Below, one piece after another: positions 1 to 64,000 of a DNA stretch of 64,000 nucleotides; positions within the stretch are counted from its first letter, which is position 1, and each line of letters begins with the position of its first letter. Where the stretch lies: the NCBI GenBank assembly GCA_964016885.1, contig OZ024740.1, positions 143,592,001-143,656,000 on the forward strand. The letters run 5' to 3'. The notes below the pieces were generated by a model that had not been told where the DNA came from, did no database searches, and worked only from the letters and a program-made list of their open reading frames with translations. Made by a program: the position numbers and the translations under genes. The stretch comes from Eledone cirrhosa. Its lineage: Eukaryota.

Positions 1-310
1 TTGGAGCCCTCGTTATTATTCAAGACTGCTGCGTGTTTTATCTTCTTTACTACCTTCTTATTTTTAACAAAACATACTGTTGCCCAGTGGCCTTTCTTGT
101 GGCAGAAATTGCAAGTTGAATTTTTTGCAGGGCACTCTGATTTTTGGTGATATGTACCACCACACCAGAAACATTTTAATGAAGAAGCAGCGAATACGGG
201 TTGTGACGGCGGTTGTATTGTTGTTGTTGACAGATTTTGTGCGTCTTCTATTGCCAGTTCTAATGTGAGAGCAGTTTGGAATGTTTTATCTAGATTTTTG
301 AAACTCCTAC
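1..310 (-). mobile_element. Ty3/Gypsy gag fragment (zinc knuckles), continuing off the window start
   Basis: Minus strand reads KCFWCGGTYHQKSECPAKNSTCNFCHKKGHWATVC (CCHC knuckles). The duplicate at 58609+ continues into protease and RT. Confidence 0.8.
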
Positions 311-319
311 CTGTATCTT

Positions 320-445
320 GAATACATCACTAAACTCATTACCTGCTCTCATTTTACTGACAGCACCTTTGTACATAGCTTGCATGGCTCTCATGACCCA
401 CTCATCTACACCCAGCTTCCTTAAGGACCACCAGATAACAGATCA
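320..445 (-). mobile_element. Short RTE LINE RT fragment
   Basis: Reverse complement matches the WWxLRKLGVDEWxxRAxQAMY segment of the RTE copies at ~27250 and ~55870. Confidence 0.7.
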
Positions 446-701
446 ATGTATAATTCTCTCTACAAGTATTAAATGTGTTATTATTCTAACAAAAGTAGAA
501 ATCCAGTTTTTCTTATCTGTAATTCAGCAACAAGCCTTTTAAGACCATTTTCCTTGCTATATTAAGGGTTATCCCTTCATGGCATCCTTTTTGAGGCAAT
601 ATTTTACAGCCACATTCCCTTCCTGTTGAAACCTCTTTTAGTCACCTCTTACAACACACATGGTTATGTAAAATCTGAAAATATATTTTCATCTTTTATA
701 G

Positions 702-743
702 ATATATCAATGGTCAATGCAAAGCTTAACATTGAAGCAAATG
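702..743 (+). CDS. Ig-domain GPI-type surface protein, copy A, coding exon 2 (end of signal peptide and first strand: YISMVNAKLNIEANG)
   Basis: Acceptor ttttcatcttttatag, donor G|gtaatt, 42 nt, phase 1-1. It avoids the TGA that direct exon1-exon3 splicing would create and gives a VNA|K signal cleavage site. Confidence 0.75.
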
Positions 744-1189
744 GTAATTGTATTATAAAAATCTTTGATTTTAAAACCAGATGCTATCTTTTCTACTCTG
801 CTTTCTGCTTCTTTCTCATAGTTAATAATCTTTAGTCACTAAATATATTTCCTCCTTTGAATGGGCAAAATTTCATCTTCAGAGCCCAAAAGACAATAAT
901 GATTATAAATATGATTGTGATTATAATATTGATTGTAGTAATACAAACTGTTATCTTAAAATATCAATTTGACAAAACTGTAGAAAGTAACTAAAGACTA
1001 TTTAGTAAAAACAAATGTATATATATATATATATATCAGCAGCAGCAGCAGCACTTAACATCTATTTTCCCTACTTTTGAGGATTGAATAGGTCGTTATA
1101 GAATAAGTCAGTACTTAATTGAAGCCAATAGCCTCTCAACAAGTCAGGTATCACATCTCACTTACATACATTCCTGAAATGTACATGTT

Positions 1190-1570
1190 GTAACAGATGC
1201 ATTTTATCATGGCACCAGCTCTAGAGGGGTTTTTGTACCCTTGATAAAACTGAAGAGGCTTCACAACTCTTTGTTGGCCCAGTTTTCTATGACTGAATAC
1301 CCTTCCTATCACCAACCACCTTATAGAATGTACTGGCTGGTTTTCTCATGTTGCCAACACTAGAGAGGTTTTCATGCCCTTAACACAACTGAAGCGTCCT
1401 CTTGACCCTTTTTTGGTGTGGTTTTTCCAGCTGGACGCCTCTCCTATCACTAACCACCTTACAAAGTGTACTGACTGCATCTTTTGTGGCACCAGCACTA
1501 GGGCAGTAGTCACGGTGTAGTCCTACAGATGGAAGCTCTTCCTAACACTAACCACTTTGATGGGGGAGGT
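1190..1570 (-). repeat. Tandem ~135-140-bp units related to the RTE LINE UTR (second array at ~4190-4560)
   Basis: Repeated cttcctatcaccaaccacc...gcaccagcactagagagg motif, also found at 15030-15110 and in RTE UTRs. Confidence 0.6.
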
Positions 1571-2127
1571 ATGAAGGATGATGTATATATGTGCACACAC
1601 ATACATATTACATATATGAATACATGTTCAGAATTCTGTACATTTTTGGAGACACTTGTGATCTGTACATAAGTTGGTATAACATGTGAGTAATGTAGCA
1701 TGTCATCAGGGTCATGGTCCTTGAAAGACTTTCAGTTGTCTCCAATGGTAACATGACACAAGATGATTAAAACTTAAGGATCTGCTGCAATATCTTCCGT
1801 CTTCTTCGTCATTATGTGAGTTAATTTAACACCTGCTTTATCACTATTGAAGATTGAAGACAATGAAACGCATTTAGTCTGAATCCTCACCCTCAACTTT
1901 GCAATCTTTAAAGACCCTACTAGGAGGACAAACCTTCTGATGACATCACTGTCAAGGTCTGATGAACATGCAAGCTTCTCCACCACATCATAGTAGATCT
2001 CTCATTCAATTTCTCATTAGTTCTGATAATCTTTATTATATATTTTTACTTTTAATTTCCATTATAAATATATCAAAGCTGATAAAAACTTAAACTTAAA
2101 TCAATAAATTTAATATATCTATTTCAG

Positions 2128-2376
2128 GAACAATTTGGTTAGGGGAAGAAATAACTCTTAAAACTCCAATCACTGCTAATACTTCGGCTATTACATGGAA
2201 AAGTGAAGGAAAGAATATTGCATGTGACAAAAGTTGCGGTGGGAATGAAGACTACAAAATTACTAGGGGAAATGGTTCATCTACCCTTTGGATAAGAAAT
2301 GTTTCTTGGCAATATCGTACATGGACAGTTATTGAAAATGATTTGGAAACTGATGACTTCACTATGGATATAAATG
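2128..2376 (+). CDS. Ig-domain protein copy A, exon 3 (V-like Ig domain)
   Basis: atttcag acceptor, G|gtaagg donor, 249 nt open, phase 1-1: TIWLGEEITLKTPITANTSAITWKSEGKNIACDKSCGGNEDYKITRGNGSSTLWIRNVSWQYRTWTVIENDLETDDFTMDIN. Ig-like motifs GEEITL, ITW, STLWIRNV. Confidence 0.85.
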
Positions 2377-3749
2377 GTAAGGAAATAATTTCTGATGATA
2401 ATAATCATGGAGCAAGTATTTTATGGTGTTAAATCAAAGTCAACATTTGTATTTTAATGATTTATTTTCTATCTTGAATTGTAATATTTCTGTAATATAT
2501 AATAATGTGGGATAGTTAACTAAATGAACTGGTTAGATTAACCCCTATGTCCTTGTTCTAATATCTTGACCACATTTCCAATAATTAGGTGTCTATATTA
2601 CCACTTAATTGTTATATGGTTGACAATCTTTCGGTATCTTCTAATATCTTAATCACATTCCCAGTGGTCACTTATCTAATGTTATATAACCCCTATAAAA
2701 TAAGCTAATTTGTCAGACTGCCATATTTGTTTTAAAAATGTTTGTTTTTTGAAATTCAGATGTTATGTTGATTTTATTTATTTTTTTTTTTTATATAGAA
2801 TTTTAAATAATAACATTCTTATTCCTTTTCTATCTCTAAGAATGATTCCACATTCCTTAGTACAGATGTATTGGAAGGTTTTATCTCTGAATGGTTTAGA
2901 AATCATATAAACACAAATTTAGCAGTATGTCTTATTTTATATAGTTTTCACAGAATTTTGAATCTCATAACTTGTTTGGTTTTAATATTGCAGTGAACTT
3001 TGTATATTTTTTGTTAGCCATGTGATGTTATAGACTATTTCCAACTCTCCTTATTTTCTGATAACTTTTTCTTGGAGTTGAAAACTGTGAAAACAACCAC
3101 ACATTAAGAAGACCCGCTTAACATTTGCAGAGATAGGAGAAATCAATCTAAATATACCTACAGACTAACAAAGAACAGTCTGTCTGAGGAACAATTTGTC
3201 CTCTATATATGATTATATACACTTACAGACTGATGAGGATTCTTTGTTACTAAAATATACATAAAACAACTTTATACTGATATTATTCTTGTTTTTTTTT
3301 CTTTCCTTTTTTCAATTCTTGAAATGACAAAGAAATTGGTCTTATTTTTCATTGATCAGAACCTTTTTCCAAATTCTCACTGCAAACAAATCTATTGTAA
3401 CCAAATCTTGACAATACAGTGTGGGAATAAAGAATCTGTAAATTAAAAAAATAGCTTGTGGTAGCAATAATAATAAAGGCTTACCTTGCTTCCAGAATTC
3501 ACTTAGAGGAATTTTTAATAGCAGCTCTTTCATGCTAAACAGCTTAAAACACCACACTTTTCTGTGAGTCTCACACTCACATACACACGCAACCATACTT
3601 TGAAAAAAATTCTATGTTGAAAGAGGATTGGAGTTCTGTTCCTTCACTAACCTGGCACTATTTCCCTCTCATACTTCTGGCTCTTAACCCACAATACTAC
3701 ATACATTTTAAAAGACGGTATCATAGAAGCAACTAATTCATTATCGCTG

Positions 3750-4155
3750 GCAGGGCCTATGAGAGGGGGTCCAACTAGTACTTTGTTCTGGGGGCCCAAG
3801 ACCTAAGAAGGCCCCACAGCAACCATGCAACATCCATTTTGAGAATTTGCCTGCTTCAGAGCAAAATTTCTCCTGGAAGCCCTGATCGCAGGCACAGTTT
3901 TTTCTTTGGCAATTTCAGTATTGAAAAGTCTTCTAGTAGATGTTTCTCAAATGAGATGGAGGTGGGTGCAAATATTCTAAAATGCTGCTATTCGCACCAG
4001 AAATCAACATTCTCTGTTAACTGTTCTCTCTCATTTTCTGCATCATCATCATTGAACAGCCATTCTCCCTGGTAGCAAGTGTTGGACAGGTTATTACAGA
4101 ATGAGTCAGTGCTCAAGTAGAGCTACTGACCTCTCAGATGGGTCAGAGGCCCACA
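3750..4155 (-). mobile_element. Degenerate hAT-like DNA transposon remnant
   Basis: cagggcc...ggggccc terminal-type motif, and minus-strand PTSISFE..FSILK resembling the hAT dimerization motif. Confidence 0.35.
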
Positions 4156-4575
4156 TTGTGCTTACATATATTTCCATACTCTATAGAGTGCACTTTATTG
4201 TGGCGCCAACATTAGAAAGGTTGTCATGACTTTGACACTGCTGAAGAAGCCTCTCAACCCTTTATTTGACCAGTTTTCTATGACTGAATACCTTTCCTAT
4301 CACCAACCACCTTGCAAAATGTACTGAGTTTGTTTAATTAAGTCACCAACACTAGAGAGGTTGTACCTTTGACGTAACGGAAGAATTCTTTTGACTCTTT
4401 TTAACACGGTTTCTATGACAGGATTCTCTTCCTATTGCCAACCAAGTCACAGGTTGTACTGGGCGCATTTTTTGTAGCACCAACATTAAGGAGGTTATTG
4501 GTAATTGAGTTAACTGAAGATCCCTCTCTACTCTATGGGAGGGGATGTTAAAAAGGATGGTAAGTATAATGCATG

Positions 4576-4612
<37 letters not shown>

Positions 4613-4649
4613 TTGTATGTATAATATGTACACATGATATATTTTGCAG

Positions 4650-4747
4650 TGAAGCCAACGATTCATTTTGAAATCAAACCAAATTGTGACTACAAAATAA
4701 AAACGACTTGTTCTAAACCCAAGACAAATATAACATGTCTCTACGAT
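4650..4747 (+). CDS. Ig-domain protein copy A, exon 4 (first half of domain 2)
   Basis: ttttgcag acceptor, gtaagt donor, 98 nt, phase 1-0: VKPTIHFEIKPNCDYKIKTTCSKPKTNITCLYD. Confidence 0.85.
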
Positions 4748-6214
4748 GTAAGTAAATGGAATTGGGTTTTTACCTGTTTCTCTTCCTATCATTAACCTAT
4801 TCAATTATGTGCTAGGGAGTGGATTGCTTAATTTTATTTAAGGTAACTGGAGTGAGTAGGGTGTATCTTGCTTAGAGACACAACACAATTACTCTAGTAC
4901 AGTATTTGTAATTCTAAGTCGGGACATATCAGTTCAAAATGAGATTAACAAAAAAAGATTTGACTATGGTATTTTAAGAAATGAACTGAGCATCAAATAA
5001 CATTGTGACATTTACAATGTGGAACTTGCTTGATTAAAAGTTTTTTATCAGTCCAGTAATGAAGCAAAAGAATCATCATCCATCATATGTAATATTTTCC
5101 AGTATTTTCATGTGTAAGTACAACAGTGGCACTGATCCATGATCATAACAATCTATGAGCTGACTGAGAGCAATGTTAGACACTTTTGTCTATGTTGATC
5201 AATGTTCACTTGATGCCTAAAAAAACACATTTTTGAAGCTGTGCACTCCATCAGATTTTAAAAATGGAATAATTCCATAGAAAATGAGATTTACAATTGT
5301 GATTCATAAAGAGCGGGTTTTCCATTTTGTTTACAATATCATATAAGACATGGGAGGACTTTCGGGTTAAGTTAGAACCTGACATTTGATCAGTAAATGA
5401 AATATTTTGGCAAACTATCTCCTGACTTCATTATAAGAAGTCCTCCTCTACACCTGCTTTCAAGAACTTGTCTGGGGTTCTTGTTTCTGAAGAGAGGTGC
5501 ATCCTCATAAGCTAGAGAGAGTACTTTGCTGATCCTGGGTCACAATAGTTAATGTACATGAGTAGTGTCTAACCTTGCGAAGGCTGTGGTCACCAGAGCA
5601 ATTAAAGTGCTCAAATGTGGCAAGGCCTCTGAGGAAGATGAAATTGGGCCTGAGGTTTAAAACCTTAAATAGAAAAGGTATGTTCTGGCTGATTCATGTG
5701 TTAGGTGGCCTGAATCTCTGTGAAGGCACCAAAGCACTAGCAGCAGGGAGTGATACAATTTTAGAAGAAGTGAGATTGCTCTAATTATTTGTTGTTAACA
5801 CAATATAAACTATAATAAAGTAAGAAGCGCGGGATTGCTTAGTAAAATAAGTTGGTTTACTTTGAATAAATAATGAATGAATATTACATAATTTATCTAC
5901 TAAATTTCGTGGCTGTTCATTAAATATATTTTATTATTTATTTAAAGATTCGCTTCTTTAAAATTTTCAAATGTAAACACTTCCGATCGCTTAAATAAAT
6001 ACTCATATATTTCCTTCACTAATTTTCTCCTAATGCAGTTTATATATAGTATCGTCTTTTTTAATGTATCATGGATTACATTACTGATTAAATAAGACAG
6101 TGTAATACAGTCTTCGTTCAATTTCTGTGTATATTGTCAATTACGATTTTATTTGATGTATCATATCTACATGCATATATACTTGCGTAAAATATCAATA
6201 TACACACTAAACAT

Positions 6215-6254
6215 ACTAGCAGAAAACCACCCGAAGGGTGGTTTTTCTGCTAGT
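6215..6254. repeat. Near-perfect 40-bp hairpin with CTAG at both ends (Helitron 3'-end-like)
   Basis: actagcagaaaaccaccc-gaa-gggtggtttttctgctagt. Confidence 0.7.
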
Positions 6255-6349
6255 TTATTTAATGAATATGATTTACAGAATAAACAAATCAATAGAAATT
6301 AATTAGAGAAAGAAAAAACAAAAAAACAAGAGAAGATGGGTACACTCAA

Positions 6350-6830
6350 TTGCATGCTACAACAGGGAATGTTCGTATTTCCCTAAAACATTTTGAGGTA
6401 ATCAAGACACTCATGACATTGCTGCTGGAATAGCCAAGCACTCTTATGAGCATCACCTGATACTTCAGTAAGATGAGCTGCCAACAATGACAAGAACCTT
6501 ATTGTCAGCAACCCTGCTACCACCAAATATTTTGAATGCTTCAGGCTGAAACATGGATTACCAATAATTCACTGTATTTCAGAATTTTATTTCGTTTGGC
6601 TATGGTTGCAGTGACCCCCATTTTTTCTGCAGCATCTAATATATGAGGAGCAAAAGCATCACTGACTGTGGTGCCCCATAAGATGCATCTACTTTTAGCC
6701 TGAGGGCAAAGAGTAAGACGAATGAGCCTCTTTCCATTAACCCTGGACAGTCCATTTCTAATAGAATTTGGAATTTCAAAATATTTTCCACTTACTATAG
6801 CTAATCTTCCAGCTCTAATCATATCATCTA
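6350..6830 (-). mobile_element. CRE-clade non-LTR retrotransposon 3' fragment (restriction-like endonuclease)
   Basis: ORF 6541-6822: GLSRVNGKR..LTLCP.AKSRCILWGTTVSDAFAP...KILKYSEL, matching the CRE RLE region. Related fragment at ~22140-22400. Confidence 0.65.
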
Positions 6831-6949
6831 GATAGAAAAATATATTTACTATTATCGATGGGGGATGGGGCTGGAGTGTTGTAACACTTTTCTGCTTGTT
6901 CGAGTTTAGGGTGGGGGGAGGTAGTGGATTAGCTAACCTGCTTCTGCTG

Positions 6950-8330
6950 CATGCATTCTACTTGCATGAGAGGCGAGTTCTTCATATTACAGAATTTTTC
7001 TCAGTCCTGGATCATCTCCTTTATGGGATTTAACTGCATGAGGTCGGCCTTTATGACACCATCTCATCACAGAATTTCCTAGGTCTTCCTCTTCCAAGGG
7101 TTCCTTTGACTTCAGGAGCCCTACATTTCTTTATGCAGCTGTCATCCTTCATACATATTACATGTTCATACTATCGCAATTTCTTCTCATGAACACTACA
7201 CATGATGCCTCTTATGCCCAGCTTTACTCTTAGCTCATTGATATTTCATCGCTCTTATATATTACTATTATACATTCATCGGAGCATGCTCATCTCATTT
7301 CTTTCCAATCTTTGTAAGTCCTCCATACACAAAGCCAAAGTCTAACTACAATGTAGCATTGCTGTTCGTACACAAGCAGCATACAGTCTGCCATTCACTC
7401 TGAGGCAGAAACCTTTTGTAGCTAGCAGTGACAGTAGCTCCCTGACTTAACTTTTTCCAACCAGTCCTTATTCTGGCTACTGTACTTTCAGAACACCCAT
7501 TCCCACTACGAATTTGATCCTCTAGATAGCAGAAACTATTGACTATTTCTAGGAAGCCCTCTGAACATTTAATAGGGCGTTTCATGTGTGCTCTTGTTAC
7601 TTACTGCTTCTGTGCATTGGTTACATACAAAGCCTACATTTTTAACCTGGTGTAAAACCAAACTGCATCTTGTCTATGTTAATTCTATCCTGAATTAGTT
7701 GTGCAATAACTATTTCAGTAACTTTCATGACTTGGTTCATCAACTTGATGCCTCTTTAGTTTCCTCTGTCTAGTGTGTCTCCTTTGCCCTTGATGCTGCT
7801 ATGCCAGTCATTAGGTATGACACCATCCTGTATTACTTGATTTACTATGCACATAGTGTGTGCCCCACTCAACCAGATACTTTTGGCATCTGAGCTACTA
7901 TCCCTGATGGCCCAGCTGCTTTACTTGTCTTCATATCCTTCATTGCCTTACTTACTACACAGTTGCTAACTTGGCTGACCAGACCCTCTGTTGAATCTGC
8001 TTGAGGCAGGCCTTCTTTCTTCTCAGCAACAATGAGGGCAAGTCTACCACTGTCATTTTGGACACAATTCTCCCCAACAACATCTTGATTTTTCCCTCAC
8101 ATCTTGCAATCCTGAACACCTCATGCCTATGGTCCCCACAGTGCAGAACATGCACACATTTCTTGTTTTCTGCTTTCCTCCTTCCTAAGTATACCTGTCA
8201 CTTGGCTTCTCTTCTACCATCTTGATACTGTTCTCTGCTTCCCCCATTTTGCCAATCTTTCCATGTCTGTTTCTTCTAACTGTCTTATCTACCCTTCTAT
8301 TCCTCCACCATGTCACTCTCTGGCATCCAG
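6950..8330 (-). mobile_element. Degenerate, internally deleted RTE LINE
   Basis: Minus-strand peptides HEVFRIAR, GCSESTVARIRTGWKK homologous to the RTE ORFs at 12757-14975. Confidence 0.85.
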
Positions 8331-9945
8331 GGGCCTTGTTTTGAAGTATATGGGGACAGGGAAGGTTCTGTGGTATGAGTTAATTGGATTTGGTGCCTGG
8401 GATGTAGTGAATTTGCATGGCATTTCAGTCATATTTCTGAACATGGTGTGGTACTTCAGCCCCTTTTCTAAAATGATCTACCTCATTTATATCGCTTATC
8501 CAGATTGATCAGACAGAAAACTGTTGGTGGTGGAAAGGGGATGGAAGAGAGGTTTCTGATGAGGTTTAGGGAAGAGGAGGAGAATAGAATTTAGGAAAAG
8601 AAAGATGGCAAACATGGCTAAAATAGAACAGGACAAGAGAGATCTGAAGAAGTAAATTTTAGGGAAGAAAGATGAGATAGATTGAAAACAGCAAGCAAAA
8701 ATAAAATGAAATATTTATGAACAATACAAGAGAGAGAGTGAGAAATGAATTGTAGGGAAGGAAGAAAAATGAGAAATATATAATGTATATGGCAGAATTT
8801 GCAGAAAAGAGGAGAATAGGATTTAGGAAAAGAGAGATAGCAAACATCACTAAAAATAGAATATTCATAAGATATAAGCTTTAAGGAAGAAAGATGAGAT
8901 AAGAAGAAAATATATACTGTATATACTCAAATATAAGCCACCACCACCCCTATTTTATGTCTGAGAAATGAGCAAAAATCCAACTGATCAACACATTATG
9001 TTTAGATAGAATGGTTTTGAAATTCTCGTGATTATAAAATATAGTTACAAAGTTTTAATATTTTGATGTTTAAAATATAGTTTTTGTTTCACACCTCCAT
9101 TGGGTAATGAGTTTCCATTACGCTAAGTTTCAACAAGTTTCTCAAATGTTTGTTTACTTCTGGCCACTCACATGCTACAAGTACTTTGAAAGCAAGAAAT
9201 CAACTAAGAAAGCATTGTATTAGAATAGAAGAAGGAGGGGGTGACAGCAAGTGAGAGATGGCAATAAAATAATATTAGAAGAAAGATTTCAATTTTACAG
9301 AACATTGAAAGAAAAAGTATTATTAAGTCAGAGAAAAACATGTATGTGTGTGCACATGTGCATATGTAATTCTGTATAAGATATTTATGTATTAAAAAAT
9401 TTAAATTATAAAACTTTGTTGGAAATATTTTCATGGGAATGCATAAAAAACACTAATGATGATGTAAATGAAGCAAAACAGTTTCATTGTAAAATAATCA
9501 CTCCATATATTTTAACACCTTATTTCTGGTGAAAATCAGCAAAATATAAGCTGACACCCATTTTACCATTGATTCTTTTTGTCACATATTTATTAGCTTA
9601 TATTCAAGTATATATGGTATATGTGACTGTGTTTGAAGGAAAAGGTGAGGGCTTACAAGAATTAGTCACATAGTGTTATGTATATGCGGATGAAGTACAG
9701 AGGATATTATATGTAATATATTCTTGATTTGTGTAATGTTTATATTTTGGTTTAATGAAATTAAGCTATATCGTCAAGCACTTATTTCAGAATATTTGCA
9801 AGCTCTTTTAGTAATGGGGAATGAACTTTGACACGGGATTGGGGATCAAGTTTCATGTGACAAGGCCTAGTTTCAAAAAGGGATTTATATCATGTTGGTA
9901 TCCTCTATATAGAAATATGTATAATGAGTGTTCTACCACATTCAG

Positions 9946-10031
9946 ACTATAATCACTGTACTATGTCCAGCTCCACCACTTGTTCTGTTACCAATATAAC
10001 AGAACTTATCAATAATATAGAAGATATCATT
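9946..10031 (+). CDS. Candidate alternative (exon-4-like) exon
   Basis: cattcag acceptor, gtaagc donor, phase 1-0, open: DYNHCTMSSSTTCSVTNITELINNIEDII. Shares C...TTCS...TNIT with exon 4. Confidence 0.35.
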
Positions 10032-10451
10032 GTAAGCCTTGCATGTGTCATAGTTGAAATTATGGTAACTTTCCAGATTGTCTCAATAATGTTATACCTT
10101 ATGACTGTTTGAACAAGCTAAGTAACTTAAATAGAAATAAATTAAGTATTAAATGTAATAAAGTAAAAGTTTAGTCCTTGAAAATTAGTTACTGGGGAAA
10201 AATCATTTGAGCCAGTCAAAATCTCACAAAAACTTTGAAATTCACTTTTATCATTTATTTATTGTTGTCAAACTTTTCCTTGCATTGATTATGACCAAGT
10301 TACTGACACAGTTTCACTGATAAATATAAAATGAATTTAAGTTTCTTAAGTCTCAACACAAGCTCAATCAAGTCACATACCAACCAAGTACAACTCTGAA
10401 ATTAATAATGATTTCTTTAAATATTCTTTTTTATTTTACTTTCTTTCTCAG

Positions 10452-10617
10452 AAAGATCTGAAACTTACACACGAATCTGAACCTTGTAATAATCGAAGTA
10501 GTAAATTAAACCCTCCTGATGTAAAGTTAATACACCAATCAACTACACCTGGGAAAATCAAATGTGATGTCCATCTTGATAGTCTTTTACTGTTTACTGT
10601 AAATAAAGAATTTGAAT
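10452..10617 (+). CDS. Ig-domain protein copy A, exon 5 (second half of domain 2)
   Basis: Long polypyrimidine tract ending ttctcag, T|gtaagg donor, 166 nt, phase 0-1: KDLKLTHESEPCNNRSSKLNPPDVKLIHQSTTPGKIKCDVHLDSLLLFTVNKEFE. Confidence 0.85.
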
Positions 10618-11071
10618 GTAAGGGCATGATTTTATCATTTTTATAAATAATATTGGAAATTGTTTTCAAATGTTCTTTGTTTAGATATATTCACTTCTTA
10701 GAATCTGCTCCCACCATCACTGTACTCCCCCAATTCCACCCCTTCCACTCATCACCCTGTCAAACCCCAGCACACCTATCTTATACCCATAACATATTCT
10801 CTTCACCTTTTTACTTCCTCACATCACCACTTGAAGCCAGGCATGGAACCTGTCACTCTCCACCTCTTGTCACCTATGATATACCTAATATCCTTTTTAC
10901 ATCCTTCATCGTCTCTCCCCAAATAAGTTGAGTGATTGCATAAATGCTGCATCATTGGCTCTAAAGGACTGTAGCATTACTTCTTCACATGAAGGTAACT
11001 TAGACAAACTATAACCACTTGATTTCTTGCAGCTATTAAATAAATAACAATATATTGGTTTTCTTTTGCAG

Positions 11072-11241
11072 GCACTAGCTCTTCAGTGAAGCCTCTTACT
11101 ACAATGACAGAGGATATTACTACAATGACACCTTTTACAATATCGTCTATTTCGGGTAATAGTGCAAAATCATGCATTTCCAGAATTTGGATGGAACTTA
11201 TTATTGGGATCATCATTACTGTTATCTGTTTAAGATATTAA
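11072..11241 (+). CDS. Ig-domain protein copy A, last coding exon (Ser/Thr stalk and GPI-like signal, stop)
   Basis: ttcttttgcag acceptor, phase 1: CTSSSVKPLTTMTEDITTMTPFTISSISGNSAKSCISRIWMELIIGIIITVICLRY*. Small-residue omega region (SGNSA), spacer, hydrophobic end, no cytoplasmic tail. Confidence 0.85.
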
Positions 11242-11654
11242 AAAGTAATAGATAGAGATGGTATGTATTATCCACTATTTTTTTGCATGAATTTGATGGG
11301 TTTTCACCCTCACAGCTTACTTTCAACTTGCTCCAACAATTTGAGATCAGCATCTCACCACTTCAGTCAAAGTCTTCCTTAGTCTTCTCTTCCACATCTT
11401 TCTTCCTTGGATTCTCTTAGTTCTTCTTGACCCAACGATCATTATGCATCAGCATCACATGTCCTTACCAGTGCAATCTTCTCTCTTGCACATTTGATTC
11501 AACTTATGCCCAGTTTTTCACTCAATTCATTTGTGCTTCATCATTCATGCATACTAACATTACACATTCTTAAAGAGCATGTTTGATTTGTTTCTCTGCA
11601 GTCTTCACACATTCTCTGTATTCACTGCCCATGTCTTACTACAATGCTGTATCA

Positions 11655-12160
11655 CACTTAAGAGACGTGCAACCAAGCAAATACCCTCCATCAGGCATCT
11701 ACCATACTCTGAATGCCTTGCTTCCCTGGGCATGGATACATTGAAGCTCCGACGTCTGGCAATTGACTTGGTAAACACCCACAAAATTATTAACCATCTG
11801 AGCACCTTTTTGATTTCCTTTTTGTCTAACACACATGGGCATGCCTACAAAGTCAGAAAACAGCACAGCTCCCATGACTTTCGGAAAATTTTTTTCATGC
11901 TCAGAGTTGCTGAAGCATGGAACAAACTCTGCATCAGTTGTTAGCTGCCGAGACACAACATGCTTTAAAACCTCCATGCTTCCTGAAATTTGCCAACACT
12001 ATACTTGATATCCCTCCTCCATACACATGCACACATATATATCATGACTCATACACTGTTCACTTTCCTGGCATTTGTACATCATTTTATGTACTATAAA
12101 TGCACCTTTGATGAATCGTAGTGCACCTGAGCACTGTACACAATAAATTCATTATTATTA
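11655..12160 (+). mobile_element. CR1-like LINE 3' fragment
   Basis: RRATKQIPSIRHLPYSECLASLGMDTLKLRRL...THGHAYKV...FFMLRVAEAWNKL, with an (att)n tail. Confidence 0.85.
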
Positions 12161-12221
12161 TATATATATAAGGGCGGTGCCCCAGCATGGCCTCAGCCGG
12201 ATGGCTGAAACAGGTAAAAGA

Positions 12222-12600
12222 GTAATATAATGAAATTATTGTGTGAAGTGCTCAGGTGCACTACAACTCGTCAAAGGTGCATGTATAGTACATAGAATAA
12301 TACATAAATGTCAGTGAAGTGAATAGTGTATGAGTCATGATATACATGTGTGTATTTGTATGGAGGGGGAACATTAGGTGTAGTGTTGGCGAATCTCGGG
12401 AAGCATGGAGGCCTTAAAGGATGCAGTGTCTCGACAGCTAACAACCGATGCAAGTAGTTTGTTCCATGCTTCAGCAACTCTGAGCGTGAAAAAATGTTTT
12501 CGAAAGTCATTGGAACTGTACAGTTTTCTGACTTTGTGGGCATGTCCACGTGTGTTAGACACATGGAAATCAAAAAGGTACTCAGGGTTGTTATATGCAG
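12222..12600 (-). mobile_element. CR1-like LINE 3' fragment, inverted relative to the previous copy
   Basis: NTRGHAHKVRK...HFFTLRVAEAWNKL on the minus strand. Same family as 11655-12160. Confidence 0.85.
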
Positions 12601-12739
12601 GAATCATACAATCTACGCTTCAGATGTAGAGAAAAACCCTTGTTATCAACAAATATTTCAGTGTTACCTCTTTTCTCACTATTACCTCAGACAAAGAAGA
12701 ATCCATCTTTAAAAATTTATAAATAAATTTTTTTTAATG

Positions 12740-15164
12740 AAATCATCATCATCATTTTACGTCCGCTTTTCCCTGCTTGCAAGGGTGGGACGGGTCTTAT
12801 TCAGCACAGCATCTCTCCACTCGTCACGGTCCCTCGTCATCTCCACAGTGAGCTTCAATGATCTGAGGTCTGTTCTCACCACCTCCGCCCATGTTTTTCG
12901 TGGTCTACCTCTACCACGTCTTCCTTCAACTGGCATTTCCTGGCACTTCTTCACCCATCGGTCATCCTCCATGCGCATCACATGTCCATACCACCTCAGT
13001 CTCCTCTCCCGTACACTACATTCTATCCCTCTCAGACACAGTTTCTCTCTCAACACATTTATGCTGGGTCGTTCACGCACATTTACACTGCACATCCAAC
13101 GGAGCATGCTTGCCTCATTTCTCTCCAGCCGTCGCATATCCTCTGCGGTTGCTGCCCATGTCTCACTACCATGCAGCATCGCGCTCCTCACACAGGCATC
13201 ATACAACCGGCCTTTCGTACGCAGGGAGAAACCCTTCTTCGTCAACAGAGGAAGCAGCTCCCTAAACTTCTTCCAACCCGTCCTTATTCTAGATACTATG
13301 GCCTCGGAACACCCTCCTCCCATGCTAATCTGATCTCCTAGGTACCGGAAGCTATCCACCACTTCTATAGCGCCCTCTCGCATTTGAAAAATGTGTCTAT
13401 CAGTGCAACTTCTACTGTCTAATTTCCCTATACACCATATATAGCCTGATTGATGATGCGTGCAACCAGTTTAGTGCCTACGTCCCCTGATGCCTTCAGC
13501 ATCTCAGCAACTATTCCCGATGGTCCGGCCGCCTTACCATTTTTCATTTCCCTAATCGCCTCTTGGACCCTATATTCGTCAATCTCAATAGCTGGTCCCT
13601 CTGTCGGATCTACCAAGGGTAATTTTTCTCTCTCCCATTCGTTCTCCACATTCATCAGTCTCTCATAATGACATTTCCAGGCCTCCTTTTTCTGGTCATT
13701 CGTGACACTAAGTACACCGGCATCATCCCGGACACATTTATCTCCAACGACATCCTGATTTGCATTGACACACTGCCTTGCAATGTGGAACACCGCACGC
13801 CTCTGATCTTCCCGTCGCAGAACATTGGCAAACCTCCTACTCTCTGCCTCCCTGTGTGCTAAGTACACCTGACGTCTAGCTTCTCTCTTAGTGGCTGTAT
13901 ATTCTTCCCTACTCCCACCATTTTTCCAAGCCTTCCATGCTAGTCTTTTGTCTCTAATAGCCTTATCTACTGTGCTGTTCCACCACCAGGTCACTCTCTG
14001 TCTGGTTGGAGCTCTGCTCCAGCCACAGGTTTCATCAGTAGCCTGCAGCAAGTTGTCACGTAAGAACTTCCAGTTGTTATCTATGTCATACGTCTCTAAA
14101 TTGTCTTCTTTTTCGTCATATACATCTTGAAGGGCTTTCCTAAATTTGTATTTTAGTGAAAGGTCTTTTAGCTTCCAGACCTTTCTTCTCCACACCTTCC
14201 TATATGTCTCATTCCATCTCTTGCTTACTGAGATATCACTAACAACTAACCTATGCTGTGGGGTACATTCTTCCCCAGGGTATGCCTTGGTATTAGACAC
14301 TATCTGCCTGTCCCGCTGCCTAACTAGCAGGAAGTCAATCTGGCTTATGTGCTCACCAGATTTGTAGGTTATTAGGTGATTGGCAGGTTTCTGGAAGTTT
14401 GTGTTGCAAATAGTCAATGTACTCGCATCACAAAATTCAAGAAGTCTCACTCCTTCTTCATTTCTTGAACCGTAACCGTGTCCACCATGTACCCCAGTGT
14501 AACCATCCTGGAGCTGTCCAACATGATCATTGAAGTCTCCTGCTAGCATAACGATGTCTCCGTCCTCTGTCATTGTGGTTGTTTGCAAAAGTTGCTCATA
14601 AAAGCAGTCTTTCTCATCTTTGCCTAGGCCTGCTTGGGGAGCATAGACCGAGATGATTGTCAGTAGTCTCCTACCTACAACTAATCTAAGCTTAATTATT
14701 CGATTACTAACTCGAACTACCTCTATTGTCTTATTGATCCATTTCTCAGCCAGGAAAATGCCTACTCCCCCTAACTCATCATCATTACCTACCCAGAATA
14801 GCTTATAGCTAAGACGCTTGCCTACAACTAGTCTCGCAGAGGCACCTCTCCATCTCACCTCTTGCACGCAGCACACATCCACCTGCCTTCTCTCCAGCAT
14901 CTCTGCTATTTCAGCAGATCTACCTCTGAGAGTGCCAACATTAAGTGTTGCAACTCTGAGATGCGACGTCTTCATATTTTCCTATGCTGTTTTGTTGCTG
15001 TGCTGATAAGCTTTTTGGCATTGATACACTGGTTGGATGCCCTTACTAACACCAGCGCCACTTTACAGCATGGACTGGGTGCTTTTATTTGTGCCACCAG
15101 CACTAGAGAGGATGTCTTACTAGACTCAAGGGCCCTCTCTACCCCTCCATTTTACAGCAGGGTC

Positions 15165-15165
<1 letters not shown>
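12740..15165 (-). mobile_element. RTE LINE with intact APE endonuclease ORF but deleted RT core
   Basis: ORF 13428-14975 (TLNVGTL, QEVRW, YAPQ, GDFNDH, QIDFLL, TPQHRLV) joins at ~13430 to the C-terminal ORF 12757-13383. (tga)n tail. Confidence 0.92.
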
Positions 15166-15198
<33 letters not shown>

Positions 15199-15989
15199 TA
15201 TTGACACAACTCACACACCAATACTCATGCATACAAACCACAACCACACATACCAACACTCATTCATGCATACAATCACACACACCACTCTCAAACACTC
15301 TCAAACTCTCAAACACATATATATATATACATATATTACCGACAGTACTGATACAAATACTGAAATAACTATTTAAAAGATCTTTTGTTTACTCTACGTT
15401 AACAGGGCAGAGATCAAGGAATTTCAGTAATTCTTTGTTTGCAAATAATCCAAAAGAAACTGTTCTCAAAATAAAACAATGCCAAGGGTGAGACAAAACA
15501 TGTCTGGTTGACTAAAAAAAATAAGATCATTATCATCATCATTTTATGTCTGCTTTTCACGCTGGCGTGGATTAGGCAGGTTGTCGTAGTCTGAGACCAG
15601 ATGGGTCAGAACAATCAATCTTGCTTATTACATTCCATATTTGGTTTGGTTTCTACAGTTTGATGCTCTTCCCCTTACATGGTGTACTGGGTGCATTTTA
15701 TCATGGCACCAGTGCTGTCCTCTCAAACCTTATCTTTGTCTCTGTTCAATTGCCAAACACTTTTAGTGTCGCAGTGCTTGTGCTGGTGAACAACTCTTTT
15801 GTATTATAGCATATCTCCAGTCAGCTTGGTTGTTCATTATCTCCTTAGTGGAGAGTTTTCCTTGGTCTCCTTCTTCAAGCCCTTGGCACTTTTTCATACA
15901 ATTCTCCTTTTCCTTGTTCATTGCATTCATCACATGATGCTTAGCCTAGTGACCTTTACGTTGTTTGAAGCACATCTAGAATGCTTCTT

Positions 15990-16880
15990 CCAAAATGGCT
16001 CTCAGCTTCACCGTTGTAGTTTGCATGATATCCTCTCAGCTTTCTAAGCAAGAGCTTTTAAGTAGCATTTTTATTTTGGGAAACACCAGAAGTCATAAGG
16101 AGCTATATCTAGAGAGTAGGGAGCATGATAAATGAGCGAAATGCTTTTCTTGGCCAAGAAACCTCAAATCAGCTGTAATTAATTTATCAAGATGTTGTCA
16201 TGATGCAGTTGCCAGTTTTGTGAAACCTGTAGATCAAAGTGTCTTGCTCCAAACTGCATTATTAATATGTCAGAGGACTTCCTGATACAACTCCTTTGTA
16301 ACTGTTTGTCCTAGTATGTATTCATGATGTACACTGCCCCAGTAGCCAAAGAAAATAGTCAGCATCACTTAATTTTGCTTCACACCTGATATGCTTTTTT
16401 GGGCCTTGGCAACATTGGCTGCTTCAATTGTGATGACTGAACTTTGGATTCCAGGTTGTACCCATATGCTCATATCTCGTCTCTAGTTATCACAATATTC
16501 AGGAACTCAAAATCCTTGTTAGCAGTATCCAGCAGGTCCAGTGCAACTTCAAGATGAAGTTTTGTTGCTCCCGAGAAAGCAACTTGGGCACAAATTTTGC
16601 TGCTATTCTGCACATGACCAAATCCTTTCTTAAAATTGCATATGCAGAATTTTTACTGATCACAGCCTTCATCACAAATTTCCCACACTGTCAAATGATG
16701 ATTCTTCATTATCAAGTTCTGCACTTTCTCAATAATAACTGCCTTTCGACCTGTTCTACCATTAGTAACCTGCATGTTGAATTTTACAAATTATTTCTGC
16801 TTGGATATATTTTGGAGAAAAATTTGATACAAGCTCATTGCTGTTCTGTCAGCATGAACAAAATTGAAATGGCTCAACAA
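15990..16880 (-). mobile_element. Degenerate mariner transposase
   Basis: Minus strand ~16080-16125 reads HAPYSLDIAPYDFW (mariner YSPDLAP-D motif). Confidence 0.7.
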
Positions 16881-17042
16881 AAATCATGCAGCTCCATTTT
16901 GCATGCTTTTGTCTCCCTAACATCACTACTTCTCACAAGAAAAAATAAGTGTGATATGGTTTTGACAAACATTACATATAGTTTCATAATATTCATACAA
17001 ATTTTGATAACTCATTTTGTTATTCATTTTTGTTAATTTCAG

Positions 17043-17110
17043 GTCACTGCAAAGACATAAGGAATGCTTAAAGACTTTTTAAATAAAGACTTTTTAAATA
17101 ACTGTGTTTT
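17043..17110 (+). other. Candidate non-coding terminal (3' UTR) exon of the Ig gene
   Basis: Donor G|gtatgt at 11261, 19 nt after the stop. Acceptor ttttgttaatttcag at 17042. AATAAA at 17082-17087. Confidence 0.4.
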
Positions 17111-17192
17111 AGTTACTCTCAATTCTTGAATAATCTGGTATGGGTGTCCCGTTTACTTGTTCCAGCCATCCGGCTGAGGCGACCGCAGATTA

Positions 17193-17296
17193 TCTATATC
17201 TATATACTACTAAAACTCTGTGATTGCTTGCTTGCCTGTAATACATTACAAAAAAGCTGAAGTGAACGTGACCCAACGGTTCACGGGTGGTCTAGT
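17193..17296 (+). mobile_element. Miniature Helitron-like element
   Basis: a|tctatat 5' end, (gctt)n, subterminal hairpin gtgaac...gttcac, ctag|t 3' end. Confidence 0.55.
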
Positions 17297-17919
17297 ATAA
17301 TATAAAAGAGAGATATTTATTAGTTGGTTGAATCACACAAAAACTACACATACATCTAAAGAAAGAGAGAGATAGGCCATTATACAGTGAGAGATACAAG
17401 TGTTAAATATTCAGAGAGAGAGAGTGACATCCCACAAAAGTATAGAATCGGCTTAAACTATAGATGCTTTGATCCATAAGAAGGTTTAACAATATTGCAT
17501 TAGCTTTTATAAAGTAGTTTTACAGTCTTTGATTTTACAGAACAAAGAAAAATTGATATTTGAAATTAATCTACCCTCCAGCTTGTATCCATATACTACT
17601 TACAGTCTGTACTAACGGAGCAACACTTCAGAAGCAATGGTGCGTTTCAGATGACGTCCTTTGGAGCTGAAAAAGATCATACTGACTGGTTATTTCACAT
17701 TTAAAATCCAAGGCCAATGCTACCATTTAATCAGCAGTTTACTCCTCCATCTAATCCATGCTAGCGTGGAAGAACGGACGTAAAACGGTGATGATGATGA
17801 TGATGATCTACACAGTTTTGGTTACTAATTATCATCTGCAGTAGCATTTAATATCCACTTTCCATGCTTGTGTTGGTTAGACAGATTGTCACGTTATGAG
17901 ACAAGACAGGTCAAGTAAC

Positions 17920-18560
17920 CAGGACTGGATTTAGACCATGGGGGTACCCCCTTCCTTACACAAAATGCAAAAAACTGACCAATAATACATAAATATAATA
18001 GAGATACATACATAGACATTAAATGGAAATATACATAATATATACACAATAGGTAAATGTTAAATATTATATATAAATGTAGACATATTAGTGTCAGAGC
18101 TGGTACAAAGATTTTCGCATATATGTACTAGAGGTTTTGGCCAAAGCGTATCAAACCACCATAATGTGGTTAAATGCATCTATCAATGAAAATCTATCGT
18201 TGCCTAAACTAAGTACAGTAAGTTATATCTACATATTCAGAACACTGCTCTCTACATCCTGTAGGGAGAGAGCACTTAGTATTTTGTGGGTCATAATGAT
18301 TGTCAGTTAAATCTTTATGAGTGCTAATTTGCTGAATGATCTCTCTCCTGAACTCTTTACTATCAAATATATCATAAGAACTATATCAACACTTGGAAAG
18401 GTATCAGCAAGCCAATCATAGAGTAACACTGCCTGTTGAGATGGCATGAGACATGACCTGAAAGTTTTAATCAAGGAATTGAATATATTTTAACCATAAA
18501 CCCTGTAATTTTGACATGTACTATATTTCTAATCTGAAGAGAATGATGCATTCATCCCAC
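17920..18560 (-). mobile_element. hAT transposase C-terminal (dimerization) remnant
   Basis: Minus strand PSVDIVLMIYL...SGERSFSKLALIK...LSALSL, and a caggactggatttag terminal motif. Confidence 0.65.
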
Positions 18561-18660
18561 AGAAAGATGAGCCTTTGTAATTTAAACTTGTATAAGGAAG
18601 AAAAAAGGGAATAAAAAGAAAATTTATTGTATATAAACTTTGTTGCACTTACTGACATTA

Positions 18661-18998
18661 CATCATCATCATCATTTTACGTCTGCTTTTCTCTGCTTGC
18701 AAGGGTGGGACAGGAACTGATTCTGGCTTGATTTCTACAGCTGGATGCCCTTCCTAACACCAACCTCATTTACAGTGAGTGCTGGGTGCTTTATTGCCAT
18801 GGCACCTCCAAGACCACTTTGCAGTGGAATGATATGGACCCCAGTCCCTATCATCTCATTTCTACAGCTGAGTAAACTGGAGCAATGTGAAATAAAGTGT
18901 CTTGCTCAAGGAAACAACACATCACCCAGTCTGAGAATTGAACTCACAACCTTATGATTGCAAGGCCAATGCTCTAACCACTAAGCCATGTGCCTCCA
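18661..18998 (-). mobile_element. tRNA-derived SINE with RTE-type 3' tail (family 1)
   Basis: A box TGGCTTAGTGG, B box GAGTTCAATTC, tail ccacccttgcaagcag..gacgtaaaa(tga)n. Confidence 0.88.
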
Positions 18999-19616
18999 TT
19001 ACACATGTTTAAATTTTAGAATATAGGCCTTGTTTTGAGCAAAGTATGAGATTTCTAAAAAAAAACATCCCTAAACTAATAAAAAATGAAAATCTGCAGT
19101 TCAAACACAGCATCAAAGTTTCAAATCCTTTTGAGAGATGTCTGGGAGAAATAGAGACAGATTTACCACAGTATTTAAGTAGTTTATTCTCACCTCCACT
19201 CTAGAAGAGAGATTTTTCAAAGTTCTTTATACGTTCATAGCAGACAGTTCTCCATTTTCCAGTCAGCAGCTAGGGCTTCAAACGAAGTAAGATATGTTCC
19301 CTGATTTAAAATTGTACTTCAGTTTGTCTTTTTATCTGAATAATAGTCTGCTTACATTACTTGCACCATTATGAAGTTGACTGTATAACAGTACCTTGGG
19401 TGTGCTGTCGTCAATCATACATAGAACATGACCAGCCCATATATATATATGTGTATAATCATTGATATATATGTATACTGAACCTTAAGGACATTAAAGC
19501 ACATGTATATAGAGTGGGTCTGCAGTGCTGAGACCGGGGAGTCCACTAATCATGAGAGTGTATATATATATATTTATATTTGAAAAGGGAGTAAGGTTCT
19601 ATACAAAACAGGTTAT

Positions 19617-20062
19617 AGAGAAAAAGTAGGATTGGAAACAGCACAGGAAATAAATTTAAAGAATCTGGGTTTTTTTTACTTCTTTGATCCGTCAATTTGA
19701 AAAATGAGAACAATTTGAAAAAAAGGAGTTTTATAATGTATATAGAATATGACCGGTTCCGATGTATTGTAATATTGAATATTACAATTTAAAAGTAAGT
19801 GTTGAAGAAGGTCTGTTCATTTTTCTTGTTGGAAAGATGAAGAGACCTTCAAAACTTAATTTTTAATTGTAATATTCAATATTTGATAAGATGGATTACA
19901 TAGATACATCGAAACCGGTAATATTTTATATATTCTATATACATTATAAAACTCTTTTTTAAAAGAATTGTCCCTCTCATTTTTTCAATAATGACGGATC
20001 TAAGAAGAAGAAAAAAAACAGATTCTTTAAATATATTTTCCGTGCTTTTTCCAACCCTACTT

Positions 20063-20068
<6 letters not shown>
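19617..20068. repeat. ~450-bp imperfect palindrome (foldback/MITE-like)
   Basis: Arms agagaaaaagtagg...gaaggtct and agaccttc...cctactttttctct are reverse complements throughout, centre ~19828. Confidence 0.85.
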
Positions 20069-20113
<45 letters not shown>

Positions 20114-20116
<3 letters not shown>

Positions 20117-21318
20117 ACTAAAGTTCTAGTTTGTAAGAAATAAAATAAGGCGGCGGTCCCTTCCGGGAAGTGGCCATGCTCAGTGTGTAGGAAAGGCGTA
20201 GGTAGAAACTCCATTTTGTGTCCCAAATGCAAAGTATGAGTGCATAAAAGATGTAGTGGGATCACAGGTAAGCTAACTAAGAACATAGATTTTACATGCG
20301 GCTGGTGCAATAAGTAGCAGCAAGTGCCCACAAAATACTAGCTCTTTCAACTGCGCAGAGGGTTCTATAGAAATAGTGGACAGCTTCCGTTACCTGGGTG
20401 ACAAAATCAGCAGTGGGGGAGGGTGCTCTGAAAGTACAGTAGCTAGAGTCAGAACTGGATGGAAAAAGTTCACAGAGCTTATACCACTATTAGCCGCTAA
20501 AGGGTTCTCCCTAAAAATGAAAGGCAGGTTGTACGATGCCTGCATACGAACAGCAATGTTGCATGGCAGTGAGACCTGGGCATTGTGTGCAGAGGATATA
20601 CGCAGACTAGAGAGAAACGAAGCTTGCATGCTCCGCTGGATGTGTAATAGTAATATACGTGAACGGCAAAGCATAAACGAACTAAGGAAAAAATTAGAAA
20701 TAAGAGGGATCAAATGTTGTTTACTCGAGAGAAGGCTACGTTGGTATGGTCACGTGATGCGCATGAAGGACGATAGCTGTATAACAAAGTGCAGGGCAAT
20801 AAAGATAGACGGTAGCCACGGAATAGGCAGACCCAGAAAAACCTGGGACGAGCTGATAAATTCCGACCTCACACACTTACACCTCACCAAGACAATGTCA
20901 CTGGACCGAGACCTTTGGCGGTACTCAGTAATAGAGAAGACTCGCCTTACCTAAATACAAAGTAAAACCTACTACAGTCAGTAGGCATCTCTAACAAAAT
21001 ACACCCCCACCCCATCCACACCGCCCCTTTCAATGTAAAGTTATGTTGGTGCCACAACATCCAGGCCGAAACAAATGAGATTGTGTAGTGTCACGTCAAA
21101 AAACACACAGTTCACGCTGTAATGTGGCCGTGTAGGCAACACGGTAAAAACCTCCCAGCCCCACTGTAAATGTGGTTGGTGTTAGGAAGGGCATCCAGCT
21201 GTAGAAAACCCGCCAGATAGTCCTATGTGAGCAAGATAATCACTCTTGCCTCAAGTGGGAAAACCCCCGTCCAAACCCATGCAAGCGTGGAACACGGACG
21301 TTAAACGTTGATGATGAT
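20114..21318 (+). mobile_element. 5'-truncated RTE LINE (PHD-like finger, C-terminus, 3' UTR)
   Basis: ORF 20376-20954 homologous to 12757-13383, ending gacgttaaacg(tga)n. Confidence 0.9.
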
Positions 21319-22139
21319 ATATATATAATGTGTATGTAGGTACACATTCTTAGTAGACAAGCCAGTATATTATATACACTCAACCTTAAATATCTTGTCG
21401 TTTAAGTGAAGTTTTGCTGAATTTTTGTGACAACACTGGTGTTATATACATTGTTAAAAACAACTCTTGTATGTCTAAAAGATAAAGTCAAATTATCACA
21501 AAAGATACATTCCCTCTAGTACAGAGCCATCCACATGTAGTAGGAATACCCAGTTGGAAATCTATGGTACACTGACTTTCATAGGTGGTTTATTTTCATT
21601 GAAGTGCATCTTCCCCCTTTAAATCAATGATAATTTCAATTAGATAGTGTTTATAATTTTCAAAAAAACAAATTAGTAAAAAGGAGACAAAGAAAAAATA
21701 AGAGGTGCCAAATTATCCATTTTGCAGGACTAAGCAATAATTTACTAGAAGGAGATGAAGAATTTAGACACAAAGCCAGAAATTCTGGGAAAAGGGAAAC
21801 TTAATTCAAAACAGCCCCAGTAATTGACTGATACTATATTTTATCAACCTCTGAAAGATTTGAACTTGGAATGTAAAGAGCGAGAACAAATAATGGTTTC
21901 TTTATTTATTTATTTATTTATTGTTTAATAATGCAAAGCATTTTGTCTGATGCGCTAATGATTCTGTCAATGTACTGTCTTAGCTATAAAGATGTTATAA
22001 TGTGTATAAATAATAGAATTATGTCCCTCTTTAAGAAAACAAGAATAGTATAAAAGTAAAAACCCAATTTATATAATAAATATGATTTTCAAAAGAAACA
22101 AATCAATAAAAATCAGTCAATGAAAAATAACAGAAAGCA

Positions 22140-22400
22140 CACTTAATGACAAACTACAACATAAAATGCTGGTATTGCCCTCTAAAAATGTTTGAGGCAA
22201 GCCAAGACAGCATTACTGAGAGTGATAGTGAGGCTAAGATGCTGGAATAGCCAAGTGTCCTTATGAACATCATCTGATAATTAACTGTCAACGGCCCAGC
22301 TTCCCTTAACATTCTCAAATGTTACAAGCTAAAAATGTCATTCACTGATAAATCACAGTATTTCAGTAATTCATTCTGTTTATGAAAAGATATAACAACA
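22140..22400 (-). mobile_element. CRE-like 3' fragment
   Basis: Shares gctggaatagccaag...ttatga.catca.ctgata with 6350-6480, and ELLKYCDLSVNDIF on the minus strand. Confidence 0.5.
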
Positions 22401-23189
22401 TTAGAAGATATTTCCTTGTGACTTTTATGAACAGTATAATACTTTTCAAATTGAAATGGTTGATATGTTATATTTGAAAACCCAGAGTCGACAGTTACAT
22501 GTGATATAAAGAAAATTAAAGATTTAATGAACATAAGTAATTTGAAATTGCTAATCAATATTAATTCTATTCTCCACCACAATCTGAAGTCAGTGATTAA
22601 TCAGATTGTAATAATACATGTCTATGTATTTAGTTTTGTTTTAGATCTTTTATCTAAAAATATTTTAATATATCTTTTGTAGTAACTTGTGTTTGGGTGA
22701 CACTTCATCTGTAGTAAGACTATCCAAGCAGTTAAATATTTAATAACTTTTGAGAGAGAAACACTTTAGAAATGTTTACCAGTATTATTAGGTTTCCATT
22801 AGCAGAAACTAACTTTTCTATATAATCATACATAATAGTTTAGAGAATGATCTAAAATAAGCTTTTGATTTATCTCATTGTTTAATCACTAATTTCAAAT
22901 TTTGTAGCTTTGGTTAGATGTTCTACATATTAAATGATAATATAATAATTTAAGAGTAAACCAGATTTATTAAAATTACAGGTTACTAAAATTTATTCTA
23001 AAAGAGTGATGCAGTAAAAATTAATGATTCAGAGCCTCACAGCTGAGATGACAAAAGGTTGAGGAAATGTGGTGATATCATTTAAGACAGATATGTCTAA
23101 CTAATACTATTGATGTAGTCATTCTTCTGTAGTAATACAGACATGTGTAGTTAAATGACATATTTGAAAGAATGATTTACCACAGTGAT

Positions 23190-24045
<856 letters not shown>

Positions 24046-24309
24046 TGAAATAATAGAAAAACAGAATAAGATATAAAAGATACTGAAAGTGAAGATTTAA
24101 CAGTGAAAATGTTACTACATTTCTCATTTCTAATGAATATATTAATAAACTGTAGATATAAATAAATATATTAATAAACTGTAGATATAAATCTTTAACT
24201 GAACAATTGAACTTTACTTTTTAATTTATTACAAAAATTACATCATACAATTTTGTTTAGTGTTTACATATTTGTAGACTACCGCTACACCTTCAGATAG
24301 TGTAGCATT

Positions 24310-24450
24310 ATATGGGTTACGTCCCTTTATGATCTGAGTTCAAATCCTGCCGAGGTTAACTTTGCCTTTCATCCTTACGGGATCAATAAAATAAAGTACC
24401 CGTAATACACTGGGTAATTGCTGGCCTTGTGCCAAAAGTAGAAACAATTA
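24310..24450 (+). mobile_element. tRNA-derived SINE family 2 (partial)
   Basis: B box gagttcaaatcc, core gcctttcatccttacggg.tc.ataaaataaagtacc. Confidence 0.85.
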
Positions 24451-25829
24451 TATATATTTCTGAGTGTATCTAATTTAGAACAGGTACACAGTATCTCTGC
24501 ATGTCATAAGAGGAAACTAAAGAGAGTTGGCCCCGGGAAGAGCATCCAGACATAAAACATTGCCATAAGTATGAAACCTGTCATGGAGCCCACATAGCTA
24601 AACTCTGCTCTAGAACATCACCAAATAGGAGTCACATGATCATTGGCAAGCTTGGTGCAGTTTTTTCTTCTTTAAAGATTGTTTTTAGTATTCATTTCCA
24701 AAACAAACTAGTCTCATGTACTTTTAAAATTTTCATTTGTAAGGCAAGTAGCAAACATGGAGAATTAAGTAGATGTATATCTTCCACTCATTTATTTGAA
24801 AATCTTTGAATATTTTCCATAATGCTGGCTCTATTCCTAGCTAATTTTGTAGCAATTGAATTTGTTACACTTTGAGAATTTCTTCGCCATCACTACAAAT
24901 TGTCCAACCCATACCAGCATGGGAAATGGACATAAAAATTATGATGATATTATAAAATATACTGTTGGTGGGTTATCACACTAATACATCACCTTTTCTG
25001 TGTAAAAATATTTATAGGTATATAAAATATTTCTTTTCATGGAATGAATTTTGACAATACAGCAACACATACTACTTGAATTTTGGTAAATACTAGATAT
25101 ATCAATGAAAAATGAATTGAACAAAATTATGAATGTAAAACACATGACGTAGTGCTTTTATCTCAACACAGGAGATTATGAATATAGATACTTTCTCATG
25201 TAAGGAATATTTGAAGCAACGTTTTTTGGTTGTTGAAGAGGATGATAAACACGACAAATACAATAATTTGGGTTAGATATATAAAGTTTGATGGTAGCAC
25301 TCACAAATGAATACAGTGTTTAAAAAAGGCTTCTGTGTTGTGCTGGAGAATCTTGTTTAATATGCTACATTGATTGCAAAGTGACAAGTTGTAGTCAGAC
25401 AGTATTAGCATCTGTGTGTTAAGGCCACAGGACAGCCTATTTATAATGATGGCTAGTCATTTTTGATAAATAACAGATAGTTCTAGGATATGTTCTCCTT
25501 CATAGGAATGGTGCTGTAAAATTTAGCCTCTGGAGAATTTATCTGTTGTCTTCTCTGTGAGGTCGCAGGTCACTTCTTGGTGGCCGTGTCTGTAAGAGAT
25601 TACCAGGGGAAAATATTTCTTTCGCTACATGTTGATAAAATTATTAGATTAGAGCACAGAAAAAGATCAAAATTCATTTAAAAAATTAGATATATCCATG
25701 AGAAAAAAGGAAAGTTTCCTCTAAACAACAAAAATTAAGTATTAAGCTGGCTGTGCTGTATTTGTCACATCCAAGATGTTGGCATTAATACAGTTAGCCT
25801 TCTCTATGTATGCATAAATCTAATTATGT

Positions 25830-26550
25830 GATTTATATGAGAGAATGATTTACCACAGATGTCAGTGATGTGGCTTCTCTCCTGTATGAATGCATTTGTG
25901 AGTAACAAGAATGATCCCCCACAGATATCAACAATATGGTTCCTCACCTGTATGAATACGCCTACGATTAGTTAAGTGACCAGTTTCAGAGAATGATTCC
26001 TTACAGATATCACAGTGATATGTATTTCCTCCTGTATGAATACATTTGTGTTATTATTTATTTTAAAGAATGATTTACCACAGATTTCACTGATATAATT
26101 TCTCATTTGTATGAATATGTTTGTGTTTAAACAGGTTACTTTTTCAGAGACGTATGTTTTATAAATATAACATTGGCATGATGATTTTCCTATCTCTATC
26201 GGTATGTCTTCTGAAAAGAAACAATCCTTTAAGTTTCTCATTGAATTAATTTTCATATAATTTCCTTTTCCTACCACAACATTTGGATGTTTTTCTTGTT
26301 TTCTTTTTTATATATTCCTACAGTGATGGAAATATGTTTATGAATTGTGTTCTTTGTCGGTATCTGAAGATGTTTGCAAACTACTTTGTAAATCTATCAC
26401 AGTTCAATTAAAATGCAAAATCATTTTGAACTGTAAGAAAAGAAATGTTGCTTTTAACCTCAGTTTAGAAAAATATTTCACAGTATTTCTACTAGAGATT
26501 TATATACCTGTCGTGTATAGCATCTTCTTAAAGTCTTCACAAGATGGTAT
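25830..26550 (-). pseudogene. Second, more decayed C2H2 zinc-finger pseudogene
   Basis: Frameshifted ICGKSF / HTGE remnants. Upstream leader homologous to 23700-23960. Confidence 0.8.
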
Positions 26551-26779
26551 GTATTAATAATTTCAGAATTTTGAACTTCTCAGAGGAAATGAGCAATGAG
26601 TGCAACAAGTGGTGAGATGTTTTGGAGAGGAGAAACCAAAGCCATGGAAGCATGGAAAAGCAGACTTAAAAATGATGACAATATATACATGATTGGTTCC
26701 ATTGTATGGCACCTGGGGGAGGTATCTCCTACTATAACTCCACGATGACCAATGCTTTGAGAGTAAATTTGCTAGATAG

Positions 26780-27862
26780 AACTGCATGGGAAGAAATTAG
26801 TTTGCCCCAAGTCGACCCAACAGAGAAACCGGTTGTGCAAGTTAACAGTAGTATAGTAAGTAAGGCAATCAAGGATATGAAGACAGGCAAAGCAGCTGGA
26901 CTTTCCAGGGTAGTTGCCAATGGGTCACACCATAGTCACCTGTATTATAAACCAGGTACTACAAAACAGTGTCATAACCAATGACTGGCATAGCAGCACC
27001 ATTGTCAACTGCTACAAGGGCAAAAGAAATGCTCTAGACAGAGAAAACTATAGAGGCATTAAGTTAGTTGACCAGGTTATGAAGGTCACAGAAAGAGTTA
27101 TTGCACAGTTGATTAGGGACTGAATTAACCTAAATGAAATGCAGTTTGGATTTGTAAGGCAACTACAGAAGTACCTAGCTAAAAGCAAACCCATTTACTT
27201 AGCTTTTGTTGACTTGGAGAGAGCCTTTGACAGAGCATTCCGCTCCATTATATGGTGGGCTCTTAGAAAACTTGGTGTTGATGAATGGCTTGTGAGAGCT
27301 ATACAAGCCATGTATAAAGAAAACTAGGAGTAGATGAGTGGCTTGTGAAAGCCATGTATAGAGGGAAAGTCAGCAAGGTTTAGAATTAACAATGAATATT
27401 GTGAAGAATTTAGTGTAAAAGTAGGTGTTCATCAAGGCTACGTCCTTAGCCCCCTCCTGTTTATTATTGCCCTACAGGCTATAACAGAAAAGTTTAAGAC
27501 TGGCTGCTCATGGGAACTTCTATATGTAGATAATCTAATTCTCATAGCTGAATCTGTGGCAAAACAAGAGAAGAAATTCCAAACCAAATAAAGTTAACTT
27601 GTCTAGTATGTAGAAAGGAAAATAGGGCCCAGATTCCCTCTGGGAAATAGCCTTGTTCAATACACAGGAAAGGAGTAGGTAGAAATTCCATTCTATGTCC
27701 CAAATGTAAACTATGGGTACATAAAAGGGGTAATGGGATCACAGGCAGGCTATCAAAGAACAGGTTTATATGCAGCCGATGCACTAGTGCAGTAAGTAGC
27801 AAATGCCCACAGGATACTATCTCCTTCAACCTCCCAGATGGTTCTATAGAAATAGTGGACAA
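26780..27862 (+). mobile_element. Degenerate RTE LINE RT fragment
   Basis: KGKRNALDRENYRGIKL, AFVDLERAFD, Cys-rich finger. Multiple stops. Confidence 0.88.
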
Positions 27863-29199
27863 TAGGTGGAGAATGAGAGGTCGGAGGCTGACATAGTCGT
27901 TCCACCAAGCAGGTCTCTTGGTCGTTCGACGCATGCCACCGCCACCTAAAGTGGACTAGGTTAAAGTGGTGGCAACTTTAGTAATTGGTAATCGCCGGTG
28001 ATAGTTCGGTCGAAACATCGGCCACCGGCGGGTTGAACGAATACCTAGGTGGGCTGTGCACGAGGACGAAGTAAGGGGTGAGCAAGGGGAGGGATAGAAA
28101 GTGGAGAAGGGGTGAGAAGATTATGAGTGCGTGGAGATGAGTGTGGTCATGTGAGAGACAGTTAAATACAGTGGGAGAGAAAGCACTGAACATGCAAAGA
28201 GAAGGAAAATAAAAAGGCTAGAAATACAAACTCTAAGGCTGTGAGTTTGCGTAATAGTTCGCATGGGTAAATCCGCAGTAAAAACCGAAATTGTGAGTTT
28301 GTGTAAAAAATAAAAAAATAAAAAAAACACATGGGCAAGACTTCAGTAAAATCAAAACCTGAATGATAGTGACACAAGATGTTTACAATTACAGAGTGAT
28401 TACATTACTGGACCTGAATTCTATCAAGTGGTCAAAGCTTCTAATTCTGTGAAATAGAATGGAAGTCTGGATTGACCTTTCAGTCACACCTGACTATAAA
28501 TAGATTCAGGTTATTTGAAGAGGGAGATGGGATGGTGCCATGTGTAATCTCTTCTTGTGAAGCTAGTGGTAGTTCCTCGCCATTTATAATTATTTATTTT
28601 TATTTTATATTTAGGGGGTTTGTATTTGAAAAATTGTAAGTGTATGTTAAGGAGGAATGTATAATTGTGTGATACAATTGCTCCAGGTTGGTTCCCTGCG
28701 TTGTTACCACAACCATTCCTTTAAAATTTTTTTTTTTTCCTCCGAAGATCTGTTGTTCTCTGTCTGAATTTCTGGATTTGTTTTTTTCTTTCCAGCGTGG
28801 TGGGGAAAATAAGGTGTTTCAGATATATACAAGTACAAATTCCAAATATAAAATGACGATAACTTATATATATCAATGTGATTGATTTCTTGTTTTTGGT
28901 GGGTAGTCGCACGTGGCTGTATGTGTTGCTTATGTTGACTTTGTTTGAAAGTAATCAAGAATTTGGAAGGATTTAATTAAACAACCTCTCCAATATCTAA
29001 AAACAGATTTGTTAATTCACATATATATAGTATGTTTAATAATGGAGAGATCCCTGTGGAAATTTCACTAAACTAAAGACTAGTTTTTAATGTGGTGCAG
29101 CCATAGTGAGGGTTTTTTTTTTTCTCTCGTGTATATATTTTTTATGTTGCAGATATATAATCCACATTTTCCAAAATGCAGATTACGATTATAATTCTT

Positions 29200-30235
29200 A
29201 TATATATAGTGGTAGAACACTGGAAGGTAATATCCATAGTGGTAGAGCACTCAGTCCATGGGTCGAGTTAGGTAGAAGTGGTTACACAACAGTTAGTTCA
29301 CTATACCTAGAACAATTGTTTCACCTTAGCGGATCCTCAGCTCGTGATGGACATGGTTATACGGAACAGGAAGACAACCGTACGAACGCGGATGTGCAGA
29401 AACGATCACTTCACACAGGCAATACTAAAATGCGTGAGAGAAGTGTAAGGGAGATAACTGCGAAAGTCTGAAAAGTTTCTAGTTGATAAGAAAATTAGGA
29501 TGTTGTTGTTATTCAATCCGGAGCTTTGGAGTTATGTAAGAGGTGTTTCGAGACATGTGGTCAACGTGTGAAAAATTCATTTCTTGCGTTTAGGAAATCT
29601 CTATTGCGTAATCTCTTTAGAATATTTATTCATTCGTCGATACATAGTCCACACGACGGATTGCCCCTTGCGTATGGCTTGGACTTAGTGATGGCTTTCC
29701 ATTGAATGGAGTAGTCTATACTTGAGTCCTTGAGGGACCACACATGGCTCGCGAGTTTCATGGATGAACATCTTTCCGGGTACCTAAAGGTCAACTGGTG
29801 GTTCAGGAAGCGTTCCTTAAATCGGCCCTCCGCCATACCCACATAGGATTTGACCTCCTGTGGTTGATTTGGTCGGTTGGAAGTGACCACAGCTTCATAA
29901 ACTACAGCGGGTGTGTTGCATTGCTGTTGTAGGGGACAAGCTTCAGGCTTACAGCAAGAGCACCCTGGTGGGGTGTTGCTCTTAGGGCTGTTGGTGATGT
30001 GGGCCTTCATGTTCTTAGCGCAGGAGTATCCTAGTTTTACTTTGTGTCGGTTAAAGATGGGGTGGTATTTATGACCAATGGGAAAGTGTCTGTCTAAGAG
30101 GGCTAAACATTTTTTGCCTACATTGGTTTTAACGTTGAGTGAGAAGGGAGGAGAGAACCAGATAGTTTGTCTATTGTTACGCTTTCTTATCTTATGCTGT
30201 TGTTGATAGTGGGTGAGTAAGTGATAGGTTGCGAG
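29200..30235 (-). mobile_element. Penelope-like element 3' part (Naiad-like GIY-YIG endonuclease) with pseudo-LTR
   Basis: IWFSPPFS, CSCCKPEACPL, VVYEA..SYVGMAE..FKERF..H, CGLCIDE, followed by a hammerhead-like repeat. Confidence 0.85.
29307..29345 (-). ncRNA. Minimal hammerhead ribozyme motif
   Basis: CTGAGGA-tccgctaaggt-GAAAC-aatt-GTTC on the minus strand. Stem I weak. Confidence 0.55.
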
Positions 30236-30564
30236 AATATATATATATATATATATACACACATACAGACACACTTCTTTGTCAATTTTTCAAAAAAATT
30301 AGATATACTTTCAAAAATTTAAACACAAGTCTAAATATTTCCTGCTTTTTAATTATAGAATTTTTTCATACAGTAATTACCTAAGCCTGACCTACGCCTT
30401 TATAAGATGCACAGTGATTTTGAGGGGCAAATTTTGAAAAAAAAACAAAATATATATATATATATAGAGAGAGAGAGGTGGGTAGAACACTGGTGGCTTA
30501 TATCCACAGTAGTAGAGCACTCAGTTCATGGGATGAGTTTGGTAGAAGTAGTGCCACACCATTT

Positions 30565-30604
30565 CTGAGAACAATGTTTCACCTCAAACGGATCATCAGC
30601 TCAG
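30565..30604 (-). ncRNA. Minimal type I hammerhead ribozyme in a second pseudo-LTR (30478-30720)
   Basis: ctgag-CTGATGA-tccgtttgaggt-GAAAC-att-GTTC-tcag, with stem I closing. Confidence 0.65.
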
Positions 30605-30744
30605 TTTAAATGAGATATACGGAAAAGGAAAACCATGGCACAAATAGACATGTGCAGAAGATATTCTCAAAGGGGAGATAACTCACGTTAGATCGATGCA
30701 TGGAGGTAACTGCAAAAGATCAGAATACAATCATTCATGATACT

Positions 30745-32825
30745 CGGTCTATAGATGTGCTAGAAATAACGGCTACATCAGCTAAGCAGGGGGAACATCA
30801 GGTCTATATGTGTGCTAGAAATAGCAGCTAAAGGGGGGGGGGGCGTTATGGTGGTCCGTAGGTATGCTAAAAATAGCAGCTACATAAGCTAAATAGAATG
30901 TACCTCATTGTGGACGATAGGTGTGCTCCAAATAGCAGCTAAATAGGAGGAACCTTATGGTTGTCCATAGGTGTGCTAGAAATAGCAGCTAAATAGGGGG
31001 AACCTCATTGTTGTCCATAAGTATGCTAGAAATAGCAGCTAAATAGGGGGGGGGGGCTTATGATGGTCCGTAGGTGTGCTAAAAATAGCAGCTACATAAG
31101 CTAAATAGAATGAACCTCATGGTGGATGATAGGTGTGCTCCAAATAGCAGCTAAATAGCCTTATGGTTGTCCATAGGTGTGCTCGAAATAGCAGCTAAGT
31201 AGGGGGACCCATATGGTGGTCCATAGGTATGCTAGACATAACAGCTAAAAAAACTTCATGGTGGTCCAAGTGTGTGCTAGAAATAGCAGCTGCATCAGCT
31301 AAAAAAGGGAATCTAATGGTGGTCTATAGGTGTACTAGAAATAGCAGTTAAATAGGGGGATCATTATAGTGGTATATAGGTGTGCTACAAATAGCACCTA
31401 AATAGGGGGAACCTCATGGTGGTCAATAGGTGTGCTAGAAACAGTAGGTAAATAGCGGAACCTCATGGGAGTACATAGGTGTGCTAGAAATAGCAGCTGC
31501 ATCAGCTAAACAAGGGAATCTCATGGTTATCCAAAGGTGTACTAGAAATAACAGCTAAATAAAGGGAACTTCATGGTGAACTGTGTCCTAGATATATTAA
31601 CTAAATACGGGGAACCTCATGGTGTTCCATATGTGTGCTAGAAATAGCAGCTATATAGGGGAACCACATGGTGATCCATAGGTGTGCTAGAAATAGAAGC
31701 TGCATCACGTAAACAGGGGGAATCACGTGGTAGTCCATAGTTGTGCTAGAAATAGCATCTAAGTAAAGGGAACCCATGGTGGTCTATAGGTGTTCTAGAA
31801 ATAGCAGCTAAATTAGGGGAACCTCATAGTGGTCCATAGTTGTGCTAGAAATAGTAGCTAAATAGAGGGAACCTTATAGTGGTCTATAGCTGTGATAGAA
31901 ATAGTAGTTAAATAAGAGGAACCTTATGGTGGTTCTTAGGTGTGCTAGAAAGGGCTGTTACATCAGCTAAGCAGGAGGAACCTTATGGTGTATGTAGGTG
32001 TGCTAGAAGGAGTAGCTAAATAAAGAGAACCTCATGGTGATTCATAGGTGTGCTAGAAATAGCAGCAAAATAGGGGGATCCTTATGGTGGCCCATATGTG
32101 TGCTAGAAATAGCAGCTAAATACGGCGATCCTCATGTTGGGCCACACGTGTGCTAGAAATGGGAACTACACAGTGGTTCATAGGTGTGTTAGCAAAAGCA
32201 TCTAAATTGTTGTAACCCTTTTAGTGGTCGATAGGTGTGCTAGAAATAGCAGCGGCGTCAGGTAAACAGGGGAATATCATGGTGGTCCATAGGCGTGCTA
32301 GAAATAGCATCTAAATTAAGGGAAACCCATGGTGGTCTATAGGTTTCCTAGAAATAGCAACTAAAAAGGGGGAACTTCATGGTGGTCCATAGGTATGTTA
32401 GAAATAGCAGCTAAATAGGAGGAACCTTATAGTGGACCATAGATGTGCTAGAAATAGCATCTACATCAGCTAAACAGGGGCAACGTCATGGTGTCCATAG
32501 CTGTGCTAGAAATAGCAGCTAAATAAGGTCAACCTCATATGTATCCATTTGTTGTGCTAGAAATAGCAGCTAATAGGGGGAACCTCATAGTGGTACCTAT
32601 GTGTGCTACAAATAGTAGCTAAATAGGAGGGACCTTATAGTGGTCCATATCTGTGCTAGAAATAGCAGCTTGATGGAGAGGAACCTGATGATGGTCCATG
32701 GGTGTACTAGAAATAGCAGCTACATCAGCTAAGCAGGTGGAACTTAATGGTTGTCCGTAGGTGTGCTAGAAATAGCGGCAAAATAAAGTGAACCTCGTGG
32801 TGGTCCATAGGTGTCCATAGGTGTC
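30745..32825. repeat. Satellite array, ~50-bp monomer, about 40 copies
   Basis: Consensus ggtgtgctagaaatagcagctaaatagggggaacctcatggtggtccata. Confidence 0.95.
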
Positions 32826-32909
32826 TCTTCTTTGTCAATTTTGTTATACTATACCATAGGGGAGTAATTAACAAATCAATTTAAGATCTATATATCTATA
32901 AACAAGTAT

Positions 32910-34290
32910 AGACATATGTTCAAGACCATGCTGACAAAAACCTTCCTAACAATGCTTAGCAGCAAGATGCCTTGGTAGCTATTGCAGTCACTTCGGTCAC
33001 CTTTGTTCTGATAGAAGGTGACAATGATACAGTCTCTCATGTCTTGCAGGACTGTTCTGTCTTCCCAGCACTAACACAGTAGTTTCAACAAGGGGCTAAT
33101 TAGCACTCCCTTTGCACACCTGATGACCTCTTGGAGGATGCCGTCAGATCTTGGTGCCTTCCCAGCAGGTAAACTAATCAATGGCTCTGCACAGTTCTTC
33201 AGCAGTCAACAACACATCTAGCTCCTCCATGACAACTAGGTGTTTCATGGTGTCTAGCATGTTGTCTGAGATACTTTTTTTCCTTGCCATACAGTTTGAA
33301 GTAATATTCCACCTATCTCTCCAACCGCTCTCTTTTTCCTTTGATGACCTCACCTGTTCTTGATTTGAATGGAGGAGTCTTGCTCTGGGTTGGGCCAATG
33401 GCTTTCTTGATGCCCTCATACATTCCCCAAATGTTACTTGTGTCAAATAACAGCTGGATGCATTTGAATAACTGTAACCAGTAGTCATTTGCACAGTGAC
33501 TCGTAATCTTTTATGTCTTGTTCCGAGCTCATCTCAATGCTCATAGTGTTGCTCTGGTGGGTGAGTGTTTATGCTTCAACAGGGAGCATGCTTCTCCTCC
33601 ATGGTCGCATTGAACTAGTCATGTGTCATTCTTCGATTCTTCCTGAAGATCTCTTCAATGCAGTGTCATGGATGGTGCGTCTGAGAAAGTTCCATCTTTG
33701 CTGAACACCACCTTCCAGAGGTTCTGCAAGGAGGATGTCTTCCAGTGACTTGAGGAATACAGGTACTTTGACTGACTGCTGGGTCACAGTAGCCTTGATA
33801 TGCTGTATGACAAGAGGCTTAGCATAGTGCATTTTTGGTTGGAGTTTGAGATTGCAGCAAACCAGGGAGTGATCTGTGTCAAAGTCAGCGCTCCAAAAGG
33901 ACCAAGTCAAGAGTACATTTCTCAAGTGGTTGTGTCTTATGAGGATCAGATCTAGCTGGTGCCTGTGCCCTGAGCGAGGATAACGCCAGGAAACTTTGTG
34001 TTGAGCTTTGGCCTGGAAGTAGGTGTTGGTGACACATAATCCATGGAGCATACAGAGCTCAAGCAGTTGTTGCCCGTTGTCATTCATGTTACCGACCCCA
34101 TGCTGTCACAGTTACCCTGTCCAGGAGTTGCGGTCGGCTTCCACTCTGGCATTGAAGTCACCAAGTAACACCAGCTGTTCTCCATATGGGATTGCCTGTA
34201 TTTTTCTGGAGAACTGATTGTAAAACTTATCCTTGTCATCTTGTGTGTAATAGAGGGTTAGGGCATAAGTACTGACAAGGTTGACAAGAC
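32910..34290 (-). mobile_element. Degenerate RTE-type LINE (APE to RT start), a second family
   Basis: LGDFNARV, MNDNGQQLLELC, HQLDLIL, DTDHSLV. Confidence 0.85.
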
Positions 34291-34359
34291 AGGAGCCTCC
34301 CAAAAGTCAGCTTGAAGGTAACACAGAGGAGACTGCGGTTAACTGGACATGCTCAGAGT

Positions 34360-34560
34360 TGACACTGCACTCAATGGTCCTGTGGGAGCCCCTACATGAA
34401 CACACTAGAAGAGGGAAACCAAGGATGACATGTATTGATACCCTAAGGACAGACACTGGTCTCTGGGAGACACGGGCCATGGAAGCAATGATGAAGAACA
34501 GAGACCACTGGAGAGAACTCGTACATGGATCTCGGGAATTTTACTCGCCCTAGATAGATA
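34360..34560 (+). mobile_element. RTE LINE extreme 3' fragment
   Basis: VLWEPLH..RRGKPRMT.IDTL..DTGL...NRDHWR. Confidence 0.7.
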
Positions 34561-34617
34561 TATATGCATATATATATGTGTGTGTGTGTGTAATTATGTG
34601 TTTTATATCAAATAATA

Positions 34618-34807
34618 ATTGTTTCTACTTTTGGCACAAGGCCAGCAATTACCTAGTGTATTACTGGTACTTTATTTTATCGACCCCATAAGGATGAAAG
34701 GCAAAATTAACCTCGGCGGGATTTGAACTCAGAATGGCAAGGGCTGTAACTCTATGCGTCAAAGCATGGCGTCTGACCCTCTACTGATACTGCCAATCCA
34801 CCGCCCT
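34618..34807 (-). mobile_element. Full-length SINE family 2 with TSD
   Basis: A and B boxes (tggcagtatcagt, gagttcaaatcc), flanked by tatcaaataataat on both sides. Confidence 0.88.
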
Positions 34808-35589
34808 ATTATTATCAAATAATAATAATATTCGATTTGTTTGCAAGCAGACAGTCTCATTACGCTATGTTTAGTTTTTGATGGCCATCATCATCCGTTC
34901 AACAGCAGCATTGAAGAACAATCAACAGGTTTCTGGGTTATTGTTCTTCATCAGGACTGTACTTCTCTGCTACTCGTTTGAACTGTTGAAAATATATAGT
35001 ATTTTCTAAAGTATACATTGGCTGATTAGCCTCATTTGCATAACAAGTGATTTTACAGCTGGGCTTGCCGAAAAACAAAATTAGAATTTGATTTTCTGCT
35101 CTAACATAGCAGATTACATAAATGTAATTATGGATTTTATATTGAATATTAATAATAAGGTCAGCCGTAGAATTGCTTGGTATGCACTATTCTTGTCATT
35201 AACCAACAAACCTAATACAGCTGCTTCACTAGCCTCAATATATTTTTACTTAATACACAAAGTGTCAGCCTTTTCATCAATGCAGAAAAATGGAAGATCC
35301 AATTCTTTGAGGTTTGGGTTACCAACCATCCACACCATATCCCTTTCTTCATCCTAACTGAGACCCATTTTAACGTCTCCCACTTGGAAACTGAAGTGAG
35401 GGTGAGAAATTTTACAACCATCTGCGTGGATCATGTTGGCAGAAGAAAAAAACAAAACTACCATTTCCTGCATGATTCTTTTATGGCTGATGAAAATAAC
35501 ATATTCTCCAATGGTTATTATGAATCAGTTTCTGTGCACAACAAAGCCAATGATTTGATTGTAGCTTGGGCTCTATAAGCCTCCCCAAA

Positions 35590-37540
35590 CACCTCTACCG
35601 TGCTTCAAAGAATGCCCCAACAGCATTAGGTGTTTTATCCAACAGTGTGATTCTGGGAGATTTGATAGGTGACTTCAATCTACCCTGTGTTGATTGGTCT
35701 ACAAACAGTTGAAATCAGGTCCTTCTTCCTCAACCCCTAAGTAGTTTTTCCTGTCCTAACTTGTGCTTGCACCAACAAGATATCACAAAAACATTTTAGA
35801 TTTAGTATTTAGTAACCACACTAAAACTATCCGCATTATTGCAGTAGTAAAAGCTCTCCTCTCAGACCATGACATGGTACTTTGTAACTTGAGGTTCCAC
35901 CAGCCAAAAGTTTAACCTGATGATTCTTTCCAGCCCACTTATGTAATAACATTGATCATCATAATGTAAACTGGTCTTTCACACACAGCCACCAACATCA
36001 AAACATGAATGATGACCTTCATCAATAACCAACAGACTGAGTCATTGACAAAATTAAACTCAAATCCAAAATGTTCTTTCCATTTGCCAAAAATCACAAG
36101 ACTGCTGTCACAACCATTGGGCTTCTGTTTGATGAAAATGGCACACTCCAAAAGAATGCTAAAAGCATGGGTGAAATACTGCAGAAAAAATACTGCTCTG
36201 GGCTGTATCAGTGATATTAACCCCCTACACACCATATCTGACATAACATTTGCTGCCCCTGATATCTTAGTGACAATAAACAAAATTAAACACAACTCAA
36301 CAATAGTCTCCGATAAGCTCCCTGCTACTGTCCTGAAGGTGTGTTGACACCAGCTTGCACCCCCTATACCTAATGTATGGAAGAACTCGCTGGATGTAGC
36401 CTATTTCCCTGAAGATTTTGTATCCCAGTTTATCATCCCAGTTTTCAAAAAAGGATACAAGTTCTTTGCTGTAAATTACCATCTGATAAATAGCTCACTA
36501 CCTTGAAAACAACACCCTACTGAACTCCAACTAGCATAGCAACATTTGAGTATGTGGAAAACTACTATAGTGGATTTAGTGTTTCCTAACAGATCTCACT
36601 ATGTTGTGATTGAAGGAACATGATCAAGCTCAACCAAAGTCTGAAGTAGTGTCCCACACGGCACTGTGTTGTGCCCACTTCTCTTCATTATTTATATCAA
36701 TGACCCTTTTACGATCTGAGTTCAAATCCCGCCGAGGTTGACTTTGCCTTTCATCCTTACGGGGTCGATAAAATAAAGTACCAGTAATGCACTGGGTAAT
36801 TGCTGGCCTTAGAAACAATTATTTATATCAATGACACAGTTGTCATCAAGTACAGCAAAATAAGAATGTTCACAAATGATTCCAAGCTCCAGAAAGTCAT
36901 TAACAGAGTGGGATACTGGGCATGCCTTCAATCAGATATGTTTGCTGTTATCCAATGTGTGAAAAAAAATAGTGTGCTACTAAACGAGGATAAATTTAAA
37001 TTAATCCCCTTTAGAAAAGAGGATGCACTGAAGTTAACATATTATCTTCCCTCAGGTGAAATCCTCATAGCATACAACACCAGAGACCTTGGTGTAAATG
37101 TTGATAGCAACTTAAGCTGGAATACTCACATAAACAACAATGTTGTCATGACCTGCGGGATGTGTTCCTGGATTCTCAGAATTTTCCATTCGAGAGATAT
37201 CCATACCATCATCCTTCTCTTCTCTACTTTTGCCTGGCCCCACCTTAAATACTGTTGTCCATTGTGGTATCCTCACATGAAACAAAGTATTATGAAAATT
37301 GAAGTACCTCAAATGTAATTACAAAAGGAAAGATGGTTTGACTAGAAAAGCTCAAACTCTACTCTCTCCAATGCTGTCATAGCACTACCTTACCTTCATG
37401 ATGTGGAAAATATTCCATCATCATTGCCCAGATGATGTTGGCATCACCTTTAAAATTCACATAGGGCTATCTGCCACTACAAAAATCAAACTCGCATCAC
37501 ATAACAACATTATAGTAGAATTATTTCACCTCAACTTGTC
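35590..37540 (+). mobile_element. Degenerate CR1-like LINE
   Basis: GDFNLPCVDW, ILDLVF, SDHDMV, GTVLCPLLFIIYIND, RDLGVNVDSNLSW, YCCPLW. Confidence 0.85.
36705..36817 (+). mobile_element. Truncated SINE family 2 nested in the CR1 RT, 18-bp TSD
   Basis: attatttatatcaatgac at 36687-36704 and 36818-36835. Confidence 0.9.
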
Positions 37541-37619
37541 CAGCTCTCTTATTTACTATATATATATACACACGTATATATATATATATATATGATGATG
37601 ATGATGATATATATATATC

Positions 37620-39710
37620 GCAAAGCCACTGCTTCGGCTACTACTCCTTCAGTTTAGACCTGGCTGTTTTCTGGTATGCTAAATGGACTACAGAGTTGGA
37701 GAGTCTGAGCACTCAATGACAATGTCAAAGATAAAGATAAATTCACCTCCCCCTGCCGGACGAGAATGCAAGGACTCCTCTTTATTTCAGACATGGAAGA
37801 TCAACATAATTCCGTCACCACTCCCTGTGCCCCCAACCCATCCCTTCCACCCACCAAGCAAAATCCAAAACTTCAGAGTTGGTACCATGAACATTGAAAG
37901 GTCGCTCAAATGAGGTTGTAGAGATGCTTGAACGTAAGGAAGTTGATGTTTGTTGTATTCAAGAGACTAGGAGGAGGGGTCGGTCTGCCAGATTCATTGT
38001 GGGTAAAAAACAATGCTATAAACTTTTCTGGATGTGAAATGACAACGGGCTGGGGGAAGTAGGAATTATGTTAGCAGAAAAATGGGTAGATAAGGTAATT
38101 GCCGTAAATAGAGTGAACGATAGAATAATTAAAATAAGACTAGTTCTAAATAGAACAACTGTGTTGATAATATCTGCTTATGCATCCCAATCTGGCCTAC
38201 CTGATGTTATAAAAGACAGATTCTATGAGTCGTTAATGCTCACTACCTCCCAAATAACCGACAGTGACTACATAATTATTGGTGGTGACCTTAATGGTCA
38301 TGTTGGACAACATTGTGATGGCTATGACGGGATCCATGGAGGCTATGGGTTTGGTACTAGGAATGAAGAAGGCTTCAGAATCCTGGAATTCTGTGATGCT
38401 AATAACCTAACTATCTGTAACACAAACTTCAAAAACCGAGACAATCACTTGATCACTTATAGATCAGGGGAACACACCAGTCAGATAGATTATATCCTTA
38501 CTAGAAGACGTGACAGAGTGTCTGTTGTAAACACTAAGTCCCTCCCCTGTGAAGAATGCACCTCCCAACATAGCCTAGTAGTTAGTGATCTAATACTCAG
38601 GACTAGACGTACTCGATGACAGCGGAGGACTACCTTGAGGAGAAGAACATGGAAGCTGAAGGACCCTACAGCCAGTGACAAATTTAAAAGCTTATTACTT
38701 GATGATTTTGACAGTAAGGAAGAGCAATTAGAGACGTACAATATAGAAGTACAGTAGGAATTCATGAAAGTTAACCTGCTGAAGGCGACAGACGAAATCT
38801 GTGGCTGGAGCAGACCTATAGGCAGGAGGAGAGTAACTTGGTGGTGGAACAGTAAAGTGGAGGAGACAATGAAGGCTAAAAAGCAGGCTTGGAAAGTATA
38901 GCAGGATGGGGGTAGTAGAGAACACTATCAAGTGTCCAGGAGAGAAGCTAGGAGACAAGTGTACCTTGCAAGAAGGGAAGCAGAGCATAGAACGTTCAAG
39001 CATGTTCTACAAAACGAGGACCAAAAACATGAGGTGTTCAGGATTGCAAGACAATGTGTCAAGGAAAACCGTGATATTATCGGGGAGAAGTGTGTCTGTA
39101 ATGATGATGGTGTACTTGCCCTCACTGATACTGATAAGAAGGTAGCTTGGAAGTGTCACTACGGGAGACTACTAAATGAGGAGAATAAGTGGGAAAAAGA
39201 TAGTCTGCCCCAAATCGATCCAATAGAGGGACCAGCGATGCAAGTTAAAGGTTGTATAATAAGTAAGGCAATCAAAGATATGAAGACAGGCAAGGTGGCT
39301 GGGCCTTCGGAGATAGTTGTTGAGATGTTGAAAGCATTTGGAATGATGGGACATACTATGGCCACCCGGATAATAAACCAAGTAATACAGAATGAGGTCA
39401 TATAAAAAGACTGGCGTAGCAGCATCATCGTTAACTGCTACAAGAGTAAAGGAGATGATCTAGATAGGGGAAACTATAGAGGCCCCTCCAAACCTAACAT
39501 ACACCCCAACCCACTCCCACCAACACTAACCTTTCTCTATAAAGTTATGTTGGTACCACAACATCCAGTCCAAACTAATGAGATCGTGTAGGTGTCACGA
39601 CAAAAAAGCTCCCAGTCCACTCTGTAAATGCGGTTGGTGTTAGGAAGGGCATCCAGTCGTAGAAAACCTGCCAGATAGTCCTATACAAGCGAGACATGTT
39701 CACCCGACCA
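37620..39710 (+). mobile_element. RTE LINE, 5' UTR/APE/RT start fused to the 3' UTR (internal deletion at ~39483)
   Basis: APE ORF 38068-38619. After NYRG the sequence jumps to the 3' UTR shared with 21000-21300. Confidence 0.9.
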
Positions 39711-39961
39711 ATCTTGCTGGACACCACCAGAGGGTGTTAGACGCTGGTGTTTGCATAGTTACGGCTTCCTAAATGTTTCCTGTAAACATACCGTGTTTCT
39801 TTAGAAATACGAAATTTCTATAAATATTTGCATAAAGTTGTACTTGAAGCAAAATCCTATTTCTATTCTAGTTGAGCCAACTTATGCAGCTTCATATACA
39901 AATGAGATTAATCACCTCATTTACACAGATGAGAAAACTATATATTCTCGACTGTTCTCAA

Positions 39962-40055
39962 GTCCAGCAGTTGCAAGCGGTGGGAGGGACCATCCTGACG
40001 AAGGCCAGTCAAGCCTGAAATGCATAGACGGTTGTCCTCCTTGCTTCTGCTGGAC
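39962..40055 (+). ncRNA. Type I hammerhead ribozyme within a Penelope pLTR-like tandem repeat (39712-39866 ~ 40046-40198)
   Basis: ggagggaccatc-CTGACGA-aggc(cagtcaa)gcct-GAAA-tgca-TA-gacggttgtcctcc. Palindromic stem III and long extended stem I. Confidence 0.8.
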
Positions 40056-40290
40056 ACCACCAGAGGGCCTTAGCATCCAGTGTTTACATAGCTATGGCTT
40101 CCTAAATGTTTCCTGTAAACATGCCGTGTTTCTTTATAAATATAAAATTTCTATACATATTTGTATAAAGCTATGCTTGAAGCAAAATCCTATTTCTATA
40201 TATATATATATACATAGATATAGATATCGATATATATAATAGTATAATTATTATAAAGAATGAGGAATCACAATTTATTAACATATTACA

Positions 40291-40570
40291 TGGCGGCACA
40301 TGGCTTAGTGGTTAGAGAATTGGCTTTGCAATCGAAAGGTTGTGAGTTCAATTCTCAGACCGGGTGATGTGTTGTTTCCTTGAGCAAGACACTTTATTTC
40401 ACATTGCTCCAGTTTACTCACTGCAAAAGTGGTTGTGGAGGTGCCACGGCAAAAAAGCACCCAGCACTCACTGCAAATGAGGTTGGTGTTAGGAATCAAG
40501 CCAGAATCAGTTCCCGTCCCACCCTTGCAAGCAGGGAAAAGTGGACGTAAAATGATGATGATGATGATGA
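40291..40570 (+). mobile_element. SINE family 1
   Basis: A and B boxes, RTE-type tail and (atg)n, attacat flanking repeat. Confidence 0.88.
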
Positions 40571-40646
40571 TTACATATGTTTCTCCATCGATCAGCTCGA
40601 GACAAGATCTGTTATAGATCGAACCCGACTCTGCATTCGAAGGGTC

Positions 40647-40701
40647 TATATATATATATATGAGTGTGTGTCTATGTATATATATATATATATATATACA
40701 C

Positions 40702-40734
<33 letters not shown>

Positions 40735-40805
40735 TACACATATATGTATATAAATATATATGTATATATATATACACACATATATATATGTATATATATA
40801 TAAAA

Positions 40806-40876
<71 letters not shown>

Positions 40877-40959
40877 TATATGTATATATATATACACACA
40901 TATATATATGTATATATATAAAAAATATATAAAAATATATATATATATATATATATATA
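40647..40959. repeat. Compound (TA)n microsatellite
   Basis: Directly visible. Produces spurious YI-repeat ORFs. Confidence 0.97.
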
Positions 40960-41195
40960 GTAATAATAATAAATTTGAAGACTAAAATCCAAAGAGGGCT
41001 CGATAAGAATAAATATATATCAAATATATAAGAACCGTAGAGCAAATATTTATTAAAATAACAGATTAAAGTTTAAGCAAAGAATCGCTGCTTTCACTCT
41101 TAACGGGATCTTCTGAAACTAAAAAAATCAATCTGTGAACGCAGAAGTAAATATTTCGAAAAACGTTGCAACCGAAAGAAGACAGGAAGACGATA

Positions 41196-41383
41196 CTTTG
41201 ATTCGTGGAAACGTTCCCTGCCAAAGAACGTAAAAAAACGAAGATAATTCGTCCTAATTTGGAGCGGTGAAAACAATTACGTGGTATTGTTTTTGCGTGT
41301 AATTGTTTTCAAAGTTCCAAATAATGACGTATTATCTTCGATTTTTTACGTTCTTTGCCAGGGAACGTTTCCACGAACCAAAG
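41196..41383. promoter_or_regulatory. CpG-rich ~85-bp-arm inverted repeat, candidate promoter region
   Basis: ctttgattcgtggaaacgttccctg...aaaacaattac / gtaattgtttt...cagggaacgtttccacgaaccaaag. Retains CpGs. Strong donor AAG|gtaagt at 41701. Confidence 0.45.
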
Positions 41384-41388
41384 AATTG

Positions 41389-41986
41389 ACGATGGTTGCT
41401 GGACACTACGGCTTAATACGGGATGTTTGTTTACAAACACACCGAGCATTATAATAAATGTTCGGTGAATCCATACGTACATATATATATGTGTGCATGT
41501 ATGTATATATATATACATACTACTGTACGTCTGTATACATATATGTATGTACGTGTACATACTTATATTTAAGTAACAGCCGTACTAAGAGTGGGAAATG
41601 AGATTTCGTTTCATTTTTCCCGTTTATCGTTTTCGGTGCACCCGGCCGATTAACCCACTCGATATGCAAATTGGGCTACTCAGCCGTTAATATGCATAAG
41701 GTAAGTATATACGTTCAGCAATCTGGCAGGAAGGTATACGTTGCTGACGATAGCTAATAAGCTTGAAACTAGTACAGCGTTCCTTTGTCAGTGTTGAACA
41801 AACGAGCAACGATGGTTGCTGGACACTACGGCTTAATACGGGATGTTTGTTTACAAACACACCGAGCATTATAATAAATGTTCGGTGAATCCATATGTAC
41901 ATATTTATATGTGTGCATGTATGTATATATATATACATACTACTGTACGTCTGTATACATATATGTATGTACGTGTACATACTTAT
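41389..41986. repeat. Near-identical ~177-bp direct repeat, offset 420 bp
   Basis: cgatggttgctggacactacgg...catacttata at 41390 and 41810. Confidence 0.92.
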
Positions 41987-42319
41987 ACATATTTGTTATG
42001 TTATACTGTAACTCTTTGCTCTAAAGATGGCGTCAGACTCTCTACCGATACTGCCATTCCACCACCACAGTTTATATTTGTTATTTAAGCATTTGTAAAG
42101 TTATTTGTGTATATATTTAAAACATATTTGCTATGTTATTCTATCGTAAATTTATTTATATGCTTTGTATATATTATGTGTTTATATTTTCATTTTAATG
42201 TTATTTATACAATTGTGAAGAAATATTACACCAAAAAGTGAAAATAGGAAAGTTAGGCGCAAGTAGTATCTCCTGCTGCGAAAACAATTCATAGTGCATC
42301 AGATTTAAATTCCAAGCAG

Positions 42320-45300
42320 TCAGGAGAACGGTTGTCTCTAACCGGAGATTGTAAGACGGGTGTCGGCGAAAGTCTCAATGAGGAAGCCGACATCCTGAGG
42401 ACCAGAATTCTGTCTGCAAAAACAACCACACGTATTGGATATTGGAACATAAGAACTATGTACCAACCATCCAAACTTGCACAAGTTATCGGAGAAATAG
42501 AGGCCTACACAATTAACATCCTGGGCCTCAGCGAGGTCCGCTGGACTGACTCTGGGAAGTTTGTCCATGAAAACAAGACCATCCTGTTCTCAGGCCGTCA
42601 GAACGGGACCCACCGAGATGGAGTTGCAATCATCATGGACAGGGCTGCCAGCGGTGCCCTTGAGGAGTGAACTCCTATCAACGAACGCCTAATGACAGCA
42701 AGATTCACCACATCACATGCAAAGGTCACCATAGCTCAGTGCTATGCTCCAACCAACGAACATAACGATGATGACAAGGACGCTTTCTACCAGCAACTAC
42801 AAGATGTTGTAAACAAAACCCCACGTCATGACATCCTGATCATCATGGGAGACATGAACGCACAGATCGGGGGAAGCAGGGTTGGCTTTGAACATGTCCT
42901 TGGCCCCCATGCTTATGGAAACCGCACGGACAACGGGGACAGGTTTGTCCAGTTCTGTGCCATGAACAATATGAAAATCGGCTCGTCACTATTTGACCAC
43001 AAGAACACCCACAGGTCACATGGGCTTCGAACGACCACAGGACCAAGACGCAAATAGACCACATTGCGATTGGCCCAAGTTGGAGAGCTCCTTGCCTGCA
43101 GGACGTCCGAGTCTACCGGGGCGCAGATGTCTGCAGTGACCACTATCTGTCTGTTACCAAACTTAAAATCAGACTGAGGAAGCAGAAAAAGAGAGCACTC
43201 ACTACAAGGCGTTTTGACACTACCAAGCTGAAGAACGGTGACACAGAGGCACAGTTCGAGGCTGCTTTGAGGAACAGATTTGCTGTCCTTGAGGAGTCTG
43301 CACCAGGATCGGTCAATTGGTGGGAGGAAATGAAGAAGACCATGGAAGCTGCAGGGGAAGAAATCCTGGGCTACAGGAAGTCCCTCAGAGAAGCTTGGGT
43401 CAGCGACAACACCTGGCAGCTGATTAATGAAAGGAAAACCCTACATCAGCAGAGGCATGCCACTACCCCAGAGGCCATCAAGGTATATCAGCAGTATGTT
43501 GACAAGGACAAGGAGGTGAAACGCAGCGCACAAAAGGACAAACGCATGTGGATTGAGGGTAAGGCGGGGGAGGCGGAAGCAGCTGCGGCACGCAATGACA
43601 TGCGCTCTGTGTACCAAATTGCCAAGAAAATCACCGGCAGCTCTAGAGCTAACTCAGGCCCGGTGAAAGCGAAAGATGGTACGCTGCTTTCCAAGGGTGA
43701 AGAAAAGTTAGACAGATGGGCTGAACATTTCAAGGAAGTCCTCAACCGACCGGAGCCACGTGTGCCAGCAGACACTAAGGAACCTATTAGTTTGTTGCCT
43801 ATCAATACTGATGACTTCACCGAGAAGGAAGTCCGCATGGCCATAAAAACCCTTAAGAATAACAAGTCACCAGGTATGGATGGCATTTCTGCTGAAATGC
43901 TGAAGTCAGGAGGCGAAAGCATGGTCAAGTGGATGGGCCACTTATGTAATCTTGTGTGGAACACGGGTGAAGTCCCAGCAGATTGGAGAAACGGAGCGGT
44001 TGTCTGTATCCCCAAGAAGGGCAACCTTGCCGATTGTGACAACTGGAGGGGAGTGACACTTCTCTCCATACCAGGGAAGGTCTATTGTCTGATGATCCTG
44101 AACCGCATACGTGGCATGGTAGACCGGGAACTGCGAGAACAACAGGAAGGGTTCCGACCAAAACGTTCCTGTGCAGAGCAGATCTTTACCTTACGCCGCA
44201 TCATTGAGAGGTACAACGAATTCCAGAGGCCCCTCGCCGTCAGCTTCATCGATTTCTCCAAAGCATTCGATAGCTCTCATCGGCCGTCACTCTGGAGCAC
44301 CATGCATGAGTATGGTCTGCTCCAGAAAGTCATTTCGGCAATCAAACAGATTTACGCAGACTCCAAGTGCTGCATACGGACAGAGGATGGTTACAGTGAC
44401 TGGTTTGAGGTGGTTACTGGTGTGCGTCAGGGTTGCTCGCTCTCTCCAATTCTCTTTGCCATAGCCATTGACTGGGTACTAAGAAGAGCGTCTAAAGACC
44501 AGGGTATATCTTGGGTGGGAGAGCAAAAGTTGTCTGACCTGGACTTTGCGGACGATATTGTTGGACTTGCAGAGAGCACAGCTGACCTGCAAATCATTAT
44601 GAACAATATCAATGTCGAAGCAGGAAGCTTAGGTCTCAATATCAGTGCTAAGAAGACCAAAAGCATGTTATCTGGGACACACCCATCACCAACTGGTGTT
44701 TTCATTGAACAGGGGGGGGGGGGGGAGATAGTGGACAACTTCACCTACCTAGGAAGCTCCATTGACAATGGGGGCGCCATGGACAGTGAATTGCAGTGTA
44801 GAATGGAAAAGGCTTCAGCAGCATTTAACCAGCTTGTCAAGATCTGGAAGAGCAGGAAGTTCACCCTCAAAACAAAGATGAGATTCTACAACAGCAACGT
44901 GCTGTCCACACTCTTGTACGGAAGTGAAACATGGCACCTTAAGACCAGCCAAGAGAAGAAGTTGGACGCATTCGATTCCAGGTGTCTGCAAAAGATCCTG
45001 GGGATTAAATGGAGTGACCATGTAACAAACCAGGAAGTCAGGAACCGCACCAACCAGCAGCTGGTCTCTTCTGCCATCTGCAAGCGACGCCTGGGCTGGT
45101 TTGGACACGCTTTGAGACTTCCCCCGGAGAGACTGGCGAACCAAGTACTTAAATGGAACCCACAGGGAAGCAGACGGAGAGGGCGACCCAAAATGAACTG
45201 GCGCCAGACAGTTGAAAGGGACCTGCGAGCGACAAACAGACAATGGCGGGACGCTGTGCAACTGGCTGCTGACCGAACGCGGTGGAACACTATGATTGCC

Positions 45301-45345
45301 TCATGTGTCGCAAGACGCGGGAGCTTCTGAGTCAGAGTCTGAGAG
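42320..45345 (+). mobile_element. Near full-length RTE-clade LINE (APE+RT), lightly disabled
   Basis: YWNIRTM, SEVRW, YAPT, GDMNAQ, then the 687-aa RT ORF 43267-45330 (DFSKAFD, GVRQG, FADD). One TGA at 42668 and a frameshift near 43010. Confidence 0.95.
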
Positions 45346-45569
45346 AGAGAGAGAGAGGGGGATGATTGCGACGCAAACGAGTAAGTAATCCAATTCGTTT
45401 AACTCTTTTGGCTATATAAAACTAAATATATACATACGTAAACATGTCTTATGTCCGTATTTCTTGCAGTAATGTTGACTTTCGTGCCTCTTGTAACAAG
45501 TGAACGGTTTACTTGTGTTGAATCGTATTTTCTTTCGTTTTCTTTTTATATTTTTATATCCTGGATATA

Positions 45570-45900
45570 TTTTTTATCCTGGATGCTGCGATTAGGACGA
45601 GAGCCATAGCTTCCGCAGCAGAGCGGAGTAAGACCCTCAAATACTCTGATCTGTCGGTCAGCTACATTTTTCAGCCTGTGGCTTTCGAGACGTTTGGGGG
45701 GAGTCGGACCCCTGACTGCGAGGTTCCTCTCTTCACTGGCGGCTCGCCTAATAGAGGTAACTGGCGAATCTCGCGAGGGCGCTTGACTGTTCCAGCGCAT
45801 TAGCCTCGCCATCATCCAAGGCAACACTACGAGTGTGCTGACTTGCCTCAAAAAGTCATTAGAGAGGTTGCCCAGTACTCCTCGCGACGCTGCTGTCTTT
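45570..45900 (+). mobile_element. CRE-clade C-terminal (RLE) fragment
   Basis: KYSDLSVSYIFQPVAFETFGG.G...LFQRISLAIIQGN. Confidence 0.75.
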
Positions 45901-46949
45901 TGCTCTGGTGTTGGCTCGGTTGTTCACCCCTTTCTTTACATTTTCTTTAATATTGCAACATTAAAGGAATATATCCTTCTGAAAGAATCGCGAGCAATTT
46001 ATAATGTTATCTAAGCATTTGTAATGTTATTATACTGTAAATTTAATTATATGCGCTGTTTATATCATATGTGTTCGTATGTTCACTCCATATGTCTAAA
46101 CCGTGTATAATAACACAATAATATAAACTCATTGAACAAAAATAAAGGAAAGAAAAGGAAGGAAAAAAAGGGGGGGGGGGGGTTCACCACCAAGTGTGAT
46201 ATTCGGCCAGACCTCACACTATATCAATCATGTAATTTTATTTTGTATATAAATATCATTACAAATAATTAAAAAAGAGAAAGAAAGGGGAAAGTAAAAA
46301 AGAAAGAAAAAACACACATACATCTAGGACCACATACAACCAAAGGCAGGCGAACGAGGTGGACACGAAGAAGATTCAACACAATAAAATAAGGGCAACT
46401 AGTTATATTTATGGATTATACCTCTATTTCAAAGAATTAGAAGCCACGGGTAGAATTAATTTTTGAAGCAAGCCAACACTCTATTCGTGCTGCCTTCTAG
46501 CTTATTCTAAAGTCTATAGAAAACGTTTGCTGGTGTTGGTTTAAACAGAGCTCCTCGCTCCAAAAACTGTTTAAACCAAAACAAAAATCGAATAGATATT
46601 TCTGACGCTGTTTTATATGAATGCCCTCATTTATTATAATTCTTTAATGTAATTACAATTCAAGAACATGTTTGATGACCCTGTGATAAACAAGTGAAAC
46701 TCAGAGTAACAAGACTCCCTATTTAGCCCTAATAAAATTAACATTATAACTCTACTTCGGCATTGAGTACTCCTTTCTCTTAGTCGTCAACCACATAGGG
46801 ATATATATATCCCTATGTCACACGAAGTCGTCTTCCTCACTGATTAACTTTTAAGTTAACACTCTAATCGGTTGGGTTCGAATTTTAATAATTCCACAAC
46901 TATATATCTATGTATAAATAAATAAATAATTATTTATTTATTTATTTAT

Positions 46950-47627
46950 TATCTATGTATATATATAAAGTTGTAGTTCCTGTTTGTTTGTTTGTTCACG
47001 AACTCCTCATATGGTTTTCGAGATAGACCCCCTTAACCATATATATTCTGAAACTACATTGCCCAGGGTACTTGGATAAGTACATTTTAATCAACCCTCG
47101 TTGAAATTTTTTTCCTTTCGATTTATATGAGATTTAAACCATAGGTAAATGACAGGATAAGATGCCTATTCACAAAAGTTTTGAATTGATATTTTGAAAA
47201 AAATTATTTACAAGAAAGAAAATAAGAATAAGATTTAATAATGTAATTTTGATTTGATATATTACAAAAAATAATTGTTTCTACTTTTGGCACAAAGCCA
47301 ACAATTATTCCAGTGCATTACTGGTACTTTATTTTATCAACCCCGTAAGGATGAAAGGCAAAGTTAACCTGGCCGGGATTTGAACTCAGAATGGCAAGGG
47401 CCGTAACTCTGCGTCAAAGCATGGCGTCCGACCCTCTACCGATACTGCCAATCCGATATTACAAAAAATAATGTTTTCCAATTTTTCATGCATTACATTT
47501 TACATTGAGTAATATTGAAATGCAGAGTTTTTCTCCATAAAATTATATCACTGATTTAAAATCAATCATCATTTTCTTACAAAAAAAAATGTGTGAAACG
47601 CAGCAAGGCGCGGGTAATTCGGCTAGT
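46950..47627 (+). mobile_element. Non-autonomous Helitron-like element containing a SINE family 2 insertion (47274-47455, minus)
   Basis: tctat..tataaag 5' end, (tgtt)n, 3' cgcagcaaggcgcgggtaattcggctag|t. SINE flanked by atattacaaaaaataat. Confidence 0.65.
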
Positions 47628-48039
47628 AAATATATATACTTCGTTTTTGTATTTGTTTTTCTAGATTTATTATCTGAAAACGTGTGTTGAAATAGATATT
47701 GTTATACTTTGGGAGGGTCATTCTGCCAATAAAAACATGCACCTCCTGGTTTTCATTTCAATTTATTATATAAACTTTCAGTCAGTTCATTTAATAACTG
47801 GATGGTTGTTTAGGTCTTGAATTTCAAAGCTTTTCCGGCACACATTCTGTAACTTCAGTGACTACCTTTGTTGTTATTTTGTGTCCCGCCTTTGTTCTGT
47901 CCTACAGAATTTTGTTTTTGTGAGCTGTGTACTTGGGCTGTGCATGTATTATATCTAGGTTTGTGTGTGTGTGTTTTTTTCTTTATACGTTTATTTACTT
48001 GTCACTAGTTGGTTGCTTGTTCTATCTGTGTGTGTCAGT

Positions 48040-48760
48040 CGAGATGTCATCCTCTGTTCAGTTAAGAAGGCCCCTCAGCTTTACCACTTTGCTTGGCAAG
48101 ATTATCAGGAGCCCTCCTACTTCTCCTTCGGTGACCATTTCATCCTATCTGCTACAGGGGTCTGACGGTGACACGCTCAGACCAGCTGGGTATTGATGAC
48201 GTCACCAAGATGGGAGTTGACCTGGATTTGAATGTCTGGTATCTGGATGATGCTTGTTTGGGGTGTTCTCCAGATAAGATTCATGGAACCGCAAAGACGA
48301 TTGAGGAACTGAGTTGCAGGGGCTTTCATGTCAACAGTTCCAAATGCGAGCTCTGGTCCCTCAACCACCCAGCTTCACATCAACAGACTGTTGACCTGTT
48401 TACAGAGTCCTTCCCCTCTATCACGGTTCCTCCCTCATCAGCGTGGTGCTCTCTTGGAGCCCTAATTACTGACCAAACCTTCGAGTCCATCTTTCACTCT
48501 AAGTTGGCTAATCTTGAGCAAATTTTAAAAAATCTCGAAGCTTCACCAAAGTTTTTTTATACTTATGAATTACATCAATTCCTAAATTGTTGTATTTCAT
48601 CAGAATTAGCCCCTCTTACAAAATTTCGTCAACTCTCCAATACTTTGATGACTTAATATTCAATGAGCTCAAGGGCTTGGTCAATGTCTCTCTCCAGAAT
48701 CCCACAACCAGGCTCCCTTGCCTAAACAGTTTGGAGGTCTGAGAATTGCTATCACTTGAT
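48040..48760 (+). mobile_element. CRE-clade RT fragment
   Basis: LNVWYLDDACLG, GFHVNSSKCELW, QAPLP..FGGL. Confidence 0.7.
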
Positions 48761-49329
48761 CCTTTTCTTACTCATGTCTGCGATGGACATGACTTATATT
48801 CCTTTCTGCATATACTGTAATGAAACAAAAAACGTTTTTCAGCTATGGCTAGCCACAATGTTCATGCAACACACATGAAAGTTGTTTAGATGAAGCAATG
48901 CCTGTGTTTGAAGCTTTTTTAAGAAAGACCTTGCACTGGGCCAATCCCACTCTGAACAACTGTGATAGGTATCCAGAAACAAGAACAGGTCAACATCATT
49001 GGCTGCCATTGAGTCACAGGTTTTACATCAGTTTTCCTTCTAGAATGATGTCCTAACAAGGCCTAAGGGTCTCACACTTCCGGTGGGCTAAACACACACT
49101 CAGGCACCAAACCGAGTACTCAAAGTACCTGCATATATATTATATTATGTATATATAAGAGAGTGTTGTAGTTTGGTTGAAGCATTGTCTGTAGTGTTAT
49201 TTGAAGGCTATGACAATGCAAAATGAATGATAAATTTTTAAAATGAAAGCAAAGAAGATTTTTGTGTTACCTGGTAGTTTATTTATCAGTCTTTATATTT
49301 CAGGATTAAAAAAACAAACTAGTTCAGAG

Positions 49330-50400
49330 CTGTACATTTTGTTTGTTATAGAATCGCCATCTTACTTTCTTTGTTTGGAAACGATGGTTTATTTATAACT
49401 GCCAGAAATGGTGGAAGATTGGCATTATATGTGGACTACTATATGTGTGTACATTTTTATGTCAAATATAGGTTTCCTCGTAGTGAAGGGCTGGAGAGAG
49501 CTAACTGTGTATCTAGTCCCTCCTTGCAGATCACCATGGTTATTTTTTTGCTGAAGTGTAGTAACTTCAGAAAGCAGGTGTTGGAGGAGGTCTTACATTT
49601 CCAGCATTTTGGACCCCGAAGACGACTTTTGATGAATGTTGGATATTCATTGGTCTCTAGGAAGTGTGCGGTGTAGGGGACCTGGTCCTCTGCCTTGCTG
49701 CATTTTTTTCCAGGAATGTGTGAATTTATTCCTTATGTATCAGGTTTTAGCACCAATGAGCAAACAGGTCTCTGCAATTGGTTTTTCTGTAGAAGTTATG
49801 GATGTCACCTTCTGTTATCCTGAGTTGGTAGTCAAGTAGAGACAGGGATCCAGGGCAGTTATGGTTTTCTACGCTGAACTACATGTTATCATCCTTGTTT
49901 ATGAACATGGTAGATATTCCATTGGCCTCTTCATCAGAGAATGTGAGTAAGAGTACGTCATCTATGTATCTAGTGAAGAAGGTACAGGAGCGACAGGTGT
50001 TGAACGTTTGATGTTCTAGCTGGTCATGTAGGTGATGGCTAATAGGCCTGAAAGATTGGATCCCATGGGTAGACTTGTTGTTTGTTTGTAGGTGTGGTGA
50101 TGGAAGGTGAAGTATGTGTTTTCTACAATACTGATAGGAGGTGGTGAGGCCAAAGTTGTATAGGTCGGAAGAAATGATGCAATCAGTCACAAGGTTGACC
50201 ACTGGGTGAGTGGGTACTGATGTGTAGGAGACAACATTGAGGCTAAAGGTGTATCTGTTAAGTTTAAGTTGACCTGTATTTGTTAGGAAGTTGTCTTTGC
50301 CTACAGATATCAGCCTAGACTCTGTTAATGTGGTCTTCAATTTGGGTTGATGTTGTCTATTATTTCCGAAATAATCCATTGTTGCTGTGGTATTCAAATA
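49330..50400 (-). mobile_element. Degenerate Penelope-like RT
   Basis: SLNVVSYTSVP, FFTRYIDDVLLL in ORF 49879-50487. Confidence 0.7.
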
Positions 50401-50649
50401 CCAGCTTGTTGTAGATGTCACAAGTGACAATGCAAAATTCTTTCCCTTAATACACAAATTAAAGTACAAAGCAACGTATATATACAAAAATTATGTGTCA
50501 GTGTATAAACAGAAACTAAGTACATTTCATAATTTCTTTGTTTGTTTTTTGTTTTTTTTATTTTCAACATATAGATACAATAGAAAATAACTTTCTTCCT
50601 GTTTCCACCATTCATCTATGGTTCTTGTGATGTTTTGTGTTCTTCAGAT

Positions 50650-51415
50650 TCACTTGTACAAGATATGTAATTCCTGTCATTTTCTCTGCTGAAAGATGGG
50701 GCAAACAATGCATGCAAAGACAAGGTGAACTCTCTAACTGTTAGAATATTTTATATGAATAGACTACACAAAGTTGTGACAAAGTTCTTTGACATGTCTA
50801 CTACTGCTGGTCCTGATTGTGGCAAAGCAGAAATAATATATTAAAAATTTCAAGATACCATGGGTCAACTGTGTTGGCTTGGGGGTAGACAATTGCTGCA
50901 TAAACATGGGACAACCTAATTTAGTCATGTCTAGAATTCACAATATAAACAGTGCTTTAATTTTTATTAAGATACCCTTGTCATCTCATACATGACATTG
51001 CTTCCTTTCAGTCAAATTTAAAGATGTATGTGGTTTTTGACTTTTGCATTGATCTATTTTACTTTTTGGATAAGAGTACAAAATGAAAGGAGGAGTTAGA
51101 AGAGTTTTGTTGCTTTTACGATAGAGAATATAGGGAAATTTTAAAGAATGTCAACAAGGTGGTTAAGCCTAGAAATGGCAATTAATTGGGTTCTACTTTT
51201 TGATGCACTGCAGTTTTTTTCATATCCTGTGATAAGCATCTCAACTTTATATGTTTGAAAGCACCCCTTCTAAACTCTCATGTTAAAAATATATTTACTA
51301 TTCTATCAGGTTGTTCTGCCATCTTTCACCAATTTTAATAAAGACCTTTCCATTCACCTGCTAGACTGAATTACATTCTTTTTTGGTAGAAACTTTTAAG
51401 TAAATTTATAAAGTC
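50650..51415 (+). mobile_element. Degenerate hAT-like transposase
   Basis: VVTKFFDM, PCHLIH, FLDKSTK.K.EL.EF, RWLSL fragments with frameshifts. Confidence 0.55.
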
Positions 51416-51420
51416 GAAAG

Positions 51421-51900
51421 CTATCTATCTATATATATAAAACTGAGGATGTGTGTGTGTATGTGCATACCCACATAACTTCCACAGTTTGCAACCGACT
51501 TTCTTCAAATTTGGAACAAACATGCATTATGTTCCCAGGAGTGTTTTGGACTCATAAAATTTCAAGTTTTTGTCTAATGTGGCCCCTAGATAAATATTAG
51601 TTGGTTGCATGAAAACTACACACATACATATACATCTAAAGAGAGAGAGAGAGAGTGAGATAGGCCGTTATACAGAGAGAGATAAAGATATTCAGATAGA
51701 GAGAGAGAATGGCGACGAACGCTGGTTTACACACGCACACACATAAAGAGAGAGATATCTGTGCGTTCTTGATTGTTCTTCATTCTGTAGAGAAAGATAG
51801 AGAGGGTATGAGAAAAAAGAGAGAGAGGGGTTCAGAAAGAAAGAAAGATTGTAGGGGGTTGGGGAGGGAAGAAAATGATAGCAGCGTTCAATAACTTTAA
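51421..51900 (+). mobile_element. Non-autonomous Helitron-like/microsatellite-bearing element
   Basis: tctatatatataaaa start, (gt)n, caaccgac...aaatttgg motif, (ga)n tract shared with 17315-17425. Confidence 0.5.
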
Positions 51901-52614
51901 CTTTTATTTATTTATTTATTCTTTAGAAACTAAAAAAAAAGAATCAATCTGTGGACACAGAAGTAAATATTTTTTTAAATGTTACAACCGAAGGAAACCA
52001 GGAAGATAATACTTTCGTTCGTGAAGATGTTCCCTGGCAATAAATGGGAAAAAAGCGAGGATAATTATGTCGTTGTGTGGGGTGATGAGAACAATGTCTT
52101 GAAAAGACAAAAACACGTTTATGGTTTAAATGGTTTTATGGCTGGTTTATGCTAGTGTGGAAGATAGACGTTAAACGATGATGATGATGATGATATATAT
52201 ATAATATACTTACATATACACACATATATACATGCACACATACACATATACAGATACACACATACATATACCTACATGTATAGGCCTAAAAACACATATA
52301 TATATATACACACATACACAAATTCACATATGTACATACATACATATGCATATATACATATAACACATACACATACATATATATATATACATGCATATAT
52401 ACACATATTCATATACATACATACACATGACTGCTATTTAATACCCTCTGCTAGTTTTAAGTAGAATATCTTGTTTGAAAGAAGACTATGTAAAAAAATG
52501 AAGAAAATCATATGAGCTGTATGGATGTCTTTATTGGAATTATAACTCTCCTAAAACACAGAGTGAGTTTCTAGAGAATGCATCTCTTGTTTTCTGACAC
52601 TTCCATATATATAG

Positions 52615-53700
52615 GTGAGCTATGAGGCCCTCTTACCAGCACTTTCCCTTCCACCCACACACGTCAGCCACCCACCCCTGATGCCGCTTGGTGCCCCACA
52701 CCCCATCCCCCATCCCTCCAAGCTGACACCTGCTGCACTTGCAGCACCACTAACAAACGAAAGAGGGGCCGGAACTGTTTGGGGTGCGGCTGCTTCCACC
52801 ACCTCACCTGTGTTGGCTTGACTCGTCGAACTTCCAATGCCCTCGCAGCGTGGAGGTGCAGGAGCTGCCCTTCCCCACGACTTCCCAGCCACGGCCGTCT
52901 GGCACACCACCACATGGGACATGGAGCTTGCCTGACGCCCGAGCCTCGCTGGTCAACTTCGCTCGGCTCAGGCGGTTCCGGAAGATCACACTCAGGATCC
53001 CGAGAGCGGCACAGGTGCCGGTAGCTGATGCCCTCGCTTCCTCAATTGAGAGCGCCCTGGACTCCAATCGAGCCAGTGACTGGGAGCGGCTGTTCTATTT
53101 CACCCCACTTGCCTTCGGCCTCCCCAGCTCTGGCGCTGAATGGGGCGGCCGGTCAACAGCAGCCTTCGTCAAGGCAATATCAAACACCCTGGGCCACCCA
53201 CTGATCTCAGACCCATACCCCCACCCGACTCCCACTTGCTCCTTGTGGCTTCTGATGCAGACATCAGGTCCTTCCCAGCTAGCAGCTGTGGAAGTGAGGA
53301 TGGTCTCCGACCAGGCCACCTCAAGGAGTTCACATCCCCCCTCTCCGCTGAGGCCGGGTGCCGCCTTCTGAGTGCAATTGTGGCGCTCACCAATAGGCTC
53401 ATCCATGGTGCCCTGGACTCTTACGCCCGAGGCCTCTTTTTTGGGGCCAGCCTCACCGCTCTCAGGAAGAAAAAGGGTGGCATACGCCCCATTGCTGTGG
53501 GCAATGTCTTCCGGAGGCTGGCTGCCAAGGTGATCTGCAAGTCCGTAACACACAAACTGGGTGTCGGCATGTCCGGTGGCTGTGAGGGGGCCGCTCATGC
53601 AACCAGGCAGTTCTTCAACAGCTGCCGCTTGGAACCGGCATCCAGGGACTCCAGGCACCTCATTGTCAAGCTTGACATGAGGAGAATCTTTGCCGTTGAA
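52615..53700 (+). mobile_element. CRE-clade N-terminal/RT-start fragment
   Basis: GC-rich. Cys/His finger (FHHLTCVGL..WRCRSC), RIPRAAQ, DGLRPGHL, ASLTALRKKKGGIRPIAVGNVFRRL, LGVG..GGCE. Confidence 0.85.
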
Positions 53701-54489
53701 TGATGATTTTTTGAGTTGTACAGGTTTTACTTGTAAAGTATACTTTGTTTGAAGTTTTACATGATAAAAATATAGGTTGATGCTGAAGTAGTTGTGTTTT
53801 TTGTTGTTTTCTTAATGTTATATATACATATCACAATGTCCACAATAGCTTATACAGCAAACTATTTCTCACATAATCCATATCCATGGGTTCACTTCTC
53901 TGAAGCACAAGCCTCATCAGGGGGTTTTGTAAAAGACCAGCAGTTACCCATGCATGCAAGTCTACCCTCTATATGATACCAATGTTGTCAAAGGCAGAGG
54001 CTGGTTACAGCTTGACACTAGTGTTGTCATTTTTTCCAGCTAAGTTAACTGGGGCAACATAAAATAAAATGCCTTGTTTGAGGACACTATGCTGTCTGGT
54101 TCAGGAATTGAACTAATCCACATTCTTCACAAGTTTTAGAAGCGTGTGATAACAAGTCAACTAAACACGGCAAATCTTACTGCCGAATTGTTGATTTGAG
54201 AAATGTAATGTATTCAGTTCATTTTCATGTCGTCTCTACATGTTTCTTGGTCCATTTACCTATCAGTATTTAAACTGTTATTAATCTGTTATATGTTTGT
54301 TTAACTTAGAATCTAATCTTTTCAATATTATCGATAAATCTGTCGGACCCTCAAAAATAATCTTCTCGCATTTAAACTCCTATTATTTGTTATATGCTCG
54401 TTTAACTTTTCAATAATAAAGTTGAATCTGTCAGACCTTTATAAAAATAATCTTCTCGTAAACTTTCCCATTTCTCCCCCCCCCCTTCT

Positions 54490-57136
54490 TTGACAATGTC
54501 AAAGGTAAAGATAAATTCACCTCCTGTTGTCGGGCGAGAATGCAAGAACTCCTCTTTATTTCAGGCACGGATGGCCAAAATAATCCCATCTCCCACACCC
54601 CTTCCTGTGCCTCCAACCTATCCCTTCCACCCACCCAACGAAATCCAAAACTTCAGAGTTGGTACCATGAATGTAGGCACTTTGAAAGTTTGCTCTAACG
54701 AGGTTGTAGAGATGCTTGAACGTAAGGAAGTTGATGTTTGTTGTGTTCAAGGACTAGATTCATTGTGGGTAAAAAACGATGCTATAAACTTTTCTGGGTG
54801 GGGTGGGGTGGTGTAGGAATTATGTTAGCAGAAAAATGGGTAGATAAGGTAATTGCCGTAAATAGAGTGAACGACAGAATAATTAAAATAAGACTAGTTC
54901 TAAATAGAAGTACTGTGACAATAATATCTGCTTATGCATCCCAATCTGGCCTACCTGACGTTATAAAAGACAGATTCTATGAGTCGCTAATGCTCACTAC
55001 CTCCCAAATAACCGACAGTGACTACATAATTATTGCTGGTGACCTAAATGGTCATGTTGGACAACATTGTGACGGTTATGACGGGATCCATGGAGGCTAT
55101 GGGTTTGGTACTAGAAATGAGGACGGCTTCAGAATCCTGGAATTCTGTGACGCTAATAACCTAACTATCTGTAACACAAACTTCAAAAAATGAGACAATC
55201 ACTTGATCACTTATAGATCAGGGGAACACACCAGTCAGATAGATTATATCCTTACTAGAAGACGTGACAGAGTGTCTGTTGTAAATACTAAATCCCTCCC
55301 CCGTGAAGAATGCACCTCCCAAGTGCACCGCCTCATAGTTAGCAACCTCATACCCAAGACTAGACATACTCGACAACAGAGGAGAAGAATATGGAAGTTG
55401 AAGGACCCCACAGCCTGTAACAAATTTAAAAGTATATTACTTGATGCTTTTGACAGTAAGAAAGAGCAATTAGAGACGTACAGCATCTGGAATGGTGGGA
55501 CACACTATGGTCACCTGGATAGTAAACCAAGTAATACAGAATGGAATCATACCAAATGACTGGCGTAGCAGCATCATCATTAACTGCTACAAGGGTAAAG
55601 GAGATGCTCTAGATAGGGGAAATTATAGAGGCATTAAGTTAGTTGACCAGGTCATGAAGGTCACAGAAAGAGTTATAGTGCAACTAATCACAGAGCGAAT
55701 TGATCTAGATGAAATGCAGTTTGGGTTTGTGTCAGGTAAAAGTACCACATACTCTTTTCCTTGTATGGCAACTACAGGAGAAGTACCTAGATAAAAGTAA
55801 ACCCCTCTATTTAGCTTTTATTGACTTGGAGAAAGCCTTTGACAGAGTCTCCCCACCCCCCTCCATTATCTGGTGGACTCTTAGAAAACTTGGTGTAGAT
55901 GAATGGCTTGTGATAGCTATACAAGCCATGTATAGAGGAACAGTCAGCAACGTTAGAATTAACAATAAATATAGTGAAGAATTTAGCATCAAAGTTGGTG
56001 TTCATCAAGGCTCTGTCTTTAGCCCCCTCTTATTTATTATTGCCCTTCAAGCTATAACAGAGGAGTTCAAGACCGGCTGCCCGTGGGAACTTCTATACGC
56101 AGATGATCTAACTCTCATAGCTGAATCGATGGCTGAACTAGAGAAGAAATTCCAAACATGGAAGCATGGCCTAGAATCAAAAGGCCTTAAAGTTAACTTG
56201 TCTAAGACTAAAGTTCTAGTATGTAGAAAGGAAAATAGGGCACAGGTGCCCTCTGGGAAATGGCCATGCTCAGTGTGTAGGAAAGGAGAAGGCAGAAATT
56301 TCAAATGTCCCAAATGCAAACTATGGGTACATAAAAGATGTAGTGGGATCACAGGTAAACTATCTAAGAAGGTAGATTTTATATGTGGTCGATGCTCAGG
56401 TTCAATAAGTAGCAAGTGCCCACAGGATACTAGCTCCTTCTATTGCCCAGATGGTTCTATAGAAATTGTGGACACTTTCCGTTGCCTGGGTGACAAAATC
56501 AGCAGTGGTGGAGGGTGCTCTGAAAGTACAGTAGCCAGAGTCAGAACGGGATGGAAAAAGTTCAGAGAGCTTATACCATTATTGGCCACTAAAGGTTTCT
56601 CTCTAAAAATGAAAGGTAGATTGTAAGATGCCTGTATACAAACAGCAATGTCTAATAGTAATATACGCGAATGGCAAAAGATAAATGAACTGGACCGAGA
56701 TCTTTGTGCATAGTGAAACCTTCAGTCAGTAGGCACCGCTTAACCAACACCTTGCCTATGTGCATAGTGAAACCTACAGTCAGTAGGCACCGCTTAACCA
56801 AATATACACCCCATCCTACTACCCCCGACTCCACCCTCCCACTCCTGCCAACACTACCCTTTCTCTGTAAAGTTATGTTGGTACCACAACATCCACTCCA
56901 AAATAAATGAGGTTGTGTAGGTGTCATGATAAAAAAACACAGTCCACGCTGTAATGTGGCCGTGTAGGTAACACAGTAAAAAACTCCCAGTCCACACTGT
57001 AAATGTGGTTGGTGTTAGGAAGGGCATCCAGCCGTAGCAAACCTGCCAGCCAGTCCTATACGAGCAAGACATGGTCACCCGACCGTCTAAACCCATGCTA
57101 GCGTGGAAGATAGACGTTAAACAATGATGATGATGA
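54490..57136 (+). mobile_element. RTE LINE with two internal deletions
   Basis: APE 54738-55480, RT 55709-56626 (DLEKAFD, GVHQGS, YADD, CxxC...HKRC finger), 3' UTR with (tga)n. High identity to 37720-38740. Confidence 0.92.
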
Positions 57137-57530
57137 CATTTCTTGTATTCAAAGACAAACAGAAGAGTAAAGACTTCTGGTTATGAACATCAGAAAGAGT
57201 AAAGAACTTGGAGAAATTAATGGATGTTCATTGATTTCATCTGTCCAGTAAAATCGACTGCAATAATATACAAACTGTGTAAAATATAAACTTCAGGTAT
57301 CAACATTTACATATGACTCATTTTTATTTGAGTATTGACAATAAATCATCATCATCATTTAATGTCTATTTTCCATGCTAACATGGGTTAGACGAGTTGT
57401 CCCATTTGAAGCAAGTCAGGTAAGATGTTACAGTGTTTCTCTCATTGATAATTCGACAATCACAAAAATAATGTTTAAAAAAATCTTGTATTTTGAACTA
57501 AAATATTTTGCTTTTTCATTTTTTCAGATA

Positions 57531-57570
57531 ATGAAGATTTTACCACTACTCTATTTGCTGGCAATGACTT
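57531..57570 (+). CDS. Ig-domain protein copy B, coding exon 1 (ATG and signal peptide MKILPLLYLLAMT)
   Basis: Strong acceptor ctttttcattttttcag at 57527, ATG at 57531, hydrophobic core, T|gtaagt donor, phase 1. Confidence 0.8.
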
Positions 57571-57762
57571 GTAAGTGATTTATCACCATCACCATCAACA
57601 TCATCATCACCGTTTTACATCTGCTTTTCTATGCTTGCATGGGTTGGAAGTGTCTTTTCTAGCACAACCTCCTTCTACTCATTGTGGTACTTCGTCATCT
57701 CTGGTACCTTCAGCAATTTCAGATGAGCACTCAAAACCTCTGCCCTGATCTGCCTTGGACGC

Positions 57763-58915
57763 TTAATGCAGCTTTCTTCCACTGGCATTTGTGCATCCAA
57801 ACGGAAGACGGGTAAATTCGTATATTCGGCCACAGGCTTCGAATGCAGTCAACTTAAAGTCGGAAGATTTGATGGGTATTTGGTGATAAGCTGCCTTTAG
57901 ATCTATTTTCGAGAAATATTTGTGTTTTGAAATTTTGTTGAGTAGGTCTTCGATTATGGCATTAGTGGTGTGTAACGATTTATAGTGCCTGAGTAGTCTA
58001 TGACAAGCCTTTTTTTGTTTTCTTGATCTATTACGAAACACTGCGCTCTCCATGGGCTTCTGCTCTGTTGAATTATTCCAGCTTTAAGCATTCTGTCGAT
58101 TTCCGTTTTAATGAATTGCTGATCTTTATTGTATTTTCGAGGAGGTATAGATAATGGTTTTAATTTTGTAGTATCGATTCCAGGCATTAAATCATATTCT
58201 TCACAATTCAGAGTTTGCATTGACATACATGTCGTGACTGCTCTCATGTCCCCTGCATATTTTATTGTTAAAGACTTATGCCTTTTAAGTATATCAAGAG
58301 CCATAACTACTGGAGCAAAGAGTTTGTCAACCACCATTAGATCGATGTGGTATTCTCGGCCCTCCCATTCTAATGTTGTTTCAAATGTACCTCGTATTAT
58401 GAGTTTACTGTTGTCGGCTAAAATTACACTCTTATTCTTAGTTTTCTTGAATTTACTTTGCCATTTCGACAAGTGGTTCATGTCAATGAAAGACTTGCCT
58501 GTGTCAAGTAAACCTTCTGTTTTATGTGAATTGACATAAATTGTTAAAAAGTTTGTATTATGATTCACGGAAGCAAGTTTATAGCAGGCAGCAATATTAC
58601 TGCCATCATTGGAGCCCTCGTTATTATTCAAGACTGCTGCGTGTTTTATCTTCTTTAGTACCTTCTTATTTTTAACAAAACATACTGTTGCCCAGTGGCC
58701 TTTCTTGTGGCAGAAATTGCAAGTTGAATTTTTTGCAGGGCACTCTGATTTTTGGTGATATGTACTACCACACCAGAAACATTTTAATGAAGAAGCAGCG
58801 AATACGGGTTGTGACGGCGGTTGTATTGTTGTTGTTGACAGATTTTGTGCGTCTTCTATTGCCAGTTCTAATGTGAGAGCGGTTTGGAATGTTTTATCTA
58901 GATTTTTGAAACTTC
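57763..58915 (-). mobile_element. Ty3/Gypsy gag-protease-RT fragment inside intron 1 of the Ig gene
   Basis: LLDTG protease, SPWRAQ, RLVIDY, FSKIDLKAAYHQIPI, EFTRLPFG. No LTRs seen. Confidence 0.9.
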
Positions 58916-59309
58916 TACCTGTATCTTGAATACATCACTAAACTCATTACCTGCTCTCATTTTACTGACAGCACCTTTGTACATAGCTTGCATGGCTCTC
59001 ATAACCCACTCATCTACACCCAGCTTCCTTAAGGACCACCAGATAACAGATCAATGTATAATTCTCTCTACAAGTATTAAATGTGTTATTATTCTAACAA
59101 AAGTAGAAATCCAGTTTTTCTTATCTGTAATTCAGCAACAAGCCTTTTAAGACCATTTTCCTTGCTATATTAAGGGTTATCCCTTCATGGCATCCTTTTT
59201 GAGGCAATATTTTACAGCCACATTCCCTTCCTGTTGAAACCTCTTTTAGTCACCTCTTACAACACACATGGTTATGTAAAATCTGAAAATATATTTTCAT
59301 CTTTTATAG

Positions 59310-59351
59310 ATATATCAATGGTCAATGCAGAGCTTAACATTGAAGCAAATG
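59310..59351 (+). CDS. Ig-domain protein copy B, exon 2 (YISMVNAELNIEANG)
   Basis: Duplicate of 702-743 with one K>E change. Confidence 0.75.
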
Positions 59352-60731
59352 GTAATTGTATTATAAAAATCTTTGATTTTAAAACCAGATGCTATCTTTT
59401 CTACTCTGCTTTCTGCTTCTTTCTCATAGTTAATAATCTTTAGTCACTAAATATATTTCCTCCTTTGAATGGGCAAAATTTCATCTTCAGAGCCCAAAAG
59501 ACAATAATGATTATAAATATGATTGTGATTATAATATTGATTGTAGTAATACAAACTGTTATCTTAAAATATCAATTTGACAAAACTGTAGAAAGTAACT
59601 AAAGACTATTTAGTAAAAACAAATGTATATATATATATATCAGCAGCAGCAGCAGCACTTAACATCTATTTTCCCTACTTTTGAGGATTGAATAGGTCAT
59701 TATAGAATAAGTCAGTACTTAATTGAAGCCAATAGCCTCTCAACAAGTCAGGTATCACATCTCACTTACATACATTCCTGAAATGTACATGTTGTAACAG
59801 ATGCATTTTATCATGGCACCAGCTCTAGAGGGGTTTTTGTACCCTTGATAAAACTGAAGAGGCTTCACAACTCTTTGTTGGCCCAGTTTTCTATGACTGA
59901 ATACCCTTCCTATCACCAACCACCTTATAGAATGTACTGGCTGGTTTTCTCATGTTGCCAACACTAGAGAGGTTATCATGCCCTTAACACAACTGAAGCG
60001 TCCTCTTGACCCTTTTTTGGTGTGGTTTTTCCAGCTGGACACCTCTCCTATCACTAACCACCTTACAAAGTGTACTGACTGCATCTTTTGTGGCACCAGC
60101 ACTAGGGCAGTAGTCACGGTGTAGTCCTACAGATGGAAGCTCTTCCTAACACTAACCACTTTGATGGGGGAGGTAAGAAGGATGATGTATATATGTGCAC
60201 ACACATACATATTACATATATGAATACATATTCAGAATTCTGTACATTTTGGGAGACACTTGTGATCTGTACATAAGTTGGTATAACATGTGAGTAATGT
60301 AGCATGTCATCAGGGTCATGGTCCTTGAAAGACTTTCAGTTGTCTCCAATGGTAACATGACGCAAGATGATTAAAACTTAAGGATCTGCTGCAATATCTT
60401 CCGTCTTCTTCGTCATTATGTGAGTTAATTTAACACCTGCTTTATCACTATTGAAGATTGAAGACAATGAAACGCATTTAGTCTGAATCCTCACCCTCAA
60501 CTTTGCAATCTTTAAAGACCCTACTAGGAGGACAAACCTTCTGATGACATCACTGTCAAGGTCTGATGAACATGCAAGCTTCTCCACCACATCATAGTAG
60601 ATCTCTCATTCAATTTCTCATTAGTTCTGATAATCTTTATTATATATTTTTACTTTTAATTTCCATTATAAATATATCAAAGCTGATAAAAACTTAAACT
60701 TAAATCAATAAATTTAATATATCTATTTCAG

Positions 60732-60980
60732 GAACAATTTGGTTAGGGGAAGAAATAACTCTTAAAACTCCAATCAGCGCTAATACTGCGGCTATTACAT
60801 GGAAAAGTGAAGGAAAGAATATTGCATGTGACAAAAGTTGCGGTGGGAATGAAGACTACAAAATTACTAGGGGAAATGGTTTATCTACCCTTTGGATAAG
60901 AAATGTTTCTTGGCATTATCGTACATGGACAGTTATTGAAAATGATTTGGAAACTAATGACTTCACTATGGATATAAATG
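60732..60980 (+). CDS. Ig-domain protein copy B, exon 3 (V-like Ig domain)
   Basis: Duplicate of 2128-2376, open, splice sites intact, 5 amino-acid differences. Confidence 0.85.
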
Positions 60981-63178
60981 GTAAGGAAATAATTTCTGAT
61001 GATAATAATCATGGAGCAAGTATTTTATGGTGTTAAATCAAAGTCAACATTTGTATTTTAATGATTTATTTTCTATCTTGAATTGTAATATTTCTGTAAT
61101 ATATAATAATGTGGGATAGTTAACTAAATGAACTGGTTAGATTAACCCCTATGTCCTTGTTCTAATATCTTGACCACATTTCCAATAATTAGGTGTCTAT
61201 ATTACCACTTAATTGTTATATGGTTGACAATCTTTCGGTATCTTCTAATATCTTAATCACATTCCCAGTGGTCACTTATCTAATGTTATATAACCCCTAT
61301 AAAATAAGCTAATTTGTCAGACTGCCATATTTGTGTTAAAAATGTTTGTTTTTTGAAATTCAGATGTTATGTTGATTTTATTTTTTTTTTTTTTTTATAT
61401 AGAATTTTAAATAATAACATTCTTATTCCTTTTCTATCTCTAAGAATGATTCCACATTCCTTAGTACAGATGTATTGGAAGGTTTTATCTCTGAATGGTT
61501 TAGAAATCATATAAACACAAATTTAGCAGTATGTCTTATTTTATATAGTTTTCACAGAATTTTTAATCTCATAACTTGTTTGGTTTTAATATTGCAGTGA
61601 ACTTTGTATATTTTCTGTTAGCCATGTGATGTTATAGACTATTTCCAACTCTCCTTATTTTCTGATAACTTTTTCTTGGAGTTGAAAACTGTGAAAACAA
61701 CCACACATTAAGAAGACCCGCTTAACATTTGCAGAGATAGGAGAAATCAATCTAAATATACCTACAGACTAACAAAGAACAGTCTGTCTGAGGAACAATT
61801 TGTCCTCTATATATGATTATATACACTTACAGACTGATGAGGATTCTTTGTTACTAAAATATACATAAAACAACTTTATACTGATATTATTCTTGTTTTT
61901 TTTCTTTCCTTTTTTCAATTCTTGAAATGACAAAGAAATTGGTCTTATTTTTCATTGATCAGAACCTTTTTCCAAATTCTCACTGCAAACAAATCTATTG
62001 TAACCAAATCTTGACAATACAGTGTGGGAATAAAGAATCTGTAAATTAAAAAAATAGCTTGTGGTAGCAATAATAATAAAGGCTTACCTTGCTTCCAGAA
62101 TTCACTTAGAGGAATTTTTAATAGCAGCTCTTTCATGCTAAACAGCTTAAAACACCACACTTTTCTGTGAGTCTCACACTCACATACACACGCAACCATA
62201 CTTTGAAAAAAATTCTATGTTGAAAGAGGATTGGAGTTCTGTTCCTTCACTAACCTGGCACTATTTCCCTCTCATACTTCTGGCTCTTAACCCACAATAC
62301 TACATACATTTTAAAAGACGGTATCATAGAAGCAACTAATTCATTATCGCTGGCAGGGCCTATGAGAGGGGGTCCAACTAGTACTTTGTTCCGGGGGCCC
62401 AAGACCTAAGAAGGCCCCACAGCAACCATGCAACATCCATTTTGAGAATTTGCCTGCTTCAGAGCAAAATTTCTCCTGGAAGCCCTGATCGCAGGCACAG
62501 TTTTTTCTTTGGCAATTTCAGTATTGAAAAGTCTTCTAGTAGATGTTTCTCAAATGAGATGGAGGTGGGTGCAAATATTCTAAAATGCTGCTATTCGCAC
62601 CAGAAATCAACATTCTCTGTTAACTGTTCTCTCTCATTTTCTGCATCATCATCATTGAACAGCCATTCTCCCTGGTAGCAAGTGTTGGACAGGTTATTAC
62701 AGAATGAGTCAGTGCTCAAGTAGAGCTACTGACCTCTCAGATGGGTCAGAGGCCCACATCGTGCTTACATATATTTCCATACTCTATAGAGTGCACTTTA
62801 TTGTGGCGCCAACATTAGAAAGGTTGTCATGACTTTGACACTGCTGAAGAAGCCTCTCAACCCTTTATTTGACCAGTTTTCTATGACTGAATACCTTTCC
62901 TATCACCAACCACCTTGCAAAATGTACTGAGTTTGTTTAATTAAGTCACCAACACTAGAGAGGTTGTACCTTTGACGTAACGGAAGAATTCTTTTGACTC
63001 TTTTTAACACGGTTTCTATGACAGGATTCTCTTCCTATTGCCAACCAAGTCACAGGTTGTACTGGGCGCATTTTTTGTAGCACCAACATTAAGGAGGTTA
63101 TTGGTAATTGAGTTAACTGAAGATCCCTCTCTACTCTATGGGAGGGGATGTTAAAAAGGATGGTAAGTATAATGCATG

Positions 63179-63209
<31 letters not shown>

Positions 63210-63246
63210 TTGTATGTATAATATGTACACATGATATATTTTGCAG

Positions 63247-63344
63247 TGAAGCCAACGATTCATTTTGAAATCAAACCAAATTGTGACTACAAAATAAAAA
63301 CGACTTGTTCTAAACCCAAGGCAGATATAAAATGTCTCTACGGT
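63247..63344 (+). CDS. Ig-domain protein copy B, exon 4
   Basis: Duplicate of 4650-4747: VKPTIHFEIKPNCDYKIKTTCSKPKADIKCLYG, 4 amino-acid differences. Confidence 0.85.
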
Positions 63345-64000
63345 GTAAGTAAATGGAATTGGGTTTTTACCTGTTTCTCTTCCTATCATTAACCTATTCA
63401 ATTATGTGCTAGGGAGTGGATTGCTTAATTTTATTTAAGGTAACTGGAGTGAGTAGGGTGTATCTTGCTTAGAGACACAACACAATTACTCTAGTACAGT
63501 ATTTGTAATTCTAAGTCGGGACATATCAGTTCAAAATGAGATTAACAAAAAAAGATTTGACTATGGTATTTTAAGAAATGAACTGAGCATCAAATAACAT
63601 TGTGACATTTACAATGTGGAACTTGCTTGATTAAAAGTTTTTTATCAGTCCAGTAATGAAGCAAAAGAATCATCATCCATCATATGTAATATTTTCCAGT
63701 ATTTTCATGTGTAAGTACAACAGTGGCACTGATCCATGATCATAACAATCTATGAGCTGACTGAGAGCAATGTTAGACACTTTTGTCTATGTTGATCAAT
63801 GTTCACTTGATGCCTAAAAAAACACATTTTTGAAGCTGTGCACTCCATCAGATTTTAAAAATGGAATAATTCCATAGAAAATGAGATTTACAATTGTGAT
63901 TCATAAAGAGCGGGTTTTCCATTTTGTTTACAATATCATATAAGACATGGGAGGACTTTCGGGTTAAGTTAGAACCTGACATTTGATCAGTAAATGAAAT

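What the first reader, a model, noticed from the sequence alone, without database searches (positions are those of the whole stretch)
59310..63344. Divergence between the two gene copies is concentrated in exons and is all amino-acid changing
Across 389 comparable coding nt I count 11 substitutions (~2.8%) giving 10 replacements: K>E (exon 2); T>S, S>A, S>L, Q>H, D>N (exon 3); T>A, N>D, T>K, D>G (exon 4). No purely silent codon change. The ~5 kb of flanking intron shows only about 18-20 substitutions by eye (~0.4%). Exons several-fold more divergent than their introns is the reverse of the usual pattern. It points to positive or balancing selection, or exon-focused gene conversion, as in immune receptors and allorecognition loci (for example the tandem Ig-domain Alr genes of Hydractinia). 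Best candidate here for an undescribed system: a diversifying Ig surface-protein array.
Basis: partly seen in the sequence, partly recalled or inferred. Interest (0 to 1): 0.93.

Follow-up and report, generated by a model that had tools for sequence, protein, structure and literature searches.

The report
Fast-evolving cephalopod Ig surface-protein array
Nine near-identical neighbouring copies of an uncharacterised cephalopod cell-surface protein gene differ mainly in the outward-facing part of the protein, a mark of selection for diversity that suggests conflict with a binding partner such as a pathogen.

Summary
Confirmed: 11 substitutions in 389 coding nt against 18 in 5,003 non-coding nt (p=2.5e-6); all 10 changed codons are replacements. 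The two copies are neighbours in a nine-copy tandem array of intact genes. They encode a 254-268 aa protein: signal peptide, V-type plus C-type Ig domains (model of a paralogue, pLDDT 89), Thr-rich stalk, GPI-like tail, no signalling tail. At least one copy is spliced and expressed. Four intact intronless retrocopies form a second array that also shows dN/dS>1 (2.9, p=0.025); parent versus retrocopy gives 1.7-2.3 in the Ig domains and 0.1-0.2 in signal peptide and tail. Within the nine copies alone dN/dS is 2.8 but not significant (p=0.095), silent exon sites are also raised, and conversion is evident. Copies fall into two types: derived type A gained three N-glycan sites and lost a splice acceptor that removes the stalk. 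Named relatives are all uncharacterised octopus, argonaut and cuttlefish proteins; I found no paper on them. The exon-over-intron pattern is known (opsins, CEACAMs); the family seems undescribed. Its architecture is not that of Alr. Likeliest driver is pathogen conflict (about 0.45); tissue and ligand are unknown.

The parts
702..743 (+). Copy c6 (type A), coding exon 2: end of signal peptide, start of Ig domain 1
   Evidence: AG/GT ends; joint 742>2127 in run X4; junction absent in intronless copies
2128..2376 (+). Copy c6 coding exon 3: V-type Ig domain D1; carries type-A sequons N45-T-S (S codon at 2184) and N76-G-S (S codon at 2277)
   Evidence: Pfam I-set E=0.0058, below cut-off; joints in X4
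4650..4747 (+). Copy c6 coding exon 4: first part of C-type Ig domain D2; type-A sequon N137-I-T (4727-4735)
   Evidence: joint 2375>4649
10452..10617 (+). Copy c6 coding exon 5: rest of D2; most variable exon (12 of 166 sites variable among nine copies)
   Evidence: loose end matching the exon-4 end and joints in X4
11072..11241 (+). Copy c6 coding exon 6: Thr/Ser-rich stalk with a 7-aa repeat (28, 35 or 42 aa by copy), N-S-A candidate GPI site, hydrophobic tail, stop
   Evidence: joint 10617>11072
11154..11155 (+). Splice switch: GG in type-A copies (c2, c3, c6, c8), AG in type-B copies (c1, c4, c5, c7, c9), where it is an alternative acceptor that skips the stalk in frame (226-aa form)
   Evidence: joint 10617>11156 at depth 480 against 559 for the full form in X4
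11242..12078 (+). Copy c6 putative 3' UTR, carried by the retrocopies at only about 8% difference
45364..45380 (+). 3' end of an inferred non-coding first exon of copy c7, followed by GTAAGT; the same leader precedes the ATG in the retrocopies
   Evidence: 12-nt exact match plus donor; inferred, no RNA laid here
57531..57570 (+). Copy c7 (type B) coding exon 1: signal peptide
   Evidence: same N-terminus in retrocopies
59310..59351 (+). Copy c7 coding exon 2 (K21E at 59330)
60732..60980 (+). Copy c7 coding exon 3, D1; lacks sequons 45 and 76 (A47, L78)
63247..63344 (+). Copy c7 coding exon 4; lacks sequon 137 (D-I-K); exons 5-6 lie beyond the window end

Best explanation
An expressed, membrane-anchored two-Ig-domain surface protein of a coleoid-cephalopod family has been amplified recently into nine tandem 48-61 kb units. 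Shown: copies exchange sequence, their non-coding DNA stays within about 0.5%, and amino-acid changes accumulate in the two Ig domains but hardly in signal peptide or anchor signal; the same holds in a second, intronless array. Inferred: selection favours and keeps distinct ectodomain versions against homogenising gene conversion. The main split sets a derived type A (six N-glycan sites, stalk always kept) against an ancestral-like type B (three or four sites, stalk optional). With no cytoplasmic tail the protein cannot signal alone, so it is a ligand, adhesion molecule or decoy. I think the likeliest driver is a pathogen or parasite that binds this protein, with glycans and stalk length masking or moving the binding face. 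Odds: selection on the ectodomain about 0.85; pathogen as the driver about 0.45.
For: Nine copies: 29 replacements in 429 Ig-domain N sites (6.8%) against 91 variable of 10,819 intron sites (0.84%), p=6.5e-16; M2a vs M1a p=4e-5. Retro array: D1 38 of 276 sites variable against 246 of 5,981 flank sites, p=4e-10; ectodomain omega 2.9, p=0.025; M2a p=3e-5. Parent vs retrocopy, four pairs: ectodomain omega 1.7-2.3 (p=0.009, 0.03, 0.07, 0.09); signal peptide 0.24 and tail 0.09-0.16 in the two pairs tested, not individually significant. All 13 full copies have open frames. The A/B split marks 8 of 19 informative exon sites but 4 of 52 intron sites (p=0.002). Retrocopies carry the B letter at 6 of 6 polarisable diagnostic sites (2 more show neither). 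Three or more sequon gains arose in 42 and 49 of 20,000 simulations of 16 changes. Precedents: opsin exons under conversion (PMC3924837, passages); CEACAMs as pathogen receptors and decoys (PMC7042247, passages); glycan gains on primate CD4 D1 (PMC8020793, abstract).
Against: No ligand, tissue or infection data. In the nine-copy array omega over the ectodomain is not significantly above 1 (M0 2.76, p=0.095; 29 N: 3 S gives p=0.02-0.09 by kappa). Silent exon sites are also above intron level (6 of 161, p=0.003; p=0.05-0.10 without the splice-switch site and the two-hit codons), and parent-retrocopy dS (about 0.2) exceeds the 3' UTR distance (0.08). Site models are inflated by recombination, which is present. 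Intron divergence does not rise next to exons (8 of 927 sites within 100 nt). The sequon test is post hoc; its undirected form gives 3-11% for three toggles. Variable D1 positions overlap between the two arrays no more than chance (4 shared, p=0.49).
Confidence: 0.45

Rival explanations
1. Reproductive recognition protein: a gamete or reproductive-tract surface Ig protein diversifying under sexual selection or conflict.
For: Three separate intronless insertions (one array, two broken copies with unrelated flanks) imply transcription in the germ line or early embryo (inference). Duplicated, positively selected fertilization proteins are known in abalone (PMC9022041, search listing only). A testis-specific CEACAM paralogue escapes conversion in its Ig exons (PMC7042247, abstract).
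Against: Germ-line transcription is permissive and does not show gamete function. The tissue of run X4 is not given. Relatives in Octopus form large, structurally varied sets with 1-4 D1-like domains, which looks more like a surface-receptor repertoire than one sperm-egg pair (inference).
Confidence: 0.22
2. Self/non-self or cell-identity code: variants bind their own kind or a dedicated receptor, as Alr proteins, nectins or protocadherins do, marking an individual's skin or a cell type.
For: The best structural matches include adhesion and immune-regulatory V+C proteins (Rst, Neph1, nectin-3, CD200R, butyrophilins; Z 13-14, rmsd 3.1-4.0, 168-178 aligned). Co-inherited blocks of exon variants fit distinct specificities. 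Alr proteins also lack the core disulfide in many domains (PMC9546547, passages).
Against: No Fn3-like domain, ITAM or ITIM, and only about 4 residues after the hydrophobic stretch. Variation is among paralogues only about 7% or less apart in the ectodomain; allelic polymorphism was not measured. A shared fold shows no function.
Confidence: 0.18
3. No adaptive cause: relaxed constraint plus patchy gene conversion or a raised exon mutation rate makes exons look older than introns.
For: Silent exon sites are 3-4 times above intron level; M0 in the nine-copy array is not significant; dS exceeds UTR distance between parent and retrocopy.
Against: Retro-array silent sites (pS 0.003-0.027) are not above the flanks (0.015-0.028) while D1 pN is 0.055-0.13. 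Omega exceeds 1 between parent and retrocopy, which at about 73% coding identity are unlikely to convert each other. No GC bias (9 weak-to-strong, 8 strong-to-weak) and only 6 of 35 coding variants are CpG-type. Signal peptide and tail are conserved and no full copy has a stop or frameshift.
Confidence: 0.11
4. Assembly artefact: base errors, or two haplotypes joined in tandem, create the apparent paralogue differences.
For: Blocks c1/c5 and c2/c6 are mostly under 0.2% apart over about 110 kb, and c4 is closest to c9, as expected if c1-c4 and c5-c9 were two haplotypes or a very recent higher-order duplication.
Against: Types A and B occur in both halves; 8 of 11 differences recur in several copies; an RNA contig carries c9's private letters; the retro array on another contig shows the same pattern. 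A join would change the copy number, not the exon excess.
Confidence: 0.04

Closest known systems
Uncharacterised coleoid Ig-like proteins (Octopus bimaculoides LOC106868859, LOC106876057/58; O. sinensis LOC115210431, LOC115225115; Argonauta hians GAB1602944.1, GAB1602345.1; Sepia pharaonis CAE1289077.1)
   Same: True homologues: E down to 1e-37, conserved W, C-x3-C and W in D1; several have the same D1+D2+hydrophobic-tail layout.
   Different: About 21-34% identity; Octopus has a larger, separate expansion with 1-4 D1-like domains; cuttlefish members have Cys in the B and F strands, octopod members do not. None has a name or function in the sources.
Mammalian CEACAM/PSG family
   Same: Tandem Ig surface genes with gene conversion and selection on the N-domain face; conversion seen in introns but not in Ig exons for CEACAM32; receptor/decoy logic (PMC7042247, abstract and passages).
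   Different: No sequence evidence of orthology; no paired ITAM/ITIM forms in this genome; no CEACAM row among the 50 shown in either PDB fold list (inconclusive).
Human red/green opsin pair (selection under gene conversion)
   Same: Introns homogenised while exon differences persist (PMC3924837, passages).
   Different: There the age is known from orthologues; here whether the exon types are older than the introns is not shown, and nine copies with mosaics are involved.
Hydractinia Alr family
   Same: Clustered, sequence-divergent Ig genes with an N-terminal V-set domain often lacking the core disulfide (PMC9546547, passages).
   Different: Alr proteins have I-set domains, an Fn3-like region, a transmembrane helix and tails often bearing ITAM/ITIM, and are allele-polymorphic; this protein has two Ig domains, a mucin-like stalk and no tail.
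B7/butyrophilin/CD200R/nectin and CD2/CD58/CD48 V+C ectodomains
   Same: Same two-domain fold (Z 11-14; CD58 11.4, CD48 11.0); CD2 is a faint sequence hit (E=0.036, 39 residues).
   Different: 8-16% identity and many tied matches: fold-level likeness only.

Membership tests
Immunoglobulin superfamily (V-type + C-type ectodomain) | Two beta-sandwich domains with V and C topology | tested here: met
   AlphaFold2 model of retrocopy r1 ectodomain, pLDDT 89.2, pTM 0.79; Foldseek E 6e-9; Z 14.0, rmsd 4.0, 178 aligned. The window's own spliced protein was not folded; its D1 exon is 54% identical to r1.
Immunoglobulin superfamily (V-type + C-type ectodomain) | Core C-strand tryptophan in D1 | tested here: met
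   W51 invariant in 19 of 19 aligned relatives; lies in the third strand of the model (strand letters are my assignment).
Canonical V-set/I-set domain | B-F strand disulfide in D1 (feature recalled) | tested here: not met
   No Cys in strands 36-41 or 92-97; a C60-x3-C64 pair is conserved instead. Cuttlefish relatives P0026 and P0047 have Cys at both places.
Canonical V-set/I-set domain | Pfam match above gathering score | tested here: not met
   I-set 17.1 bits, cut-off 23.7; none for P0001 or P0004.
Hydractinia Alr | Fn3-like extracellular spacer after the Ig domains | tested here: not met
   Two Ig domains fill the modelled ectodomain; only a 28-42 aa Thr/Ser stalk follows.
Hydractinia Alr | Cytoplasmic tail, often with ITAM/ITIM | tested here: not met
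   4 residues after the best hydrophobic 17-mer in P0001, no YxxL/I. The paper notes three Alr tails under 14 aa, so this is typical of Alr rather than absolute.
Hydractinia Alr | Allele-specific trans homophilic binding | not testable with these tools
   Needs a binding assay.
Hydractinia Alr | Tens to hundreds of alleles in the wild | not testable with these tools
   At most two samples of one study were available.
CEACAM, CD2/CD58, B7/BTN/CD200R or nectin families | Sequence homology to a family member | tested here: inconclusive
   4 PDB sequences at E<=1, best myotilin 0.023 and CD2 0.036; structural identity 7-17%.
GPI-anchored proteins | Small-residue omega site, spacer and terminal hydrophobic stretch (feature recalled) | tested here: inconclusive
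   N228-S-A, 26 residues from the end, hydropathy peak 3.3, tail nearly invariant; judged by eye, no predictor or assay. A short transmembrane helix is possible, and several relatives have clear ones.
Molluscan FREPs | C-terminal fibrinogen domain (PMC11999971, passages) | tested here: not met
   The frame ends 55 residues after D2; no Pfam family on exon 6.
Processed retrocopies (C2 paralogues) | All coding introns missing, with mRNA leader and trailer | tested here: met
   Continuous match over residues 1-254; leader matches the non-coding exon end; 3' UTR 92% identical.
Processed retrocopies (C2 paralogues) | Poly(A) remnant and target-site duplication | not tested
   Not searched formally; no poly(A) run in the 900 nt printed after r1.

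The most novel reading that the evidence does not exclude
An undescribed cephalopod recognition system: a coleoid-specific Ig family, expanded separately in different octopod lineages and here in two arrays (one intron-bearing, one retroposed), whose variants are kept as linked packages that switch glycan shield and stalk length together. It would be a diversifying immune or self/non-self surface repertoire in a class for which I found none described.
Probability: 0.25. Interest if true: 0.85.

Novelty: new variant of a known kind. Interest (0 to 1): 0.62.

Why it matters
Cephalopod gene expansions have been described mainly for neural and structural families. A 2025 review of invertebrate IgSF never mentions cephalopods (PMC11999971, 0 hits for cephalopod, octopus or squid), and a major cephalopod genome paper never uses the word immunoglobulin in its main text (PMC9068888). 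This family gives concrete, expressed, positively selected candidates for pathogen recognition, gamete recognition or self-marking, with named orthologues in laboratory octopus species, so the question can be tested with existing tissue RNA data. The locus is also a clean natural experiment on selection against gene conversion, with a retrocopy array as an internal control, and includes a 'silent' change that is really a splice switch.

Tried and rejected
Word-based homologue searches with exon 3 (0 of 14 candidates) and with P0001 (0 of 182) found nothing; only the full HMM scan did. The first fold on 7 sequences was unusable (pLDDT 37). A homodimer prediction gave no verdict (score 0.01, alignment not used) and is not used as evidence. 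No listed run is on record as RNA; X4 is judged RNA from its GT-AG joints. The viral fold search gave only generic Ig matches. Own-genome searches with P0006, P0013 and P0031 found no further members beyond the 9+4+2 copies, apart from one stop-ridden weak hit on C10; these are lower bounds. GC-biased conversion and CpG hypermutation were rejected as the cause. A rise of intron divergence beside exons was not found. A-to-I editing as the source of X4's A>G letters was rejected because they match c9's genomic letters. Conversion from the retrocopies as donors was rejected (about 73% identity). Contig depths could not settle whether nine copies lie on one haplotype. My first skip-isoform translation was off by one base and was corrected. 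P0029 among the 29 HMM hits was dropped as unrelated. Earlier scan findings: three look-ups returned nothing. Literature searches for the family listed no paper on it; I did not open supplements, and Supplementary Table 4 of PMC9068888 lists unnamed clade-specific arrays that might include it; subscription papers are not searched.
Full report
1. Observation. The window starts and ends in two copies of one gene: 1-5403 matches 58609-64000 at 99.3%. The whole units differ by 0.55%, so the exons are the outliers.

2. Anatomy. The own genome holds nine copies on contig C1 (143.31-143.77 Mb), 48-61 kb apart and all on one strand; the window holds c6 and the first half of c7. Each has six coding exons with GT-AG ends and an open frame of 254-268 aa: a 20-aa signal peptide (by eye), D1, D2, a Thr/Ser-rich stalk of 28, 35 or 42 aa built on a 7-aa repeat, then N-S-A, a short spacer and a hydrophobic tail ending the protein. 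A non-coding first exon ending at window 45380 is inferred from the retrocopy leaders. Contig C2 holds four intact intronless paralogues in 7.5-kb tandem units (about 51% identical to c6, 81-86% of the first to the others) and two broken intronless copies elsewhere. They confirm the exon model independently.

3. Expression. Three of the four listed runs were laid on window 600-11400. X4 shows GT-AG joints 742>2127, 2375>4649 and 10617>11072 at depth about 500, while unique intron bins are near 10; X1 and X2 show none of these joints. Its exon 2-4 contig carries c9's private letters (R56, L58, V59). So a c9-type transcript is expressed; c6 and c7 are not individually shown to be, and the tissue is not given. 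A fourth joint, 10617>11156 (depth 480 against 559), lands just after position 11154, which is G in c2, c3, c6, c8 and A in c1, c4, c5, c7, c9. The A creates an AG acceptor and an in-frame 226-aa form without the stalk. One contig supports this joint and the tool could not exclude letters between its sides.

4. Identity. Pfam gives only a sub-threshold I-set hit. An HMM scan of 1.84 billion proteins gave 29 hits: 20 are tied to named cephalopod records (Octopus bimaculoides, O. sinensis, O. vulgaris, Argonauta hians, Sepia pharaonis; all uncharacterised), 1 is unnamed, 1 is unrelated and 7 were not looked up. Folding the r1 ectodomain with 43 sequences gave pLDDT 89 and matches to V+C two-Ig proteins (butyrophilins, Rst/Neph1, CD200R, PD-L1, nectins; Z 13-14, 8-16% identity, many tied). 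D1 lacks the B-F cysteines that cuttlefish relatives keep. In a D1 tree of 75 domains the C1 and retro genes form one clade (100/99) apart from the large Octopus expansion (92 columns, deeper forks weak). The host is therefore probably an octopod (inference).

5. Selection. Among nine copies, exons 3-5 have 29 variable of 513 sites against 91 of 10,819 in introns. Ig replacements are 6.8% per N site against 0.84% (p=6.5e-16), but silent sites are also raised (6 of 161, p=0.003). My own codon-model code gives M0 omega 2.76 (p=0.095) and M2a vs M1a p=4e-5, the latter inflated by recombination (minimum 16 events). The retro array is cleaner: D1 pN 0.055-0.13, pS 0.009-0.026, flanks 0.015-0.028; ectodomain omega 2.9 (p=0.025), full length 4.7 (p=5e-4, stalk alignment uncertain). 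Parent against retrocopy gives omega 1.7-2.3 in four pairs (two at p<0.05), while signal peptide and tail are at 0.09-0.24 and the 3' UTR differs by 8%. The pairs share history and are not independent. Together the three time scales support selection on the ectodomain.

6. Two types. Introns are close to star-like (0.25-0.4% for most pairs), whereas exons 2-5 separate type A (c2, c3, c6, c8; 0-0.4% apart) from the rest (2.3-3.4% from A). The A/B pattern marks 8 of 19 informative exon sites across four exons but 4 of 52 intron sites (p=0.002). Retrocopies have the B letter at 6 of 6 polarisable sites, so A is derived. A has sequons at 27, 45, 76, 85, 137 and 157; B copies have three or four. 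Four replacements (A47S, L78S, D137N, K139T) build the three extra sites; c9 shares the first. Three gains arise in about 0.2% of directed simulations but 3-11% of undirected ones, and the test was chosen after seeing the data. N45 and N76 lie in loops I assign as BC and DE, at the membrane-distal end of D1 (inference from the strand list). Type A also lost the stalk-skipping acceptor. Both changes would thicken the glycan coat; occupancy is not shown. Sequons also differ among the four retrocopies.

7. How it most likely works. Shown: tandem amplification, exchange among copies, expression and splicing of at least one copy, excess replacement in the Ig domains, two linked types. Inferred: a GPI- or short-helix-anchored, non-signalling surface protein whose outer face is under diversifying selection, with conversion erasing non-coding differences. 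I put pathogen conflict first (0.45) by analogy with CEACAM receptors and decoys (PMC7042247, abstract and passages) and CD4 glycan gains (PMC8020793, abstract); then gamete recognition (0.22), self or cell-identity code (0.18), non-adaptive (0.11), artefact (0.04). Whether the exon types are older than the introns or a recent burst is open: raised silent sites favour older, the flat intron profile beside exons does not.

8. Copy-number caveat. c1/c5 and c2/c6 are near-identical blocks. This is a recent higher-order duplication or two haplotypes joined; both types occur in both halves, so the conclusion stands either way.

9. Comparison and novelty. It works like known diversifying tandem Ig families and shows the opsin-type signature (PMC3924837, passages). 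It fails the Alr architecture tests (PMC9546547, passages) and shows no sequence membership in CEACAM, CD2 or B7 families. Five literature searches, one by six LOC identifiers, listed no paper on the family; supplements and subscription journals were not seen. Verdict: a real, ordinary kind of evolutionary signal on an apparently undescribed cephalopod Ig family, with an unusual glycan-and-stalk switch and a parallel retrogene array. New variant of a known kind; interest 0.62.

Noticed in passing
G000:C2:173850267-173873604 (L069-L071): A retrocopy was itself tandem-duplicated four times in 7.5-kb units; all four frames are intact and diverge fastest in D1 and the stalk. Whether they are transcribed is unknown.
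   Followed up: partly
G000:C2:357995987 (L073) and C2:72291924 (L075): Two broken intronless copies with stops and unrelated flanks; they group together away from the intact genes, perhaps from an older parent state.
   Followed up: partly
window 57071-57530 and equivalent upstream regions: The 1.5 kb upstream of coding exon 1 is more variable among copies (33 of 1,338 sites, 2.5%) than the introns between coding exons (0.7-1.2%), mostly separating c1, c5, c7 from the rest; possibly regulatory divergence.
   Followed up: no
window 42997-45330: 777-aa LINE-like endonuclease/reverse-transcriptase frame ending about 35 nt before the inferred first exon end; the gene may start in or beside this element's 3' end (element type recalled, not searched).
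   Followed up: no
window 57954-58934 (minus): LTR-retrotransposon-like gag/protease/RT fragment inside coding intron 1; the part from 58609 on also lies at window 1-326 (type recalled from motifs).
   Followed up: no
window 30801-32814: Degenerate tandem array of a 50-nt unit, about 38 copies, present in the spacers of the array units.
   Followed up: no
window 23208-23617: 84-nt repeat, 4.9 copies; the 28-codon period suggests a decayed C2H2 zinc-finger array on the minus strand (recalled, not tested).
   Followed up: no
window 12757-14981, 20289-20954, 38038-39405, 54735-56626, 48135-48656, 52754-53703, 29630-30289, 49879-50490: Several broken non-LTR retroelement-like frames fill the spacer; no second host gene was recognised in the unit.
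   Followed up: no
P0025: A database protein joins a C2H2 zinc-finger array to a D1-like Ig domain of this family; probably a gene-model fusion.
   Followed up: no
P0005, P0009, P0016, P0027, P0031 and cluster mates: Many Octopus family members map to one small contig per species (21.3 Mb in O. sinensis, 12.0 Mb in O. bimaculoides, 34.6 Mb in O. vulgaris), suggesting a larger cluster there that was not found in this genome.
   Followed up: partly

Follow-up and report, generated by a model that had tools for sequence, protein, structure and literature searches.

In chimpanzee CD4, a P68T substitution in the first immunoglobulin (Ig) domain (D1) creates an occupied N66 glycan site that blocks SIV entry (PMC6386711). 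The octopod gene array analysed here resembles primate CD4 in that an Ig D1 sequon (N-x-S/T) arises by substitution to Ser or Thr C-terminal to an existing Asn, amid other replacements. The two differ in that the variants of CD4, a transmembrane protein encoded by a single gene, are alleles, the site has been shown to be occupied and the viral ligand is known (PMC6386711), whereas the array varies among paralogues, changes at three sites together and is known from sequence alone. Primate CEACAMs (PMC8860441) likewise form tandem arrays of Ig surface proteins on which positive selection and conversion between copies have acted, but we found no sequence relationship to them, CEACAMs are absent from the listed fold matches, and no adhesin or paired signalling tail is known for the array. 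Human proteins have also gained sequons under positive selection, including the Ig adhesion protein CD166; these (PMC4314935) are single sites in conserved single-copy genes, whereas the array differs between paralogue classes. The array lies outside the CD4, CEACAM and human sequon-gain families. Few variable recognition molecules have been described in cephalopods, and the array offers a very young natural experiment, its copies being 0.3–0.5% apart in introns and differing at three sequons and 13 other residues.

The window analysed, a 64,000-nucleotide stretch of the Eledone cirrhosa genome, contains exons of two neighbouring copies, A and B, of a gene present as nine tandem copies, 48–61 kb apart, on one contig (G000:C1:143306527-143776385; frames intact in 9/9). 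Their coordinates are collected in Table 1; copy B continues past the end of the window with its exons 5 and 6. Six coding exons encode 254 residues, laid out as a signal peptide, D1 (exon 3), a second Ig domain, D2 (exons 4–5), a stalk rich in Thr and a tail-less hydrophobic end, and the AG/GT exon bounds are present in all nine copies. GPI-type features (signal peptide, small-residue omega site, spacer, hydrophobic terminus, no tail) were recognized by eye in every array copy and in all four retrogenes described below; from this C-terminus we infer that the array proteins are probably GPI-anchored, a tail-less transmembrane anchor being the alternative. A 21-base repeat in the stalk (exon 6, window 11072-11241) has two additional units in copy 4 and one in copy 9, so that stalk length, and likely O-glycan load, vary.

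Table 1. Exons and sequons of copies A and B, in window positions (X4, run with spliced contigs; gains as polarised by a distant outgroup).
Feature	Position	Strand	Remarks
Copy A (array copy 6) exon 2	702..743	+	end of signal peptide, start of D1, N27 of N27-G-T; splice joint 742-2127 in X4
Copy A exon 3, Ig-like D1	2128..2376	+	weak Pfam I-set match below cut-off, E 0.006; joints in X4
Copy A sequon N45-T-S47 (apparent gain by A47S)	2178..2186	+	BC loop of D1 on model
Copy A sequon N76-G-S78 (apparent gain by L78S)	2271..2279	+	DE turn of D1; one residue from N77
Sequon N85-V-S87, common to A and B	2298..2306 (copy A)	+	in 23/58 octopod D1 domains
Copy A exon 4, first half of D2	4650..4747	+	joint 2375-4649 in X4
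Copy A sequon N137-I-T139	4727..4735	+	apparent gain, V>D>N at 137 with K>T at 139; opens D2 strand C
Copy A exon 5, second half of D2	10452..10617	+	N157-R-S at 10491-10499; joint 10617-11072 in X4
Copy A exon 6	11072..11241	+	Thr-rich stalk, variable 7-residue repeat, hydrophobic C-terminus without cytoplasmic tail
Copy B (array copy 7) first coding exon, signal peptide	57531..57570	+	
Copy B exon 2	59310..59351	+	
Copy B exon 3 (D1)	60732..60980	+	N45-T-A 60782-60790, N76-G-L 60875-60883, N85-V-S 60902-60910
Copy B exon 4	63247..63344	+	D137-I-K at 63324-63332

Window positions 1-5403 and 58609-64000 are 99.26% identical, A and B differing over this repeat by 29 substitutions and 11 gap columns. 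Exons 2–4 hold 11 of the substitutions in 389 coding bases (2.8%), against 18 in ~5,000 intron bases (0.36%), and read from A to B there are ten replacements: K21E, T43S, S47A, S78L, Q89H, D103N, T136A, N137D, T139K and D143G. Those at 47, 78, 137 and 139 fall inside sequons, and because 137 and 139 share one sequon they amount to three events. An earlier note on this DNA had reported that N45-T-S, N76-G-S and N137-I-T of copy A are NTA, NGL and DIK in copy B, with NGT and NVS common to both; the alignment bears this out exactly, NGT (N27) being split by the exon 2/3 junction and NVS lying at N85, and N157-R-S in exon 5 is also common. Its figure of four sequon hits in ten replacements is correct for exons 2–4, but represents three events and becomes 4 of 17, with 13 outside sequons, over the whole ectodomain once exon 5 of B is fetched from the genome. 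With ten random replacements placed in codons 21-143, three or more sequon changes had a probability of 0.037 starting from A and 0.006–0.009 starting from B; with 18 placed in codons 21-200, the corresponding values were 0.13 and 0.04–0.05, and three or more gains starting from B had P 0.003–0.006. The A/B sequon pattern thus exceeds chance expectation when the differences are read as gains and is marginal without direction.

Across the array, type A comprises copies 2, 3, 6 and 8, which have six sequons (27, 45, 76, 85, 137, 157); copies 4, 5 and 7 have three, copy 9 has those plus N45 and copy 1 those plus N150, each A/B sequon state being found in 4–5 copies. Of the suggestion that the paralogues are glycoforms, the existence of two classes differing in sequon number (6 versus 3–4) stands. 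Another chromosome contains four intact intronless retrogenes in tandem, 7.5 kb apart (G000:C2:173850267-173873604), with ~51% protein identity to the array copies and ~840 bases of 3′ sequence in common. Their signal peptide and C-terminal stretch are near-identical to those of the intron-bearing genes; their Ig domains have diverged and they carry seven variable sequons, one of them in the stalk. Two broken processed copies with stops and frameshifts were also located (G000:C2:357995987-357996400, + strand; G000:C2:72291270-72291925, − strand).

The array ectodomain is under strong positive selection. Over codons 21-200, with each variable column counted as one event (recurrent change is ignored), the nine copies show 30 replacements at ~430 sites against 122 variable columns at 12,210 intron and flank sites, a 7-fold excess (Fisher p 4e-15), and against 2 silent changes at 110 sites (p 0.04); silent sites and introns do not differ (p 0.30). 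The stem leading to type A has replacements at 7/430 sites versus intron changes at 6/12,210 (p 7e-8), and the retrogenes have 51/426 replacements versus 3/108 silent changes (p 0.004).

We sought relatives that might name the family. The only named homologues were uncharacterised Octopus and Argonauta proteins (19 matches in a full HMMER search, one of them dropped; 33 in a profile search), among them O. bimaculoides LOC106868859 and LOC106876057, O. sinensis LOC115210431 and LOC115225115, and Argonauta hians GAB1602944 and GAB1602345. Compared with the retrogene they are 26–36% identical, with E values down to 1e-27 and significant homology over both domains, and the family is marked by a C-strand Trp, C-x3-C and S-x-L-W-I in D1 and by six cysteines in D2. 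The dropped match, P0021, a beta-propeller/Hsp70 protein (E 4e-4), was the sole non-family match in the full search and was discarded as a chance match. A single-sequence search with the retrogene returned none of 182 candidates, a Pfam scan of two retrogenes gave no family, and exon 3 of A and of B matched Pfam I-set at 17.1 and 15.5 bits, below the curated cut-off of 23.7. An atlas search placed a cluster of mollusc 'Ig-like' proteins on top (0.94) and no named family. No CEACAM, CD2 or butyrophilin sequence homology was detected, all named family matches being from Octopus or Argonauta. A literature search for this octopod Ig family that included octopod locus ids, with subscription journals and supplements outside its scope, found no paper on it.

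To place the variable sites, D1-D2 of a retrogene, which is ~54% identical in D1 to the array copies and is neither copy A nor copy B, was modelled from 26 sequences (pLDDT 86.4, pTM 0.77), giving two beta-sandwich domains of Ig topology; an earlier model built from four near-identical sequences was set aside (pLDDT 29.6). Foldseek, on which the fold comparison is based, returned at least 500 matches below E 0.001, and those listed were V+C Ig tandems (E 3e-9 to 8e-8, TM 0.55–0.74, 9–17% identity). On this model the match is to a generic Ig fold and names neither family nor function; butyrophilin BTN3A1, CD200R, PD-L1, nectin-3 and Neph1, all with V+C ectodomains, are like the array in fold only. 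The canonical B-F strand disulfide is absent from D1, whose only cysteines, C60 and C64, lie near strand C′. This disulfide is likewise missing from certain other Ig domains, among them CD2 D1 and the CEACAM N-domain, and the CEACAM family includes GPI-anchored members. We predict that the array encodes an octopod-specific two-Ig surface protein of the immunoglobulin superfamily, with a V/I and C-type tandem.

On the modelled strands, N45 falls within the BC loop and N76 within the DE turn, both of which are at the membrane-distal end of Ig domains, and N137 lies at the start of D2 strand C, near the hinge. Three of the sequon gains in the retrogenes, at 50, 61 and 102, are on strands C, C′ and G; the C, C′, G face is the binding face of CD2- and CEACAM-type proteins.

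Splicing was examined in run X4, whose kind is unrecorded and which we treat as transcript-derived because its contigs join exons (2-3, 3-4 and 5-6) at GT..AG. A single 612-base spliced contig over exons 2–4 carries three private exon-3 replacements of copy 9 (K56R, I58L and A59V, on strand C′; four base changes confined to a ten-base stretch) and four exon-4 differences, the number expected for copy 9, matched by count and not by letter. This copy-9-type contig encodes N45, without N76 and N137; as X4 is another sample and contigs drop variants, it shows the presence of one type only, and copies are neither ranked nor counted by contig depth. Separately, A-to-I RNA editing is common in cephalopods, and A-to-G changes occur among the type-A to type-B differences (T136A, N137D, D143G, D166G and I170M; window 4724-4746 and 10519-10532). 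Editing could in principle convert N137 to D and remove that sequon in transcripts.

We next consider the direction of the sequon changes. No orthologue above 36% identity was found, so the array cannot be rooted on another species, and polarity was taken from the four retrogenes, a distant outgroup. Codon ladders lead from the outgroup to type A at position 47 (GCT>GCG>TCG), 78 (CTT>TTA>TCA), 137 (GTT>GAT>AAT, copy 9 keeping GTT) and 139 (GAA>AAA>ACA). With the support of this distant outgroup, N45, N76 and N137 appear to be gains in the type-A class, none lost; site 47 would count as a loss if the root were at copy 9. N137-I-T required two coordinated changes. A fourth gain, N150, is in copy 1, and it has a parallel in retrogene 3, where an H-to-N change at the same D2 position also produced a sequon (N151). 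The earlier note had described the sequons as switched between copies: the three differences are real, but 'gained' fits better. A templated donor for T136-N137-I-T139 was unsupported, the retrogenes carrying the other state, and a protein search of the genome for donors scored 34 candidates and gave 15 matches (nine array exons, four retrogenes, two broken retrocopies), none new.

Under the main null, which fixes the carriers of all 30 changes and places the changes at random under five models (uniform, intron mutation spectrum, BLOSUM and position weights, with family variability used in place of surface exposure), the nine copies with the outgroup root show 4 gains and 0 losses against 0.55–0.73 gains expected (P 0.002–0.004), and the 10 changes on the path to type A include 3 gains (P 0.0006–0.001). 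Rooting on copy 9 or on the majority state gives 3 gains (P 0.011–0.026). Tabulating sequons over all nine copies against a null, as the earlier note had proposed, yields an excess at the outgroup root; the result is root-dependent and the retrogenes, whose 51 changes include 4 gains and 2 losses, are borderline (P 0.02–0.09 by random placement, 0.06–0.17 by shuffle). Because the sequon hypothesis was chosen after the A/B pair had been seen, the retrogenes and non-A copies, which are independent of the idea, form the fair test; they show 5 gains versus 2.1–3.2 expected (P 0.05–0.18), a ~1.6- to 2.4-fold excess in the same direction as in the array. Selection on sequons specifically is at most moderately supported.

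The best explanation, to which we give about an even chance, is that a conflict-driven surface receptor gained glycans masking its tip. The type-A class of the positively selected array would have gained three sequons; as predicted sites, these probably place N-glycans at the membrane-distal tip and at the hinge between the domains; the added glycans would mask or reshape a binding surface; and the binder would most likely be microbial or parasitic. For this explanation we infer the occupancy of the glycans, selection directed at them and the kind of partner. Glycan-directed selection in the array is plausible. The claim of selection on glycan shielding made in the earlier note draws on the excess of gains at the outgroup root and is weakened by the other roots, by the direction-free count and by the idea-independent data. 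If the glycans are occupied and binding is altered, CD4-like receptor defence would extend to fixed classes of molluscan paralogues, and the proteins might serve as bait for the binder; if not, the array still makes a strong example of diversifying selection in an unnamed family of octopod Ig proteins.

A possible, though somewhat unlikely, alternative is that selection acted on surface residues and that exposed loops rich in Asn, Ser and Thr yielded sequons incidentally, the gains being a post hoc chance cluster. The pooled gains and losses, taken without direction, are compatible with this (P 0.04–0.06), as are the worst root, on type A (P 0.13–0.14), and the non-circular test (P 0.18); moreover, 13 of the 17 A/B replacements are off sequons, and type A acquired T136 and S160 as well, neither of which creates a sequon and both of which agree with the family consensus (T in 10/10 and T or S in 10/10, respectively). 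A stricter null, in which derived residues are kept and only their positions shuffled, gives P 0.054 when changes are moved among places with the same ancestral residue, which this alternative also accommodates, and 0.009 when any non-Cys/Trp place is allowed. Yet the path to type A stays unusual even with its derived residues kept (P 0.017 and 0.006), and among 13 motifs compared in the nine copies N-x-S/T gave the lowest P in both shuffles, the 12 control motifs, of shifted spacing, being unenriched (all P at least 0.08). The two coordinated changes behind N137-I-T and the parallel gain at 150/151 also argue against an incidental origin.

A different role for the glycans, in folding, stability or surface lifetime, with N76 restoring a lost DE-loop glycan and the others offsetting destabilising changes, is improbable. 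It has in its favour that the commonest family sequon, N77-x-S79, is found in 32 of 58 D1 domains from octopods (isoforms counted separately) and in 4/4 retrogenes but in 0/9 array copies, whose position 77 is Gly; N76 restores a site one residue away. However, 5/9 copies without a DE sequon have intact frames, a transcript of such a type is seen, and N45 and N137 match no family site, relatives lacking sequons at 45 (0/58) and at 137 (0/10).

The masking of a receptor tip against a microbial or parasitic binder must also be weighed against glycoforms that tune recognition by the animal's own partners, in allorecognition, gamete recognition or neural wiring codes, a reading that we regard as very improbable. 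Clustered, tailless two-Ig proteins do act as cell-recognition codes, as in Dpr/DIP and Hydractinia Alr, and the fold of the array is also like that of nectin-3, Neph1 and CD200R. Replacements at 7 times the intron rate, at 0.3–0.5% intron divergence, suit conflict better than a wiring code; a gamete or allorecognition conflict is compatible with the replacement excess.

Site patterns among the array copies are mosaic. In the intron tree, type A forms a weak clade (70%) beside copies 4+9 (100%), and exon patterns clash with this tree: in exon 5, copy 9 groups with copies 5 and 7, and in exon 3, copy 4 groups with copies 1, 5 and 7. The conflict points to gene conversion among array copies. Copies 1–4 mirror copies 5, 6, 8 and 9, with intron distances of 0.03, 0.06, 0.29 and 0.16%, and each mirrored block has a short spacer before its last copy (47.9 and 49.8 kb), so the array would reflect duplication of a block or, alternatively, the tandem assembly of two haplotypes, one with four copies and one with five. 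Both sequon classes are present inside each block under either reading. That the A/B difference stems from assembly errors or from drift in decaying copies, to which the mirroring and the possibility of tandem haplotypes lend some colour, is highly improbable and largely refuted, since each state is found in 4–5 copies with both classes in each block and frames intact in 9/9, a 7-fold bias towards replacement sites is not expected from errors or drift, and contigs from two samples contain alleles of both kinds.

Beyond receptor-tip masking in the array, a broader proposal, which we put forward tentatively and consider rather unlikely, is that the array copies and intact retrogenes together represent an undescribed octopod arms-race receptor family repeatedly selected for N-glycan gain. 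If true, lightly and heavily glycosylated versions would coexist in one animal, for example as exposed decoys beside shielded working copies, and the family would provide a paralogue-level glycan shield in an invertebrate.

Other features of the window lie between the coding exons. Positions 51597-51717 are 79% like the sequence just 5′ of the retrogene start codons and may represent a non-coding 5′ exon belonging to copy B, or else a small repeat, as a weaker match at 17297-17392 would suggest. A degenerate tandem repeat of ~2 kb occupies 30735-32816, and long open frames between the copies resemble remnants of LINE-type retrotransposons (42997-45327, + strand; 13431-14981, − strand; 55709-56623, + strand).
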